Shown here one piece after another: positions 1-64,000 of a stretch of DNA of 64,000 nt. The stretch lies in assembly GCA_025354385.1 (NCBI GenBank), contig JANXMZ010000061.1:12440-76439 (forward strand). The letters are read 5' to 3'. The first letter of the stretch is position 1. Each line of letters begins with the position of its first letter. The notes under the pieces were generated by a model. That model had not been told where the DNA came from. It saw only the letters and a program-made list of their open reading frames with translations, and ran no database searches. A program made the position numbers and the translations under genes. The stretch comes from Bacteroidota bacterium (GTDB lineage Bacteria > Bacteroidota > Bacteroidia > NS11-12g > UBA955).

Positions 1-1
1 G

Positions 2-463
2 ATTGATTGTATAGTTAACCTTCCATCAAAATTATTCCTGAATACCCAGATACCCGCTTGCCTTTGGTTCCTGAAACGCAATAAACAAAAACGCAAAAAA
101 GAAATACTCTTTATTGATGCCCGTAATCTTGGCTTTTTAAAGAACAGGAAAAACCTCGACTTTACAGATGAAGATATTGCAAAGGTTGCAGACACTTACC
201 ATAACTGGAAGATAACTGATGAGGCTTATGCAGATATACAGGGCTTTTGCAAAAGTGTGAACATTGAGGAAGTAAAGGCTTTGAATTATGTAGTTACTCC
301 CGGTAGATTCGTTGGTTTGCCGGATGACGAAGATGATTTTAATTTTGAAGAGCGTTTTACCTCACTTAAAGCTGAATTGGAAAAGCAAATAGCGGAAGAA
401 GCCGAACTGAATAAACAAATAGCCATAAATTTGTCTAAAATAAAATATGAACCTGCCAAGTAA
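2..463 (+). CDS. hsdM: Type I R-M methyltransferase subunit, 3' part (runs off window start)
   Basis: Frame 2 is open from the window edge (IDCIVNLPSKLFLNTQIPACLWFL...ILFIDAR) and continues into ORF 257..463 (YVVTPGRFVG...FEERFTSLKAELEKQ). This is a typical HsdM C-terminus, upstream of hsdS/hsdR. Confidence 0.92.
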   Translation: MDCIVNLPSKLFLNTQIPACLWFLKRNKQKRKKEILFIDARNLGFLKNRKNLDFTDEDIAKVADTYHNWKITDEAYADIQGFCKSVNIEEVKALNYVVTPGRFVGLPDDEDDFNFEERFTSLKAELEKQIAEEAELNKQIAINLSKIKYEPAK

Positions 464-2111
464 CGATTATAACAATATATTGGCGCATCTGAAGGAGAGA
501 ATCAGGGGTGCAAGGCAGAGGGCAGCTTTAAAGGTAAATGCCGAACTTCTTTCCGTTTATTGGGATGTCGGCAATACAATTCTTGAACAGCAAAAGGATA
601 AAGGCTGGGGTGCTAAAGTTATTGACCAACTTTCTATTGATTTAAGGATGGAATTTACCGATATGAAAGGTTTTTCTGTGCGAAACTTGAAGTATATGAG
701 GGCTTTTGCAGAGGCATACCCCGATTTTACAATTGTGCAGCAGGGTGCTGCACAATTACAAAACACTATTCCAAATGAATTTGTGCAAGGGGAACTTGCA
801 CAATTGGGAAACAATCCTCAACATACAATTGTGCAAGGCGTACTTGCACAATTAAGCTGGTATCATCACATTACATTGCTAGACAAGGTTAAGGAGAAAG
901 AAATACGCCTGTTTTACATACAAGAAACTGTGCAGAATGGATGGAGCAGGGATGTAATGGTTCATCAGATTGAAGGCAGGCTGCATGAAAGGAAAGGTAA
1001 AATTTCAAGCAACTTTGCAAATACCATTGCACCGGAACAATCTGAATTGGTGCAACAATTATTTAAAGATCCCTACAAATTTGAGTTTATTTATCTGGGA
1101 AAGGAAGCCAAAGAGAGAGATTTGGAGGATGCCCTTACTAATCAACTGAAGAATTTCCTGCTCGAATTAGGGCAATACTTTTCCTTTATGGGAAGGCAGT
1201 ATAAATTGGTGCTTGGTGAAAAGGAGTATTTTTTCGATTTGCTCTTTTACCATACCCGACTTAAAAGGTATATTGTAATTGATTTGAAAATAGATGAGTT
1301 TAAGCCTGAATACAAGGGTAAGATGGAGTTTTACCTGAACTTAGCAGATGAACACTTAAAACAGGAGAATGATGAGAAATCTATTGGTTTAATTCTTTGT
1401 AAAACCAAGGATGGCTTGGTAGTGGAGTATGCGTTGCGGGATTCTACAAAGCCAATTGGTATTGCAGAATACAAGATAAATGAACTATTGCCGGAAAATA
1501 TAAGAGGAGAATTGCCAAGTATTGAAGAACTGGAAGCGGAAATTGAGAAGGAATATGAAGAATTGAAAACACCAGGACAAAAGCGGTTTGAAGCACTTAA
1601 GGAAAAGTTAGGTTCTTTAAAAGGTAACGAGATCAAACAAATCGCAACTACCCTAATTTTATTTGAAATTTTTGATAAAAGTCTAATGCCGTTATTTCAA
1701 TCATTGTTGAATAGAATGGACAATTTTAAAGAAATGTTCGTTTCAACGAAATACTATTGGCAGGGAAAGAATCATCAACATGAAATTGAAAATATTGAAG
1801 ATTTACCAGAGGCTTGGAAAGATGAGGCCTTTTTAAAAAGCAAATATAATTTTTCATTCTTATACCAATTAAATGGATTTATTAAAGCAGGTACCGAAAC
1901 ATTTGATTCTGATTTTGAAATCAATTACAGAGTTGATACTTATTGGTATGGCATTTCATTAACAATTGACCATAATTATACGCCAATTATTAAAAAGCTA
2001 TACCATGAGCAATTCACTAAAGAAGATATTGAAAAAATAACTGACCTTGCGTTCAATAAGGTAATGGATGATATTGAGAAGCAAATTGATAAAATCAATA
2101 AGAAATTATGA
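447..2111 (+). CDS. YhcG/DUF1016 PD-(D/E)xK nuclease-family protein with C-terminal extension
   Basis: DUF1016 motifs WGAKVIDQLS, GFSVRNLKYMRAFA, LSWYHH, KDPYKFEF, LLELG, DLLFYHTRLKRYIVIDLK, GKMEFYL, IGLILC. Confidence 0.9.
   Translation: MNLPSNDYNNILAHLKERIRGARQRAALKVNAELLSVYWDVGNTILEQQKDKGWGAKVIDQLSIDLRMEFTDMKGFSVRNLKYMRAFAEAYPDFTIVQQGAAQLQNTIPNEFVQGELAQLGNNPQHTIVQGVLAQLSWYHHITLLDKVKEKEIRLFYIQETVQNGWSRDVMVHQIEGRLHERKGKISSNFANTIAPEQSELVQQLFKDPYKFEFIYLGKEAKERDLEDALTNQLKNFLLELGQYFSFMGRQYKLVLGEKEYFFDLLFYHTRLKRYIVIDLKIDEFKPEYKGKMEFYLNLADEHLKQENDEKSIGLILCKTKDGLVVEYALRDSTKPIGIAEYKINELLPENIRGELPSIEELEAEIEKEYEELKTPGQKRFEALKEKLGSLKGNEIKQIATTLILFEIFDKSLMPLFQSLLNRMDNFKEMFVSTKYYWQGKNHQHEIENIEDLPEAWKDEAFLKSKYNFSFLYQLNGFIKAGTETFDSDFEINYRVDTYWYGISLTIDHNYTPIIKKLYHEQFTKEDIEKITDLAFNKVMDDIEKQIDKINKKL
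731..853. repeat. Three 27-bp palindromic repeats at 48-bp period inside the DUF1016 CDS
   Basis: 731-757 AATTGTGCAGCA-GGG-TGCTGCACAATT; 779-805 ATTTGTGCAAG-GGGAA-CTTGCACAATT; 827-853 AATTGTGCAAG-GCGTA-CTTGCACAATT. The two 21-bp spacers differ from each other. Confidence 0.93.
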
Positions 2112-3139
2112 GTGATTGGAAAGAATACAAATTGGGGGATATAATCAATCTTAAAAGAGGTTATGACTTGCCAAATGCCCTTAGAAAAGCTGGTAGAATT
2201 CCTGTAATATCATCCTCAGGCGTGACGGATTATCATAATAAGAGAATGAAAAAGGCTCCAGGGGTAATAACAGGTCGATATGGAACGATAGGACAAGTTT
2301 TCTTTTCTAATGAAGACTATTGGCCATTAAATACAACGTTATATGTTCAGGATTTCAAAGGAAATGATCCTAAATTTATTTTCTACCTATTAAAGAATTT
2401 TGATTTTGCAAAATATAGTGACAAAAGCGCCGTTCCCGGCATTAATAGAAATGATGTACATACAGAAAATGTAAATATTCCTGAAATTAATGAACAAATA
2501 GAAATTGCTAATATTCTAAGCAGTCTAGATAATAAAATAGATTTACTAAACAGACAAAATAAAACTCTTGAGAAATTAACAGAAACACTTTTCAGACAAT
2601 GGTTTATGGAAGGGGTGGAAGAAAGTTGGAGAATTGGGACTATTGGTGATTTATTTAGACTTCAAAGGGGATTTGATTTACCTTCCCAAAATCGAACCAT
2701 AGGGAAATATCCAATCATTACTTCAAGTGGCTTTAATGGAACACATGGGGAGTTTAAAGTTAAAGGTCCGGGTGTTACCACTGGAAGGAGTGGGTTGTTA
2801 GGTCAGGTATTCTATATTGATGAGGATTTTTGGCCATTAAACACATCACTTTTTATTGCAGAATATTATATTGCAAAACCTTTGTTCGCATATTTCATTC
2901 TAAAGACCTTGGATATTTTATCTTTGAATGGTGGTTCTGCTGTTCCTACATTAAATAGAAATGATGTACATCAACTAGAAACAAAATTACCGCCAATTAA
3001 ATTAATTGAAAAATTTGAGGTGTTTTCAAAAACCTGTTTCCAAAAAATAAAATCAAATACAAGCCAAATTAATACACTAATACAACTAAGAGATATGTTG
3101 TTGCCAAAGTTGATGAGTGGGGAGGTAAGAATAGACTAA
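2108..3139 (+). CDS. hsdS: Type I R-M specificity subunit
   Basis: MSDWKEYKLGD start, EQIEIANILSSLDNKIDL central conserved region, LRDMLLPKLMSGE end; two TRDs. Confidence 0.95.
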   Translation: MSDWKEYKLGDIINLKRGYDLPNALRKAGRIPVISSSGVTDYHNKRMKKAPGVITGRYGTIGQVFFSNEDYWPLNTTLYVQDFKGNDPKFIFYLLKNFDFAKYSDKSAVPGINRNDVHTENVNIPEINEQIEIANILSSLDNKIDLLNRQNKTLEKLTETLFRQWFMEGVEESWRIGTIGDLFRLQRGFDLPSQNRTIGKYPIITSSGFNGTHGEFKVKGPGVTTGRSGLLGQVFYIDEDFWPLNTSLFIAEYYIAKPLFAYFILKTLDILSLNGGSAVPTLNRNDVHQLETKLPPIKLIEKFEVFSKTCFQKIKSNTSQINTLIQLRDMLLPKLMSGEVRID

Positions 3140-3171
3140 TAATACTTAATTTTGAACATAAAAATAATTAT

Positions 3172-4557
3172 ATGAATGATATCGATTTAAACATTAAGAT
3201 GAATGATGACGAAGTACTACTTCGTATTAGGATTGATGATTCGAAGGCTGAGGAAGGTATTATCATCTTTGATATGTTTGATACCAAACTTGGTACACCT
3301 GTTTTTAAATTTCAATTTTTGAATGACGAAATAATAATACTTGAGAATCCCAGTGGTATTAATGTTGATTTAGTTCAGTTAAAAGAAAAATTTGATGAAC
3401 TTATAGTCCAATCTAATCCCAAGCAACTTTTTGGAACAGAAGAGACTGAATTGGATGATGAAGAATATGAGGCTCCTTATGATCCCGACAAAATAAGGGT
3501 TGACACTAAGCAGTTTTCTTTACATCAAATTTATGAAATGATAAAAAGGGAAGATATCAATCTTACTCCTGACTTTCAAAGAAATCTCGTTTGGGATAAT
3601 CAAAGAAAATCTCGTTTGATAGAATCAATTTTAATGAGAATTCCTTTACCTATGTTTTATTTTGCTCAAGATGAAGAAGGTAGAATATCTGTCGTAGACG
3701 GATTGCAGCGTTTGAGTACTATTAGGGATTTTATGGATAATATTTTTCAATTAAGAAAACTTGAATATTTGAATGACAAATGTGGCGGTAAAGTATATAC
3801 AGATATCGACCCGGAAAAGGCAATCGATGCAAAATATTACAGATGGTTCAATATGACTCAAATCACCGTAAATGTTATTGACCCATCCTCTCCATTTAAA
3901 TTAAAGTATGATATTTTTAGACGTATAAATACCGGTGGGCAACCATTAAATGCTCAAGAAATTAGAAATTGTTTATCAAGTGATAATCTAAGAATTGCAC
4001 TAAAGGAAATGACACAATTAGAAAGTTTCAAACATGCAACAGGTTATAGTGTAAAGGACGTTAGAATGGAAGCCCAAGAATTAGCCTTACGTTTTATCCT
4101 ATTTCATAAAAAACACAATGAAGATAAATCTTTAAATAATTATAGTGGAAATAGCGAATCCGAATTAAACACTTTGACTGATATACTAAGTAAAGATAAG
4201 AAGCTCGATTACAAATATTATATTGAATTATTTGATAAAGCTATGCAAAATTCATTACATTTATTCGGTAGATATTGCTTTAGAAAATGTAAAGTAGAAC
4301 ATATAAAATCTGATGCGTATAGACAACTTATTAATAAAGCTTTATTTGTAAGTTGGAGCGTTTTACTTAGCGAATTTGAAACAAATTCAGTTAAAACTAA
4401 GAACCCTTTTGAATCTTTTGCTTTACCACTTGCGGAAAAGGTTAGTAGTGAAAATGAACTCTTTTTGTTTTTGACTTATAGCACCAACTCTAAAGCAAAT
4501 ATTCAAGCAATATTTAAAGCAGCGGAAGTCTTAATTTCTCAAAACCTAAAACAATGA
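3172..4557 (+). CDS. DUF262 (ParB/Srx-like) protein, Menshen NsnA-like
   Basis: PDFQRNLVW, SRLIESILMRIPLP, VVDGLQRLST, IFRRINTGGQPLNAQEIRN motifs. Confidence 0.88.
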   Translation: MNDIDLNIKMNDDEVLLRIRIDDSKAEEGIIIFDMFDTKLGTPVFKFQFLNDEIIILENPSGINVDLVQLKEKFDELIVQSNPKQLFGTEETELDDEEYEAPYDPDKIRVDTKQFSLHQIYEMIKREDINLTPDFQRNLVWDNQRKSRLIESILMRIPLPMFYFAQDEEGRISVVDGLQRLSTIRDFMDNIFQLRKLEYLNDKCGGKVYTDIDPEKAIDAKYYRWFNMTQITVNVIDPSSPFKLKYDIFRRINTGGQPLNAQEIRNCLSSDNLRIALKEMTQLESFKHATGYSVKDVRMEAQELALRFILFHKKHNEDKSLNNYSGNSESELNTLTDILSKDKKLDYKYYIELFDKAMQNSLHLFGRYCFRKCKVEHIKSDAYRQLINKALFVSWSVLLSEFETNSVKTKNPFESFALPLAEKVSSENELFLFLTYSTNSKANIQAIFKAAEVLISQNLKQ

Positions 4558-5690
4558 ATCATTTAAAAATAAATAATTTCAAATGCTTTGTTAAGGCGGA
4601 CATTAATTTAAATAAGCTAACTATTATGGCTGGTGCTAATGGCAATGGAAAAAGCACAACCATTCAAGCACTATTGTATTTTAGAAGAACCATTGAACAC
4701 TGCGGCGAATGGATAGATGGGAAATTCGTTTTAAACAAAATCAATGGAATGAATGTGCCATTAAACGGCGTTTATTGTCTGGCACTTGGAAATAGTAGTT
4801 TTGTTTTAAATAGGAATTCTGTAGGAGATAAAATTACTTTAGGACTTTTTAATGATGAAAACCATATTCTTGTTACTTATTTGGTAGACAACAAAGATGC
4901 CAAATTATATTTAACACCAACAGAACCAGAAAAAACTACGGTTACTGAATTTCCTATCTTTAAACAAGAATTTTATTATTTAAATGCGGAAAGAATAGGC
5001 CCTAGAATTAACCAGCAATTACAATTCTCAGATTATCCTAATGCGGGATGGCAGGGGGAATTTACAGCCCAATTGATTGGACTTGAAGGAGGTTATTTCA
5101 AAATCCCAAATGAAAGAAGATTTAAAGGAACTCTCACAAACTATTTAATTGACCAAGTAAATTACTGGCTTGACTTTATTATGAAGGGTGTAAAAATCAA
5201 AGTTGAGACAAGTCCTAATACACTTATAGCACAAATACTTATTGAAAATCAATTTACTGCCTCTGACCCCACCCTTTCTACTAACTTAGGATTTGGAATA
5301 AGTTATATTCTACCAATTATTGCTACTGGATTAACCGCCAAAAAGGGAAGCTATTTTATTGTTGAAAATCCAGAAGCACATTTACATCCCTCAGCACAAT
5401 CAAGAATAGGAAGATTTTTAGCGATGGTTGCAAATTCAGGAGTGGAAGTAATTATTGAAACTCATAGTGACCACTTGATTAATGGAATTCAGATATCTGT
5501 TGCAGAAAAAGAAATTAATTACAAAGATGTAACTGTGAATTATTTTTCACACGACAAAGATGATATTCAGCCAGATGTTAATCCTATTGGAATAAAGGAA
5601 AAGGGGGAATTAACTGATTGGCCAAAAGGATTTTTTGACCAAAGCCAACTTGATTATTCACACTTAATGCTTTTACGAAAGGATGTTTAA
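4554..5690 (+). CDS. ABC/AAA-type ATPase with DUF3696, Menshen NsnB-like
   Basis: NFKCF, Walker A GANGNGKST, GFGISYILP, IVENPEAHLHPSAQ, IETHSDH, C-terminal WPKGFFDQ (DUF3696). Confidence 0.9.
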   Translation: MNHLKINNFKCFVKADINLNKLTIMAGANGNGKSTTIQALLYFRRTIEHCGEWIDGKFVLNKINGMNVPLNGVYCLALGNSSFVLNRNSVGDKITLGLFNDENHILVTYLVDNKDAKLYLTPTEPEKTTVTEFPIFKQEFYYLNAERIGPRINQQLQFSDYPNAGWQGEFTAQLIGLEGGYFKIPNERRFKGTLTNYLIDQVNYWLDFIMKGVKIKVETSPNTLIAQILIENQFTASDPTLSTNLGFGISYILPIIATGLTAKKGSYFIVENPEAHLHPSAQSRIGRFLAMVANSGVEVIIETHSDHLINGIQISVAEKEINYKDVTVNYFSHDKDDIQPDVNPIGIKEKGELTDWPKGFFDQSQLDYSHLMLLRKDV

Positions 5691-6492
5691 TTACTACTTA
5701 TTTAATAAAAGTTACGAAAAGGCAAACTCAAAGGCCATTGAAGCTAACTTGCAAGATTTGAATGATTTGGTTGTTAATGAACGAAGAGATGATGATAGTT
5801 TCTTAAAACATGACTCTATTTGGTATTTACCAACTGCTGATGGTGAGTTTGGTGTTGTAGTTTTTACAAAATTAGAAGACAAACAACTAAGTAATGTGGT
5901 TTTGCCAAGGATGTTTAATGCAATAGATTCTCTTGAAAATACAATAGAAACTTTTGAACAATTTGATGCATCATTTAAATTGTACAATGCCTTTTATGGT
6001 ATTAATTTTATAGACATCGACTTAACAAAGTGTATCACTGATAAGACGACTTATAATAAATTTAGAGAAGATAATTTATGGGAACTAACACCCGAATCGT
6101 TTTGGGATAGACGTAAAACATTATTTTCTAAAATTATTCTTTGTAATAGTATAGAAGATGATGTTAAAAAAATTGGAGGGACATATCTTAGTCAAATACT
6201 CAACAAACTAAAAGAATTAGATGAGTATGTTATTCAATATTGGAAGGCTGGCAACTTTAATTACCATGATGCAAATGAAAAAGCACCTTTAAATATTTCC
6301 CTTGAATCCAAGAAGACGATGGACCAACAAAGGTATTACAATCAAAGGGTCTTTTCCATGCCTGACGGAAGAAAAGAGTGTTTTGAGTTGCACATAAAAA
6401 CAGGAAATCTTCGGTTTCATTTTTATCCTGAGGGTAATATCATTTATGTGGGATATATAGGAATGCACTTAGATACCGATAGATTTAATTAA
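5683..6492 (+). CDS. Hypothetical protein, probable effector (Menshen NsnC position), RelE-like C-terminus
   Basis: Overlaps the ATPase gene; C-terminal FELHIKTGNLRFHFYP...IYVGYIGMHL resembles RelE/ParE-fold RNases (inference). Confidence 0.6.
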   Translation: MFNYYLFNKSYEKANSKAIEANLQDLNDLVVNERRDDDSFLKHDSIWYLPTADGEFGVVVFTKLEDKQLSNVVLPRMFNAIDSLENTIETFEQFDASFKLYNAFYGINFIDIDLTKCITDKTTYNKFREDNLWELTPESFWDRRKTLFSKIILCNSIEDDVKKIGGTYLSQILNKLKELDEYVIQYWKAGNFNYHDANEKAPLNISLESKKTMDQQRYYNQRVFSMPDGRKECFELHIKTGNLRFHFYPEGNIIYVGYIGMHLDTDRFN

Positions 6493-9400
6493 TGAAGCCC
6501 ATCACCGAAAATATCATAGAAGAATCGGCAATTGAACTATTGCAATCACAGGGATGGGAGTATGCCAATGGTAAAGAAATTTCACCGGAAGGAATGTTCT
6601 GTGAACGCGAGAACTACCAACAAATCATTCTTACCAGTCGTTTGCGAAAAGCAATAGCCCAAATAAATCCTAATATCCCAATTGATGCGCAAGAAGCAGC
6701 AGTTCAAAAAGTATTGCGCATTCATTCGCCGGATTTATTGCACAACAATGAGGAATTCCATAGGTTATTGGTAGAGAAAGTTAAAATACCCTATCAGGAG
6801 AGCGATTACGAGCGCAGCCATGAGGTGGCTTTGATAGATTTTGAAAACACAGTGAATAATCAGTTTTTGATTGTCAATCAGTACACCATTATTGAGAATA
6901 ACCAGAATAAGCGACCAGATGTTATACTTTTCATAAATGGTTTGCCATTGGTGGTTATTGAACTTAAAAATGCCACCGATGAAAACGCCAATATTCTAAG
7001 TGCCTATAAGCAGCTGCAAACCTATAAGGCAAGTATACCAAGCTTATTCACTTATAATGCTATCTGCATCGCCTCAGATGGCCTTGAATGCAGGGCTGGC
7101 AGTGTATCTGCTGACTTAAGTCGATATATGACATGGAAGAGCGCAGATGGTGTAAAAGATGCTTCGCGTTTTAAACCTCAATTACAAACATTACTGCAAG
7201 GAATGATGCAGCCATCTACCCTGCTTGATTTAGTCCGTAATTTTATTGTGTTTGAAAAAACGAAAAAAGAAGATACTAAAACCGGACTGATACAAATTTT
7301 CACAGAAAAAAAATTGGCTGCTTATCATCAATACTATGCAGTCAATAAGGCGGTACAATCTTCAATTTTGGCTTCAGGAATAAATGGGGACAAAAGAGGT
7401 GGAGTTGTTTGGCATACACAAGGTTCTGGAAAAAGTTTGAGTATGGTTTTCTATTCAGGAAAATTGATTACTGCACCCGAAATGCAGAATCCAACAATTG
7501 TTGTTATTACAGATAGGAATGATCTGGACGACCAGTTGTTTGACACCTTTGCAGCCTCTGTTCAATTGTTGCGACAAGAGCCTGTGCAGGCCGAAAGCAG
7601 GGAACATTTAAAAGAACTGCTCAAGGTCGCCAGTGGTGGAATTGTATTTACCACTATTCAAAAATTTATGCCAGATGGCAATAAATCTGAATATGACCAA
7701 CTTTGTGATAGGAAAAATGTGGTGGTGATAGCAGATGAAGCCCACAGAACACAATACGGATTTGAAGCGAAACTGGTAGATGAAAAGGACAAAGAAACAA
7801 AAGAGGTAATTGGCAAGCGCATTGCTTACGGATTTGCCAAATATATGCGGGATGCATTGCCCAATGCAACTTACATTGGTTTTACAGGAACTCCAATTGA
7901 AGGAACTGATGTCAACACGCCACAAGTTTTCGGAAATTATATTGACCGCTACGACATAAAGGACGCAGTTACGGATGGCGCAACGGTAAGGATATTTTAT
8001 GAAAGCCGTTTAGCTAAAGTCAACTTAGATGAAGCAGGGCAGCGACTGATTGAAGAGTTTGATGCAGAATTAGAACAAGATGAGGAAATCACAGAAAAAC
8101 AAAAGGCAAAAGCCAAGTGGACTAAACTTGAGGCTATTGTTGGAAATAGGGAACGTGTAAAGAATCTGGCAAATGATATCGTTACACATTTTGAGAAAAG
8201 ACAAACCGGTTTTGATGGTAAAGCCTTGATTGTGGCAATGAGTCGAAGAATTGCAGCCGATATTTACAAAGAAATAATTTTATTGCGTCCCGAATGGCAT
8301 AATACCGATATGGCAAAGGGTGTTATCAAAGTGGTAATGACTACCAATAGTGCTGATGGTCCCGAAATTGCAAAACACCATACCACCAAGCAACAGAGAA
8401 GAGATTTATCCGAACGGATGAAAGACCCGAACGATGAATTGAAAATTGTCATCGTTAGGGACATGTGGTTAACTGGGTTTGATGCCCCTTGTCTGAATAC
8501 CATGTATGTAGACAAACCTATGCGGGGACATAACTTGATGCAGGCAATTGCGAGGGTAAATAGGGTATTTAAAGACAAAACAGGTGGTTTGGTTGTAGAT
8601 TATTTGGGTATTGGCAGTGATTTGAAAAAAGCACTTTCATTTTATGGTGAAGCGGGTGGTAAAGGGGAACCTGCTGAGAATATTATAAAGGCAGTTGAGG
8701 TGTTCATGGAAAAGCTGGAAGTGGTGAAACAAATGTTTAATGAAGATAGTAACACCCGAAAGGATATTTTAATTGAAGAGCCAGAAGCCTATTACACCAA
8801 TAGCTTTAATTTCAACTACAGGCGGTTTTTAACTGTAGATTCAAAAGAAAAACTATCCATCATCCTACAATCCGAAGAACATATTTTAGGATTACAGGAA
8901 GGCAAGGAAAGATTTATCCGAGAGGTTAGTTTGTTAAGTCAGGCACTTTCACTTTGTATTACCAGAGAAGAAGTCCAGGAACATTTAGAAGAAGTGGCAT
9001 TTTTTCAGGCAGTTAAAGCAAGATTAGTGAAATTTGAAGGTACGGGTTCAGGCAAATCAGATATAGAAGTTGAAACGGCCATAAAGCAAATTGTTGATGA
9101 AGCATTAAGTTCAGACAAGGTGATTGATATTTTTGAAGCAGCGGGAATGGAAAAGCCTGAAATATCCATTCTTTCTGATGAATTCCTTTTAGAAGTAAAG
9201 GGAATGAAGCACCGGAACCTTGCCATTGAACTGTTAAAGAAGATTCTGAACGATGAGATAAAATCAAGGGCAAAAACCAATCTGGTAAAGAGCAAGAAAT
9301 TACTGGAAATGCTGGAAGGTGCAATAAAACGTTACCAGAACAACCTATTGACAACTGCGGAAATTATTCAGGAACTCATCAATATAGCGAACGAAATAAA

Positions 9401-9719
9401 AGAAGCTGACAAGGAAGGCGAACGACTTGGCCTGACCGTGGCAGAAGTGGCTTTTTACAACGCATTAGAAGTAAACGACAGTGCGGTGCAAGTGCTGGGA
9501 GATGAGCAACTGAAAGAAATAGCCAGAGAGATTGCAGATAAAGTTAGAGCCAATGCCACTATCGACTGGACTATCAGGGAAAGTGCTAGAGCTAAATTAA
9601 TGGTTCTTGTAAAAAGAACCCTAACCAAATGGGGTTACCCTCCGGATAAACAAGCCAAAGCCATAGAAACGGTCTTAAAACAAGCCGAATTAATGGCTAA
9701 TTTTTACACAAATGAATAA
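6492..9719 (+). CDS. hsdR: Type I R-M restriction subunit
   Basis: RPDVILFINGLPLVVIELK nuclease motif, WHTQGSGKS, DEAHR, FTGTP, MWLTGFDAP, QAIARVNR. Confidence 0.97.
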   Translation: MKPITENIIEESAIELLQSQGWEYANGKEISPEGMFCERENYQQIILTSRLRKAIAQINPNIPIDAQEAAVQKVLRIHSPDLLHNNEEFHRLLVEKVKIPYQESDYERSHEVALIDFENTVNNQFLIVNQYTIIENNQNKRPDVILFINGLPLVVIELKNATDENANILSAYKQLQTYKASIPSLFTYNAICIASDGLECRAGSVSADLSRYMTWKSADGVKDASRFKPQLQTLLQGMMQPSTLLDLVRNFIVFEKTKKEDTKTGLIQIFTEKKLAAYHQYYAVNKAVQSSILASGINGDKRGGVVWHTQGSGKSLSMVFYSGKLITAPEMQNPTIVVITDRNDLDDQLFDTFAASVQLLRQEPVQAESREHLKELLKVASGGIVFTTIQKFMPDGNKSEYDQLCDRKNVVVIADEAHRTQYGFEAKLVDEKDKETKEVIGKRIAYGFAKYMRDALPNATYIGFTGTPIEGTDVNTPQVFGNYIDRYDIKDAVTDGATVRIFYESRLAKVNLDEAGQRLIEEFDAELEQDEEITEKQKAKAKWTKLEAIVGNRERVKNLANDIVTHFEKRQTGFDGKALIVAMSRRIAADIYKEIILLRPEWHNTDMAKGVIKVVMTTNSADGPEIAKHHTTKQQRRDLSERMKDPNDELKIVIVRDMWLTGFDAPCLNTMYVDKPMRGHNLMQAIARVNRVFKDKTGGLVVDYLGIGSDLKKALSFYGEAGGKGEPAENIIKAVEVFMEKLEVVKQMFNEDSNTRKDILIEEPEAYYTNSFNFNYRRFLTVDSKEKLSIILQSEEHILGLQEGKERFIREVSLLSQALSLCITREEVQEHLEEVAFFQAVKARLVKFEGTGSGKSDIEVETAIKQIVDEALSSDKVIDIFEAAGMEKPEISILSDEFLLEVKGMKHRNLAIELLKKILNDEIKSRAKTNLVKSKKLLEMLEGAIKRYQNNLLTTAEIIQELINIANEIKEADKEGERLGLTVAEVAFYNALEVNDSAVQVLGDEQLKEIAREIADKVRANATIDWTIRESARAKLMVLVKRTLTKWGYPPDKQAKAIETVLKQAELMANFYTNE

Positions 9720-9720
9720 T

Positions 9721-9746
9721 TTAAGGACTTGATACAAGTCTTTTAA
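9721..9746 (+). terminator. Putative hairpin after hsdR
   Basis: AAGGACTTG-ATA-CAAGTCTTTT immediately after the stop codon. Confidence 0.45.
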
Positions 9747-9756
9747 GAACTACTAC

Positions 9757-10635
9757 ATGAAAAACAAAATCAATTTAGATACCCTATACCCTCAGGAATT
9801 CGATAATATTTATCGGGAATTAGAAACCTCCACAATAAAGAAACTGAATGAAAAATCCAATTCAACACTGTTTTACAAATTGGAAAAGGTTTTAGAGGAA
9901 GTACAGGAACGGTTACATTTAATCACTATGGTTCGCAAATCAGGAACCGAGTGGGATGCCGATGAATTTACCCGGTATTTGCTGGAAACGCATTTTGACA
10001 ACAATACAACTGAATTTCTGGAAGATCCGATTACCAGCTATATGGAGAAATATTTGGAAGTATTAAAAGACCAATTCAAAAACACAAAACCCTTCATTCC
10101 GCAAAACAGAAAGTTAGATGGGGAGCAAATCGTCAAATTAATTGCCAGACATAAAGCTACGGGTTTATTTTTAAAGCGACTTGGCTCTATAAGAAGGGAG
10201 GATAGCATAGAAATATACCTGAAAAAAATCAGCAGGGAAGGATATACCCCACCTAAGGTTGCAGAAAAATCCAAAAGTGCTAATCTTAGCATAGAATATA
10301 CTGAAAACAGGCAAATATTAGCCATTTACTACATACTGGATAACCTAAAAATCAATAAGAACAGTAAGGTCAATATAGCAAGATTTATTCATCTGTTGGC
10401 TGCGGAGGACATTCCTAAAAACGAGGATGGTAAAGAAATTCTTGACAATTCAAGGATTTATCAAAAAGTCAAAAGTTTATGGGGTAAGAATGAAGACCGT
10501 AAATCAGGGAAAGAACTTTTGTTTCTTAAGCCAATTTTTGAAAATCTCCTAAAATCTGACTCTAATGGCATAAAGGATATACTAAATGCTATTGATAAAG
10601 ATTTAGCAAAATCAAGCATCAAGAAAAACGGATAA
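9757..10635 (+). CDS. Hypothetical protein (mobile-element associated)
   Basis: 292-aa ORF directly upstream of an excisionase-like HTH gene; no recognised catalytic motif. Confidence 0.65.
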   Translation: MKNKINLDTLYPQEFDNIYRELETSTIKKLNEKSNSTLFYKLEKVLEEVQERLHLITMVRKSGTEWDADEFTRYLLETHFDNNTTEFLEDPITSYMEKYLEVLKDQFKNTKPFIPQNRKLDGEQIVKLIARHKATGLFLKRLGSIRREDSIEIYLKKISREGYTPPKVAEKSKSANLSIEYTENRQILAIYYILDNLKINKNSKVNIARFIHLLAAEDIPKNEDGKEILDNSRIYQKVKSLWGKNEDRKSGKELLFLKPIFENLLKSDSNGIKDILNAIDKDLAKSSIKKNG

Positions 10636-10708
10636 TCCGACGTGTATCCGAAAACTAATAAAAACTGATAATTACCGGAATTTTGTATTGTCCAAAACAG
10701 ACAACACA

Positions 10709-11032
10709 ATGAGTCCAATTATTATAACTGACAAAGAAGAATTCCAGGAAATCATCCGCAATTCGGTCCGGGAAGTTTTAAAAGCTGAAAAGCAACCTCA
10801 CCCACAAAAAGAGGAAAAAAAGTATTTAACTGTAACGGAAGCTGCCGAATATACCGGCAATGCAGTGCCAACCATGTATGCATTAAGTGCAGCAAGAAAA
10901 ATTACCAGCTACAAACCCAACAAAAATCTTTTATTCCTGAAAGTAGACCTAGATAAGTACATTCTGCAAGGCAGGCGCAAATCCATACAGGAGATCGAGG
11001 AAGATATAGAAAGGAGGGAAAATAATGGATAA
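10709..11032 (+). CDS. Excisionase-like helix-turn-helix (HTH_17/MerR-type) DNA-binding protein
   Basis: YLTVTEAAEYTGNAVPTMY...LLFLKVDLDKYI; ATG at 10709 preferred over TTG at 10688. Confidence 0.85.
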   Translation: MSPIIITDKEEFQEIIRNSVREVLKAEKQPHPQKEEKKYLTVTEAAEYTGNAVPTMYALSAARKITSYKPNKNLLFLKVDLDKYILQGRRKSIQEIEEDIERRENNG

Positions 11033-11525
11033 TACCAATACCATTTTCTTAAAACCTAAACAATTAATGTTCCTTGAAGAGATCAGCTATCAAGGTGCAA
11101 TTAAAAAAATAGGTACTATAAAAGAAAATTTGTTGCTCTTTTACCCTAATGGTTATGAGCTTTCACACCTTCAATCCAAAACGGAAATAAGCAGCACTAT
11201 TTACGCTAAATACTACGGGATTGATTTAGGTGACCTCCAGGATGCCATAAAAGCAAAACGGCTCCACCTTGTCAAGCCAAGTGATCTGATCTTCCTGGAA
11301 GGCGCTAAAATTATCCAAACGGCTTCTTATCGCTATAAAAAATACCTGCACAAACTGGGTAAGACATTTGACAGTACAAGATTGTCGATAAACGAATATG
11401 CGGGTCTAAATAATATCCCGGTGGATGACCTATTGATTCGGTTTTTGGAGAAGCAAGCCGAAGAATTACTTGAACAAATGGCTTATGAAGCCCAAGCCCC
11501 CCGACCCTGGCAAAAAGGACAATAA
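11025..11525 (+). CDS. Hypothetical protein
   Basis: 166-aa ORF overlapping the HTH gene stop; two weakly similar halves (YAKYYGIDL / YAGLNNIPV). Confidence 0.6.
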   Translation: MDNTNTIFLKPKQLMFLEEISYQGAIKKIGTIKENLLLFYPNGYELSHLQSKTEISSTIYAKYYGIDLGDLQDAIKAKRLHLVKPSDLIFLEGAKIIQTASYRYKKYLHKLGKTFDSTRLSINEYAGLNNIPVDDLLIRFLEKQAEELLEQMAYEAQAPRPWQKGQ

Positions 11526-11676
11526 CTCACCTATGTCTGGTAATCTTACCCTGGGGGATTCATTGTACCCTCCCGTCCCAAAAGTAAAACCAAATATTTT
11601 AACTGATAAAACAATTGTTGAATAATATCCAATAAAACAAATATTTGTTTTCCATACGAACCATCAATGAATAATT

Positions 11677-12513
11677 TTGTTATAAAAACTCCAGGAAAAT
11701 ATAACTTTCTCCAAATTATTTACAATACTTGGGAGTGAAATAAACAATCGTTGCAATTACATAAAACAAAAATTTGTTTGGCGATACTTATCAATTCTCA
11801 GATCTTAAAACCGCACTAATTTCAATACCGAAAATACCATTTGTTATAAATACTCCAAATATTAACGGTGCACCCCATCACCTTCCGGGCGCCTTTGACA
11901 AAGTTCATGGGCTAATAAAGGGTCCTACTGCAACCAACCACCCCCAAAATAATTCCTTAGGAAGAACGACATTTGTTATAAAATCTCCAATAAACTATTA
12001 AAATTCAAAATATGAGGGGGATTTCCACCCCAACTCCTACCGGGACACCCCAAAATAAATTTATGAGGTGAGTGCCACCCTACGCCACCCGTTCAATCAC
12101 TTCACTCCAAAGACAAAAGTGAAGCAAAATGCTATTCCACCTGGCATACACGTACCTCTCTGGACACCCCTAAGGTTGTATAACCCTCATTGCCACAATT
12201 TATTATATAAACTCAGAAAGATTTATAAAAGCTCCAAAAAAAGCAGGGCCTCCAATGGCCCACCTACAGCCACCAGTTTAGGTCGAGAGGTAGGGTTGCT
12301 GAATAATAATACCTTAAAACCCAAACTCAATAGAAGGATGAGGGACAAATTAATCACGCCACCACAGTTGCCATTACACTTGTAGTAATAACGTCATTAT
12401 GTTATAAAAACTCCCAAAAAGTATAACTTACTCCAATTTTTAACTGTATAAATTTGCATCGTTGCAACAAAAGTGCAACGTGTTGCAACAAAAAGCAACT
12501 GTTGTTGCGATGC
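11677..12513. repeat. Dispersed TTGTTATAAAAACTCCA-like direct repeats plus a GTTGCAAC palindrome cluster
   Basis: Copies at 11677, 11841, 11973, 12220 (degenerate) and 12399; GTTGCAAC/GCAAC cluster at 12456-12513. Confidence 0.75.
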
Positions 12514-12524
12514 AAAACCACTTT

Positions 12525-12532
12525 TATCTTTG
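12525..12532 (+). promoter_or_regulatory. Bacteroidota sigma-A -7 element
   Basis: TATCTTTG matches TAnnTTTG, upstream of the HYC_CC_PP gene. Confidence 0.45.
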
Positions 12533-12613
12533 TAATCCCCTGCTCACAATCTTTGTTTAAGTAGCGCATTAAATTTGGCATTTTGTGAAAAAATATGTAT
12601 TTTTCGCCAAAAT

Positions 12614-13012
12614 TTGAAAAAAGTTTGTAGCATATTGCTGGCATTGATGTATATGGTGACCCTTACAGGGTTCAACATGTCAATTCATCAATGTCAGGGT
12701 AAAACAGCCTTTGCTATATTGGGTATGACCTTTAACAAGTCATGTAATTGTTCACATACTGATGTTAAACATGCATCAAAATGTTGCTCCAATAAAAAAA
12801 TTGTCATTGAGAAAAACACCAAGGACAATTTTTTCCAAAAAGATAATATTATTGTTAAGGCTGCTTCATTGGGATTTAACCCTGCTGTTGCTGACTTTAA
12901 ATTTGATTTCAGTGGTGAGAGTAATCATAATGCTCATTTTTATAATGTAAAAGCACCGCCCGATTTGCATTCCAAGCCCTTATTCCTATTACATAGGGTT
13001 ATTCTTATCTGA
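12614..13012 (+). CDS. HYC_CC_PP-type Cys/His/Pro-motif membrane protein (metal-operon leader)
   Basis: Hydrophobic N-terminus, then HQC, CNCSH, KCC and C-terminal KAPP...LFLLHRVILI; in-frame TTG at 12614 gives an MKK-type start. Confidence 0.8.
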   Translation: MKKVCSILLALMYMVTLTGFNMSIHQCQGKTAFAILGMTFNKSCNCSHTDVKHASKCCSNKKIVIEKNTKDNFFQKDNIIVKAASLGFNPAVADFKFDFSGESNHNAHFYNVKAPPDLHSKPLFLLHRVILI

Positions 13013-13041
13013 TTTTATTTTCCTCCGCTTAAATTTTAATT

Positions 13042-13098
13042 TTTGCTGATTTTCTATCAGCAAACTTTTGTTTTTGGCATATTTCCAAAAACAGAGTT
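13042..13098 (+). terminator. Terminator-like hairpin with competing downstream stem
   Basis: TTTGCTGAT-TTTCT-ATCAGCAAA followed by CTTTTGTTTTT; that T-tract can pair with CCAAAAACAGAGTT at 13085-13098. Confidence 0.5.
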
Positions 13099-13172
13099 AA
13101 AAAATAAGTACTTGACCATGCCTTACATGATTTACTCAATTAAATTGAATACAAAACCATCATTAATATAAA

Positions 13173-14057
13173 ATGAAAAAAATAACTTTTACAATAATCG
13201 CTTTGATGTTCGTTATAACGATTTCCAAAGCACAAATTATCCCAAATTCAGGATTTGAAAAATGGACCAGTATGGGGACCTATAACAATCCTGATTCGTG
13301 GACATGCTTAAACAATATGACAGCAAGTGCAAGTACTTATACCTGCGACAAGGGGACACCAGGAAATAGCGGGGCTGGTTACCTGAAACTTACTTCAAAA
13401 ATGGTTGGCTCCAATGTGGTTCCTGGTGTAGCAGTTTGTGGAACAATTAACACTAAAACCTTTCAGGCGGGTTCAGGTTTTCCTTGTACCGGAAGGCCAC
13501 AGAATTTTACAGGCAAATGGCAACACATGATCTACGGTTCAAGCCAGGGGTTTATTGATATATTGCTTACCCGCTGGGATGCCAATTCCAAGAAAAGGAT
13601 TACAGTGGCTTCGGTCCATGAGGTTTTATCAGGTATGGCTATGAGTTGGGCCGGCTTTTCGATTCCACTCACCTACACAGATGGCAACTCACCTGACAGT
13701 TGTATAATAACAATGTCATCCAGTGGCTCCACCCCTACTAATGGTGATTATTTATGGGTGGATAACCTCGCCTTCACAGGTAGTGTCGCTGGAGTTTCTA
13801 AAAATTATTTTAGTGAAAATATTAGTTTATTTCCAAATCCTTCTTTATCCAATTTGTCGATTGATTTATCTGTTTTAAAAGATCAAAAAGTATCAATACA
13901 GGTAATTGATATGGAAGGGAAGTTAGTGTTAAAAGTTGATGAAATTATAGTATCAAAAGTAATTACACTTGATGTAAGTAGTTTATCTAAAGGGAATTAT
14001 ATATTAAATATAATTTCAAATGACGGTACTATTACAAAAAAAATTATAAAAGAATAA
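13173..14057 (+). CDS. T9SS type A CTD protein (PCMD/carbohydrate-binding-like domain)
   Basis: Signal peptide, IPNSGFEKW...LWVDNLAF, CTD LFPNP...LSKGNYIL...KKIIKE. Confidence 0.85.
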   Translation: MKKITFTIIALMFVITISKAQIIPNSGFEKWTSMGTYNNPDSWTCLNNMTASASTYTCDKGTPGNSGAGYLKLTSKMVGSNVVPGVAVCGTINTKTFQAGSGFPCTGRPQNFTGKWQHMIYGSSQGFIDILLTRWDANSKKRITVASVHEVLSGMAMSWAGFSIPLTYTDGNSPDSCIITMSSSGSTPTNGDYLWVDNLAFTGSVAGVSKNYFSENISLFPNPSLSNLSIDLSVLKDQKVSIQVIDMEGKLVLKVDEIIVSKVITLDVSSLSKGNYILNIISNDGTITKKIIKE

Positions 14058-14063
14058 AATCAA

Positions 14064-14846
14064 ATGAGAAAGCCAATTTACTTATTTATCGCCTTGATGT
14101 TCGTTATAACGATTTCCAAAGCGCAAACTACAGCCATGAATTTCATCAAAAAGGACTGTAACGGTACAATGCACAATCTATTTGCAGACCTTGATGCAGG
14201 TAATGCTGTGTTAATTCACTTCTTCATGCCGAATTGTGGCTCATGCCCTCCACCGGCCCAAAAAATACAGAAAATGGCCAATAATATGATGGGGAAATAT
14301 CCCGGAAAAATTAAAGCTTATGCTATTCCGTATAATAATTCTACAACGTGTAGCTATGCATCTACCTGGGTTAGTTCAAATGGCCTGTCTCTTTACACCG
14401 CATTAGATAGTGGTGCTGCGCAGGTATCCTATTATGGTGGTTTTGGTATGCCTACAGTTGTAATGTTGGGCGGTACTGACCATAAAGTATTGTTTTCTAC
14501 CCTCAGTTTTTCAACCAGTGATACAACAATTATGAGGAATGCGCTAAACACTTTTTTCAGCACATCAGTTATTAATGATGTTAAAAATATTGTTTCTACA
14601 TTCAATGTATTCCCAAATCCTGCAAATGAGAAAATAACAATCACCATAGATTTGAAACAATCGTCTACCCTAATGATTGATATTATTGATATTGCAGGAA
14701 AACAGGTTGCTTTGGTGATGAATGAGAAACAAACAGGAATCCTGACAAAAGAATTCAATATTTCAGCATTGCCAAGCGGTAATTATCTGGTTCGATTGCA
14801 GGTCAATGGAAAAAGCGTTACCCAAAAACTAGACATTGTCCGTTAA
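14064..14846 (+). CDS. T9SS CTD protein with thioredoxin-like CxxC domain
   Basis: IHFFMPNCGSCPPP, GFGMPTVV (cis-Pro loop), CTD VFPNP...GNYLVRL...QKL. Confidence 0.82.
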   Translation: MRKPIYLFIALMFVITISKAQTTAMNFIKKDCNGTMHNLFADLDAGNAVLIHFFMPNCGSCPPPAQKIQKMANNMMGKYPGKIKAYAIPYNNSTTCSYASTWVSSNGLSLYTALDSGAAQVSYYGGFGMPTVVMLGGTDHKVLFSTLSFSTSDTTIMRNALNTFFSTSVINDVKNIVSTFNVFPNPANEKITITIDLKQSSTLMIDIIDIAGKQVALVMNEKQTGILTKEFNISALPSGNYLVRLQVNGKSVTQKLDIVR

Positions 14847-14864
14847 ATTTAACAAATAAGAAAT

Positions 14865-15701
14865 ATGCAAAAGCTCATTTTTTCTGCTTTATCTTTACTG
14901 CTGGTAATTATATTACTTGAGTCATTTGCACCGTTGGAAATCCTGAAAAAGGATGGTGCCGCACCCGGGTACACCGGTTCACCCGGGGATAGTTTAAAAA
15001 ACTGTACTGCCTGCCATGGTGGAAATGCTGAATCAGTGCCCGACTGGGTGACTTCCAACATCCCCATTGAAGGCTATACCCCCGGTAAAACTTATACTAT
15101 AACGGCCACAAACAATGAAGGCGGGGCAACAAGATTTGGATTTGAAGTTTCGCCACAAAATGCAAAAGGAGATTTACTTGGAACAATGGTAGTAACAGAT
15201 GCCATAAAGACAAAATTAGTGGGGACTAATAAGTACATAACTTACACTGAAAATGGGGTTGAAAGCACAAATTTTATGGCATGGTCTTTTGACTGGGTTG
15301 CACCACCTTCAGGTACCGGAGATGTGACCTTCTACGGGGCATTCAATTCTAATTTTGACGGTCATAAATCTGGCGATAAAACCTTCCTTTCTACCTTACA
15401 GGTTTCTGAAAAAGGCACCTCAGGGTTAAAAAACAGTACTGCAAATCCAACTAATTTTAAAATTTACCCCAATTCTACAAGTGATATTGTAAATATAAGT
15501 TTAAATATAAAGGGTAAAGCTAATATAAAGGTGGATATAATTGATTTAACAGGAAAGCAAGTCGCAACAATTATTAATGGCGGTAATGATGGAATGGTAT
15601 TAAAGCAATTTAGTACTGCCGGTTTGCTAAGCGGTAATTATTTGGTTCGCCTGTTGGTGGATGGAAAAGCTGCAACAGAAAAATTAACTGTCAATCATTA
15701 A
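14865..15701 (+). CDS. T9SS CTD protein, Reeler-like (choice-of-anchor V type) domain with CxxCH
   Basis: GYTGSPGD...CTACHGG, GYTPGKTYTIT, RFGFE, WSFDWVAP, then CTD. Confidence 0.82.
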   Translation: MQKLIFSALSLLLVIILLESFAPLEILKKDGAAPGYTGSPGDSLKNCTACHGGNAESVPDWVTSNIPIEGYTPGKTYTITATNNEGGATRFGFEVSPQNAKGDLLGTMVVTDAIKTKLVGTNKYITYTENGVESTNFMAWSFDWVAPPSGTGDVTFYGAFNSNFDGHKSGDKTFLSTLQVSEKGTSGLKNSTANPTNFKIYPNSTSDIVNISLNIKGKANIKVDIIDLTGKQVATIINGGNDGMVLKQFSTAGLLSGNYLVRLLVDGKAATEKLTVNH

Positions 15702-15702
15702 A

Positions 15703-16398
15703 ATGACCTCGTTCAAAAAATTGATCTTATTGGTAACGTTACTTTTGGTGTTTATGGGTATGTCTTTGGGCCAGACATTTTCAAATACCCCAAATGACAG
15801 TATCCAGATGACAGGAATGATGGAGGACTTAGAAACACTTTCCATTCAGCAACTCAATACATCTTCCAAGACCATCACCTTGAAATGGCTTGAAATAAAG
15901 GAGGCAGTTCCTGCAAACTGGGAAGCATCGGTATGTGATAACCAGATTTGCAATACCTCTCTGGTGGATAGCGGAACTATGAATCCTGTTAGTCCTGGTG
16001 AGTATGGGTTGATCCTGTTGCATATTACACCACATGTAAATTACGGCACAGCCACTGTCCGTTATATTGTATGGGATATAGCTAATCCTGGCCTGAAAGA
16101 TACACTTACGTACATTCTATATGTAAACGCAACATCCGGAATCCTGCAAAGTAAAACCAACAATGTTCTGAATATATACCCCAACCCAGTAAAGGATAAC
16201 CTCAATATTATTACAAATCTGTCATCAGTTTTTATTTTTACAGTAACAGATGAATTGGGCAGGGAAATAGTAAAAGGGATGTCTGAAACAAATTCAATCT
16301 GTGTTTCTACAGAAAATTTTGCTTCAGGAATTTACAATGTTTCAATCTATGATAGGGGTGCAATGATAACCAGCAGAAAAATCCTTATACAACCATAG
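15703..16398 (+). CDS. T9SS CTD protein, Ig-like domain
   Basis: Signal peptide, WEASVCDNQIC, CTD IYPNP...GIYNV...RKILI. Confidence 0.82.
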   Translation: MTSFKKLILLVTLLLVFMGMSLGQTFSNTPNDSIQMTGMMEDLETLSIQQLNTSSKTITLKWLEIKEAVPANWEASVCDNQICNTSLVDSGTMNPVSPGEYGLILLHITPHVNYGTATVRYIVWDIANPGLKDTLTYILYVNATSGILQSKTNNVLNIYPNPVKDNLNIITNLSSVFIFTVTDELGREIVKGMSETNSICVSTENFASGIYNVSIYDRGAMITSRKILIQP

Positions 16399-16400
16399 TT

Positions 16401-18116
16401 ATGAGACTTACTGCTTTCATTTTTTTATTTAGCCGGGGGTTGCTGTCCATTGCACAAAATCAATTGGCAATTCCCCCTGTACTGGTGGGTAAAACTTTTA
16501 ATCTGAATGTTCAAAGCGGGACCCAAACTTTTTATGGCAGCAAAGCAACACCCACCTATGGAATTAACGGGGTTTGGATGTCACCGACCATTATAGTCAA
16601 CAAATGGGATAGCATCACTTTGAATGTTAAAAATAATTTAAATGTAAAGACAACAATGCACTGGCATGGTCTGCATGTAGCCCCTCAAAATGATGGTGGC
16701 CCTCATCAGATAATAAACCCTTCCAATACATGGAGCCCTTCATTCAAAATAAGGAACAATGCTTCTACTTTCTGGTATCACCCTCATGGAGCCGGCCAAA
16801 CCGACCCTCAGGTTTCAAAAGGGCTGGCAGGTTTATTGATTGTAAAAGATAGTGCAGAAGCAGCACTCGCACTCCCAAGAACTTACGGAATTGATGATAT
16901 TCCAATTATTGTTCAAAGCAAAGCGTTTGATGATTTGCAACAAATTGCAATTGCCACTGAAATGGATACGGCTTTGTTTGTAAACGGAACCCTTCATCCT
17001 TACTTTAATGCACCTTCTCAGGTCGTTCGTTTTAGATTATTGAACGGCAGTAGTTTAAGGACCTATGATTTTGGATTTTCAAATGGACAAATATTTTACC
17101 AGATAGCCACAGACGGGGGTCTGTTAGACACACCAATTATTATGACAAGATTGGTGTTAAGCCCGGGTGAAAGAGCGGAAATACTGTTGAATTTTTCAGG
17201 ATTATCCGGACAAACCGTTTTTCTTAAAAGTTTTAGTTCTGAATTAAAAAATGGTATTTATGGCTCTAAAAATGTTGGTATTAATAACGATACAATAGAA
17301 GGGTACAATGAAAATTTTTTAAACAGGAAGGATTTTAACCTGTTAAAGATAAATATAATTACTGCTCTGCCCGGGGCAATTACGAAGGTTCCGGTTGCAT
17401 TAATTCCTTACGAACCCTACAATAGTATTTCTGCTACAAAATACAGAAGGATTGTAATGGATACTATCAGGTTGCTTCCAATTGATCCTCCAAGTCGTGC
17501 AGACGGGCCTTTTGGTTTAAACAATAAAACCTTTGATATGGACAGTATCAATGAAATAGTTGGCCTGAATACAACAGAAATCTGGACTCTGGTAAATAAA
17601 ACCCTGGTGGCGCACCCTTTCCATATTCACGATGTGCAGTTTAATATAGTTGAAAAGGGTGGAAAACCTCCCCAGCAATCAGATAGGGGATGGAAAGATG
17701 TGGTATTGGTAATGCCGGGTGATAGTGTAAAATTCATTACAAGGTTTGAAACATTTTCAAACGCCATGGTTCCATATATGTATCACTGCCATTTGCTCCA
17801 TCATGAGGATGACGGAATGATGGGAAGTTTTTTGGTAATAGATAAAACTGCTTCTATAACCAAAGCATATAATTCCTTTAACCGGATAGATGTTTATCCA
17901 AATCCGGCAATGGATCAAATCACTTTACAATTTAAAAGTGAAGTGCAATCGGGAGAAATAACAATATTGAATGTTTTAGGTGAAGTTATTACATCGCAGG
18001 AAGTAAATAATAAAACAAATATAACAATGGATGTTTCAGGACTATATGGTGGATTATATATTATCCGGATAAAATCAAACGATCAACTTTATACCCAAAA
18101 AATAATTAAACAATGA
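16401..18116 (+). CDS. Multicopper oxidase (CueO/laccase-like) with T9SS CTD
   Basis: All four Cu motifs present: HWHG, WYHPH, HPFHIH, HCHLLHHEDDGMM; CTD VYPNP...GLYIIRI...QKIIKQ. Confidence 0.95.
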   Translation: MRLTAFIFLFSRGLLSIAQNQLAIPPVLVGKTFNLNVQSGTQTFYGSKATPTYGINGVWMSPTIIVNKWDSITLNVKNNLNVKTTMHWHGLHVAPQNDGGPHQIINPSNTWSPSFKIRNNASTFWYHPHGAGQTDPQVSKGLAGLLIVKDSAEAALALPRTYGIDDIPIIVQSKAFDDLQQIAIATEMDTALFVNGTLHPYFNAPSQVVRFRLLNGSSLRTYDFGFSNGQIFYQIATDGGLLDTPIIMTRLVLSPGERAEILLNFSGLSGQTVFLKSFSSELKNGIYGSKNVGINNDTIEGYNENFLNRKDFNLLKINIITALPGAITKVPVALIPYEPYNSISATKYRRIVMDTIRLLPIDPPSRADGPFGLNNKTFDMDSINEIVGLNTTEIWTLVNKTLVAHPFHIHDVQFNIVEKGGKPPQQSDRGWKDVVLVMPGDSVKFITRFETFSNAMVPYMYHCHLLHHEDDGMMGSFLVIDKTASITKAYNSFNRIDVYPNPAMDQITLQFKSEVQSGEITILNVLGEVITSQEVNNKTNITMDVSGLYGGLYIIRIKSNDQLYTQKIIKQ

Positions 18117-19573
18117 AAATAAAATTACTCATCGCAATGGTCAGTATAAGTGTTTTTTCTTATGGGCAAAAACCAGTTTCATGGGGTATGGGCATGGATC
18201 TTTCTTCCAATACCTATAGCAATATGCACCCCCGTATGACGTTAGACGGCAAGGGGAACCCTATGTTGGTTTGGGGAAGAATGTCTGATGAAGCTGTTTT
18301 ATTCTCAAGGTGGAACGGCACAATGTTCACCACTCCTGTAAAATTAAATCCCCTGTGGTTAAAAGTGGCAAGTGCTAGCTGGATGGGACCGGATATTGCC
18401 TCGAAAGGTGATACTGTTTACGTAGTGGTTAAAAGGACTCCGGAAGCATCAGACACCAATCACATTTACATTATGACTTCCTTCAACGGGGGTATTTCTT
18501 TCTCATCTCCTGTTCTTGTGGATTTTATTGCCGACAGCGTTTCCCGTTTTCCCACTGTTACTGTGGATGCCACAGGAAATCCCATAGTTGCTTTTATGAA
18601 ATTCAATTCATCCTTCCTTAAATCGAGATGGGTGGTTACCCGGTCCACAGATTATGGCAAAACATTCTCTGCCGATGTAAGGGCTAGCGGTTACAGCGGG
18701 GTAAATGCAGAGGTATGTGATTGTTGCCCTGGTGCATTGGTCACTTCAGGCAGTGTCTCAGCAATGTTGTATAGAGACAACCTCAGCAATATCCGCGATA
18801 TATGGACAGGTATTTCAACGAACAACAATGCATCTTTTAAAAATGGCTTTGCTGCCGATAATACCAAATGGAATATTAATTCATGTCCTTCCAGCGGACC
18901 AGATGGCGTTATTGCGGGAGATTCATTGTATTCTGTCTTCCTGAGTGGGGGAAGTGGGAACTACCGCACTTATTTAAGTAAATCTTCCATCATTAGCGGA
19001 GGTGTAAATTCAGTAAAAAGCCTAACGGGAAATATTGCAGGACTCAGCCAGCAGAATTATCCAAGGATAGCGAATGATGGAAATGCAATGGCCATTGTTT
19101 GGAAACAAACTGTCAGCGGTGGTTCACAACTACCAATTTTATTTACAAATAATCTACTTAAAGGTTTTCCTCCCCAGTATGACACAGTTGATTTAAAAGA
19201 CATTACCAATGCAGATGTGGCGATGAGCCAGGGTAATATTTTTGTGGTTTGGCAGGACGACAACTCGGGAACAGTCAAATACCGTAAGGGTACCTATCAG
19301 CCATTTGTCTCCAAAATAGATAAAATTCTTCAGTCTGATTTTTTGGTTTTCCCCAATCCAGGCAACGAAACCCTTTCCATTCAATTTAATGATGAGATCC
19401 AATCGGCGGAAATAAGAGTGATGAATACATTGGGTGAAATACAGTTTCAAAATTTACTCACATTTACTGCAAATAAAACCATGCTGGATATTTCCTCTTT
19501 AACAAATGGAATTTATATTATTCAATTACAAGTAAATGAAAGGGTGATTACCCGGAAATTTATAAAACAATGA
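18113..19573 (+). CDS. BNR/Asp-box (sialidase-like propeller) protein with CDCC and CPxxGP motifs and T9SS CTD
   Basis: Asp-boxes SFNGGISFS and STDYGKTFS; VCDCC, SCPSSGP; CTD VFPNP...RKFIKQ. Confidence 0.82.
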   Translation: MKIKLLIAMVSISVFSYGQKPVSWGMGMDLSSNTYSNMHPRMTLDGKGNPMLVWGRMSDEAVLFSRWNGTMFTTPVKLNPLWLKVASASWMGPDIASKGDTVYVVVKRTPEASDTNHIYIMTSFNGGISFSSPVLVDFIADSVSRFPTVTVDATGNPIVAFMKFNSSFLKSRWVVTRSTDYGKTFSADVRASGYSGVNAEVCDCCPGALVTSGSVSAMLYRDNLSNIRDIWTGISTNNNASFKNGFAADNTKWNINSCPSSGPDGVIAGDSLYSVFLSGGSGNYRTYLSKSSIISGGVNSVKSLTGNIAGLSQQNYPRIANDGNAMAIVWKQTVSGGSQLPILFTNNLLKGFPPQYDTVDLKDITNADVAMSQGNIFVVWQDDNSGTVKYRKGTYQPFVSKIDKILQSDFLVFPNPGNETLSIQFNDEIQSAEIRVMNTLGEIQFQNLLTFTANKTMLDISSLTNGIYIIQLQVNERVITRKFIKQ

Positions 19574-21159
19574 AAAAAACGTATGGTTTAATACTGATAT
19601 TGGCTTTTTTGAAATTGCAATATTTATGCGCACAAACAGTTACATGGGCGGATGATATTGCCTGTATTACCTATACACATTGCGCAGGTTGCCATAACAA
19701 CCAGAGCAGTTTAGCGGCCTTCCCGCTTACCAGTTATCAGGAAGCTTATGCGCAAAGGAATGCCATGAAATATTATTCAACTTATTTATCCATGCCCCCC
19801 TACCAGCCTAATACAAGGCATCGCAGGTATGTTAATGAAAAGAATATGACCCAACAGGAGATAGGTTTAATTGCAAGTTGGGTAAATTCAGGATGCCCAA
19901 GGGGTGATACTGCAAATGAACCTCCGTTCCCGGTATTTAATTCAATAAAAAGCACAATTCTTTCCCCCGATGTGTCACTAAAGATGCAGGATTATATTAT
20001 TCCTTATAATGGTGTAAATTTTAGGAGATGTTTTATTTTATCGCCTCCCCTCAGTTCTTCTAAACTGATTAAACAAATAGAAGTAATACCCGGAGATCTT
20101 TCTGCCATTTATGCAGTATATGTATATGCAGATACTTCTTCTATTCCAACCCTGTTAGATTCGGCAGGGAGTGGTTATATGAATTTCGGGGGTACGGGAA
20201 GCAATTCTGCTAAACCCTTATATGGATTCGTTCATGGTACCAACCCTTTAAACCTTCCAGGAAATTGTGCATTAAAAATAGATTCCGGTTCAAGATATAT
20301 TATACAGGTGGAATATGCTGAAGATGCAGGTGGTAAATTGGATTCTACCAGATTAAATATAAAATATACCAGGGGTGTCGGCAACAGGGCAATAGAAATT
20401 GGTGCCTTGCTTCACCATGATAAAGACCTGATAAATGGGCCTTTCATAGTTCAACCTGATTCAGTAATTGAATTCCATGAATTTAAAACTCTGAGCAGCG
20501 ATATTACACTATTTAGTGTCAGTCCCAACCTTCACCATATATGTACTGATTTTAAGGTTTTTGCTATTCAGCCTGGCAATGATACAGTGCAAATTTTAGA
20601 AGTTGAAGATCATGGCGAAATCTGGTCTGAAGGGACCTATTTTTCCCAAAATCCTGTGTATTTAAAAAAAGGGACTGAACTGCATGCTATTGCAAATTAT
20701 GATAACACGCTGTCTAATGGAAACAATCCAAATAACCCTCCGTTAACAATTAGTCCCGGTTTTGGTGAAACTGACGAACAAATGGTATTTAATTTTTCTT
20801 ATGCTCCCTATATTACAGGTGATGAAAACATAATTTTGGATTCATTCCCACATCCAAAGCATTATGAAAATTGTACCCCAAAGCATAAAGTTTCCAGTAT
20901 CCCTCCCTGTTTATCTAAAGGCAATAAAATCATCGTTTATCCAAACCCTGCCACTACAACTCTTTGTATAAATCTTCCTGACAGTTGCCTTTCCGCAAAG
21001 CTAACACTTATTAATATGGTTGGTGAGACAGTTTTATCACAGGATATTTCAAATAATGCAAATCCAAACATAAATATTTCAAATATTGATGATGGTATAT
21101 ATATTATCAGACTTAAAACAAACGACATAATAATCACAAATAAATTTATTAAACGATGA
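19570..21159 (+). CDS. Cytochrome c (CxxCH) plus copper type II monooxygenase (PHM)-like fold, with T9SS CTD
   Basis: HCAGCH, MPP, WVNSGCPRGD, RRCF, EVIPG, YDNT..N.NNPNNPP, DEQM; CTD VYPNP...NKFIKR. Confidence 0.82.
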   Translation: MKKTYGLILILAFLKLQYLCAQTVTWADDIACITYTHCAGCHNNQSSLAAFPLTSYQEAYAQRNAMKYYSTYLSMPPYQPNTRHRRYVNEKNMTQQEIGLIASWVNSGCPRGDTANEPPFPVFNSIKSTILSPDVSLKMQDYIIPYNGVNFRRCFILSPPLSSSKLIKQIEVIPGDLSAIYAVYVYADTSSIPTLLDSAGSGYMNFGGTGSNSAKPLYGFVHGTNPLNLPGNCALKIDSGSRYIIQVEYAEDAGGKLDSTRLNIKYTRGVGNRAIEIGALLHHDKDLINGPFIVQPDSVIEFHEFKTLSSDITLFSVSPNLHHICTDFKVFAIQPGNDTVQILEVEDHGEIWSEGTYFSQNPVYLKKGTELHAIANYDNTLSNGNNPNNPPLTISPGFGETDEQMVFNFSYAPYITGDENIILDSFPHPKHYENCTPKHKVSSIPPCLSKGNKIIVYPNPATTTLCINLPDSCLSAKLTLINMVGETVLSQDISNNANPNINISNIDDGIYIIRLKTNDIIITNKFIKR

Positions 21160-22547
21160 AAAAAAATCTAATTTTTTGCACATTGCTAATCGGCATTAGT
21201 GCCAGACCACTGCTTTCACAGCAAAGCATTGATTCGTATGTATTCGACTCAAGTAAAAACATTTTTACCATGATTGCTGCTTCTGGTAGTGGCTTATCGT
21301 CTGCTGTTGATCTCGATTTTTATCCCGATCAATCAAAACGCAGTTTTGAATTATGGATATTAAATCAGGGAACTGCTAATTCAGGCGGAAGTACTGTTAT
21401 TGTTTCCAATGCCAATAAAAGCTCCAGAACCTATAAATATGTAAAAGATGGAAATGCCTACCACTTTATGGCCCTGGCAAGTGCTATAGCTTTTGGTGAT
21501 AGTTTATGGGCTACTAGTGCTGATATATTAGATGCCAATCACCAAACAGGCCAATATACAGGTCCTACATTATGGTCAAGTGATTTAAATATCTATGGCA
21601 TCATTGGCAATCCCAGTTCTTCGCAAGTGAATGGAAGTCATTTGGATATGATTCATCAAAGTCCGTATAGCAAAGGTATTGCGTTTGAAAAAGATTTGGT
21701 CTATTGGGTGTTGGATGGCTTTGAAGGAAACCTGAAAAGATATGACTATGTGCAGACGCATCAACCCGGTGGTTCAGACCATAGCGCAGGTAAAGTGAGG
21801 GTTTATAACGATTTTCAGTTTACCAAACACCCTTCTCTGCCAAGCCATATAGTTATTGATGATAAAAAGAAATATCTATATGGCTGCGACCCTATTGGTA
21901 AAAGGATTTTCAGGGTGGATATTACCTCAGGTTCTGATGCAGGACAGGGTACAAAAGTAAATAATGAACTACTTCAGGAATATGAAGTTTATAGTGGTTT
22001 GGAAATAAAAGATATTGTAACTACAGGTCTGACAAGTCCCGTTGGGATTGATATTTATGGTGACAGGCTTATAGTTACCGATAATGGAACTGACGAAATT
22101 ATTATTTATAATATTTCTGATAATTTCAAAGAGGTAGGCCGGATAAAACTTAAATACATTGCAAAGCCGGACCCAATGGGTTTAAAAGTTGGCCCAGACG
22201 GAAAGATATATTTTGTTGATAAGACCAATAAAAGGGCCTATATGATTGATAATATGAATGTATGGCCTCTTGCAGTGGAAGATACAAAAGCACCTATTGC
22301 ACTACTCGTTTATCCTAATCCTTCCAATGATTATGTTTCTATCCAGAATAAAAATGCCGATATAATTATTCAAACAGTCAATATTACTGATATTTATGGA
22401 AGAAGTGTTTTACAACTTGATATAAATTCAACTGATGAGTTGACTAAAATAGATATTTCCAACCTGGCTTCCGGTCAATATTTAATCACCCTAAAGACGG
22501 ATAAAGGCATTAGCACACAAAAAATAAGTAAATATGACATTCAATAA
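21156..22547 (+). CDS. Beta-propeller protein with His/Met motifs and T9SS CTD
   Basis: HFMALASAIAFG, GPTLWSSDL, GSHLDMIHQSP, NHL-like PVGIDI and PMGLKVGPDGKIYFVD; CTD VYPNP. Confidence 0.8.
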   Translation: MKKNLIFCTLLIGISARPLLSQQSIDSYVFDSSKNIFTMIAASGSGLSSAVDLDFYPDQSKRSFELWILNQGTANSGGSTVIVSNANKSSRTYKYVKDGNAYHFMALASAIAFGDSLWATSADILDANHQTGQYTGPTLWSSDLNIYGIIGNPSSSQVNGSHLDMIHQSPYSKGIAFEKDLVYWVLDGFEGNLKRYDYVQTHQPGGSDHSAGKVRVYNDFQFTKHPSLPSHIVIDDKKKYLYGCDPIGKRIFRVDITSGSDAGQGTKVNNELLQEYEVYSGLEIKDIVTTGLTSPVGIDIYGDRLIVTDNGTDEIIIYNISDNFKEVGRIKLKYIAKPDPMGLKVGPDGKIYFVDKTNKRAYMIDNMNVWPLAVEDTKAPIALLVYPNPSNDYVSIQNKNADIIIQTVNITDIYGRSVLQLDINSTDELTKIDISNLASGQYLITLKTDKGISTQKISKYDIQ

Positions 22548-23268
22548 ACACCTGCAACTTATTATCACCCCACTATACTCTAAAGGAGTATTTATTATCC
22601 TCCTTATTTTGTTTAAATTTAGTGGATTGTATGCCCAGCTTACATTCCCAAATGGAAATTCATTGAATTTAGTAACAAATGTTTCATTTATGTATGAAGA
22701 AACTGTGATTAAATTCCATACAGGTAAATTTAAAGTATCGGATTATAATTGGATGAAAGTTTCTGATTCAATTAATCAAAACTGGTGGGTATCCTCTTGC
22801 TTCAATGGGGAGTGCAAAGGGGATTTGCCTTTTAATGGTGATTTTATAATGGATTACGGATATAATGATACAACTGGATTTATAGCATTCCATGTTAATA
22901 CAAAAGATTCGTCCGGAACTTCTAAAATAGCTTATAGTGTTCAAAATAAATCTGACTTTTCTGATGTGGCCACACTATTTTACACTATTACCTATAATTA
23001 TGTGAACGGTATTATTCATACTTCAAGCCTGCATTTTAAGGTATACCCCAATCCTGTGTCAGATTACTTCGTTCTGGACAATCCAGAAGAGTTAAAGATT
23101 CAGGATATACATGTTTATGATATAATGGGAAGGGAGCAAAAGGTGGAATTAGACTTTTCAAAATCAAATCAAATAGCCATAAATGCAAAAGCCCTTAAAT
23201 CAGGGGTATGGTTCTTAAGTTTTCAAACTGCTGATGGGGTTTATAATCAGAAAATCATTAAAGAATAA
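22534..23268 (+). CDS. T9SS CTD protein, Ig-like domain
   Basis: WWVSSCFNGEC (resembles the 15703 gene), CTD VYPNP...QKIIKE. Confidence 0.8.
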   Translation: MTFNKHLQLIITPLYSKGVFIILLILFKFSGLYAQLTFPNGNSLNLVTNVSFMYEETVIKFHTGKFKVSDYNWMKVSDSINQNWWVSSCFNGECKGDLPFNGDFIMDYGYNDTTGFIAFHVNTKDSSGTSKIAYSVQNKSDFSDVATLFYTITYNYVNGIIHTSSLHFKVYPNPVSDYFVLDNPEELKIQDIHVYDIMGREQKVELDFSKSNQIAINAKALKSGVWFLSFQTADGVYNQKIIKE

Positions 23269-23290
23269 AAGCTAATAAACTATAAAAGCA

Positions 23291-23854
23291 ATGTTGGAAA
23301 CATTTCACATAAAAAACATGGTTTGTTTGCGCTGTATAAGGGTGGTGGATGAGGCTTTAAACAGGGAAGGATTCTATGTGAAATCTGTTGACATGGGCTT
23401 TGCTGTTATAGAGACTGAAGCCCTGAACAAAAAAAAACTTTCAAAAGTCCTTAACGACAATGGCTTTGAGTTACTAGAAGGAAAAACTTCCAAACTAATC
23501 AAGGATTTGAAAACCTTTATTGTGCAATTCATACGTTCAGGAAAACTTGAAAATGAAAAGCTGAAATTTTCGGCTGTATTGGAAAAAAAATTCGGGAAAA
23601 GTCTTGGGTATCTGGGCAAACTATACTCCCAGGCAGAAAATAATACACTGGAAAAGTACATTCTGGCTCAAAAAATAGAATATGTAAAAGAGTTAATTGT
23701 TTACAACGAATTGACCCTAACGGAAATTTCATTTCAACTGGGATACAGTAGCGTTACCCATTTAAGCAGCCAATTCAGGCAGGTAACCGGATTTTCCGCC
23801 ACTCAGTTTAAAACATTAAAAAAACATCACCGGAAATCAATTGATCAACTTTAA
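23291..23854 (+). CDS. AraC-family regulator with N-terminal HMA-like (MxCxxC) domain
   Basis: IKNMVCLRC; C-terminal LTLTEISFQLGYSSVTHLSSQFRQVTG. Confidence 0.92.
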   Translation: MLETFHIKNMVCLRCIRVVDEALNREGFYVKSVDMGFAVIETEALNKKKLSKVLNDNGFELLEGKTSKLIKDLKTFIVQFIRSGKLENEKLKFSAVLEKKFGKSLGYLGKLYSQAENNTLEKYILAQKIEYVKELIVYNELTLTEISFQLGYSSVTHLSSQFRQVTGFSATQFKTLKKHHRKSIDQL

Positions 23855-23872
23855 TATTAAACATAATTGCGT

Positions 23873-23912
23873 AATTGTATAACATTTGAAATTCTTGGTA
23901 GTACGACCTTTG
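23873..23912 (+). promoter_or_regulatory. Candidate activator box plus -7 element
   Basis: AATTGTATAACA-N20-GACCTTTG; same architecture at 34691-34730. Confidence 0.55.
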
Positions 23913-23931
23913 TGGTATATATTTTTATAAA

Positions 23932-24654
23932 ATGAAACATACCTATCAAATAACCGGAATGACTTGTGGAAGTTGTGAAGCTAAAGTGAAAACAGCCTTA
24001 CTTTCCTTACCTGATGTTGCGGCAGTCGAAGTTTCTAAAGAAACAAACCGGGCAATTATCACTATGGATAATCATATCGCCTTACCAGATTTTCAAAATG
24101 CACTTGGGGGAATAAATGCCAAATACCGGATTTCTGCAATTAACCCTATTGAAACTGTTGAAATGGCTAAATCCTGGCTGCATACTTATAAGCCATTATT
24201 GTTAATTATAGCTTTCATTATGAGTGTTTCACTAATTACATCTTCAAATGGCTTAACCCTTAATGCAATGAAATGGATGAACAGTTTTATGGCTGGCTTT
24301 TTCATCGTATTTTCTTTTTTCAAGCTACTTAATCTCAAGGGCTTTGCAGAAAGCTATGCCATGTATGATATTATCGCAAAAAAAGCAAAAGTTTATGGGT
24401 ACCTGTATCCCTTTATTGAACTTACATTGGGTTTTGCATACCTCACTCATTTCAACCCTCTGTTTGTGAATATAGCTACAGTTGTAATTATGGGAATTAG
24501 TTCTATCGGTGTCATTAAAAGTGTATTGGATAAAAGGGCCATAAAGTGTGCCTGTTTAGGTGATGTATTCAATCTGCCTATGAGCACTGTTACTATCATT
24601 GAAGATTTAGCAATGACAGGAATGGCAGTATACATGTTGCTTATAATCAATTAA
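23932..24654 (+). CDS. HMA domain plus MauE/DoxX-like membrane protein
   Basis: GMTCGSC; FAESYAMYD, YPFIEL, CACLG, EDLAM. Confidence 0.9.
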   Translation: MKHTYQITGMTCGSCEAKVKTALLSLPDVAAVEVSKETNRAIITMDNHIALPDFQNALGGINAKYRISAINPIETVEMAKSWLHTYKPLLLIIAFIMSVSLITSSNGLTLNAMKWMNSFMAGFFIVFSFFKLLNLKGFAESYAMYDIIAKKAKVYGYLYPFIELTLGFAYLTHFNPLFVNIATVVIMGISSIGVIKSVLDKRAIKCACLGDVFNLPMSTVTIIEDLAMTGMAVYMLLIIN

Positions 24655-24721
24655 AACTATTTCTAAAACCAATAACCTGAAACTATACCCCTTTGTAAGA
24701 CCCGTGAAAACCCATCAATAA

Positions 24722-25999
24722 ATGAATAAGATAAATGCAAATAATATTTCAGGGTTGATTAAAGCCGGGTTAAATTTTTTATTGAAGATGTTGAAATCAA
24801 TGTTTAAGCACCAGAAATCATGTTGTAAAGTTGTATTGTTTATTTTTACCATGCTTATGCATTCTAATACCAATGGGCAAAAAATGATGACGTTGAAGGT
24901 GATTTTAGACAGCAGTTTCATTTACAGCCCCTCCTTAAAGGCAGCCAACAGCACGATAGAACAGCAACAACAACTTGTTAAATCATCTATCAACCTTCCA
25001 CCGCCAGAAATACTTGTACAAAACCCTACTGGTCAATTTTACACAATTGGTGTGCAACAGATTTTTGATTTTCCTACTATTTATGTTGCACAAAAAAAAA
25101 TACAAAAGGAGAATGTAAAATTAGCTGAAACTGAAAGAAAGTTGACCCAAAGCGATGTAAAATACCAGGTGAGTATTTTGTATAGTGAGTTGCAATACCA
25201 GCTTGAATTAGTGAAACTTTTAAAAAGACAAGACAGTGCGTATCAAAAAATAGCAGAAAATGCAGAAAGGGCCTTTAATGCGGGAAATATTGATTTTATA
25301 CAAGCTAGTTATTCCAAGGTACAGGCAGGACAGGTAAAATCAAATCTCATTTTAGCTGAAGCCAACTATAAAAGCATACTTGAAAACCTTAAAATACTGT
25401 GTAATATCAAATCAGATTTTTTACCTGACAGCATAGTTGTTTATGAGGAGAAAATGATATTTGAGGGGGATACTGGCATCAGTCAAAATAGCTCCATGCT
25501 ATATGTCAGGCAGCAAATTGCAATCAATGAAAGGAAATTGCAATTGGAAAAACAAAAGACCCTTCCGGGCTTTACAGTGGCATTTTTGAATCAGGGAAAT
25601 AAAACAACCATCAATCAGAACAGGTTTTATGCAGGTTTGCGCATACCCTTGTGGTTTTGGCAATACAAAGGCAATATAGAAGCGGCCAGAAGCAAAGTGG
25701 ATGTGAGCAGGTACAATGCAGACGCCAATAGTTTAAGATTAGCTACTGAAATGCAATCGGCCTATACAAAATATGTGGCTTATCGGCAAGCGTTAGGTTT
25801 ATACAGGTCTGATATATTACAACAGGTAGGTTCGCTAACCAATGCTTCCAATCGTTTTTTTGCATCAGGTAATACTTCTTACACCGATTTTCTAAGAAAC
25901 TTAAATGATATTTCTGAAATACGAAAAAACTATCTTTTAACAGTGAAGAACTTTAACCAAACCATTATATATATCGACTATTTAACAGGGAATTTATGA
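24722..25999 (+). CDS. TolC-family outer membrane efflux protein
   Basis: Helical repeats, LPGF..., GLRIPLWF; precedes MFP/RND genes. True start may be a downstream Met. Confidence 0.85.
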   Translation: MNKINANNISGLIKAGLNFLLKMLKSMFKHQKSCCKVVLFIFTMLMHSNTNGQKMMTLKVILDSSFIYSPSLKAANSTIEQQQQLVKSSINLPPPEILVQNPTGQFYTIGVQQIFDFPTIYVAQKKIQKENVKLAETERKLTQSDVKYQVSILYSELQYQLELVKLLKRQDSAYQKIAENAERAFNAGNIDFIQASYSKVQAGQVKSNLILAEANYKSILENLKILCNIKSDFLPDSIVVYEEKMIFEGDTGISQNSSMLYVRQQIAINERKLQLEKQKTLPGFTVAFLNQGNKTTINQNRFYAGLRIPLWFWQYKGNIEAARSKVDVSRYNADANSLRLATEMQSAYTKYVAYRQALGLYRSDILQQVGSLTNASNRFFASGNTSYTDFLRNLNDISEIRKNYLLTVKNFNQTIIYIDYLTGNL

Positions 26000-27681
26000 T
26001 AAGAATAATCAAAACAATAATCATTTTACTTATTTTAACTTTCACCGTTAAAACATTTGCACATGGGGGTGAAGACCATGATATTAAAAAGACAACCACC
26101 ACAACAGCTACGTACTTTTCGACTGAAAACAGTTCTGAAATATACGAAGTATTGATTAAATACGGGGAGCTTAGTGCCGGGGAAGATGCTCATTTTACAC
26201 TTTTTTTAAGCGATGTAAAAACAAATAAGCCTATTGCCAATGCTCAATTGGTAATTGTCAACACTGATAATCCAAATCAAAAAATGGAAGGTAAAATGAA
26301 AGATAGCGGGATTTATGAGTTCAGTGCAAAATTGGAGGACAAAAAAATATATTCTTTTAATGTAAGTATTAATGGCAGTTTAGGGGCGGATTTAATCCAG
26401 GTATCAGGTATTGAAGTTGGAAAAAAATTGCCGCAACCGCTTGAAACAACCAATCAAACTTCAACTGATTTTTTCTCGGCAGGGAACATCGTTACAATTA
26501 TTGTCGCCCTGTTCATCGGTTTATTTGCTGGTTTGTTTTTAAAGCGTAATTCAAAAGCAGGTAAAAAGGTGATAAGTATATTTTTACTTTGCATACTGAA
26601 TGTCTTTCCCTTCTCAAACTTCAATGTTCATGCGCATGGAGGCGAGGAGCATGAAGAAGATAAAAAAGGCAATAATTCAGAATCAGCTCAAATAATAGTG
26701 TCGAAGGAAACCCAGTTTCTTTTTGGTGTAACTACCCTGGATTTGCAAATAGGAAATTTCACACCCTCAATCAATTTATTTGGCACACTTTTGCCCACTT
26801 CATCAGGCAAAGCCGTTGTGCAGACACCGCAAACCGGCATTATAAGTTCACTTAATGTAATTGTGGGCCAAAATATTGCAAAAGGCCAGTTGCTGGCTGT
26901 TGTAGAACAAAATATAGATGCCGGAACCCAAATAAGCTGGCTTACGCAAAAGAACAATTTAAATGCAGAAGTAGCAGCTGCAAAAAAGGAATACGACCGT
27001 TTAAAGTCTATAGCGGACATAGCTGCGAAAAAGGATGTTGATGAAGCTGAAAGGCGATACAATACCGCAGCAACCAATCTGAAGTTATTTGAAAAATCCG
27101 GTGGGAACCAAAACACCAGATTGATCAACCTTTATTCTCCAATAAACGGCAGGCTCGATAATTTTAATTTTTCATTAGGCGCTACGATAAATGCCGGACA
27201 GGATATTTTTACAGTGACAAACCTCTCAAAATTATATGCAGAGGCCCAGGTATTTGATAAGGATGCGGGAGCAGTGAAAAACGGTAAGGAATTTCTTGTA
27301 GAAAGTACAGATAATCTCAGCACACAAAAAGTAAAGTTGCTTACAATGGGTCAAAGCATAAATCCCACCAATCAATCTCAAAAAGTATTATTTGAAATGG
27401 ACAATGAGGATAGTAAATTTAAGATAGGTGAATTTGTAAATATCAGGGTTTTCAGTGAAGCAGGAGCCAGGAATATAGCCATACCAAATTCAGCTATTAC
27501 AGAAATTAATGGGAAACCTGCTGTATTTATAAAGGACGCAGCCGAAAAATATACACTTAGCTATATTTCACCTGGTGAAAATAACGGACAATATACCACT
27601 GTGCTAAGAGGTATAGAAGAAGGTGAAAGGGTTGTTATTAATGGCACTTATCAACTTAAAATAATGTATTTAAACCAATAA
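25996..27681 (+). CDS. RND efflux periplasmic adaptor (MFP) with N-terminal His-motif extension
   Basis: Biotinyl-lipoyl-like GIISSLNVIVGQNIAKGQLL, SPINGR, IPNSAI, GERVVING; two HGGExH motifs. Confidence 0.9.
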   Translation: MIRIIKTIIILLILTFTVKTFAHGGEDHDIKKTTTTTATYFSTENSSEIYEVLIKYGELSAGEDAHFTLFLSDVKTNKPIANAQLVIVNTDNPNQKMEGKMKDSGIYEFSAKLEDKKIYSFNVSINGSLGADLIQVSGIEVGKKLPQPLETTNQTSTDFFSAGNIVTIIVALFIGLFAGLFLKRNSKAGKKVISIFLLCILNVFPFSNFNVHAHGGEEHEEDKKGNNSESAQIIVSKETQFLFGVTTLDLQIGNFTPSINLFGTLLPTSSGKAVVQTPQTGIISSLNVIVGQNIAKGQLLAVVEQNIDAGTQISWLTQKNNLNAEVAAAKKEYDRLKSIADIAAKKDVDEAERRYNTAATNLKLFEKSGGNQNTRLINLYSPINGRLDNFNFSLGATINAGQDIFTVTNLSKLYAEAQVFDKDAGAVKNGKEFLVESTDNLSTQKVKLLTMGQSINPTNQSQKVLFEMDNEDSKFKIGEFVNIRVFSEAGARNIAIPNSAITEINGKPAVFIKDAAEKYTLSYISPGENNGQYTTVLRGIEEGERVVINGTYQLKIMYLNQ

Positions 27682-27708
27682 TCAAACAAGTTAAATAAAA
27701 AAATAATC

Positions 27709-27924
27709 ATGAAAAAATCAGCATTAATTGTTGCTATGGTGGCCTTATTGGGCGCCTGTAACTCCAACACCAAAGCTCCGGTAACCGACAGCTCAAAGGA
27801 TTCAATTCAACAGCCTCACCAGCATCAGGCGAGTTATGCCTGCCCCATGGATTGCGAAAAGGGAAAAACGTATGATAAGCCTGGAACATGCCCTGTTTGT
27901 GGAATGAATTTAGAAAAGAAATAA
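27709..27924 (+). CDS. Small lipoprotein with heavy-metal-binding (CPM...CPxCGM) domain
   Basis: Lipobox LGAC; YACPMDCEKGKTYDKPGTCPVCGMNL. Confidence 0.88.
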   Translation: MKKSALIVAMVALLGACNSNTKAPVTDSSKDSIQQPHQHQASYACPMDCEKGKTYDKPGTCPVCGMNLEKK

Positions 27925-27936
27925 AATATAAATATA

Positions 27937-28896
27937 ATGAAATATAAAATAGCCATAATAAGTGCAGCAATATTTGCACTCGCAGCTTGTAATAATCAAA
28001 CCCCAAAAGAAACTGTTACCAATGCTGAAGCGCCTGTTGAGCATAGCGGCGAACATGTCTTTGCTTGCCCAATGCACCCCGAGGTGACCGGCAAGGAAGG
28101 CGATAAATGCCCTAAATGCGGGATGGCATTAGTTCATAATGACAATGCAGGTAAAGGAAATGGTAATACCTACAAAATGAATTTTTCAAGTTTTCCTGCT
28201 GTTATTGAAAGTGGTAAACAAACAATTATTTCATTAACACCAAAAATTGTTGGTAAAGAAAATGAACAAGTTCCTTTAGATTTGGAACATGAACGAAAAA
28301 TCCATTTCATAATGGTGAGCAATGATTTAAGTTGGTTCGACCACCAACATCCTGAATATACAGCAGCCGGAAGCTATGATTTACCTTACACCTTTAAAAA
28401 TGGGGGCAGCTATATTTTATTTGCCGACTATAAGCCCACAGGAGGTGAACACAATTTAGAAAAAATTAATGTGGAGGTAAAGGGCAAGGAAATTGCAACT
28501 AAAACCTATACCCAATCGCAACTAACATCTAAGGTGGATGGTTTTGAAGTAACACTATCGCCGGAAGAGGGCAATAAGTTTGAAAGTGGTACTGCGCAGC
28601 ACATCAAGGGAGTGATTACCAAAGGCGGCAAGCCCGTAGACCCTAATACACTGGAAAATTACCTTGGGGCAAAAGCCCATATGGTGATAATAGGCATAGA
28701 AGACAAGAACTACCTGCATGTGCATCCCGGAGTAGAAAATGGCAAATTTGATTTGCACACCACATTTGAAAAACCCGGTATTTACAGAGGCTGGATTCAA
28801 TTCCAGTCGGAGGGAAAAGTACACACTGCTGATTTTGTTATTAAGGTGGAGCAAGGCAATGGCAAAACAGAAGCCCACGATATGAAAGGCATGTAA
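27937..28896 (+). CDS. Heavy-metal-binding lipoprotein
   Basis: LAAC lipobox; CPMHPE...CPKCGM; HERKIH, HQHP, YLGAKAH, HVHP. Confidence 0.88.
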   Translation: MKYKIAIISAAIFALAACNNQTPKETVTNAEAPVEHSGEHVFACPMHPEVTGKEGDKCPKCGMALVHNDNAGKGNGNTYKMNFSSFPAVIESGKQTIISLTPKIVGKENEQVPLDLEHERKIHFIMVSNDLSWFDHQHPEYTAAGSYDLPYTFKNGGSYILFADYKPTGGEHNLEKINVEVKGKEIATKTYTQSQLTSKVDGFEVTLSPEEGNKFESGTAQHIKGVITKGGKPVDPNTLENYLGAKAHMVIIGIEDKNYLHVHPGVENGKFDLHTTFEKPGIYRGWIQFQSEGKVHTADFVIKVEQGNGKTEAHDMKGM

Positions 28897-28912
28897 TACC
28901 TCGAAAATTAAA

Positions 28913-29335
28913 ATGTTAAAACTTCAGCCATACTCTTCATCCTTACTTGCATTAGGCGGGTTTGTGCTTATGGCAATGGGTATGTATTTCGTCTTTCTCC
29001 GGCCACCATTATTGCCTGAAGACCTTCACTACATGGATACAACAATTCAAAATGTAAAGGAGGATATTCCCGGTCTCATGCATTGGCTTCAAAAAGTTTT
29101 TTGGGTTATGGGAGCTTATATTTTTACCACTGGGTTGCTGACAGTTTTTATTTCACTTACATCATTCAGGACCCGCGAAAGAGGAACATTTGGTATTGTA
29201 TTGATTTCCGGAATCAGTTCTATTGGATTGATGACCGCTGTAAATTTTATAATCGCTTCAGATTTCAGGTGGGTATTGTTGCTTTTTAACCTGCCTTGGA
29301 CGATTGCATTGATCCTTTACCGTATTCACAAATAA
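28913..29335 (+). CDS. Hypothetical membrane protein
   Basis: About four hydrophobic segments, RPPLLPED motif, within the operon. Confidence 0.75.
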   Translation: MLKLQPYSSSLLALGGFVLMAMGMYFVFLRPPLLPEDLHYMDTTIQNVKEDIPGLMHWLQKVFWVMGAYIFTTGLLTVFISLTSFRTRERGTFGIVLISGISSIGLMTAVNFIIASDFRWVLLLFNLPWTIALILYRIHK

Positions 29336-29344
29336 AAATCTGTA

Positions 29345-31405
29345 ATGGAACATCAGCATCAATCGGGAACACCTGAAAAAACAGCTTCAATGGATTATTC
29401 TAAAATGGACCATGGAAAAATGCAGCAAGGAACTAACCCCTCCATGGGCATGGAAGGCCATAACCACCATGCAATGATGATTGCTGATTTTAAAAGGCGG
29501 TTTTATATCATTTCAGCCCTTACAGTTCCTATTATGCTACTGTCAGTAATGATTCAACAATTTATAGGGATTAACTGGCAGTTTGAAGGTTCACAATATC
29601 TCCTTTTTGCATTGTCATCAATCGTGTTTTTTTATGGAGGCCGGCCTTTTTTAAAAGGGTTGGTTAGGGAAGTAAAAACAAAGAATCCGGGGATGATGTT
29701 TTTGATTGGTTTTGCCATAACGGTGGCTTATGCATATAGTGTCGCCATTGTTTTTGGCTTACAGGGTATGGATTTCTTCTGGGAACTGGCAACCCTTATC
29801 CTCATTATGTTGCTGGGGCATTGGATTGAAATGAAATCAGTTGCAGGGGCATCAAAAGAACTGGAGTTATTGGTGCAGCTGATGCCATCTGATGCCCACA
29901 TGGTGATGTCTAATATGATCCATGATGTAAAGACCGATACACTAATGGAGAAGGATGTAATTCTTGTTAAACCGGGTGAGAAAGTGGCTGCCGATGGTAT
30001 AATATTGGAAGGTGAAAGTTACCTGAATGAATCCATGTTGACAGGCGAATCCAAACCTGTACAAAAAGTAAAAGGGGATAAAATAATAGCAGGGTCAATC
30101 AATGGCAATGGCTCTATTAAAGTTACTGTATCACATGCGGCAAAAGATTCTTATCTCTCGCAGGTAATAAAGTTGGTGGATGATGCACAAAGATCCAAGT
30201 CACAAACACAGCTCCTGGCCGATAAGGCTGCGAAATGGTTAACTGTAATTGCAATTTTTGCAGGTATTGCAACATTTACGTTTTGGTATTTTACGGGGCA
30301 ATCCCTGGCCTTTGCCATGGAAAGAATGGTAACGGTAATTGTTATTTGCTGTCCACATGCATTAGGTTTAGCCGTACCCCTTGTAGTCGCAAAATCAACA
30401 GCCTTGTCTGCACAAAATGGCTTGCTGATAAAAAACAGGACTGCGTTTGAAAACTCAAGGAAAATCACCACAATCGTATTTGATAAAACTGGAACACTTA
30501 CGATGGGGAAATTTGAAGTATCAAAAATTGTCTCATTTCAAAACGGACTGGCCGAAACTGAATTAATTCGCATGGCAGCTGCGCTGGAACAAAAATCAGA
30601 ACATCCCATTGCAACCGGTATCCTCCAAAAAGTAAAACATTTGTCCCTTGTAATCCCATCAGCTGAAAATTTCAATGCCATTACAGGTAAGGGTGTTGAA
30701 GCAAGGGTTGAAGGTAAAAAGGTATTGGTAGTAAGTCCCGGGTATTTAAAAGAAAATGACATTGCTGTTCTGGAAGGATTTACTTCCAATGATACAGAAA
30801 CGGTTGTATTTGTACTAATCAATAATGAATTGGCCGGATACATTACCTTGTCAGATATGATAAGGCCTGAATCAGCAATAGCCGTTAAAACTCTAAAAGA
30901 AAATAATATCAAATCAATATTACTTACAGGCGATAACAATAAAGTTGCAAAAAGCGTAAGTGAAACGCTTGGTATGGATAGTTTTTTTGCTGAAGTATTA
31001 CCACATGAAAAATTAGAAAAAATAAAAGAGTTGCAGGGCAAAGGAGAATTTGTTGCCATGACCGGTGATGGTGTAAATGATGCACCTGCTCTTGCCCAGG
31101 CCGATATCGGCATTGCAGTTGGAAGCGGAAGCGATATTGCTGCTGAAACAGCAGGGATTGTTTTAGTTAACAGCAATCCGGAAGATATAGTTAGCCTTAT
31201 ATTATTTGGAAAGGCTACCTATAGGAAAATGATTCAAAACTTAATATGGGCAACCGGGTATAATATAGTTGCACTGCCATTAGCCGCAGGGGTTTTATAC
31301 AGGCAGGGGATTTTATTAAGTCCTGCCGCAGGGGCGGTCCTTATGACTGTAAGCACCATAGTTGTTGCTATTAATGCAGGTATGTTAAAAGTAAACAACA
31401 AGTAA
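29345..31405 (+). CDS. copB: Copper-translocating P1B-type ATPase (CopB-type, CPH motif)
   Basis: His/Met-rich N-terminus, TGES, CCPHALGLA, DKTGTLT, SEHP, GDGVNDAPAL, YN and MxxS TM motifs. Confidence 0.92.
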   Translation: MEHQHQSGTPEKTASMDYSKMDHGKMQQGTNPSMGMEGHNHHAMMIADFKRRFYIISALTVPIMLLSVMIQQFIGINWQFEGSQYLLFALSSIVFFYGGRPFLKGLVREVKTKNPGMMFLIGFAITVAYAYSVAIVFGLQGMDFFWELATLILIMLLGHWIEMKSVAGASKELELLVQLMPSDAHMVMSNMIHDVKTDTLMEKDVILVKPGEKVAADGIILEGESYLNESMLTGESKPVQKVKGDKIIAGSINGNGSIKVTVSHAAKDSYLSQVIKLVDDAQRSKSQTQLLADKAAKWLTVIAIFAGIATFTFWYFTGQSLAFAMERMVTVIVICCPHALGLAVPLVVAKSTALSAQNGLLIKNRTAFENSRKITTIVFDKTGTLTMGKFEVSKIVSFQNGLAETELIRMAAALEQKSEHPIATGILQKVKHLSLVIPSAENFNAITGKGVEARVEGKKVLVVSPGYLKENDIAVLEGFTSNDTETVVFVLINNELAGYITLSDMIRPESAIAVKTLKENNIKSILLTGDNNKVAKSVSETLGMDSFFAEVLPHEKLEKIKELQGKGEFVAMTGDGVNDAPALAQADIGIAVGSGSDIAAETAGIVLVNSNPEDIVSLILFGKATYRKMIQNLIWATGYNIVALPLAAGVLYRQGILLSPAAGAVLMTVSTIVVAINAGMLKVNNK

Positions 31406-34400
31406 ATGCTCAATAAATTTATTCAATTCTCCCTTCGAAATCGTTTATTTGTGGTAGTGTTTGCCTTCATGATTCTAATTTATGGGGGCTATACATTTAT
31501 TCATTTGCCTGTTGATGTATTGCCGGATCTGAACAGGCCGCAGGTCACTATTTTTTTAGAGGCCAATGGCATGGCACCGGAAGAAATAGAAACACAGGTG
31601 GCCTTGCCTGTGGAAGTGGCATTGAATGGGGCACCCGGGGTAGAAAGGGTGCGGAGTGCATCTTCTATTGGCATAGGGATGGTGTTTGTTGAGTTCGATT
31701 GGAATACGGATGTATATAGGGCGAGGCAACTGGTGAGTGAAAAATTGCAAACTGTTCAATTGCCTAAAGGGATTACCCCTGTAATGGGTCCTATTAGCAG
31801 TATAATGGGCCAAATAATGATGGTAGGTATTAGCAGTGATACCACCCCTGATGCAGAACTGAGGACATTGGCAGATTTCACCATTCGCAGGCGCCTGATG
31901 AGCATTAAAGGCATTTCGCAGGTCATCCCTATTGGAGGACAAAGGAAGCAATACCAGGTGCTCATTTCTTCTTCAAAACTCAAACAGTATAATCTTTCGG
32001 TGAATGATATTGACAATGCCTTGCAACTAACTAACCAAAATACAACGGGTGGTTTCCTTAATCAATTCGGCAGTGAGGTATTAATAAGGAATATTGCCAG
32101 GGCCAATAACCTTGAAGATTTAAAGAATACTGTAGTAGCCAATACGGATGGTTTACCCGTTTTACTGAGCGATGTGGCCGAAGTTAAATTCGGGGGGGCT
32201 GTAAAAAGGGGCGACGCCAGTATTAATGGCAAACCTGCTGTTATATTAACTGTAGAAAAGCAACCAGGAGCATCTACCGTAGAGTTAACCAATGAAGTAG
32301 AAAAGGCAGTGGCAGAATTGCAACTTTCATTACCTAAGGATATTAAACTTAATCCTAAAATATTTCAACAAAAAAACTTCATTACTAACTCCCTTACCAA
32401 TGTAGAAAATGCATTAAGGGATGGTTTTATTTTAGTGGTTATTGTGCTCATTATATTTCTGGCAAATGGTAAAACTACCATCATCACGCTTACAGCCATC
32501 CCACTTTCTTTGGTTATTTCAGCACTTATTTTTAAAGCATTTGGTATTTCTATCAATACATTGACCCTTGGCGGTTTAGCTATAGCAATTGGCGAACTGG
32601 TGGATGATGCCATAGTGGATGTTGAAAATGTTCACAGGCGATTAAGTGAAAACAGGATAGCAGGTTATCCAAAACCAACCCGGCAAGTTATTTTTGAAGC
32701 AAGCAGCGAGGTAAGGAATTCTATTGTATATGCAACTGTCATTGTTATCCTTGTGTTTTTACCGTTATTCTATTTGCAAGGAATAGAAGGTAAAATATTT
32801 GCACCACTGGGCATAGCCTATATTACTTCAATCTCAGCCTCATTGATCGTATCACTATCTGTTACCCCGGCTCTTTGCAGTTATTTACTGGGTGCAGAAA
32901 AAGCCAATCAGTCTATTACCTTCTGGCAAAAAATAAAAGGCATTTTTAGTAAAAAAATAGGAACTGGCGCAATTGTAAAAAAAGTTGAAACTGAAGGGCA
33001 TGACACCAGGTTTGTAAAATGGCTAAAAGCAAAAGACACCAAACTTTTAAATTGGTCTTTAAACCATACTAAGCCAATTCTTGTTACCGCAGTTGTTTTA
33101 ATAATTTCATCGGTAAGCATTGTTCCCTTCTTTGGAACAGAGTTTTTGCCTCCATTCAATGAAGGATCCTTCACTATCAATTTATCTACACCACCAGGGA
33201 CATCTATTGAAGAAAGCAACAAAATTGGAACTATGGCAGAAAAATTGTTGATGAGGGTGCCTGAAGTGGAATATGTAAGCCGCAGGACAGGGCGGGCGGA
33301 ATTAGACGAGCATGTGGAACCTGTTAGCAATTCTGAAATAGAAGTTGAGTTGAAACAGGACATCAAAAGAACCCGCGATGAAATACTGGCAGATATACGA
33401 AAAGAACTGACCATTTTACAAGGTGTAAATGTAAATATAGGCCAACCTATTTCCCATCGGCTGGACCACCTGCTTTCAGGTGTCAGGGCCCAGGTTGCCG
33501 TTAAGATATTTGGCAGCGACCTGGCAGATTTACGAATGAAAGCGGCAAGTGCCAATGCCATGATAAAAACAATTCCGGGTGTTGTAGATGCCCAGATTGA
33601 AAGGCAGGTATTGGTGCCGCAATTGCAAATAAAGGTTAACCGAGAGGCATTGAAGCGATATGGATTGCAAGCCGGAAAAGTAGCCGAAGACCTGGAAATA
33701 TTTTACAATGGAAAAGTTGAAGGTCAGATCATAGAAGGTCAGAAATATTTTGATATCCTGCTGCGAACAACAGATGAAAGTAGAAGTAATATTGAAAATA
33801 TCCGCAATACCTTAATCAATGGCCATAATGGCACTTTAATTCCATTGCAGCAAATTGCAACCATCGAAATCACCCCTTCCCAAAACAGCATCTATCATGA
33901 AAATACCCAGCGAAGGATTGTTATCAGTTGCAATGTACAAGGAAGGGATCTGGGAAGTACTGTAAAGGAAATACAATCGAAACTCAACAAGGATTTAAAA
34001 TTACAACCAGGATACTATATTACTTATGGCGGGCAGTTTGAAAGCCAGCAATCGGCTTCTAAGCTTATCCTGTTTTTAAGCATTTTTTCATTAACAGGTA
34101 TATTCATTGTGTTGTTTTCGCACTTCCGTTCATCCAGGATCGTATTGCAGATAATGCTGAATATCCCTTTAGCATTGATTGGAAGTGTAATCGCAGTAAT
34201 GCTTACAGGTGGCACCTTTTCAATTGCCACCTTGGTAGGTTTTATCACCCTTACCGGTATAGCCTCAAGGAACGGTATCATGATGTTATCGCATTATATC
34301 CATTTAATTGAGCACGAGGGGGAGAAATTCAGCAGGGAAATGATTATCCGGGGTTCATTGGAGAGGCTGGTTCCTGTGGTAATGACAGCCCTGGTGGCGG

Positions 34401-34585
34401 CATTGGCATTAATCCCGCTTACCCTGGATGCGCAGGCACCGGGTAAAGAGATTTTATATCCTGTTGCAACTGTTATTTTAGGGGGATTGATCAGTTCAAC
34501 CTTGCTGGATATAATTGTTACCCCGGTAGTTTTTTACATATTTGGTGAAAAGGCATTGCTTAAATATTTTAAAGAAAAGGAATAA
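31406..34585 (+). CDS. CusA/CzcA-family heavy-metal RND efflux permease
   Basis: LPVDVLPD, GELVDDAIVDVEN, GTEFLPPFNEG, RLVPVVMTA; 1059 aa. Confidence 0.95.
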   Translation: MLNKFIQFSLRNRLFVVVFAFMILIYGGYTFIHLPVDVLPDLNRPQVTIFLEANGMAPEEIETQVALPVEVALNGAPGVERVRSASSIGIGMVFVEFDWNTDVYRARQLVSEKLQTVQLPKGITPVMGPISSIMGQIMMVGISSDTTPDAELRTLADFTIRRRLMSIKGISQVIPIGGQRKQYQVLISSSKLKQYNLSVNDIDNALQLTNQNTTGGFLNQFGSEVLIRNIARANNLEDLKNTVVANTDGLPVLLSDVAEVKFGGAVKRGDASINGKPAVILTVEKQPGASTVELTNEVEKAVAELQLSLPKDIKLNPKIFQQKNFITNSLTNVENALRDGFILVVIVLIIFLANGKTTIITLTAIPLSLVISALIFKAFGISINTLTLGGLAIAIGELVDDAIVDVENVHRRLSENRIAGYPKPTRQVIFEASSEVRNSIVYATVIVILVFLPLFYLQGIEGKIFAPLGIAYITSISASLIVSLSVTPALCSYLLGAEKANQSITFWQKIKGIFSKKIGTGAIVKKVETEGHDTRFVKWLKAKDTKLLNWSLNHTKPILVTAVVLIISSVSIVPFFGTEFLPPFNEGSFTINLSTPPGTSIEESNKIGTMAEKLLMRVPEVEYVSRRTGRAELDEHVEPVSNSEIEVELKQDIKRTRDEILADIRKELTILQGVNVNIGQPISHRLDHLLSGVRAQVAVKIFGSDLADLRMKAASANAMIKTIPGVVDAQIERQVLVPQLQIKVNREALKRYGLQAGKVAEDLEIFYNGKVEGQIIEGQKYFDILLRTTDESRSNIENIRNTLINGHNGTLIPLQQIATIEITPSQNSIYHENTQRRIVISCNVQGRDLGSTVKEIQSKLNKDLKLQPGYYITYGGQFESQQSASKLILFLSIFSLTGIFIVLFSHFRSSRIVLQIMLNIPLALIGSVIAVMLTGGTFSIATLVGFITLTGIASRNGIMMLSHYIHLIEHEGEKFSREMIIRGSLERLVPVVMTALVAALALIPLTLDAQAPGKEILYPVATVILGGLISSTLLDIIVTPVVFYIFGEKALLKYFKEKE

Positions 34586-34690
34586 TCCCGGAGATAATCA
34601 TAAATTTAGAATTGTATGACCTTGAAGGAATGCCTTCTGTGAAAAGGTATCAACTACGAGCCTAATGTGAATGATGTAATATTATACCTC

Positions 34691-34730
34691 AATTGTACAA
34701 CACAATGGGATTTTTAATGATTCACCTTTG
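34691..34730 (+). promoter_or_regulatory. Candidate activator box plus -7 element upstream of the Csp gene
   Basis: AATTGTACAACA-N20-CACCTTTG; a canonical TAGCTTTG also occurs at 34802. Confidence 0.5.
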
Positions 34731-34849
34731 CTTAGATATCAGAGTAATTGAAATCAGACACGCCCATGACCTTTGTCAGTTTGCGAGAATAAAAATAAAA
34801 TTAGCTTTGTATCGTTAAATAATTATTCAAAATTTAAAATCAAAAAAAA

Positions 34850-35176
34850 ATGACAGATTCAAAATCCTGTATTGACGCTTGTTTAGCGTGTGTGACAACC
34901 TGCGAAAGTTGTATCACCGATTGTATTAGCCATGGCCATCAACAATGTATTTCATTGTGTCGCGATTGTGCCGACATCTGTGCATTATGTGCCAGGTTCG
35001 AGGCAAGGGGTTCCCAGTTTGCTACAGACCTTCACATTTTATGTGCTAAAATTTGTAAAGCATGCGCAGAAGAGTGCGAAAAACACGCTGCCCATCATGC
35101 AAGTTGTAAAGCATGTGCTGAAGCCTGCAAAAAATGCGCAGAAATATGTGCGCAACACGCCCGCGCAAAGGCGTAA
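34850..35176 (+). CDS. Four-helix-bundle copper storage protein (Csp3/DUF326-like)
   Basis: 108 aa with 20 Cys in CxxxC/CxxC spacing; no signal peptide. Confidence 0.93.
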   Translation: MTDSKSCIDACLACVTTCESCITDCISHGHQQCISLCRDCADICALCARFEARGSQFATDLHILCAKICKACAEECEKHAAHHASCKACAEACKKCAEICAQHARAKA

Positions 35177-35190
35177 ATTTATTTTATCAG

Positions 35191-35219
35191 TAAAGGGAAC
35201 ATTGTTCCCTTTATTTTTT
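35191..35219 (+). terminator. Intrinsic terminator after the Csp gene
   Basis: TAAAGGGAACA-T-TGTTCCCTTTA followed by TTTTTT. Confidence 0.65.
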
Positions 35220-35239
35220 AATCTTTTATCCTCACACAT

Positions 35240-35704
35240 TTGAACTGGTCCGATTTACATATCTGGAAACAATGCTACACTACCACGTTTATTTGCCTTA
35301 TTGGTTGTTCAATTGGCAATATGGGGCTGGCTTATTACCTTGTCAGTTATCATTGGATTTTTGTTTTATTGGTTTCCCTTTTTGCAGGGTTCATTACTTC
35401 CATGGCATTTATGATTATTTGGGATATATTATTTAGAAAAATGAATTTTAAAGATTCTTTTAAAAGCAGCTATAAAATGAGTCTTGTTTCAATGCTGATT
35501 ATGATGTTGGCAGAAAATATTATCCTTTTATATATTGCGCCTCAGTTTTTATCACACCAAATGAATGGCACCGGAATCCATCAGATGGATACCCATGCAA
35601 CACAAACATTTAATATTATGCTCATTGCTATGACCTCGGGGTTTCTACTTTCGCTGCCGTATAATTATTATCAATTACAAAAAACAGGAAAATTGTGTCA
35701 TTAA
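35240..35704 (+). CDS. DUF4396-like membrane protein
   Basis: CLIGCSIG, MSLVSMLIMMLAEN, GFLLSLPYNYYQL...GKLCH. Confidence 0.8.
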   Translation: MNWSDLHIWKQCYTTTFICLIGCSIGNMGLAYYLVSYHWIFVLLVSLFAGFITSMAFMIIWDILFRKMNFKDSFKSSYKMSLVSMLIMMLAENIILLYIAPQFLSHQMNGTGIHQMDTHATQTFNIMLIAMTSGFLLSLPYNYYQLQKTGKLCH

Positions 35705-36306
35705 TAATCAAACTGGATATTATCATATTTACGGCTTTACTATTTTATTTCACACAGGTAATTTCTGCGAATACCTTTTCTTTCAGCAGAGATTCCCTGA
35801 AACGTATCAAATTCAAATCAAAAAGTATCATCATAAAAAATATTGCACCTGAAAAAGTGTTTGCGTATATGGACAGTATTGGGAATACAGGGGCACATAT
35901 GACGAAAAGGTCCATGGCTATGATGGGAAGTAAATTAAAACTAACACAGCTTTCTGAAAATGCAGTTGGATTGAACTCGAAATATGTATGGAAAGGGAGA
36001 ACAATGGGTTTTAAAATGGATTTTACTGTTTTAACAACCAAATGGGAAAAGGGTAAAGAAAAGGTATGGGAAACTATAGGGCCGGCTAAAATGATTATTC
36101 TTGAATGGTATCAAATGCAACTTTTAATAAGCGGGGAAGGTGTTAATACCAAGGCAGATCTGAGCATTAAATATACCAAACCCAGGAAATTTTTTTACCG
36201 TGGAGTTGGTTTTCTTTTAGCCAAACCATATGCCAAATGGTGCTTGAAGAAAATGTTGAATGATACAAAAAAACATTTTGAGGAAAAACCTTCTCCCCAG
36301 ATATAA
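35695..36306 (+). CDS. SRPBCC-family protein
   Basis: APEKVFAYMD...GAHMTKRSMAMMGS, KVWETIG, YAKWCLKKML. Confidence 0.75.
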   Translation: MSLIIKLDIIIFTALLFYFTQVISANTFSFSRDSLKRIKFKSKSIIIKNIAPEKVFAYMDSIGNTGAHMTKRSMAMMGSKLKLTQLSENAVGLNSKYVWKGRTMGFKMDFTVLTTKWEKGKEKVWETIGPAKMIILEWYQMQLLISGEGVNTKADLSIKYTKPRKFFYRGVGFLLAKPYAKWCLKKMLNDTKKHFEEKPSPQI

Positions 36307-36336
36307 CTTATAAAACAAAGGTATTGCAAATTAAAA

Positions 36337-37194
36337 ATGAGTACAAAATTTCTTTTTATAATATTTTCAATGAGCATAGAGTAGTATTCCCAAAATACAA
36401 ACTACACCATTCCTAAAATCGACCATATTTTGATTGCAGTGAATAACCTTGACAGTGCCATAATAGAATATGAGAGATACGGATTTACAGTCGTTTATGG
36501 AGGTGCTGCCAAGAAAGCCTTTAACGCATTGATATTTCTCAGGGATGGAACTGCTATTGAATTAATTGGCAAAGACAGGCTGCCTTACCCTTACACATTT
36601 CTTAACAAATTACGCATAACAAACCTGTTTGGCATGATGAAAGACCGGATTGCAGCTTTCAGGAATATCCCTCCCGGTTTATTTAACTATTGCCTTTATA
36701 CAGAAAATCTCAACTCAACCTATAAATATTTAAAACAGCTTGATTTAAGGGTGGCCAAACCAGTCTCATTTTCCCGCCTGAGAGACGATATGGTGAAGAT
36801 TAAATGGGAATTGATAGGCACTTATCCTTATGACCTGCCATTCTTTATAGGAGCTTATACACCTGCCCGTTTAAGTGATGCCACATCTGCCTTGCATAAG
36901 AATAAGGCAATAGCAATTGATAGTATCATAATCGCAACAAATTCATTTGATAAATATTATCAGACTTACAATATTATTTATAACCAAATCCCTATTGTTC
37001 AAATGAATAATAACAAAAGATTCTCGATCTATAAACTGGGAAGTCAATTTGTTGTTTTGCAGGAAGCAACTGAGATTCATTCGTTTTTTACAAAAAAAGA
37101 CCAGTCATATCCTGTTAGGTTTTCTATAAAATGTGAGAGGGATTCATGTATTAAAACTGACAGGTTGAATAACTTCATTATGCTTACACCTTAG
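36337..37194 (+). pseudogene. VOC/Glyoxalase_3-like gene with an in-frame TAG in its N-terminal signal region
   Basis: ATG at 36337 is in frame with ORF 36430; TAG at 36382-36384; the IDH motif lies upstream of the called TTG; family motifs NALIFLRDGTAIELI and LPFFI. Confidence 0.65.
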
Positions 37195-37368
37195 AATGAA
37201 AAAAAGAGTATCAGGTCAACCCTAGTAATTATCTCAATAAGCGTAAAAAACCACCATAAAAAGACAAATAACTTATAAATTATTGTTGCTATTTTTGATT
37301 ATTTTTGAATAAGTTTAAATTTAATCCTATACATCATAGGGTATATTTATTCATTTTATTGCAATTCA

Positions 37369-38238
37369 ATGACCATAAAAAAAATAATCCTATTTTTGTC
37401 GCTTTTTCCAACCGGCTTAATATTCGGGCAAATCAGGAATGGGGATTTTGAAACATGGGATACTACTTATACAGGCCCCTGGTCTTCCTATCTGGATTCA
37501 GATTTTTCTGTGCCCGATCCAAAGGCTGGAGTTGTGAATGGCTGGACTTTTGATTTTAGATATGGTGTCAGCAGGACTACGGATAGGCATTCAGGCAATT
37601 ATTCGTTGATTTTGCATAATATTTATCAATATGTCCGGCAAACAATTAATTACAAGGATACGATAAGTGTCCGGCCACAATTTTTACAAGGGTATTATAA
37701 ATATATTACCAATTCAATTAAACCTTCACATGGAACTATAACCATAACATTGACGAGATTTAATGGGTTAAAAAGTGACACAGTAGGAAATGGAAAATTC
37801 TCATTTGATTCCTCAAATTATTTTAAACCCTTTGAGTTACCTCTTAATTACAATTCATCTTTATATCCGGACAGCATCCATATATTCATTAAAAATGCAG
37901 ATGAGGATTGCCCTGACCAAACAATGGTTTGCAATTTACTTGATCTGGATGCACTAACACTTACTAATTCTTCTTTGGGTCTGGGAGATTTAAAACCGTT
38001 AGAGGCGAGGATAATTGTTTATCCGAATCCCACAACAAACGAATTTAATATTCAGAATAACTTGTCTCAAACGGTTCAATTTAACCTTTACAATTCTTTA
38101 GGGGAAATGATTACCAGCAAATCTCTCCAAACTAGTACATGTAACATCAATTTAACTGACTACCCAAAGGGAATTTATTTTTACCAAATCACCTCTGTTA
38201 AAGCAATTATTAAAACTGGAATGCTATTAAAACAGTAA
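37369..38238 (+). CDS. T9SS CTD protein (PCMD-like, related to the 13173 gene)
   Basis: IRNGDFETW, LQGYYKY, CTD VYPNP...GIYFYQI. Confidence 0.82.
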   Translation: MTIKKIILFLSLFPTGLIFGQIRNGDFETWDTTYTGPWSSYLDSDFSVPDPKAGVVNGWTFDFRYGVSRTTDRHSGNYSLILHNIYQYVRQTINYKDTISVRPQFLQGYYKYITNSIKPSHGTITITLTRFNGLKSDTVGNGKFSFDSSNYFKPFELPLNYNSSLYPDSIHIFIKNADEDCPDQTMVCNLLDLDALTLTNSSLGLGDLKPLEARIIVYPNPTTNEFNIQNNLSQTVQFNLYNSLGEMITSKSLQTSTCNINLTDYPKGIYFYQITSVKAIIKTGMLLKQ

Positions 38239-38270
38239 ACTTTTTGCCCTCCCATTTAAACAAATATATT

Positions 38271-39545
38271 ATGATAAAAATACTCAAAATACTGGTATTA
38301 TCAGTCTCTTTAATTATTCCTAGATATTCCTTCGCCCAATGGGCATTGCAGAATTCAGGAACGAATAGGTCATTTGGGAGCATTTACTTTTCCTCAAAAA
38401 ATGTTGGCTATACCCTTCCTTTCAAGGGGCCTATACTCAGGACTTTAAATGCAAGTTCATCTTGGGATTCCCTTTCTTCTTTAACACTATCGTCCAGCCT
38501 GCTTTATGACAATAATATCAATTTTGTGGATGATAGTTTTGGTTTTATTTCAACCCATAACCCATCGAATGTTAAACTTTACAGGACCAAAAATATGGGT
38601 TATACCTGGAAGGATATTACGCCTGCGGGTAATTTGTCAGGAATTATTAAATTCAAATTCTTAAATAGAAAGAAGGGATACGCTTATGCTAATTCAGCGT
38701 TTGATGACCAATGCTGGATGACTAATGACAGTGGAAACACCTGGAAATATATTCCATTGGGGTTTTCGCTTGGAAGTGGCACAAGTTCATTGCCCACTAT
38801 GTTCTTTGTAAATGACAGTACTGGCTACATTGCAGGTGGTGATGGGTCATTCAATTATAAAGGGGTGGTTAAAAAAACGACAAATTCAGGAAAAACATTT
38901 TCTACAGTTATCCTGCCAAAGAATTCTGTAATCAATTCAATTTATTTTCCAAATGCAGATACCGGTTATGTAATTTCCCGTAATGGCGGTATTTTTTCTA
39001 CTACTAATGCGGGAACTTCATGGGACAGCTTGACAACACTTGCACTAATATCTTATGAAAGTGAAGTATTTTTTACAAGCGGGATGAATGGATTTGTTAT
39101 TTCAGGCAATAGAATATACAGGACAATAAATGGAGGTAAAACCTGGAAATCGCAGGATCCCGGAACAAAGCAAAATCTTAGGGGAATCTTCTTTACAGAT
39201 GCCAATAACGGATATATAGTTGGGGATAGTGGTACAATATTGAAAACTATAAATTCAGGGGTAGCAACACAATTACATCCAGTTTCTATTCCTCCAGAAA
39301 GTATTACTGTTTATCCTATCCCTGCTTCAAAGAACTTACTTATAGAAATTACAAGTGGGCAGTATGCAGGTGTTCTTCATGATTTAACTATATATAACGA
39401 ATTGGGAGAATTGGTGTTAAATGTGCTGTTAGAACAAAAGGTTCAATTGAATATTGACCTTGTTAATGGGATATACTATTATATAGTAGGTTGTAAGGGT
39501 TTAGTAAAAAATAAGGGCAAAATCATTATAATCAATGATAAATGA
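38271..39545 (+). CDS. YCF48-like/BNR repeat protein with T9SS CTD
   Basis: Repeats SIYF, TxxxGxTW, GYIVGDSGTILKT; CTD VYPIP...GIYYY. Confidence 0.85.
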   Translation: MIKILKILVLSVSLIIPRYSFAQWALQNSGTNRSFGSIYFSSKNVGYTLPFKGPILRTLNASSSWDSLSSLTLSSSLLYDNNINFVDDSFGFISTHNPSNVKLYRTKNMGYTWKDITPAGNLSGIIKFKFLNRKKGYAYANSAFDDQCWMTNDSGNTWKYIPLGFSLGSGTSSLPTMFFVNDSTGYIAGGDGSFNYKGVVKKTTNSGKTFSTVILPKNSVINSIYFPNADTGYVISRNGGIFSTTNAGTSWDSLTTLALISYESEVFFTSGMNGFVISGNRIYRTINGGKTWKSQDPGTKQNLRGIFFTDANNGYIVGDSGTILKTINSGVATQLHPVSIPPESITVYPIPASKNLLIEITSGQYAGVLHDLTIYNELGELVLNVLLEQKVQLNIDLVNGIYYYIVGCKGLVKNKGKIIIINDK

Positions 39546-39625
39546 AACAATTTTAATGCGTAACTCCAATTAATAATTCTTAGTTTTCATAGTATTTGTT
39601 TTATTAATGTTTTATTAGAGTAAAT

Positions 39626-39652
39626 AAAAAAGCTTTCAGAAATTCTGAAAGC
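39626..39652 (-). terminator. Terminator of tRNA-Ala
   Basis: Minus strand GCTTTCAGA-ATT-TCTGAAAGC-TTTTTT. Confidence 0.8.
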
Positions 39653-39666
39653 CTTGTGAGAGTAAG

Positions 39667-39740
<74 letters not shown>

Positions 39741-39756
39741 TTTTATATTACAGAAC

Positions 39757-39819
39757 ATTCGAACCGATGGCCTTCCCGCATATTACGCGGGACGCTCTAG
39801 CCAAATGAGCTAATCCCCC
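39757..39819 (-). repeat. Truncated tRNA-Ala-like copy with replaced anticodon arm
   Basis: 39793-39819 is identical to 39714-39740; on the minus strand it continues TCCCGC-GTAATAT-GCGGGA, AGGCC, ATCGGTTCGAAT; no 3' T-stem or acceptor strand. Confidence 0.85.
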
Positions 39820-39953
39820 AGAATTGTTTAGAACTGAGGGGCGAAATTAAATCATTTTTTTGAACCTTCAAAGAAAATAATATTCATGAACGGAAAACCA
39901 TTTCAGAAAACGCTTTTTTAAATTTAATTCCATAAATTGCCTATGATTTATTC

Positions 39954-40217
39954 ATGAAAGCAATACTTAAATATCTTTTTGGCAATTCAATGAAGCCAGT
40001 ATTATTTATGTTTTTAGCTTTACCGCTTTTTATCCTAGGGGTGCTTTCTGAAATAGGCGGGTTGTTGTTAATCGGAGATATATTGTTTATGATGGCATGC
40101 CTATGGTTAGTATTGTCTTTTTTTGTTTTGCTTTTCAGAGGAGAGTGGAAACAAAGTTTTTACACCTTTTTATTTATCGCAGCGGTGATAATAGCAATTG
40201 GCCTATTAGCCAATTAA
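39954..40217 (+). CDS. Small hypothetical membrane protein
   Basis: 87 aa, three hydrophobic segments. Confidence 0.6.
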   Translation: MKAILKYLFGNSMKPVLFMFLALPLFILGVLSEIGGLLLIGDILFMMACLWLVLSFFVLLFRGEWKQSFYTFLFIAAVIIAIGLLAN

Positions 40218-40417
40218 TCGGATTATAAATTTATTTTTCTATGGCATTTTTATCGAGTAAGTATCACAAAAGGTATTTAGTTAGTTAGTATTTGTTGGGT
40301 GTTCATATTATTGTACAATTGTCTTGTTTTGCCACTGTTTACAAGTTTTTTTGGCATAAAATTAAATTATTACTTCTATTCTTCGCTATAATTTTGCAAG
40401 GTTATAAATTATAGTCT

Positions 40418-40894
40418 ATGCAAATCTTCCTCGATTTTGACGGCACCATTGTAGAGCACGAATACCCTGAGATTGGTAATTATGCAGAAGGGTGTTTTGA
40501 AGTTATTTCTAAACTTCAAAAGGCAGGGCATAAAATTATCCTCAATACCTATAGAGCTAGTAGCAGAAGAGGGAAACTTCAGAAGGCTTTAGATTATATC
40601 AATGAAATCGGGAAAAATAAAATTAAACCTATTACGGAGTTTTCTAAGAGTAAGATAAATCCATTTTATTGGAATTGGAATGTATTTAATGCCTTTGGAT
40701 TTATTTTTATAGACGATGAATGCATAGGTATACCAACAAAATTAGGAAGTTCAAAACTAGAGCGGAGAATAGTTAATTGGTCGGAGATAGACAAGCAATT
40801 TAGCGAGAATGGCATTTATGCTGAAAATGAAAATGGTATTGTAAATATTAATTCTTCTTACAGCGAAGTGCAAAAAGTAGGTATTGCCTCATAA
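40418..40894 (+). CDS. HAD-superfamily hydrolase-like protein
   Basis: IFLDFDGTIVEH (motif I), GHKIILNTYR, IFIDD. Confidence 0.82.
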   Translation: MQIFLDFDGTIVEHEYPEIGNYAEGCFEVISKLQKAGHKIILNTYRASSRRGKLQKALDYINEIGKNKIKPITEFSKSKINPFYWNWNVFNAFGFIFIDDECIGIPTKLGSSKLERRIVNWSEIDKQFSENGIYAENENGIVNINSSYSEVQKVGIAS

Positions 40895-40911
40895 TCTTTC
40901 TTCGAAAATTT

Positions 40912-41156
40912 GTTCTAATCTCAGGCAGTATTATACCCCAACTAATCCGAAGGCGCTCTCACGAGCATTGCGAGTAAAAAAGCTAGTCGCAGCAACCAAC
41001 CTTCTTTTTCTAAGGAAAAAGATTTTTTAAGATTTGTTTTTTTTTACCTCTACGGGTGATTTCTGTTCGTTCCTCACAGAACTTCCCTTGAGGTAACAAA
41101 AAAAACTACATCTCAAAAAACCGGCCGGTTCATGCGACGTCCCTCAAACATAGAAC
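40912..41156. other. Highly structured intergenic element (MITE/REP-like or ncRNA)
   Basis: Nested inverted repeats 40986-41138 around a TCGTTCCTC loop; short GTTCTA...TAGAAC ends. Confidence 0.55.
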
Positions 41157-41445
41157 TTTGTTATAATGTCAAATATGTTACTCTTAAAATAAATAATATT
41201 TAGCCATTGTTGAAGTAGTTGCATGATTCCAATAAATTTGCCAAAGAAACAATGTAATTTATGTAATACTTGCATATTAAATGATCATTTTTACCAGTAT
41301 AAAAAATACAATGATTTGAAAATATGTTTGTTAAAGAGTTAGTAAGGATTGACTATTTAAACAAACGCATTTTACCTAACAATGATTTAATATTAAATAA
41401 ACATTAGGCGAATTATTCTAATTTACCTTTGCTTTCATTAAAATA

Positions 41446-41844
41446 ATGATTCATTTTAAATATCATTTCTTGCTAATTACTATTTTTTTGATGTCTGCTT
41501 GTGAAAGGAAGCCAAACATTGTAATTCCTCCAAAAAACAACGCTTGCGACACCAGCAATATCACTTATTCGGGTAAGGTAAAACCGATATTAACTGCCAA
41601 TTGTTACAGTTGTCATTCTGATAGTACCGCAAGCACCAATGGCGGTATTGATTTGGAAAACTTTGTTGAATTGAAAAATTACATGGATTTACATTTCCGT
41701 TTAGATACTTCTTACGGATCCCAGTTTTATAATATTTGCAACCAAACTATTGGCACCAAATCTATGCCTCCTTCATATAAAATGAGTGCATGTGAAATAA
41801 GGACGATAAAGATTTGGATAGATGCAGGGGCTTTGAATAATTGA
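41446..41844 (+). CDS. Lipoprotein with c-type cytochrome motif
   Basis: MSAC lipobox, ITYSGKVKPILTANCYSCH, MPP, WIDAGALNN; TACCTTTG upstream. Confidence 0.85.
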   Translation: MIHFKYHFLLITIFLMSACERKPNIVIPPKNNACDTSNITYSGKVKPILTANCYSCHSDSTASTNGGIDLENFVELKNYMDLHFRLDTSYGSQFYNICNQTIGTKSMPPSYKMSACEIRTIKIWIDAGALNN

Positions 41845-41893
41845 GATCATCTCAAAAATTAAAACGGAGCAAATTGGATTGCTATGAGCATTC

Positions 41894-43156
41894 TTAATTC
41901 AGAAAATAAGCGCCAATTAACTGTATTGAAAAAGATAAAGTGATTAAAACTACCGACGCAATTTTAACCCAAAAATGCTTGAAGTAATTTTGCAAAGCCA
42001 ATACCATAAACAGCAATAAAAAGAATTGAAAGTCGAGTGTATATCTAGCGCAGAACTGCACCCATCCGGTGCCCATGATACAAAATATAACCATGGCCAT
42101 TCCAAATGCACTCAACAGGCATGCAGACATTAATTGAAAATGGGGGTCCCAAAAGCTTTTTCTCAGTTTAGAAAAATAAAAGTATAAGTTGGGTATTAGT
42201 AAAAGAAATAATGGGGAGCCCCATATAAAACCAAAACCTTCAGGCTCCTTTTTTATAAAAGGGAAAGACTCCTTAAAGCTTGGCCAATGTAGTACTTCTG
42301 TGTAGAAATTATGGCTAAAATAATGTAAGGAAAAATACCCATGTTGATTAAAGTTGTCCTGAAAATAAGCACTCATAATATGGTACTTTAAACCATTTTC
42401 GAATACATCACCAAAACGCACAAAATTATAAATGGCATTTAAGCCACTAAAAATAACAAAAGGTATACAAAAATAGATCAAGCTTTTTAAGTTTTCAACT
42501 CTGCCAGTATTTCTCTCCAAAGCAAAGAAAAGTGCTACAAAAAAAGGAAATACAAATACAAAATGATTGCGGGTATAAATAGCACAGGCCAACAAGAACC
42601 CCGATAAAAATAAGTTAAAAATCTTTGCTTTGCCTCTCAGAAAGACTAAGATTGAAGCTAGCAAAAATGTTTGTGCCATTATCTGAGAAATAAACCATAC
42701 ACTGCCTTTCATGGCCATATAAAATTGCACCGTACCCAATCCCCAAAACAGCCCCAATAATGCTAGTGATATAGGATTTAGGTTGAGATTGAATTTTGAA
42801 TTGCATTTTATAAAAATCAGTAGGACCAATAAAACATTAAAGGCCCCAAAAAGTGCGTTTATCAGAGCATCTGGTAAATCGAGTCCAAACAAAGCAACCA
42901 AAGGCATAAACACCAAGGCAGGAACTGGCGGCCAATACATATAAAATTTTCCTTTGTATTCAACAAGATCCTCTTTTGAAGGCGTATTTTCTAAATTCAA
43001 CCTGCAGTGCAAGAAAGCATCTGCTTGAAATCTAAAATAATTGAGTTGAGTGCCTCTATCAATGCGAATATGTCCTGCTTCGAACCTTATGGCATACAAA
43101 AAAAAACAGAGTATGGGAATAACCAATACCAGCCTTTCTCTTTTTTGAAATTTCAT
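41894..43156 (-). CDS. Polytopic membrane protein, GT-C glycosyltransferase-like
   Basis: QADAFLH, DL...GKFYMYWPPVPA, YNFVRFGDVFENG, ARYTLDF; many TM helices. Confidence 0.7.
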   Translation of the reverse strand: MKFQKRERLVLVIPILCFFLYAIRFEAGHIRIDRGTQLNYFRFQADAFLHCRLNLENTPSKEDLVEYKGKFYMYWPPVPALVFMPLVALFGLDLPDALINALFGAFNVLLVLLIFIKCNSKFNLNLNPISLALLGLFWGLGTVQFYMAMKGSVWFISQIMAQTFLLASILVFLRGKAKIFNLFLSGFLLACAIYTRNHFVFVFPFFVALFFALERNTGRVENLKSLIYFCIPFVIFSGLNAIYNFVRFGDVFENGLKYHIMSAYFQDNFNQHGYFSLHYFSHNFYTEVLHWPSFKESFPFIKKEPEGFGFIWGSPLFLLLIPNLYFYFSKLRKSFWDPHFQLMSACLLSAFGMAMVIFCIMGTGWVQFCARYTLDFQFFLLLFMVLALQNYFKHFWVKIASVVLITLSFSIQLIGAYFLN

Positions 43157-43293
43157 TGTTACAATAGCATTTACAGACACACAAACATAAGATTTATTTT
43201 TTCAAGTAAAGAGACAATTGCCTGAAATGAGCGCAAAAATTTATGCTAAAATTTTTAGCTATACAATACTAAATTTTGTTGTATTTTTGTTAA

Positions 43294-44358
43294 ATGAATA
43301 ATGAGACCTTGATAAAAGGAAGGGGTGCCCAAATAAACACTCACAATCGCTTTAACCGAAACGAGCGTGTTTATGAACATATTGAAGGCTTGGATGAAGA
43401 AGACTTTTCTTTACATTCCAAAACGGAATACCTTGAAGTATTTCCAAAAACAATCGTCAACAAAGTTGACAGTCCTGATTTAGGCATGGCCTATTCCATG
43501 AACCCCTATCAGGGTTGCGAACACGGATGCATTTATTGTTATGCTCGCAATAGTCACAATTATTGGGGCTATAGTTCGGGAGCAGAGTTTGAACAAAAAA
43601 TACTGGTTAAGAAAAATGCTGCTCAATTGTTGGAAGAGACTTTTCAGAAGTCAACTTGGGAGCCCTCTCCTATTATGCTTTCAGGCAATACGGATTGCTA
43701 CCAGCCCGCGGAAAGAAAATTTGGCATTACCAGACAGATACTGGAAATATGTCTTAAATACAGGCATCCAGTAAGCATTATTACAAAAAACAGTTTGGTT
43801 GAGCGCGACCTCGATTTAATCATTGAGTTGAACAAACTCAAACTTGTAAATGTAAGCATAACGCTAACTTCTTTAGATGAACAATTAAGACAATTACTAG
43901 AGCCAAGAACGGCGAGTACTGTTCGCAAATTAAAGACCATAGAAACATTGGCCAATCATCAAATACCCGTTAATGTAATGATGGCTCCTATTATTCCAGG
44001 GTTGAATAGCCACGAGATATTGCCTCTGGCAGAGAAAGTATCAGGGCGAGGAGCCTCTTCGCTTCATTATACCATCATTAGGTTAAATGGCAGTATAGGC
44101 AATGTTTTTCTCAACTGGATTAGCAAAACTTTTCCAGAAAGAGCCCCTAAAGTGATTCATCAAATTCAAGAATGCCATGATGGGCAGTTGAATGACAGTC
44201 GCTATGGCAAACGCATGAAAGGTGATGGTAAAACGGCAGAGATGATTGCTCAAATGATAGGTTTGGCCAGACAAAAATTTTTTAAAGACAAAAAATTACC
44301 TACTTTGGATTGTAGTATTTTTATGCGCAATAAAAAGGGGCAGTTGGGTTTGTTTTAA
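43294..44358 (+). CDS. PA0069-family radical SAM protein
   Basis: GRGA, NPYQGCEHGCIYCYAR (CxxxCxxC), SGNTDCYQP, LEPR. Confidence 0.93.
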   Translation: MNNETLIKGRGAQINTHNRFNRNERVYEHIEGLDEEDFSLHSKTEYLEVFPKTIVNKVDSPDLGMAYSMNPYQGCEHGCIYCYARNSHNYWGYSSGAEFEQKILVKKNAAQLLEETFQKSTWEPSPIMLSGNTDCYQPAERKFGITRQILEICLKYRHPVSIITKNSLVERDLDLIIELNKLKLVNVSITLTSLDEQLRQLLEPRTASTVRKLKTIETLANHQIPVNVMMAPIIPGLNSHEILPLAEKVSGRGASSLHYTIIRLNGSIGNVFLNWISKTFPERAPKVIHQIQECHDGQLNDSRYGKRMKGDGKTAEMIAQMIGLARQKFFKDKKLPTLDCSIFMRNKKGQLGLF

Positions 44359-44431
44359 ATTTACAAAGAACAACTGAATTGCTCAAGATAATGTTACTTT
44401 TAAAACAAGATTATTTTTTCAATACTTAAAA

Positions 44432-45313
44432 TCATTTTTTGATACTCGGGTAAGGCACATATGCCTGATCATCTCCTTGAATCTTATCAAAGGTTTGCGC
44501 TATCCATTTTTCTTTTGCTTCCTGAAGAATTACTTTGCTACTGGATACAAAATTCCAATCAATGAAACGCTCTTCAGGTAAAGGGTCACCGCCAAAAAGA
44601 TAAACAGTGGTGTTAGCAGCCATATTAAACTGACATAATTTAGAATCGTTTGCTATGAGAATGTGCTTTGGCAAAAATGTATCACCTTCGATCTCCACAC
44701 TACCCTCTAAAATATACAAGCCCACTTCGCCATATAATTCATTTCCTAACTGAATTGTTTGTTGGGTGCTACTTTTAATTTCTAACATATACAAAGGACT
44801 GTAAACGGGTACGGGCGATTTTTTACCGAATGCCTCGCCTGCAATTAATTTAAACTGAACATCGCCTTCTGTCCATGTTGGAATTTCATTTTCGTCTGTA
44901 TGATGAAACGCTGGCTCCATCTGTTCTAACGCTTTTGGCAAGGCCACCCATATCTGCAATCCATGAATGTATTTTGTTGAATGTCTCAAATACTCTGGCG
45001 TTCTTTCTGAATGCACAATGCCTTTTCCTGCTGTCATCCAATTTACCTCTCCCGGTTTTATTTCCATTTGTGTACCGATAGAATCTCTGTGCATAATACT
45101 ACCTTCAAATAAAAATGTGAGTGTAGACAAACCAATGTGTGGATGCGGAAGTACATCGAAATTTTCACGCTCATTTATTTTCGCAGGTCCCATGTGATCA
45201 ATAAAAATAAATGGACCTACCATTCTTTTTTGTCGGAAAGGCAATAATCTGCCGACCATAAAATTGCCGATACTTACCACTCTCTCTTCAATGATGAATT
45301 GGATATTTGACAT
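44432..45313 (-). CDS. Pirin-family protein
   Basis: GPFIFIDHMGP, PHPHIGL, HRDS, WMTAGKGIVHSE, QIWVALP. Confidence 0.95.
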   Translation of the reverse strand: MSNIQFIIEERVVSIGNFMVGRLLPFRQKRMVGPFIFIDHMGPAKINERENFDVLPHPHIGLSTLTFLFEGSIMHRDSIGTQMEIKPGEVNWMTAGKGIVHSERTPEYLRHSTKYIHGLQIWVALPKALEQMEPAFHHTDENEIPTWTEGDVQFKLIAGEAFGKKSPVPVYSPLYMLEIKSSTQQTIQLGNELYGEVGLYILEGSVEIEGDTFLPKHILIANDSKLCQFNMAANTTVYLFGGDPLPEERFIDWNFVSSSKVILQEAKEKWIAQTFDKIQGDDQAYVPYPSIKK

Positions 45314-45327
45314 CGCGTATTATAAAA

Positions 45328-45894
45328 TTATTGAACTGGTTTCATTTTCTCTGAAGCCTGCATGCACCATAACAACTCATTAATAAAACCAACAGCCCGT
45401 TTATCCATACCTGCTTTGTCTGTGGGATTTCCATCGTCATCAAATGACTCTTGAACTTTTGGCACTGGGAACATGGCTGGAACTGTCCATGCACGAATTT
45501 TCCATAGAGAAAATTGCAAGGATGTAATCACCTGACTGCCCCCAAAAATACCGTTTGAAGCTGTAGATATTGCCACTGGTTTTCTATGCCATTCGTCGTA
45601 CAAAAGATCTACCACATTTTTTAAAGCGGCAGGATAACCCCCATTGTATTCTGGTGTAACAATGATAACCCCATTGGCCACCTTTATTTTTTCTGCAAAT
45701 GCAATTACTTCTGGTGTTGGGTTGGTTTGAAATTTTAACCGCTCATTGAAAACAGGAAATTGATATTCATTCAAATCTAGAATCTCCACAGTTGCCAAAT
45801 TATTCTCTACTATGTATTTTTTTAAATAAAGTGCAACTTTATGACTTTGGCGACTGATGCGGACACTGGCGGATATTATACTGATGTGATACAT
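45328..45894 (-). CDS. NADPH-dependent FMN reductase
   Basis: SASVR, TPEYNGGYPAALKNVVD. Confidence 0.93.
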   Translation of the reverse strand: MYHISIISASVRISRQSHKVALYLKKYIVENNLATVEILDLNEYQFPVFNERLKFQTNPTPEVIAFAEKIKVANGVIIVTPEYNGGYPAALKNVVDLLYDEWHRKPVAISTASNGIFGGSQVITSLQFSLWKIRAWTVPAMFPVPKVQESFDDDGNPTDKAGMDKRAVGFINELLWCMQASEKMKPVQ

Positions 45895-46136
45895 GATTTT
45901 TTAGGGATAAAATTACTACTATTTTAAACACTTCCGAAAAAAATCACGTAAAAACAGAAAACATTCACACCAAATCTGTAAATTTTTCGGTATGAACGTT
46001 TAACCTATTAACAAATCATTGGCAACATTTCAAAAAACTATCCTATGAACTCTCGCCTGTATCCTTTTAAACATATTATGTAACGCAAATATATCCTCAT
46101 TAAGTTGAGACGAAAAACAGGCACTATTTATTTACA

Positions 46137-47138
46137 TTAGTACAACTTATATCCAAAGCTTATATATAACATATGTCCAGATACATTTTCAGAGGTGTTG
46201 TAATTAATTCTTGTGAAACCAGGGGAATAGGATACTTGAAGTGAATACCTCTTATTTGTTAAGCGAAAAGCAGGCTGAAATAATAACTGAGCGTTTGTAG
46301 AGGAGGAAAATCCTTTATTGTTTTTTAAATTACCCCCATAATTGTAATTAATTCTTGTAGAATTAAAACCAATGCCTATATTTAAGCCAAAAGCCAACTG
46401 ATATTTATCTTTTATAATATTTCTCTCAACTAATAATGGCAGCAATAATTGATAAGCATTGGTTACCGCTTTATAATTCCCTGAACTTTCTGAAAGCACA
46501 CTATCCGGATAAATTTTAATTGCGTTATTTACAATTGCATATTTCACATCAGTAGAATGAAAATCACCATTGCTTCTATATTTCGAAAATCTAAATCTTG
46601 ATCCAGTAACAAGACGGTATGGGGTTGTGCCTATTGGACGGGATTTTTCTTTAATCGTAAACCCAAAGGAAAAGCCTGCATTAACACGCTTAGGTGTTAT
46701 TTTAATAAAATTGGCGGGATTAGAACTGATGGAACTACCAATAGCATATACATAACCATAAGATGTATCTGTAGTAGTGTTTTTGGATAATCCAACCAAA
46801 GTTGCTAATCCAAAATTTATTTCATTGAACCAACTAATTCTATTTTTAGACAACTCATTCCTATTGGTATTGGGTGCTGCAATGGTATTGAATTTGGAAG
46901 TCTTGCCAATACTTATTTGTATAATGCTATTGGAGTCTTCCAAATTAAGGGTTATTTTATTGCCCATTTTAGGCATAGGTACTGATATGAATTCTCCACC
47001 AATATTTATTTTAATGGTGTCCAATGTCGATGTTTGCGCTTTAACATTGATGCCTACAAAATACATAGCAATAATTGCAACATAACTAATTAATGGTTTG
47101 TAATTCATTTCTTGTGATATTTTTATTGACGTATTCAT
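46137..47138 (-). CDS. Hypothetical exported protein, probable outer-membrane beta-barrel
   Basis: Signal peptide, alternating beta-strand pattern, C-terminal YISFGYKLY; third gene of the ECF operon. Confidence 0.65.
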   Translation of the reverse strand: MNTSIKISQEMNYKPLISYVAIIAMYFVGINVKAQTSTLDTIKINIGGEFISVPMPKMGNKITLNLEDSNSIIQISIGKTSKFNTIAAPNTNRNELSKNRISWFNEINFGLATLVGLSKNTTTDTSYGYVYAIGSSISSNPANFIKITPKRVNAGFSFGFTIKEKSRPIGTTPYRLVTGSRFRFSKYRSNGDFHSTDVKYAIVNNAIKIYPDSVLSESSGNYKAVTNAYQLLLPLLVERNIIKDKYQLAFGLNIGIGFNSTRINYNYGGNLKNNKGFSSSTNAQLLFQPAFRLTNKRYSLQVSYSPGFTRINYNTSENVSGHMLYISFGYKLY

Positions 47139-47140
47139 TT

Positions 47141-47974
47141 TTAATTTGATAAGGTAAGCACCAAGATAGAACGATCTTGGGCGGTGTATTCAATGTATGT
47201 TTTTTGTGTATTGGAATCTTTAATAACCCTTGATTTCGGATTGTCTAAAAATTTCGAAAGTGTAATACCATCTTTGTGCTGAAGAATATCCAACATGGTG
47301 TAACGCTTTTCTGAATAGGCAAAATCTGTGTTAGGCAAACCGTCCATTGTTTCTTCTTTTATAGTAATCTTATACTTTGGCTGAGGCTTATTTACTAGTT
47401 TTACAAACACTTCAGAATCGCGTTTTAAAACTGGTTCTTGCACCACCAGAGGTCGGCTAATAGTATCCTCAACACTATTAATCTGCGAGATGGTTTGAGG
47501 CGTATTTAATTTTACAAAATCGCATTCTGATTTATCTTGAACTTTCTGTTGGTCATTTACCACCTTTATTTTTTCGATTGTAGAATGAGGTAAGGAATTG
47601 GTAGGATTTGTTTGAACCGTATTGACAATGTCGACTTTTTTAATATTTGTAATATTAGTATTAAGAACAGCGTAAACACCAATGAGCAATATTAAACCGG
47701 CAGCTATAGAAACGGGCCACCACATAGTTATAAGGGTGCCTTTTTTTTCCTCTGCCTGTATCAAACTTTCCAAAAATTCGGCTTCTTGATTTTTTAGTAA
47801 GTCTGTGCTTTCGGAGTAAATTGTTTTACTCCACTGTTGCCACTCAAAATTCAAAAAAACATCTGCATGAATTTGATCCAACAGATTTTCTCTTACTTCT
47901 TTCGAATAATTATTCTCAAGTATATTGAACATAATTTCTTCGTAATTGTTGCTGTTAATAATTACTTTTTTCAT
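47141..47974 (-). CDS. Putative anti-sigma factor (single TM)
   Basis: INSNNYEE N-terminus, WWPVSIAAGLILLI TM; coupled to the ECF sigma gene. Confidence 0.65.
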   Translation of the reverse strand: MKKVIINSNNYEEIMFNILENNYSKEVRENLLDQIHADVFLNFEWQQWSKTIYSESTDLLKNQEAEFLESLIQAEEKKGTLITMWWPVSIAAGLILLIGVYAVLNTNITNIKKVDIVNTVQTNPTNSLPHSTIEKIKVVNDQQKVQDKSECDFVKLNTPQTISQINSVEDTISRPLVVQEPVLKRDSEVFVKLVNKPQPKYKITIKEETMDGLPNTDFAYSEKRYTMLDILQHKDGITLSKFLDNPKSRVIKDSNTQKTYIEYTAQDRSILVLTLSN

Positions 47975-48459
47975 ATCGCTTCCATGGCTGTTATAGTTTC
48001 CTTTAATATTTTTCTTGCTCTGAATAGATAGACTTTTACCTGACTTTCGTTCAACCCTGTTATCTCTTCAATTTCCTTATAGTTATAACCTTCCAAATCC
48101 CTCAACAAAATAAGGGTTCTTTGCATTTCTGGAATCCGTTCAAGCGCTGTCTTCAACAACTCTTTATTCATAAAAGAGTTTTCAAAATGAACCGTATCGG
48201 TGATGCTTTCGTGTTGCTCATTTAATTCACTTTCATTTTTTACTTTTCTGAAAACGTCCATGCATTTTCTGTAGGCAATTGTGAAAAGGTATTGTTTGGC
48301 TTTTGTGTTGTCGAATTGTTGGCGGTTATTCCATAATGCTAAGAAGGTATCTTGAACCACATCTTTGGCAAGGTCTAAATTATTGAGATTCCTATTGGCG
48401 AATCTTAATAAATGTGGACTCCATTGCCTTACGATGCTGTTGTATTCAGATATATTCAA
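47971..48459 (-). CDS. ECF RNA polymerase sigma-70 factor
   Basis: AKDVVQDTFLALW, YLFTIAYR, LRDLEGYNYKEI, QVKVYLFRARK. Confidence 0.95.
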   Translation of the reverse strand: MNISEYNSIVRQWSPHLLRFANRNLNNLDLAKDVVQDTFLALWNNRQQFDNTKAKQYLFTIAYRKCMDVFRKVKNESELNEQHESITDTVHFENSFMNKELLKTALERIPEMQRTLILLRDLEGYNYKEIEEITGLNESQVKVYLFRARKILKETITAMEAI

Positions 48460-48671
48460 TGCTGATTGCTGGATTTATAGATGATTCGCATAACGGATAT
48501 TAAAAGTTACACTTAGTATAAAAATAAATTTAGTAAATAAAATATTGTACAATAATGAAACAGTTATTATGAAATACAAATTTGATTTTTTTTAAACAGT
48601 CCCTTCAATTTTAGTAATAAATTTAAAAAGTAATGGTGAACCCTAATAGAGACTTCCACTTCCTTTCAGTC

Positions 48672-48938
48672 ACATCACGGGTCGCACCCCGTGATGTAAA
48701 AGCCAACTAATAGTTATGAAAAAAGCCCGAAAATTTGATTTCGGCTTTTGCTAACACGGGGTGGAGGCAATGGGCAGAATGTCGAACTTCTAAGGGCATT
48801 CAGTTTAATTGAAAATACTGCCCTGTGTTAGTGCCCCTCGCAACACTCGGGGCACAACACAGGGCAACTAAAACAAAAAATCCCGCTTTTTGCGGGATTA
48901 TGTTTTAGTAAGTGGACCTAATGTGTCAAATGTCGAAC
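48672..48938. repeat. Two tandem units of REP-like hairpin, terminator-like hairpin and GTGGA-N15-GTCGAAC (att-like)
   Basis: Hairpins 48672-48697 and 48819-48866; terminator-like hairpins 48721-48749 and 48879-48899; GTGGA...ATGTCGAAC at 48761-48787 and 48912-48938. Confidence 0.7.
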
Positions 48939-48975
48939 CTTTGGGATGAATGTAATTACATTAAAAAAACATAAT

Positions 48976-50565
48976 TTATTGAAAATAAAGTACTCGAATT
49001 GCGTTGACATTTAAAGACTCGAATTTGAAATATAAGTAACCTTTTATATTTTGTGGTATCTTAATTTCTAACTTATCTATTTTATCATATGTTTGTTCAT
49101 ACACCATCTGACCAATGGCATTATATACTTTTAATTTCCCTGATTCTTGCTTTGAAAATGCAACAAACACATTCCCTCTTGATGGATTTGGATAAATTAA
49201 GAATGGAAATTCATTTTGATAAGTTTGTTTTATTGCTGTGGAATGGGCAATAGGGTCCCAATTTTTCATAAGCACTGTATCAAAACTATTAAGGTTAATT
49301 AATTTGAAACTATCAATTGTTCCTTTACACTTATAGTCATAAAGTTTTGTTGGCACTTTTGATGTTACCAAATTTAGGGAATTATCAAACTTGGCCAATT
49401 CATAGGCAATGTCATAATCATTTTTATACTTATGCATCAGTACTAGTAGATGTCCATCGGAGGTATTAATTGCATCATTAAAGTGATATTTATAGTTAGC
49501 TGTATCACCATAACTCATCTTTTTAAGTTCATTGAAATTAGTGTCTACGATATAAAACTCAACTTCATTATTACCAGTTATAAAATAATCGTTCCAAGGT
49601 TCATAATTGACAATTGCGATAAATTTTTGTTCATCTATTTTTTTCAAGTACTCTATAGCCTCTACTCCATAACCATCACCTCTTCTAACATGGCCCATAT
49701 CTTTATAATCTATTCTTTTTAAATTGCTATCATATTTAACAAAGACCATAGGATAAGCTATATCATTTCTAATTCCGGGAAATACTCCCCCAGAAATGAG
49801 ATTTTCATTAGATAAAAATATAGGTGATGCCAATATTATAGGATGAGTGTTTGGAATCTCAAAAGGTTTAAAATATTGTATTTTAAATTTAGATAATGTA
49901 CTATCATATTCTATTTGAGAAGACCCTAAATCATAATTTGTAGAATCTGGTTTAACTCTGAAGGCCCATGAATCAAAATTATAAAATTTTCCATTGTAAT
50001 TTAATGTCTTTTTATAAAGAGGTTCTGCTGGTATTCTGTATTGTTTATCAAATTTTTTAGTTACAAAATTAAAAATACCAAGATGAGAATATAAGAATTC
50101 ACCAGTTCTATAAGAATTTCCAGATTGAACAATAAGCAATTTTCCATTACCCAATTCTGAAACATCATTTACCCAACTTGAAGATTCAATTCGAAAAATG
50201 GTCCCCCATTCTTGCTCTCCACATGGATTTAGTTTACAAAGAAATCCATCGCCCCAAATTGGGTCAAATAAATAACTTATTCCATATACAAAATACCCAC
50301 CATCACTCGCTTGTTTAAAACTTAGATAATTTACTTCTACTTTTGAATTAAAACCTCTGGTCCATAATACCTTACCATTGGCATCCATTTTAAAAATATC
50401 AGGAATGGTATCATGCCCGCCAGTTATTAAAATACCACTATCATATGAATTCTCAATTCTAAAGGGGTAGCAGTCTGCTTGACCAGATGGTTTAAAGGTT
50501 AGGGGAAATTGAGCATAAATTTCCCCTAACATCAAATTAGTAACTATAAAGATTAATTTTTTCAA
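48976..50565 (-). CDS. T9SS CTD protein (beta-propeller-like)
   Basis: Signal peptide, KMDANGKVLW and KLNPCGEQEW repeats, CTD IYPNPSRG...VYNAIGQMV. Confidence 0.85.
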   Translation of the reverse strand: MKKLIFIVTNLMLGEIYAQFPLTFKPSGQADCYPFRIENSYDSGILITGGHDTIPDIFKMDANGKVLWTRGFNSKVEVNYLSFKQASDGGYFVYGISYLFDPIWGDGFLCKLNPCGEQEWGTIFRIESSSWVNDVSELGNGKLLIVQSGNSYRTGEFLYSHLGIFNFVTKKFDKQYRIPAEPLYKKTLNYNGKFYNFDSWAFRVKPDSTNYDLGSSQIEYDSTLSKFKIQYFKPFEIPNTHPIILASPIFLSNENLISGGVFPGIRNDIAYPMVFVKYDSNLKRIDYKDMGHVRRGDGYGVEAIEYLKKIDEQKFIAIVNYEPWNDYFITGNNEVEFYIVDTNFNELKKMSYGDTANYKYHFNDAINTSDGHLLVLMHKYKNDYDIAYELAKFDNSLNLVTSKVPTKLYDYKCKGTIDSFKLINLNSFDTVLMKNWDPIAHSTAIKQTYQNEFPFLIYPNPSRGNVFVAFSKQESGKLKVYNAIGQMVYEQTYDKIDKLEIKIPQNIKGYLYFKFESLNVNAIRVLYFQ

Positions 50566-50819
50566 TTTCTTACTAAAAAAACATACTTCAATAATATACC
50601 ATTAGTACTAATTAAACAAAAATAATATCCATTACTCAATAATGAGGTATTTATTGATAAGACATTATTGCCAGTTGTAACCATTTGATTGGATTTAATT
50701 TGACTTATGCCATTGAAATCAACAAGTTCAATGTCAACTGTAGAGATACTTGCTTCATTATTATCAATTGATATATTTAAAGTATTATGAAATGGATTTG
50801 GACTAAAGCTTGCGCGGTA
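50562..50819 (-). pseudogene. Orphan 3' fragment of a T9SS CTD gene
   Basis: Minus frame SFSPNPFHNTLNISI...LVDFNG...LSNGYYFCLI...KYVFLVRN*; its TGA overlaps the TTG start at 50565; the N-terminus is missing. Confidence 0.75.
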
Positions 50820-50824
50820 AATAA

Positions 50825-51310
50825 CATAGACTTCATTTAGGCGAAAAAAAAGAGGAAATAGATATTCTTAGTAAAAAACTTGAAGATAATAATAAGTCAA
50901 TTGAAAAGTTAGAAATTAGATTTATATATGAGGAAATCAATAAAGAACTTTACGAGAAATACACAGAAAAACTTAAGGAAGAAAACAAAGAAATTTCTCA
51001 AAAAATTGCACAAAGTCCCATCAATGTGTCTAACCTCGAAAAGGCAGCATCAGATGCACTCGAATTTTGTTCAAGACTCCCACATTTGTGGAGTTCTAGC
51101 GATATCCAACTAAAAAGAAAAATTCAAACTTTCGTATTTCCTTCGGGTATATTATTTCATGAGGAAAAAAGTGAGTGTCGAACCAAGGAAATAAATCCAC
51201 TCATCTCTTACATACAAGATGTAGCAATGGATTTCACGGATAAAAAAAAAAGGACACATCGATTAATTTGTGATGTGTCCCTTTTGGTGGAGCTGCAGGG
51301 AGTCGAACCC
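50825..51310 (+). pseudogene. C-terminal remnant of a large serine recombinase-family gene reading into ssrA
   Basis: Open frame from 50825: coiled coil LEIRFIYEEINKELYEKY, KRKIQTFVFPSGILF, CRTKEINP, then SLLVELQGVEP (antisense of the tmRNA 3' end); no catalytic domain. Confidence 0.7.
51242..51280 (-). terminator. Terminator after tmRNA
   Basis: GGACACATC...GATGTGTCC stem with a poly-T tail on the minus strand. Confidence 0.75.
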
Positions 51311-51653
51311 TGGTCCGGAGCAGGAAATGATAACGCTTTCTACATGTTTAGTAGTAATTATTTTCGGGCGTTGAACGGTTTACCACCTACCATTTCAAAA
51401 CCTTATGTCGCTTTGTAATCCATTAAGACGCAACCGCTCCTAGTAGATATTCAGGTCTGTCGACCATCTTAACCCGGCACCGACCCAAACAAAGGCACCG
51501 AAGATGGATAGCGTTGCTTAATCCTAGATTAGGCAGCCATTGCGAAGTTATTGTCGCCTCTTAAAATTTTGAATGTTGAGATTAAAGCGCCAGCAAACAA
51601 AGCGCTACATGCTTACATCTCAGTTGCACCGCCCGTCAATTCCAGTCAGCCCC
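51285..51653 (-). ncRNA. ssrA: tmRNA
   Basis: 5' GGGGCTGACTGGAATTGACGG; 3' GGTTCGACTCCCTGCAGCTCCACCA; tag ORF 51558-51529 GDNNFAMAA*; TATCTTTG promoter at 51693-51686. Confidence 0.96.
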
Positions 51654-51806
51654 ATTGTTGATGTTTCCTAAAAAAAATAGGAGTGCAAAGATACGACAAT
51701 TTGATAATTTGATGGTGTGTTAATTTGATGATGTGAATACAAATTCTAATTTTAAAACAATAAAAATTTTAAAATACCTCAATTCAATATCTTTGCCCTA
51801 CAATTT

Positions 51807-53006
51807 ATGAATTTAAAATTCGGTATTCTTCGCGAAGAAAAATTACCTTCGGATAAACGGGTTCCTTTTACACCAGCCCAATGTGCTGCTATCAAAGATC
51901 ATTTTCCATCAATTGAAATTTATATACAACCTTCGCCCGAACGCTGCTTTGCCGACGAATTATATGCCAAAGTAGGTATTACTGTTAAAGAGGATATTAG
52001 CCACTGCGACTATCTCTTGGGCATTAAAGAAGTGCCTGCCGAAGCACTTATTCCAAATAAAAAATATTTGTTCTTTTCGCATACTATCAAAAAACAACCG
52101 CATAACAAACACCTTATGCATGCTTTGATTCAAAAGCAAATTACGATGATAGATTATGAAACACTGCGTTGGAAAAATGGTGATCGTGTATTGGGATTTG
52201 GTCGTTTCGCAGGTATTGTAGGGGCTTATAATGGCTTACTTACTTGGGGTAAAAAATTCAATACATTCGAATTAAAACCAGCCTACCTCTGCCACGATTA
52301 TGCAGAAGTGAAACGCGAATTAAAAAAATTAAAACTTTCCAATATAAAAATAATCTTGACTGGCAATGGACGCGTATCTTTAGGAGCCCTCGAATTATTA
52401 AAAGAAGCGGGTATTAAACAAGTCACCGCTGCAGATATTCTTACTAAAATATTTTCTGAACCTGTTTTTGCAGAATTATTTACCGAAAATTTATATGAAC
52501 GTATTGATGGAAAACCCTATGATAGAAGCGACTTTCACCACGACCCTACCCGTTACCGCTGTGTGTTCCGCTACTATTTGCCCTTCTGCGATTTGTTGAT
52601 GAATGGTATTTATTGGGACGACAAAATGGATCGCTTGTTTGCGGCCAATGAAACCCGCTTGCCAACTTTCAAAACTAAAGTTATTGCTGATATCAGTTGC
52701 GATATTAACGGCAGTGTGCCTATCACTTTAAAAGACACTAAAATTACAGCCCCTGTTTTTGGATACAGTCCTACCACCATGGATGTATGTGAACCCTACC
52801 AAAATGACAGCATAGATATAATGGCCGTTAGTAATTTACCAACAGAATTGCCCAAAGATGCCAGCGAAGGTTTCGGACAAATGTTAATAGATTATGTGAT
52901 TCCTGAATTAATGAAGTCGCATAGCCACATTATTGATGCAGCCACTATTTGCAAAGAAGGCAAACTTACCCATGATTATGAATACTTGGCTGATTATGCC
53001 TATTGA
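51807..53006 (+). CDS. Saccharopine dehydrogenase / lysine-ketoglutarate reductase (AlaDh/PNT family)
   Basis: REEK..DKRVP, GIKEVP, FFSHTIKKQ, IDYE, ADISCD, MAVSNLPTELP.DAS. Confidence 0.85.
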   Translation: MNLKFGILREEKLPSDKRVPFTPAQCAAIKDHFPSIEIYIQPSPERCFADELYAKVGITVKEDISHCDYLLGIKEVPAEALIPNKKYLFFSHTIKKQPHNKHLMHALIQKQITMIDYETLRWKNGDRVLGFGRFAGIVGAYNGLLTWGKKFNTFELKPAYLCHDYAEVKRELKKLKLSNIKIILTGNGRVSLGALELLKEAGIKQVTAADILTKIFSEPVFAELFTENLYERIDGKPYDRSDFHHDPTRYRCVFRYYLPFCDLLMNGIYWDDKMDRLFAANETRLPTFKTKVIADISCDINGSVPITLKDTKITAPVFGYSPTTMDVCEPYQNDSIDIMAVSNLPTELPKDASEGFGQMLIDYVIPELMKSHSHIIDAATICKEGKLTHDYEYLADYAY

Positions 53007-53067
53007 TTACTGAGCTTCATCTAAATATAATCCTATTTAATTTAAAAAAGTATTTAATTTGCCCTTT

Positions 53068-54897
53068 ATGAAAGCAATGAAGCGCATTATCCTCCTCATC
53101 CTCCCCTATAAAGGTTTGGCTGCGCTTAACATGCTTTTTAATTTGATTCAAATTATTGCAGGCCTTTTCTCTCTAGCCCTTTTGATGCCGCTGCTTGATT
53201 TCATGTTTAATAACAACAAGGAAGCCTTTAAAACCAAAGCGGTAGCAGCTGGTGGTGGCTCGGATTTTAATTCCTTGTACAATTCATTTATTACTTGGAT
53301 GACTGAATATGTGCAGGATGATAAAAAAGAGGCTTTGCTTCTCATTTGTATTGCACTTATTATAGCAACAGTTATAAAAAATGTGTCCCGCTATTTGGCT
53401 CTTTATTATTTGGTGATTTTAAGAAATAGGAGCATCCAAAACATTCGCAAAAATATTTTTAATAAAATATTAGCGTTGCCATTGTCATATTTTAGCAATG
53501 AAAAAAAAGGTGATTTAATATCGCGCATGAGCAATGATGTGAAAGAAGTAGAATGGAGCATGATGTCGTCTTTAGAAGCCATTTTTAAAGAACCTGTCAC
53601 CATTATTTTTTACGTTGGCACTTTAATATTTATGAGTCCAGGGTTAACCCTTTTCGTTATAGCACTATTGCCAATAGCTGCGGGGTCCATTGCTTTATTA
53701 GGACGCTCGCTGCGCAGAAAATCAAAACGCAACCAAGAACAACAAAGTATGGTACTTTCATTTTTAGAAGAATCATTGGGTGGCATGAGGGTTATTAAAG
53801 CCTTTGTAGCCGAAAATGTATTCATGCAAAAATTCAATGTATTAAATGACAACTCCACCATTGCCAATATCAAGGTAAACCACCGTGGCGATTTGGCCTC
53901 TCCTATTTCCGAAACGCTCGCCATTATTGTGGCAGGGGTTATTTTATGGTTTGGCGGCAATATGGTATTTGAAGGAAAGCTGGTAGGTTCGGCTTTTTTG
54001 GCGTATTTCGCCATCTTCAGTCAAGTGATACCTCCTTTTAAACAACTGTCGCAAGCCTTTCCAATGGTGCAACGCGGTGCTGCTAGTTTAGATCGCTACG
54101 AAGAAATTCTAAATGCGGATATTAAGATTATTGAACAACCCAATGCCGAGACTATAGACAAAGTTAATCATGCGATTGAATATAAAAATGTCAGTTTTGC
54201 TTATGGACATGAAACTGTTTTGCACCAAATTAATTTTACGGTTCCTAAAAATAAAAAGGTGGCGTTGGTAGGTGCAAGCGGCAGTGGCAAAAGTACCATT
54301 GCCGACTTATTACCACGCTTTTATGATGTTGCAGAAGGCCATATATTGATTGATGGCAAAGACATCAAAACACTCACTATAGATAGCTTGAGGTCTTCAA
54401 TGGGTATTGTTTCGCAAGAAGCCATTTTATTTAACGATACCATTGCTAATAACATTATTTTTGGATTAGAAAATATTAGCCAAGAAGCTTTGGAGGAGGC
54501 CGCAAAATTGGCCAACGCCTATGAGTTCATTGTTCAAACAGAAAATGGATTTGATACTATAATTGGCGAAAGGGGGAGCAAATTAAGTGGTGGTCAACGC
54601 CAACGCTTAGCCATCGCACGGGCTTTATTGCGCAATCCTGCTATTTTAATTTTAGATGAAGCTACCAGTGCTTTGGACAATGAAAGCGAAAAATTGGTGC
54701 AGCAGGCTTTGGATCATTTACGACAAGACCGCACCACTTTAGTCATTGCGCATCGCTTAACCACTATTCAAGATGCCGATGAAATTATTGTTTTAGACAA
54801 GGGACATATTATTGAGCGCGGCAATCATTCGGATTTAATGGAAAAAAGAAGTGCTTATTTTAAATTATACAATACCTATAACGATGGTAAAATTTAA
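53068..54897 (+). CDS. ABC transporter, fused permease/ATPase (MsbA-like)
   Basis: TMD plus GASGSGKST, LSGGQRQR, ILDEATS, IAHRL. Confidence 0.93.
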   Translation: MKAMKRIILLILPYKGLAALNMLFNLIQIIAGLFSLALLMPLLDFMFNNNKEAFKTKAVAAGGGSDFNSLYNSFITWMTEYVQDDKKEALLLICIALIIATVIKNVSRYLALYYLVILRNRSIQNIRKNIFNKILALPLSYFSNEKKGDLISRMSNDVKEVEWSMMSSLEAIFKEPVTIIFYVGTLIFMSPGLTLFVIALLPIAAGSIALLGRSLRRKSKRNQEQQSMVLSFLEESLGGMRVIKAFVAENVFMQKFNVLNDNSTIANIKVNHRGDLASPISETLAIIVAGVILWFGGNMVFEGKLVGSAFLAYFAIFSQVIPPFKQLSQAFPMVQRGAASLDRYEEILNADIKIIEQPNAETIDKVNHAIEYKNVSFAYGHETVLHQINFTVPKNKKVALVGASGSGKSTIADLLPRFYDVAEGHILIDGKDIKTLTIDSLRSSMGIVSQEAILFNDTIANNIIFGLENISQEALEEAAKLANAYEFIVQTENGFDTIIGERGSKLSGGQRQRLAIARALLRNPAILILDEATSALDNESEKLVQQALDHLRQDRTTLVIAHRLTTIQDADEIIVLDKGHIIERGNHSDLMEKRSAYFKLYNTYNDGKI

Positions 54898-55342
54898 AAA
54901 CAAAATCATTATTGGAAATTCTGATAAAATTGATTTTCTAGAACTGGGTTTAGAAAACATAGGTTGTAAAATAGATACTGGTGCCGATACCTCCTCTATC
55001 CACTGCCACCATGTGCGTATCAGAGAAATTAACGGGGAGGAAGTACTTGTATTTCGCCTGCTCGACCCACGACATAAAGCCTACATAAAAAAAGATTGTA
55101 TCACTAAATTTTTCAAAGAGAAAAAAATAAAGAATAGTTTTGGCGATCGCGAATACAGATACTTTGTTAAATTAAAAATTACTTTATTTGGTCAGGAAAT
55201 AGAAACAGAATTTTCTTTGGCCAATAGGGCTGATATGAAGTTTCCGGTATTGTTGGGCAAAAAATTATTAGGGCAATTGTATATGGTAGATGTAGCTCAA
55301 AAAAATCTCTCATATAATCACAAAAAAAACAAGCGACCATGA
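54884..55342 (+). CDS. RimK-associated retropepsin-like ('ATP-dependent zinc protease' family) protein
   Basis: [21 protein letters not shown]; upstream of rimK. Confidence 0.9.
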
Positions 55343-56223
55343 ACATCGTAGTATTATCGCGCAATCCAAATCTATACTCTACCAAGCGCTTGATAGAGGC
55401 AGCAGAGAAAAGGGGTCACAATGCCCAAATCATTAGCCATACACATTGTTATGTGGTGATTGAAAAAGGAGCTCCTACCATTTTTCACAACAATAAATCT
55501 TTGCTTGATATTGATGCTGTAATCCCACGTATTGGCGCCTCTGTTACTTATTACGGTTCCGCCATTATAAGACAATTTGAAGCACAAAAAATATACACTT
55601 CATTAACTGCTCAGGCTCTTATAAGGAGTAGAGATAAATTAAGAACGCTGCAATTGTTGAGCATGGAAAATATTGCACTTCCAAAAACGGTATTTGCCCG
55701 TCACCCAGATGATATAGATCATGTGATTAAACAAGTGGGGGGAGCTCCATTGATAATTAAATTAATTGAGGGTACGCAAGGCTTAGGTGTTGTGTTAGCT
55801 GAGACCAAAAAAGCTGCTAAAAGTGTTATAGAAGCTTTCTATGGTATGAACGCTAACTTCCTAGTGCAAGAGTTTGTTAAAGAAGCAAAGGGCAGCGATA
55901 TACGCGCTTTTGTTGTTGGCGATAAAGTGGTAGGCGCCATGGTTCGTCAAGGTAAAGAAGACGAATTTAGAAGTAACTTACACAGAGGTGGCACGAGTAA
56001 AGTTGTAAAATTAAGCGATGATGAAGAAGAAGTAGCCATTAGGGCCTCTAGAGCACTTGGATTAAACATTGCGGGTGTAGATATGTTGCCAAGCGAAAGA
56101 GGTATGTTGGTGATTGAGGTTAATTCTTCGCCAGGTTTAGAAGGTATTGAAGCCGCTACTGGCAAAGACATTGCGGGTGAAATAATTCACTTTATTGAAA
56201 AGGATAAAAAACGTAAAAAATAA
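55339..56223 (+). CDS. rimK: Ribosomal protein S6 glutamate ligase (ATP-grasp)
   Basis: [49 protein letters not shown]. Confidence 0.96.
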
Positions 56224-56287
56224 AACTCGATATTTATTTTAGAGTAAAATCCAAACCCATTCGTCTACCATATATATTGACGAAAAA

Positions 56288-56848
56288 ATGGAACTCATAA
56301 TGACGGAAACAAAGCCGAATATTATACAAACTGTAAACAGTTATGGCAAGCAGTTGCTAGGCTTTATAAGAGGCAAGGTTAAATCTGATGAAGATGCAGA
56401 AGATATCTTACAAGATGTTTGGTACCAGTTGAGCAATTTAACTGAGCTCGAAACCATAGAGAGCATGAGTGGTTGGCTTTACCGCGTTGCCCGCAATAAA
56501 ATCACCGATTTATTTCGCAAAAAGAAAAGCGATTCACTGGAAGATTTCACCTTTCAAAGTGAGGATGGTGAATTGAATTTTAAAGACTTGTTATTGGCCG
56601 AAACAAGAACACCGGAAGATGAATTTTTCAAGAAAATATTTTGGGAAGAGTTAATGGAAGCTCTAGAAGAATTACCCGAAAAACAAAGTGAGGTCTTTGT
56701 ATTGAATGAAGTTGAAGGCATGAGTTTACAAGCCATTGCTGATTTAAAAAAAGAAAATCTTAAAACCATTATATCTCGCAAAGGTTATGCGACCAAATAC
56801 TTGCGAGAGCGCCTAAATAATTTATATCACGATTTTAAAAACTATTAA
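56288..56848 (+). CDS. ECF sigma factor
   Basis: DAEDILQDVW, WLYRVARNKITD, LEELPEKQ, TIISRKGYA. Confidence 0.94.
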   Translation: MELIMTETKPNIIQTVNSYGKQLLGFIRGKVKSDEDAEDILQDVWYQLSNLTELETIESMSGWLYRVARNKITDLFRKKKSDSLEDFTFQSEDGELNFKDLLLAETRTPEDEFFKKIFWEELMEALEELPEKQSEVFVLNEVEGMSLQAIADLKKENLKTIISRKGYATKYLRERLNNLYHDFKNY

Positions 56849-56858
56849 TATTACTACC

Positions 56859-57182
56859 ATGAGATTATCAAAAACAAGCAAATTCATATTCCTCCCCATT
56901 TTAGGAGCAGGCATCATAGCGCTATTGAGTTATTTAGTCATGTATTTGTGGAATGCTATTTTACCACAAGCATTAACGATTGCAAAACCTATTGATTTTT
57001 GGCAAGCTGCCGGTTTATTAGTACTTTGTAAAATACTTTTCGGAGGCTTTAAAGGTGGCCCAAACAAATACAAAAATGGCTATAACAAGCGTAACGAATG
57101 GAAAGAAAAAATGCAAAACATGAGTGCCGAAGAAAGAGAGCAATTCAGAGCAGAATGGCGAAATCGTTGTGGCAGAAATTAA
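56859..57182 (+). CDS. Hypothetical membrane protein (ECF-associated)
   Basis: VMYLWN.ILP, FWQAAGLLVLCKILFGGF, MSAEEREQF. Confidence 0.85.
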   Translation: MRLSKTSKFIFLPILGAGIIALLSYLVMYLWNAILPQALTIAKPIDFWQAAGLLVLCKILFGGFKGGPNKYKNGYNKRNEWKEKMQNMSAEEREQFRAEWRNRCGRN

Positions 57183-57206
57183 ATTAAAAAACTTCAAACA
57201 TTCGGA

Positions 57207-57237
57207 AAAGGAAATCAAAATTTGATTTCCTTTTTTT
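57207..57237 (+). terminator. Intrinsic terminator
   Basis: AAAGGAAATCAA-AAT-TTGATTTCCTTT followed by a T-run. Confidence 0.75.
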
Positions 57238-57313
57238 ATTTTTAAATAATTAAAGTATTTTTTTGAATCATGCGTCTTCCTTCATATAATCAACAATTAA
57301 AATAAATTCAAAA

Positions 57314-57598
57314 ATGAAACAATTTTTTAAAACCGTTTTGGCCGGATTCTTAACAGGCATTGCCTTGTTTATTTTGCCATTTTTTCTAGTTCGCGTATTT
57401 GTATTCTTCCTGTTAGTAGGTGCTATTTTTAAACTCATGTCTGGTGGCAGAAGAGGCATGCATTACCGTTATGCATTTGCTCACAAATTCCGCAATATGA
57501 GCGAAGAAGACCGTAAGACTTTTATGCAGAAACACGGCGGCAGATGCAGCTATTACGCAGACAATGAAAACACCAATAACAACGAAACAACAAAATAA
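57314..57598 (+). CDS. Hypothetical membrane protein
   Basis: Two TM segments, then RNMSEEDRKTF (echoes the preceding gene). Confidence 0.8.
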   Translation: MKQFFKTVLAGFLTGIALFILPFFLVRVFVFFLLVGAIFKLMSGGRRGMHYRYAFAHKFRNMSEEDRKTFMQKHGGRCSYYADNENTNNNETTK

Positions 57599-57605
57599 TT
57601 AAATC

Positions 57606-57770
57606 ATGAAAAAAGGAGCAAAAATATTCGTATTCCTAACAGCCATGCTGTTAACTGTGGCAGGATTAAAAGCCGCTAAAATGCACAGAATGGGTTATCA
57701 AAATGGAGGCGCTTGTCACTCGCAAAACATGCAACAACCTGGGGGCATGGACTGTCACAAATTTCAATAA
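57606..57770 (+). CDS. Small hypothetical protein (54 aa, not in ORF track)
   Basis: MKKGAKIFVFLTAMLLTVAGLKAAKMHRMG...CH...CHKFQ*; 7 bp after the previous stop. Confidence 0.6.
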   Translation: MKKGAKIFVFLTAMLLTVAGLKAAKMHRMGYQNGGACHSQNMQQPGGMDCHKFQ

Positions 57771-57827
57771 GGATGGTTTGTGCTAGCCAACATCGTCAAA
57801 TTTTAAATCCTTCCCATCGGGAAGGAT

Positions 57828-58487
57828 TTAGGATGGGCGCACGATTTTAAATCCAAAGTATGGACTTTTAAAAGCGCCATAAACACGCAACCAAACTGGC
57901 AGCATCATCTCGGTACCGCGGGCCGAGCTGATATCACCAAGGTCAATAATATCAGTCCAGCCAAACTGATTCAGAATTGTAACCGCTTGGGTTTTGGCTT
58001 CCGCATTATTACCACTCACAAACATGGTAACATCTCCTCCACTTTTATTGGCATTTACCATCACATCTGCAGTTACAATATTTAAAGATTTTACAACATG
58101 TGCTTCTGGTAATAATTGCTGAATAGCTTCACCTAAGGAATTGGTATTGCAATATTCTGGATTCAATGTTGGTGGCATTCCTTTTGAAAAATCCAACGCA
58201 TTGCTAATATCAAGAATGGTCTTTCCCTTAAAATTTTCGGTGCCTGCCTGTTTAAAAACTTCTAAGGTTATTTCGCCTTTGGTACAATTAAATACGAGTT
58301 CTCCGAAAGCAGCAGCATCTGCAAATGTGCCTGTACTGGCAAGGTTGCCATTTTCTGCAACCCATGCCAAAGCTTTTTCATTGTTGTTGGTTCTACTGCC
58401 CATCATTACTTGATAGCCCAGTTGAATTAATTTGGATGCGATGGCCTTTCCAACCATGCCAGTTCCTAAAACGCTTATTTTTTGCAT
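57828..58487 (-). CDS. NADPH-dependent F420 reductase-like oxidoreductase
   Basis: GTGMVG, GSR, DISNAL, SLGEAIQ, VVKSLN, DLGDI. Confidence 0.9.
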   Translation of the reverse strand: MQKISVLGTGMVGKAIASKLIQLGYQVMMGSRTNNNEKALAWVAENGNLASTGTFADAAAFGELVFNCTKGEITLEVFKQAGTENFKGKTILDISNALDFSKGMPPTLNPEYCNTNSLGEAIQQLLPEAHVVKSLNIVTADVMVNANKSGGDVTMFVSGNNAEAKTQAVTILNQFGWTDIIDLGDISSARGTEMMLPVWLRVYGAFKSPYFGFKIVRPS

Positions 58488-58593
58488 ATTTTTAAAATTG
58501 GTTTATTACTATAGTTAGTATAGTTGCAAACTTAATGACAGTTATTTACCTTTGCAATAGCTGTCAAATTTGACAGTACCAAAAATATAGATT

Positions 58594-58965
58594 ATGATTA
58601 TAAAAGGGAAGGAATTTGTTTATAAAATTAAGGGTGAAACCTTTCACTGCGCAATGGATGTTACCATGAATTTTATTGGTGGCAAATGGAAAACAGTCGT
58701 ACTTTGGTATCTGCGCAATAAAACACTGCGCTTTGGCGAACTTAAAAAACAAATTCCAGATATCACAGAAAAAATGTTGAGCATTCAATTAAAAAAAATG
58801 GAAGCTGATGGTTTATTAAAAAGAGATGTATATGTCGAAGTGCCTTTGAGAGTTGAATACTCCCTGACTGATTTCGGAAAAAGTTTAACCCCTATTTTAG
58901 AAGCCATTTCAAAATGGGGCAGAAATTATGGTGATACAGAGGGTCAATTAAAGGAGGTTTTTTAA
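58594..58965 (+). CDS. HxlR-family winged-helix regulator
   Basis: IGGKWK, RFGEL, ITEKMLSIQLK, VPLRVEYSLT; divergent from the oxidoreductase. Confidence 0.94.
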   Translation: MIIKGKEFVYKIKGETFHCAMDVTMNFIGGKWKTVVLWYLRNKTLRFGELKKQIPDITEKMLSIQLKKMEADGLLKRDVYVEVPLRVEYSLTDFGKSLTPILEAISKWGRNYGDTEGQLKEVF

Positions 58966-59034
58966 AAGAAAGTGCTTGTGAAATAATTTGTTTTCAATAA
59001 ATGAAACCTCATTTATTTTTAAAATTATTCTTTT

Positions 59035-60018
59035 CTATTTAGCATCTGCAAAACGCACTACCACATTGTCTACAGGTTTTAGTGTTTTTAGATACTCAAA
59101 TATGGCTTCTAAATCTTCGGTCTTCATACCAGCATACATAGTCCATGGCATCACAGTTTGAAATTCTCCTTTGGCCATATCTACAGAAGGTATTGTATAT
59201 CCCGAATCTGAATAGGTTTTAAATCTTTTGACAAAAGCCTCTTTGGTCCAATTGCCCAACCCGCTTGCGTGAGGTGTAATATTGGGCGATACCGCCTTTT
59301 TGCCATTGCCAAAATTAAATTCAAAACCACCGGCAAACTCCTCCCCTACAACCTTGCCCTTTTCTTGCTTGGTATGGCATTCTCTGCATGCGCATGCGGT
59401 GGTCATGTATTTTCCGTATGCTATAACATCTGTTGGCTCAGGACGTTTTTGTAAATTGGCTTTATCGGGTATGGTATTGATGATGAAATTTAAAGGAAAA
59501 TCTGGCACCGACTCAGGGTTCACCTGATCAACCGATTTAAGGGTCCTGACGTAGGCAATAACTGCTTTTATATCCTCCTCATCCAATTGTGCATAATATT
59601 TATAGGGCATCACCGGAAACAAGGCTTTATTGTCCTTATTCACGCCAGTTGTAATAGTTCTAAAAATTTCCCCATCCGTCCATTTACCTATATTAAAAGG
59701 TGTAATATTTTTGGAAACATAACTGCCCGGAAAACCAAATCTCTGATCGAAAACCTCTCCACCTTTGCCAATTTTATCGTGAACAATTGGTCCTGAAAAT
59801 TTAGACCAGTCGCGCTCACTGTGACAGTCCATGCAAACCATCACATGGTTGGCCAAATACTCTCCCCGCGCCACCATTTCTGGAGTGGCTGTAATTTTAA
59901 TGTCGGGAGCGGCACCAACATTGGGCAAGACGGTCTTAACATAAGTGAGTAAACCAGCAATGCTAACTACCACTATTAAGAGGGTAATTTTAATGCTTTT
60001 GAAAATTTTAGATTTCAT
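59035..60018 (-). CDS. Diheme c-type cytochrome
   Basis: RGEYL...CMDCHS and GKY...CRECHT, NITP repeats, MP motifs. Confidence 0.92.
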   Translation of the reverse strand: MKSKIFKSIKITLLIVVVSIAGLLTYVKTVLPNVGAAPDIKITATPEMVARGEYLANHVMVCMDCHSERDWSKFSGPIVHDKIGKGGEVFDQRFGFPGSYVSKNITPFNIGKWTDGEIFRTITTGVNKDNKALFPVMPYKYYAQLDEEDIKAVIAYVRTLKSVDQVNPESVPDFPLNFIINTIPDKANLQKRPEPTDVIAYGKYMTTACACRECHTKQEKGKVVGEEFAGGFEFNFGNGKKAVSPNITPHASGLGNWTKEAFVKRFKTYSDSGYTIPSVDMAKGEFQTVMPWTMYAGMKTEDLEAIFEYLKTLKPVDNVVVRFADAK

Positions 60019-60232
60019 ATGATATGTATTTTTTTAAAGTTTCAAAAAATAAAAGAACCTAACGGTGGTAAAAATGATTCTGTTAGTTATCGTCAGAAAA
60101 ATCGCTAATAATTTGACAAACATAGTATTAATTTTGAATTCCTTACTTAATATTTTATTTTTTTATGACTCAATTTCCACATAGCAAGTAATTCTCAAAA
60201 AAAAATAGTAGGTTCGTAAGCCTTCAAAAAAT

Positions 60233-61486
60233 ATGAGTCAGAATAGTCAGGTTACATGTCCCAATTGCAAGCATCAGTTCAGTATAGAAAGTGCTTTAAC
60301 AGCCGATATTGAAAAGGAAATTGCAGAGAAATTAAAAAAGGAATTCAATGAAAAGTGGGTGAGTGAAAAACGCAAGGCTGATGATCAAATTAAGCTGCAA
60401 AAAGAGCAAATCGAAACAGATCGAAAAAAGCTGATGGAGGAGCAAGCCATAGAACTTGCCAATCGCAAAAAAGAGGTAGAGGAACAGGTGAGACTGAAAC
60501 TGAGCAAAGAAAATGAATTGCAAATTGAGTTTTATAAAAAACAGAATGAAGAGAATGAGGAAAAACTTAAAAACTTGCGCAAACTTGAAGTAGAAAAAAT
60601 GGAAATTCAACAACGCATGAAAGATTTAGAAAATCAACATGAGTTGGATACTAAAAAATTATTACTAGAAAAAGAAAACGAGCTGAAAGAGCGCATTAGC
60701 AAAGAAGCCGACCAGAAAAATGAAATGCGTTTGAAAGAGTTTCAGAAAAAAATTGACGACCAGAATCGGTTGATTGAAGAAATGAAACGCAAATCGGAGC
60801 AGGGCAGCATGCAAATGCAAGGCGAGGTTCAGGAATTAGCACTCGAAGAAATGTTGAAACAAATTTTCCCTTTCGATGATATTAGCGAAGTGGGCAAAGG
60901 CGTAAAAGGAGCCGATCTTATTCAAACCGTAAAAAACGGATTGGGTCAACCCTGTGGCACGATTATTTGGGAAAGCAAGCGTACCAAAGATTTTCAACCC
61001 TTATGGATAGAAAAATTCAAGGCAGATTTTAGACAAAGTGGAGGTGATGTTGGCGTTATAGTAACCCAAGCCATGCCAAAAGACATGGAGGGTTTTGGCA
61101 TAAAAGAGGGCGTCTATATTTGTCAGTTCCACGAGGCCAGAAGCTTGGCTTTAATCCTGAGACAAACCCTGATCAAAATAAGCGAAGCCAATGCCTCGCA
61201 AGAAAATAAAGGCGAAAAAATGACCATGCTCTATCATTATCTTACAGGTAATGAATTTAAGCATCAGATAGAAGCCATTTCAGAAGGATTTATGAGTTTG
61301 AAAACAGAAATTACACGAGAAAAAATTGCCATGGAGCGCCTTTGGAAAGAAAGAGAAAAACAAATAGAAAAAGTACTGATTAATACCGTTGGCATGTATG
61401 GCAGTATTAAAGGTATTGCAGGTAGCGCCATTGCAGAAATAAAGGGACTAGAAATAGGCGGCAATATGGAACCATTGGAAGACTAA
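60233..61486 (+). CDS. DUF2130 coiled-coil protein
   Basis: CPNC, GSMQMQGEVQEL, GVKGAD, IIWESKRTK. Confidence 0.9.
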   Translation: MSQNSQVTCPNCKHQFSIESALTADIEKEIAEKLKKEFNEKWVSEKRKADDQIKLQKEQIETDRKKLMEEQAIELANRKKEVEEQVRLKLSKENELQIEFYKKQNEENEEKLKNLRKLEVEKMEIQQRMKDLENQHELDTKKLLLEKENELKERISKEADQKNEMRLKEFQKKIDDQNRLIEEMKRKSEQGSMQMQGEVQELALEEMLKQIFPFDDISEVGKGVKGADLIQTVKNGLGQPCGTIIWESKRTKDFQPLWIEKFKADFRQSGGDVGVIVTQAMPKDMEGFGIKEGVYICQFHEARSLALILRQTLIKISEANASQENKGEKMTMLYHYLTGNEFKHQIEAISEGFMSLKTEITREKIAMERLWKEREKQIEKVLINTVGMYGSIKGIAGSAIAEIKGLEIGGNMEPLED

Positions 61487-61492
61487 AACAAA

Positions 61493-62509
61493 GTGATAAA
61501 AACCCACCTCTGTTCGGATTTTTTACAACTACAGCTAAGCTGCATAGATGTGAGGGCACCAATAGAATATGAGGCGGGGGCTTTGGTGGATGCTCAGAAT
61601 TTACCCTTGCTAAATAATGACAATAGAAAAGCCATTGGTATTTGTTACAAACAGAGGGGAAAAGATGCTGCCATTGCTTTAGGATACCAATTGATTAACC
61701 CTCTAAGAGATTCTTTTCTTGAGCAATTAAAACAATATACTGCCGATAAAGAAATAAAATTATACTGCGCTAGGGGTGGATTGCGCAGTCATAAAATGGC
61801 AGAATTTTTGAGCGAGAGCGGCTACACCGTTCACCTACTAAAAGGGGGTTATAAAGCATATAGAAACATTGTTATTAATCGCCTTTCTGCTTTTAAAAAT
61901 ATTTTCATTTTAAGTGGCTATACAGGTTGCGATAAGACGGGTATTTTAGAACAATTGCGCATAAAAGGCGAACAGGTTTTAAATCTCGAAGCTCTGGCAC
62001 ACCACAAAGGAAGCGCTTTTGGCGCCTTGGGTGAAACTCCGCAACCGAGCAATGCACAATTTAGCAATTTAATTTTCGATGCCCTGAAGGAGTATGATTT
62101 CAATAACCGATTGTGGGTAGAAAGCGAAAGTATTTCCATTGGCAAGGTGGCAATACCTTTAGAATTTTGGTATAACATGCTAAATGCAAATGGCATTGAA
62201 ATTGTACTACCTATTGAGAAAAGAGTCAATTTTATAGTAGAAAATTACGGACAATATGATAAAATGCAATTGATAGCAGCCATAGAAAAAATTAGCAAAA
62301 GGCTTGGTGGACAAGAAACCACGGAACTTTGCGAGAAAACTACCAAGGGTGAATTACACCAAGTAGTAATGCGTTTGCTGAAATATTATGATAAAGCTTA
62401 TGAAGGCAGCCGTTTAAAAAGAAATTGTCAGAATTATGTTAAATTTAATCTCGATTGTATTGACCCAGTGATGAATTCCGAGAAAATATTGCAACATTTG
62501 CAGGAATAA
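61493..62509 (+). CDS. mnmH: tRNA 2-selenouridine(34) synthase
   Basis: IDVRAPIEY, YCARGGLRS, GGYKAYR, LEALAHHKGSAFG, ESES..IG, YYDKAY; near selD. Confidence 0.92.
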   Translation: MIKTHLCSDFLQLQLSCIDVRAPIEYEAGALVDAQNLPLLNNDNRKAIGICYKQRGKDAAIALGYQLINPLRDSFLEQLKQYTADKEIKLYCARGGLRSHKMAEFLSESGYTVHLLKGGYKAYRNIVINRLSAFKNIFILSGYTGCDKTGILEQLRIKGEQVLNLEALAHHKGSAFGALGETPQPSNAQFSNLIFDALKEYDFNNRLWVESESISIGKVAIPLEFWYNMLNANGIEIVLPIEKRVNFIVENYGQYDKMQLIAAIEKISKRLGGQETTELCEKTTKGELHQVVMRLLKYYDKAYEGSRLKRNCQNYVKFNLDCIDPVMNSEKILQHLQE

Positions 62510-62620
62510 TCATAAAGTAGAGGATCCGTATAGCCTAGAATTCTATTACACTTTATTCACGCTGCATGGCAAACAAATAAAAGGTAACCATATAACCAAT
62601 TAACCAATAACTCCCCCCGA

Positions 62621-63622
62621 ATGAAGAATAAAATTATACTTATATGCCTCCTAATAATAGGTAGCATACATCCATTAAAAGCACAAGAAACTCAATTTAA
62701 AACATGGTACGTAGCCGATGCAAAGGTGGCCTGCCAGGTGGGCGATGCCATGACCTCCTGTTTGCACATTCGTGAAAATCCAGATTCCAATTGGCAAAAT
62801 TTCTCTTTTGATATAGAAGGATTTAATCATGAGAAAGGTTATGAATACATAATAGAAGTTAGATTGGATAAAATCAAATACACAGAAGTAGATGGCCCAC
62901 AATACAAGTATACTTTGGTGCGCATTGTTTCTCAAAAAAGCACTGTGCATTTGGATAAAAGATTATTGATGAACAATACTTTTCACCTAATTAATATTGA
63001 TCAATACAATAAGAAAACACTGGCCATGCGCGCAAAACCATTTTTAATTTTCAATCCCGATTCCAATATCATCAGTGGTTTTTCTGGTTGCAATAACTTT
63101 GCTGGCTCATGCAGTTATGCCAATGCATTTATGCAATTTGGCATCATGGAAGGCACTATTAAAGCCTGCGCCTTTTCCGAAATAGAAACTAAATTTTATG
63201 AAGCATTAAAAGGCAAAGCCACTTTTTATGTGCGCAGCAATATGTTGTACATTGTTTGTGAAAACTTCATGACCTTGCATTTGCGTCCTGAAAAAAGTTT
63301 AGATTCCATATTGCGCGTTATTGAGAAAGAAAAAGAGCCAAAGAACGATGTTAATTTTATAAAAAATGAAGATGGCACATACCGCGTAAATGCGCCAGCC
63401 ATGCATGGCAAAAATAATTTATTTTTTACATACCGCCCTGCTAAACTAACAAAGGATGAGCTTAAAAAAATAAAGCTTAAATTATTGCCTGTAGATGTAA
63501 ATCCCGAAATTTCTGAAGTGATAATTTTAACAAAAGCACATGAAAAAAACGACATGTATTATGCCATTATCACTTACAAAAATGGAACGAAAAAAGAAAT
63601 GGAAATAAGAGATGCCAATTAG
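62621..63622 (+). CDS. DUF4377 plus META domain exported protein
   Basis: C...CL...[12 protein letters not shown]; GFSGCNNF...GTIKAC. Confidence 0.82.
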
Positions 63623-64000
63623 GTTAACAACCTATAGCAAAGGTGGCGGCTGCGGTTGCAAAATTGCACCCGAAGTATTGAACGCTATACTCGACAGGAG
63701 TCCTCAAACTTTTAACAAAGCCTTATTGGTGGGCAATAGTAGTAAGGATGATGCAGCGGTATATGAAATTAATGATGAGCAATGTCTCATTAGCACCACA
63801 GATTTTTTTTTACCAATTGTAGACAGTGCTTATGATTTTGGGCAAATAGCGGCAGCCAATGCCATTAGCGATGTTTATGCCATGGGAGGAAAACCCATTA
63901 TGGCGCTTGCTATTTTAGGTTGGCCTTTGGATATTATCCCTATTGAAGAGGCACAACAGGTAATGAAAGGCGCCCAAGCCATTTGCGACAGAGCGGGTAT
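63612..64000 (+). CDS. selD: Selenide, water dikinase (partial, runs off window end)
   Basis: ATG at 63612: [20 protein letters not shown]...DDAAVY...STTDFF.PIVD...[18 protein letters not shown]. Confidence 0.95.

Follow-up and report, generated by a model that had tools for sequence, protein, structure and literature searches.

An array of predicted T9SS-exported proteins syntenic with copper-resistance genes on a tRNA-Ala island of a Bacteroidota bacterium

The array, its copper genes and the island

The window, i.e. the whole 64,000-nucleotide stretch of Bacteroidota DNA analysed here, carries nine genes (g1-g9) whose products are predicted to be exported by T9SS, preceded by a gene of the HYC_CC_PP type and followed by a block of copper-resistance genes. 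The features of the region are the following:

12453-12516 (no strand): candidate operator/promoter of the unit, an imperfect palindrome followed by a -7 box
12575-13012 (+): HYC_CC_PP gene, first of the unit (NF047658)
13173-14057 (+): g1, T9SS cargo with CTD, possibly PCMD-like
14064-14846 (+): g2, T9SS-exported thioredoxin-fold protein with CGSC and CTD (alignment A1)
14865-15701 (+): g3, choice-of-anchor V T9SS cargo with CTACH and CTD (NF041895)
15703-16398 (+): g4, small T9SS cargo with a CDNxxC pair (alignments A6, A8)
16401-18116 (+): g5, CueO-type three-domain multicopper oxidase with T9SS CTD (Pfam Cu-oxidase_3, _2)
18113-19573 (+): g6, sialidase/BNR-like six-bladed propeller, T9SS cargo (alignment A7, AF2, Foldseek)
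19570-21159 (+): g7, fusion of a cytochrome c-like CxxCH part and a PHM/DBH fold, T9SS cargo (relatives with PF01082/PF03712)
21156-22547 (+): g8, NHL-type six-bladed propeller, T9SS cargo (alignment A4, PDB profile, AF2)
22534-23268 (+): g9, paralogue of g4 with CTD (alignment A6)
23291-23854 (+): AraC-family regulator with N-terminal CxxC domain (HTH_18/HTH_AraC)
23932-24654 (+): HMA-MauE fusion membrane protein with GMTCGSC motif (PF00403, PF07291)
24722-27681 (+): outer-membrane factor (OEP) and membrane-fusion protein (HlyD_D23/CzcB-type) of a heavy-metal RND pump
27937-29335 (+): HMBD/YtkA lipoprotein-like protein and 140-aa membrane protein (PF19335, PF13115)
29345-31405 (+): CopB-type P1B copper ATPase (TIGR01511, 582.8 bits)
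31406-34585 (+): CusA/CzcA-family RND permease (TIGR00914, 818.5 bits)
34850-35704 (+): Csp-like Cys-rich four-helix-bundle protein and DUF4396 membrane protein (DUF326; TIGR04401, below cut-off; PF14342)
37369-39545 (+): two secreted-type genes at the island end, for a CTD protein (PF18962) and a BNR/sortilin-like propeller (PSII_BNR/Sortilin-Vps10, weak CHU_C)
39665-39740 (-): tRNA-Ala(GGC) (ARAGORN)

In the ORF map of the window the nine cargo genes all lie on the + strand and span 13173-23268; their first four junctions are gaps of 6, 18, 1 and 2 bp and the last four are overlaps of 4, 4, 4 and 14 bp, in agreement with an earlier note on this DNA, which had described nine consecutive co-oriented genes overlapping or less than 20 bp apart. 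Signal peptides and T9SS CTDs had been assigned to every product; indeed, all nine carry a type A CTD scoring above the curated cut-offs of both PF18962 and TIGR04183, and a signal-like hydrophobic N-terminal stretch is visible by inspection in each. When an HMM built from the ten CTDs of the window was run against 2890 crude ORFs of the genome, 151 of them were found to carry the domain, and the longest run of CTD genes was that of the array, with nine, the next runs having four, three and three members; the genome also contains two GldM genes.

The palindrome ahead of the unit (inverted repeat I3) contains repeated TTGCAAC/GCAAC words and is followed at about 12527-12534 by TATCTTTG, which we take to be a Bacteroidota-type -7 box, assuming the consensus TAnnTTTG; since the GCAAC words upstream of the HYC_CC_PP gene are not conserved in 12 related loci, the palindrome is regarded here only as a putative operator/promoter. 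The regulator had been proposed to be an HMA-AraC protein: the AraC part stands, with an N-terminal KNMVCxRC motif kept in 15 of 15 homologues, but Pfam gave no match for an HMA domain. This CxxC-AraC regulator is presumed to be a metal sensor. Domain matches confirmed the HMA-MauE, OEP, MFP, CopB, RND and Csp-like genes expected downstream and placed HMBD/YtkA and DUF4396 genes in the same block; in the CopB-type ATPase the N-terminus is rich in His/Met and a CPH motif lies at residue 336. In agreement with the earlier note, Pfam scans of 48 ORFs of the window showed no TonB receptor.

The array and the copper genes are located on an island of about 42.9 kb integrated at tRNA-Ala. The right 46-bp direct repeat, representing attR, corresponds to the 3' end of tRNA-Ala(GGC) (39665-39710, about 45 nt), and the left copy is found on the contig at C8:9277-9322, 3.1 kb before the window; the two are identical at 46 of 46 positions and have the same orientation (blastn). 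A tyrosine integrase with an Arm-DNA-bind_5 domain is encoded at C8:9483-10817, and the island also holds an HTH_17 excisionase-like gene and defence genes. The repeats derived from a tRNA 3' end, the integrase, the HTH_17 gene and the defence and resistance cargo are shared with other tRNA-integrated Bacteroidota islands; differently from these, no conjugation or mobilisation genes were found among the ORFs scanned. An integrative island with defence genes is the usual setting of resistance cargo. This context, which makes the whole unit the cargo of an integrated mobile island, was absent from the earlier note.

Cargo proteins

The multicopper oxidase (MCO) g5 is intact, as previously claimed: all four copper-ligand motifs are present and none of the 12 copper ligands varies among 22 orthologues. 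Its nearest solved structure is CueO 6evg (1.2e-74). A Met-rich insert is absent (one Met in residues 270-373) and the score of 351.5 is below the CueO equivalog cut-off of 525, so that cuprous oxidase activity is not assured.

The HYC_CC_PP product is a small membrane-anchored Cys/His protein (NF047658, 42.2 bits versus a cut-off of 28), with H38, C40, C59, C70, C71, P128 and P129 conserved in 17 sequences. The proposed PCMD-like nature of g1 retains as a lead an Atlas feature match to a PCMD cluster (0.95), but its cargo part gave no match in a Pfam scan; homologues of g1 adjoin an MCO gene in loci L018, L024, L025, L075, L131 and L175. For g2, both alignment A1 (17 sequences), in which C32, C58xxC61, C96, G128-M-P130 and H140 are invariant, and profile matches with solved TlpA/DsbE/ResA-like thioredoxins (8.9e-6 to 6.5e-4) agree with its description as a CxxC thioredoxin-like protein. 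The g3 product, formerly called Reeler-like, shows weak similarity to Reeler/F-spondin (Pfam Reeler E 0.009, below cut-off), whereas its assignment to choice-of-anchor V is solid (NF041895, 93 bits versus a cut-off of 42); C50-H51 is invariant, the first Cys of CTACH being found only in close homologues. The CxxCH motifs attributed to g3 and g7 can be read in both sequences. The paralogues g4 and g9 have in common a conserved CxxxxC pair (alignment A6), consistent with the Cys pairs pointed out before, and in g4 the CDNxxC pair is invariant (alignments A6, A8).

For the two propellers, descriptions as a CDCC/CPxxGP BNR protein (g6) and a His/Met-motif propeller (g8) had been given, and alignments and models concur with both. 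In the g6 Cys set, CDCC...CPSSGP, C204 and C258 are invariant and C202 and C205 nearly so (A7, 55 sequences); the best Foldseek matches of its AF2 model (pLDDT 93.5) are sialidases, at about 10% identity, and the family comprises 273 50%-identity clusters at E<=1e-30. The predicted fold and conserved Arg residues are equally compatible with glycosidase-like activity and with metal binding. In g8, H103, H162, M165, H167, H202, H209 and H231 are invariant (A4, 54 sequences), the profile matches NHL/Pizza propellers in PDB (6.5e-14) and the AF2 model (pLDDT 93.9) finds only generic propellers in Foldseek. Both belong to uncharacterised propeller families, with invariant Cys (g6) or His/Met (g8) residues, and copper binding by the propellers and the small proteins is suggested by conserved residues only.

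The g7 protein belongs to the PHM-like family, as proposed, its relatives carrying PF01082 and PF03712. More distant ones keep the HH, H, HxH and M ligands of PHM and dopamine beta-monooxygenase, whereas in g7 five of the six canonical copper ligands are replaced (HH to YA, H to E, HxH to NxH), similarly to its six nearest relatives, and the PHM-like domain appears to be catalytically degenerate. A further difference from these enzymes is the addition of the CTD and of an N-terminal CxxCH/MPP cytochrome c-like domain, in which C38, C41, H42 and M75-P-P are invariant.

Recurrence of the cluster

A modular cluster of this kind recurs in Bacteroidota, and of the versions seen the array is the fullest. 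Homologues of g1, g2, g3, g4, g6, g7, g8 and g9 recur beside a CTD-bearing CueO-type oxidase, with HYC_CC_PP ahead and CxxC-AraC, HMA-MauE and copper ATPase/RND genes behind, an arrangement that extends to further families of the order, to the class sample and to metagenome contigs. The order, with optional members in brackets, is HYC_CC_PP, thioredoxin-like CxxC, (choice-of-anchor V), small CxxxxC, CueO-type oxidase, (Cys-cluster BNR-like propeller), (cytochrome c/PHM-like), (His/Met NHL propeller), CxxC-AraC, HMA-MauE, copper ATPase or RND pump.

Within the order, g2 homologues of at least 40% identity have HYC_CC_PP upstream in nine of nine cases and an MCO of at least 52% identity downstream in eight, the ninth having only a weak MCO-like match; for distant g2 homologues, seven of 11 loci are without any other window homologue. 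Neighbourhoods fetched through the MCO alone contain at least one other array family in 7 of 12 cases and none in the other five, with AraC, ATPase, RND or HMA-MauE homologues in 5 of the 12. The commonest gene directly upstream of MCO genes is g4 (12 of 34), in pooled neighbour counts that are biased since loci were fetched through array members. Eight metagenome loci have the MCO directly upstream of g6, with AraC, HMA-MauE and copper ATPase next in several, while seven g6 metagenome loci with at least 3 kb of upstream sequence have no MCO. Of 80 loci around g8 homologues, 15 have an MCO nearby, 12 have a copper ATPase and 37 hold no other window homologue. Across the class, 12 of 20 sampled HYC_CC_PP genes head RND or MCO operons (efflux operons in seven, MCO in five), and AraC plus HMA-MauE are present in six.

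The earlier note had named conserved synteny as a check of its proposal, and scattered homologues as evidence against it; the array families were found to recur with MCO and copper genes. Its nine-gene system survives as a recurrent cluster but not as a fixed set of nine, since composition differs between genomes and the array is the largest version of a modular set. The overall interpretation, a T9SS-exported copper system at the cell surface, is in part supported, by the synteny, but has to be corrected as regards the fixed set of nine, the degenerate PHM-like protein and copper binding by the propellers and small proteins, for which conserved residues alone speak. Full-text literature searches returned no description of such a cluster, in keeping with the claim that the system was undescribed.

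Known systems and possible function

In Cue/Pco/Cop determinants an oxidase (CueO, PcoA or CopA) is combined with a P1B ATPase and CusCBA; likewise, the three-domain oxidase found here, of the CueO family and with its copper ligands complete, lies beside a copper P1B ATPase and an HME-RND pump that has its OMF and MFP. However, since the array oxidase carries a T9SS CTD, its predicted site of action lies beyond the outer membrane and not in the periplasm; moreover, the enzyme has neither a Tat-type twin arginine (by inspection) nor the Met-rich insert, its regulator is CxxC-AraC instead of MerR or a two-component system, and eight more exported proteins accompany it. No PcoB/C/D or CusF homologues were present in the Pfam results. 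The MauD/MauE pair is involved in methylamine dehydrogenase maturation; the unit likewise contains a thioredoxin of the TlpA/DsbE type (g2) and a membrane protein of the MauE family, but MauE is fused to HMA, the thioredoxin belongs to the T9SS cargo and there are no methylamine dehydrogenase genes. ScsC thioredoxin-like proteins are described as binding Cu(I) and supporting copper resistance (PMC8900818, PMC5524982), and g2 likewise is a thioredoxin-fold CxxC protein inside a copper determinant. Differently from Scs, g2 is closer to TlpA/DsbE/ResA-like structures and has two extra invariant Cys, an invariant His and an export CTD; no ScsB/DsbD-like partner was seen, HMA-MauE being the only candidate membrane partner. 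According to the account in PMC4335983, the exported protein CopM of Synechocystis provides resistance to copper, and extracellular copper binding is suggested for it. It lowers the copper load and is encoded beside an HME-RND pump; the resemblance of this Cu(I)-binding protein to the array is one of concept, and the array differs in export via T9SS and in having nine proteins versus one.

We consider it fairly probable that the cluster encodes a module, regulated by metal and exported by T9SS, that oxidises and binds copper and repairs thiols, the link of the array with copper being drawn from synteny only. A surface thioredoxin-like protein has no obvious reductant, which counts against this reading, as do the missing Met-rich insert and low equivalog score of g5, the ligands lost from g7, the glycosidase-like features of g6 and the many family members located away from copper genes.

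Alternatively, the proteins could form a surface oxidase system for an external substrate (phenolics/humics, Mn(II), Fe(II)), with the copper genes mainly supplying the oxidase and protecting the cell, the CopB-type ATPase feeding the periplasm and Csp storing copper. T9SS cargo is often degradative; lack of the CueO-typical Met-rich Cu(I)-binding insert and the score below the equivalog cut-off would make g5 more laccase-like, and the haem-type CxxCH proteins g3 and g7, the glycosidase-like fold of g6 and the possibly PCMD-like g1 fit a substrate-attacking secretome. We nevertheless regard it as unlikely, because the HME-type RND with OMF and MFP, the CPH-type exporter and the CxxC regulator are hallmarks of resistance, HYC_CC_PP heads efflux operons in the 7 of 20 loci mentioned above and the unit lies on an integrative island beside defence genes. 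Copper acquisition, with surface proteins capturing scarce copper and passing it inward like MopE, a secreted copper-binding protein of methanotrophs thought to do so, would agree with the invariant His/Met/Cys sets of the exported proteins, with the Csp-like storage protein encoded close by and with the position of HYC_CC_PP, often before TonB receptors according to the earlier note and followed by a 668-aa gene in L161 and L162; it is quite improbable, given that the linked transporters are exporters and that neither TonB receptor nor importer is found among the 48 scanned ORFs. That functionally unrelated T9SS cargo genes just lie side by side and are carried along by the island can hardly be maintained, for although array composition is variable, several families are also found alone and the 151 CTD genes of the genome belong to a class that often clusters, the same succession of genes is met in different families of the order, in the class sample and on independent metagenome contigs, stop and start codons overlap between array genes and the second-longest CTD run is only four.

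If the array is indeed an exported copper-handling module, g1-g9 would together make up a single operon-like unit of T9SS type A cargo within the HYC-headed cluster, switched on when the AraC regulator senses metal via its CxxC domain. The cargo proteins would pass through the inner membrane via Sec, fold and be loaded with copper or haem in the periplasm, and then be moved by T9SS to the cell surface or the medium. Outside, the CueO-type oxidase would turn Cu(I), or compounds that reduce Cu(II), into less harmful forms; g2 would bind Cu(I) or repair copper-damaged disulfides, like ScsC-type proteins, and may cooperate with HMA-MauE during its periplasmic transit; the His/Met propeller, the Cys-cluster propeller and the small CxxxxC proteins could bind or relay copper, and the CxxCH proteins may transfer electrons. 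Acting alongside the CopB-type ATPase, the RND pump and the Csp-like protein, the exported proteins would carry copper defence beyond cytoplasm and periplasm to the exterior of the outer membrane, and the recurring module suggests that some Bacteroidota handle copper extracellularly.

A packed array of genes for T9SS cargo

Nine consecutive genes on the + strand, here called the array, occupy positions 13173-23268 of the window:

13173-14057, +, g1, protein with a PCMD lead
14064-14846, +, g2, thioredoxin-like protein
14865-15701, +, g3, choice-of-anchor V protein
15703-16398, +, g4, CxxxxC protein
16401-18116, +, g5, multicopper oxidase (MCO)
18113-19573, +, g6, BNR-like propeller
19570-21159, +, g7, cytochrome c-like module fused to a putative PHM/DBH-fold domain
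21156-22547, +, g8, NHL-type propeller
22534-23268, +, g9, paralogue of g4

According to the ORF calls in the window, the first four intergenic distances are 6, 18, 1 and 2 bp, and the remaining neighbours overlap by 4, 4, 4 and 14 bp. All nine products carry a T9SS type A sorting domain (CTD) over the curated cut-offs, with 34.8-56.3 bits for TIGR04183 (cut-off 23) and 35.4-58.4 bits for PF18962 (cut-off 27); the tight, co-oriented packing of CTD genes described in the earlier note, with gaps of at most 18 bp and overlaps of at most 14 bp, is thus borne out. By inspection, the nine N-termini are hydrophobic and end in AQ, GQ or SQ, the start of g9 being uncertain. T9SS machinery is indicated in the source genome by two GldM matches over cut-off (319 and 303 bits). 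An HMM built from the ten CTDs of the window detects this domain in 151 of the 2890 crude ORFs of the 3.67-Mb genome; the longest run of such genes is the array, followed by runs of 4, 3 and 3. Sequencing runs listed as containing this DNA are four DNA metagenomes of one study, which may be its source; no RNA run is among them.

An identical signal-peptide stretch, ALMFVITISKAQ, is common to g1 and g2 (13173-13235 and 14064-14126), while the mature parts are unrelated, suggesting that the 5' ends were recently exchanged or duplicated. Between g1 and the HYC_CC_PP gene upstream of it, at 13042-13064, a stem-loop of 9 pairs precedes a T-run and could attenuate read-through from that gene into the array.

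Predicted properties of the cargo proteins

The g5 product is a three-domain oxidase of the CueO family, and its nearest solved structure is 6evg (1.2e-74). It contains all four copper-ligand motifs of CueO (HxH, HxH, HxxHxH and HCHxxxHxxxxM), and the twelve ligands (H87, H89, H127, H129, H405, H408, H410, H462, C463, H464, H468 and M473) are unchanged across 22 orthologues, as expected for the intact multicopper oxidase claimed previously. CueO has a Met-rich insert over the T1 site and a Tat signal; differently from CueO, g5 lacks the insert, with 1 Met in residues 270-373, and its N-terminus has, by inspection, no twin arginine. The score against the CueO equivalog NF008205 is 351.5 bits, under the cut-off of 525. 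Complex prediction for the oxidase (residues 19-490) and g4 (residues 23-150), using their own alignments, returned a score of 0.00, which speaks neither for nor against binding.

A thioredoxin fold of the TlpA/DsbE/ResA type is recognized in g2 by profile matches to the solved structures 2l5o (8.9e-6), 3gl3 (3.8e-5) and 4nmu (6.5e-4); Pfam gives no thioredoxin match at E<=0.01. C32, the C58xxC61 pair, C96, G-M-P130 in the cis-Pro loop and H140 are invariant in the alignment, and the profile matches, the CxxC pair and the GMP loop together support the thioredoxin-like assignment made from the sequence.

The N-terminal module of g7 is cytochrome c-like, with C38, C41, H42 and M-P-P invariant, and is fused to a putative PHM/DBH-fold domain; at E<=0.01, g7 itself gives no match to PF01082 or PF03712, which are recorded in 29 of its 41 listed relatives. 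In PHM/DBH enzymes, the CuH site is formed by three His and the CuM site by two His and one Met. In g7, HH is replaced by YA, H by E and HxH by NxH, which leaves the last His and the Met; in g7 and its six nearest relatives these positions read YA, YS or HA for HH, E, L or D for H, and N, I, M or W for the first His of HxH. Therefore, g7 is not an intact copper monooxygenase: the CxxCH motif noted for it is present, the PHM-like character is seen through its relatives' domains, and the copper ligands are largely replaced.

Two cargo proteins are predicted to be six-bladed propellers. The g6 model (pLDDT 93.5) is sialidase/BNR-like, and R221, R228, C202-D-C-C205 and C258-P are conserved, in agreement with the CDCC BNR protein noticed at first. 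The g6 family is large and strongly conserved and comprises 1039 clusters at 90% identity and 273 at 50% identity (E<=1e-30); in the best 120 of the 1039 clusters, which are 63-100% identical, the CTD is found in 117. The g8 model (pLDDT 93.9) is an NHL-type propeller, and six His positions and one Met position do not vary among 54 sequences of the family, confirming the His/Met-motif propeller. Three forms of the g8 family are seen in loci L047-L126: one of about 460 aa with a CTD, one of about 375 aa that is lipoprotein-like and lacks the CTD, and one of about 680-730 aa with an extra N-terminal domain starting QCxxGE...TDDYGYE or ...FEEDFE...GW. Foldseek searches with both models return generic propellers or sialidases at about 10-14% identity and no specific enzyme family; PAL, the lyase partner of PHM, is absent among the listed matches. 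In a protein search of the plasmid collection, the sole matches to g6 are 23%-identical genes of Ralstonia megaplasmids, and no Bacteroidota plasmid is among them; the exo-alpha-sialidase annotation of some Ralstonia genes agrees with the predicted fold of g6 and is uninformative on its function.

As for the remaining proteins, g3 is solidly assigned to the choice-of-anchor V family (NF041895, 93 bits, cut-off 42) and contains a CTACH motif, of which the C-H pair alone is invariant in more distant homologues. The search of solved structures by sequence gave for g3 a CTD match and a weak match to the F-spondin reeler (E about 1); the CxxCH motif of the Reeler-like protein described before is thus present, but the Reeler similarity is weak. 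The paralogues g4 and g9 share an invariant CxxxxC pair, and among solved structures their sequences match by the CTD alone; the same search returned nothing useful for g1, g6 and g7. The PCMD-like nature attributed to g1 retains an Atlas feature match as its single lead, but Pfam detects no PCMD domain in it at E<=5.

Copper genes and the integrated island

The gene upstream of the array (12575-13012) belongs to the HYC_CC_PP family (NF047658, 42.2 bits, cut-off 28), with the name-giving residues H38, C40, C70-C71 and P128-P129 conserved. On the 3' side, the array is followed by an AraC regulator, an HMA-MauE fusion, OMF and MFP genes and an HMBD/YtkA protein, then by a copper ATPase with the CPH motif (CopB-type), a CusA/CzcA RND permease, a Csp-like protein and a DUF4396 protein. 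Most of the copper genes listed in the earlier note are therefore found; however, an HMA domain is not detected by Pfam at E<=5 at the N-terminus of the AraC regulator, where a CxxC motif (KNMVCxRC) is kept in 15 of 15 homologues.

In the 1-kb stretch upstream of the HYC_CC_PP gene, which has no convincing genes (11674-12416), a motif of about 21 nt (consensus about CATTTGTTATAAAWMCTCC) occurs four times, at 11674, 11838, 11970 and 12396. TTGCAAC repeats in the upstream region were considered as a family-wide operator and rejected, being unconserved in 12 related loci. A sigma-70 promoter scan gave 76 hits versus 68.1 +/- 8.3 in shuffled sequence, not above expectation, with a model that is unsuited to Bacteroidota.

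A direct repeat of 46 bp (46/46 identical, same orientation) is found at 9277-9322 of the contig's own numbering, 3.1 kb before the window, and at window positions 39665-39710, where it coincides with the 3' 45 nt of a tRNA-Ala(GGC). The left copy adjoins the gene of a tyrosine integrase (contig 9483-10817), in which Arm-DNA-bind_5, SAM-like and catalytic domains are recognised, and the tRNA is followed on its right by housekeeping-like genes; therefore, the copper unit is cargo of an integrated island of about 42.9 kb. No transfer genes are seen among the ORFs scanned. A second repeat, of 43 bp with 93% identity between its copies, closely flanks the att copies on their outer sides, one copy being right of the tRNA (window 39757-39799) and the other about 350 bp left of the left 46-bp repeat (contig 8891-8933); an earlier insertion may have left it behind, or it may belong to the target region.

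A defence block makes up the left part of the island (contig 9483-12439 and window 1-11525; locus L181), and its features are given here with two features outside the island:

left part of the island, after the integrase: hsdM (type I restriction)
447-2111: YhcG-like nuclease
2108-3139: type I restriction S subunit
3172-4557: GmrSD-like protein
4554-5690: AAA_15/AAA_21 + DUF3696 ATPase
6492-9719: type I restriction R subunit
10688-11032: HTH_17 excisionase-like gene
48976-50565, -: CTD-bearing protein of 529 aa, outside the island
51285-51653, -: tmRNA gene, tag peptide GDNNFAMAA, outside the island

Recurrence of the cluster and its proposed role

Neighbouring genes in other genomes were labelled by tblastn or blastp with the window proteins, CTDs removed (coverage at least 0.4 or 0.5, E<=1e-4 to 1e-6), on ORFs called crudely (ATG only, longest first); since the labels derive from this window, unrelated copper genes are missed, and RND matches at 23-33% identity may be non-metal pumps. 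A full-length oxidase with a CTD is found in 14 of 40 relatives. Twelve of these 14 neighbourhoods were examined (genomes G002 and G025 left out): other array families are present in seven (L011, L012, L014, L016, L018, L024 and L025) and absent from five (L019-L023). At two of the latter, L022 and L023, in another family of the order (genomes G038 and G036), the oxidase is flanked by CTD proteins of about 410-540 aa matching none of the window's families, and the array idea may thus extend to further cargo families.

Across 191 genomes of the order, 19 have a match to the CTD-stripped g2. At the nine loci with at least 40% identity, an HYC_CC_PP gene is always found upstream and an oxidase of at least 52% identity downstream in eight; these loci often also contain g3, g4, g6, g7, g8 or g9, and copper ATPase, RND, HMBD, OMF or MFP genes. 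Such neighbours accompany four of the 11 loci of distant homologues (27-39%) and are missing at the other seven. For g8, 410 loci occur in species-representative genomes, almost all labelled Bacteroidota; near the best 80 of these, the oxidase is found 15 times, a copper ATPase 12, an RND permease 20, the AraC regulator seven and g2 seven times, while 37 have no other window homologue. Among 32 loci from a metagenome scan with g6, the order [HYC_CC_PP] g2 [g3] g4 MCO g6 (brackets marking genes not always present) appears in eight, several of which continue into AraC, HMA-MauE and copper ATPase genes, and the oxidase is missing in seven loci having at least 3 kb of upstream sequence. The g6 family is patchy, being found in only 4 of the 300 other genomes of a phylum sample.

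Pooling gave 32 non-duplicate loci (L125, L053 and L052, which duplicate L014, L031 and L032, being left out), a set that is biased because the loci were fetched through array members: g4 lies directly upstream of 12 of its 34 oxidase genes, the commonest genes directly downstream are g6 (9) and g8 (7), and CTD runs in the other loci reach 6. Of 201 sampled Bacteroidia genomes, 110 contain an HYC_CC_PP match over cut-off; in this class sample the array is present in G170-type loci such as L170 and L172. In 20 hand-picked loci, a non-random choice from the upper part of the listed matches with one per genome, this gene leads into an RND pump in seven and into an oxidase in five, two of these five with g2 and one with g1; AraC and HMA-MauE genes are found in six of the 20. 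The linkage of the claimed surface system to copper genes is thus recurrent, with strong evidence from synteny, but the array itself is variable and some homologues have no copper neighbours; the reading given in the earlier note is supported in part.

Copper defence as described for Gram-negative bacteria combines export from the cytoplasm, oxidation in the periplasm and efflux across the envelope. We tentatively propose, as a possible reading, that the island encodes a horizontally mobile copper defence acting outside the outer membrane, where a T9SS-exported CueO-type oxidase, a thioredoxin that binds Cu(I) or repairs disulfides, two new propeller families with metal sites (His/Met NHL and Cys-cluster BNR-like) and small CxxxxC partners would oxidise and trap surface copper, under the control of HYC_CC_PP and of a new CxxC-AraC metal sensor. 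In the mode of action that we consider most likely, the regulator would sense the metal; the cargo would be exported by Sec, folded and loaded with cofactors in the periplasm and then exported by T9SS. At the surface, the oxidase would act on Cu(I) or on reductants, g2 may, by analogy with ScsC, bind Cu(I) or repair disulfides, copper may be bound or handed over by g4/g9, g6 and g8, and g3 and g7 would transfer electrons.

The unit could also be read as a surface enzyme set oxidising a substrate, with genes for its copper supply, which we regard as rather unlikely. Copper acquisition through the same genes is a distinctly improbable reading, and chance clustering, set against the recurring synteny, a very improbable one even though many homologues stand alone.

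The surface defence proposed here would belong to the known MCO/ATPase/RND type of copper determinant, the added exported layer being its new element. The earlier note knew of no such system, and no description of the module was found in the full-text literature searched, largely without subscription journals. T9SS and multicopper oxidase are named together, among the literature matches, solely in two genomics papers on Flavobacterium psychrophilum; one of them (PMC8400371) does no more than list the oxidase among accessory or genomic-island genes, and its Table S3, with a genomic island containing a multicopper oxidase, might bear on prior sightings. The exported CopM of Synechocystis, suggested to bind copper outside the cell, is a precedent for this kind of copper resistance (PMC4335983).

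If correct, the proposed module would add an extracellular step to copper defence, give T9SS a role in metal homeostasis and provide the first biological context for the widespread HYC_CC_PP, g6 propeller, g8 propeller and choice-of-anchor V families; in biotechnology, the array proteins would be candidates for binding or oxidising metals when displayed on a surface. Because it is carried by an integrative island, the unit may spread tolerance to copper in habitats exposed to metals.
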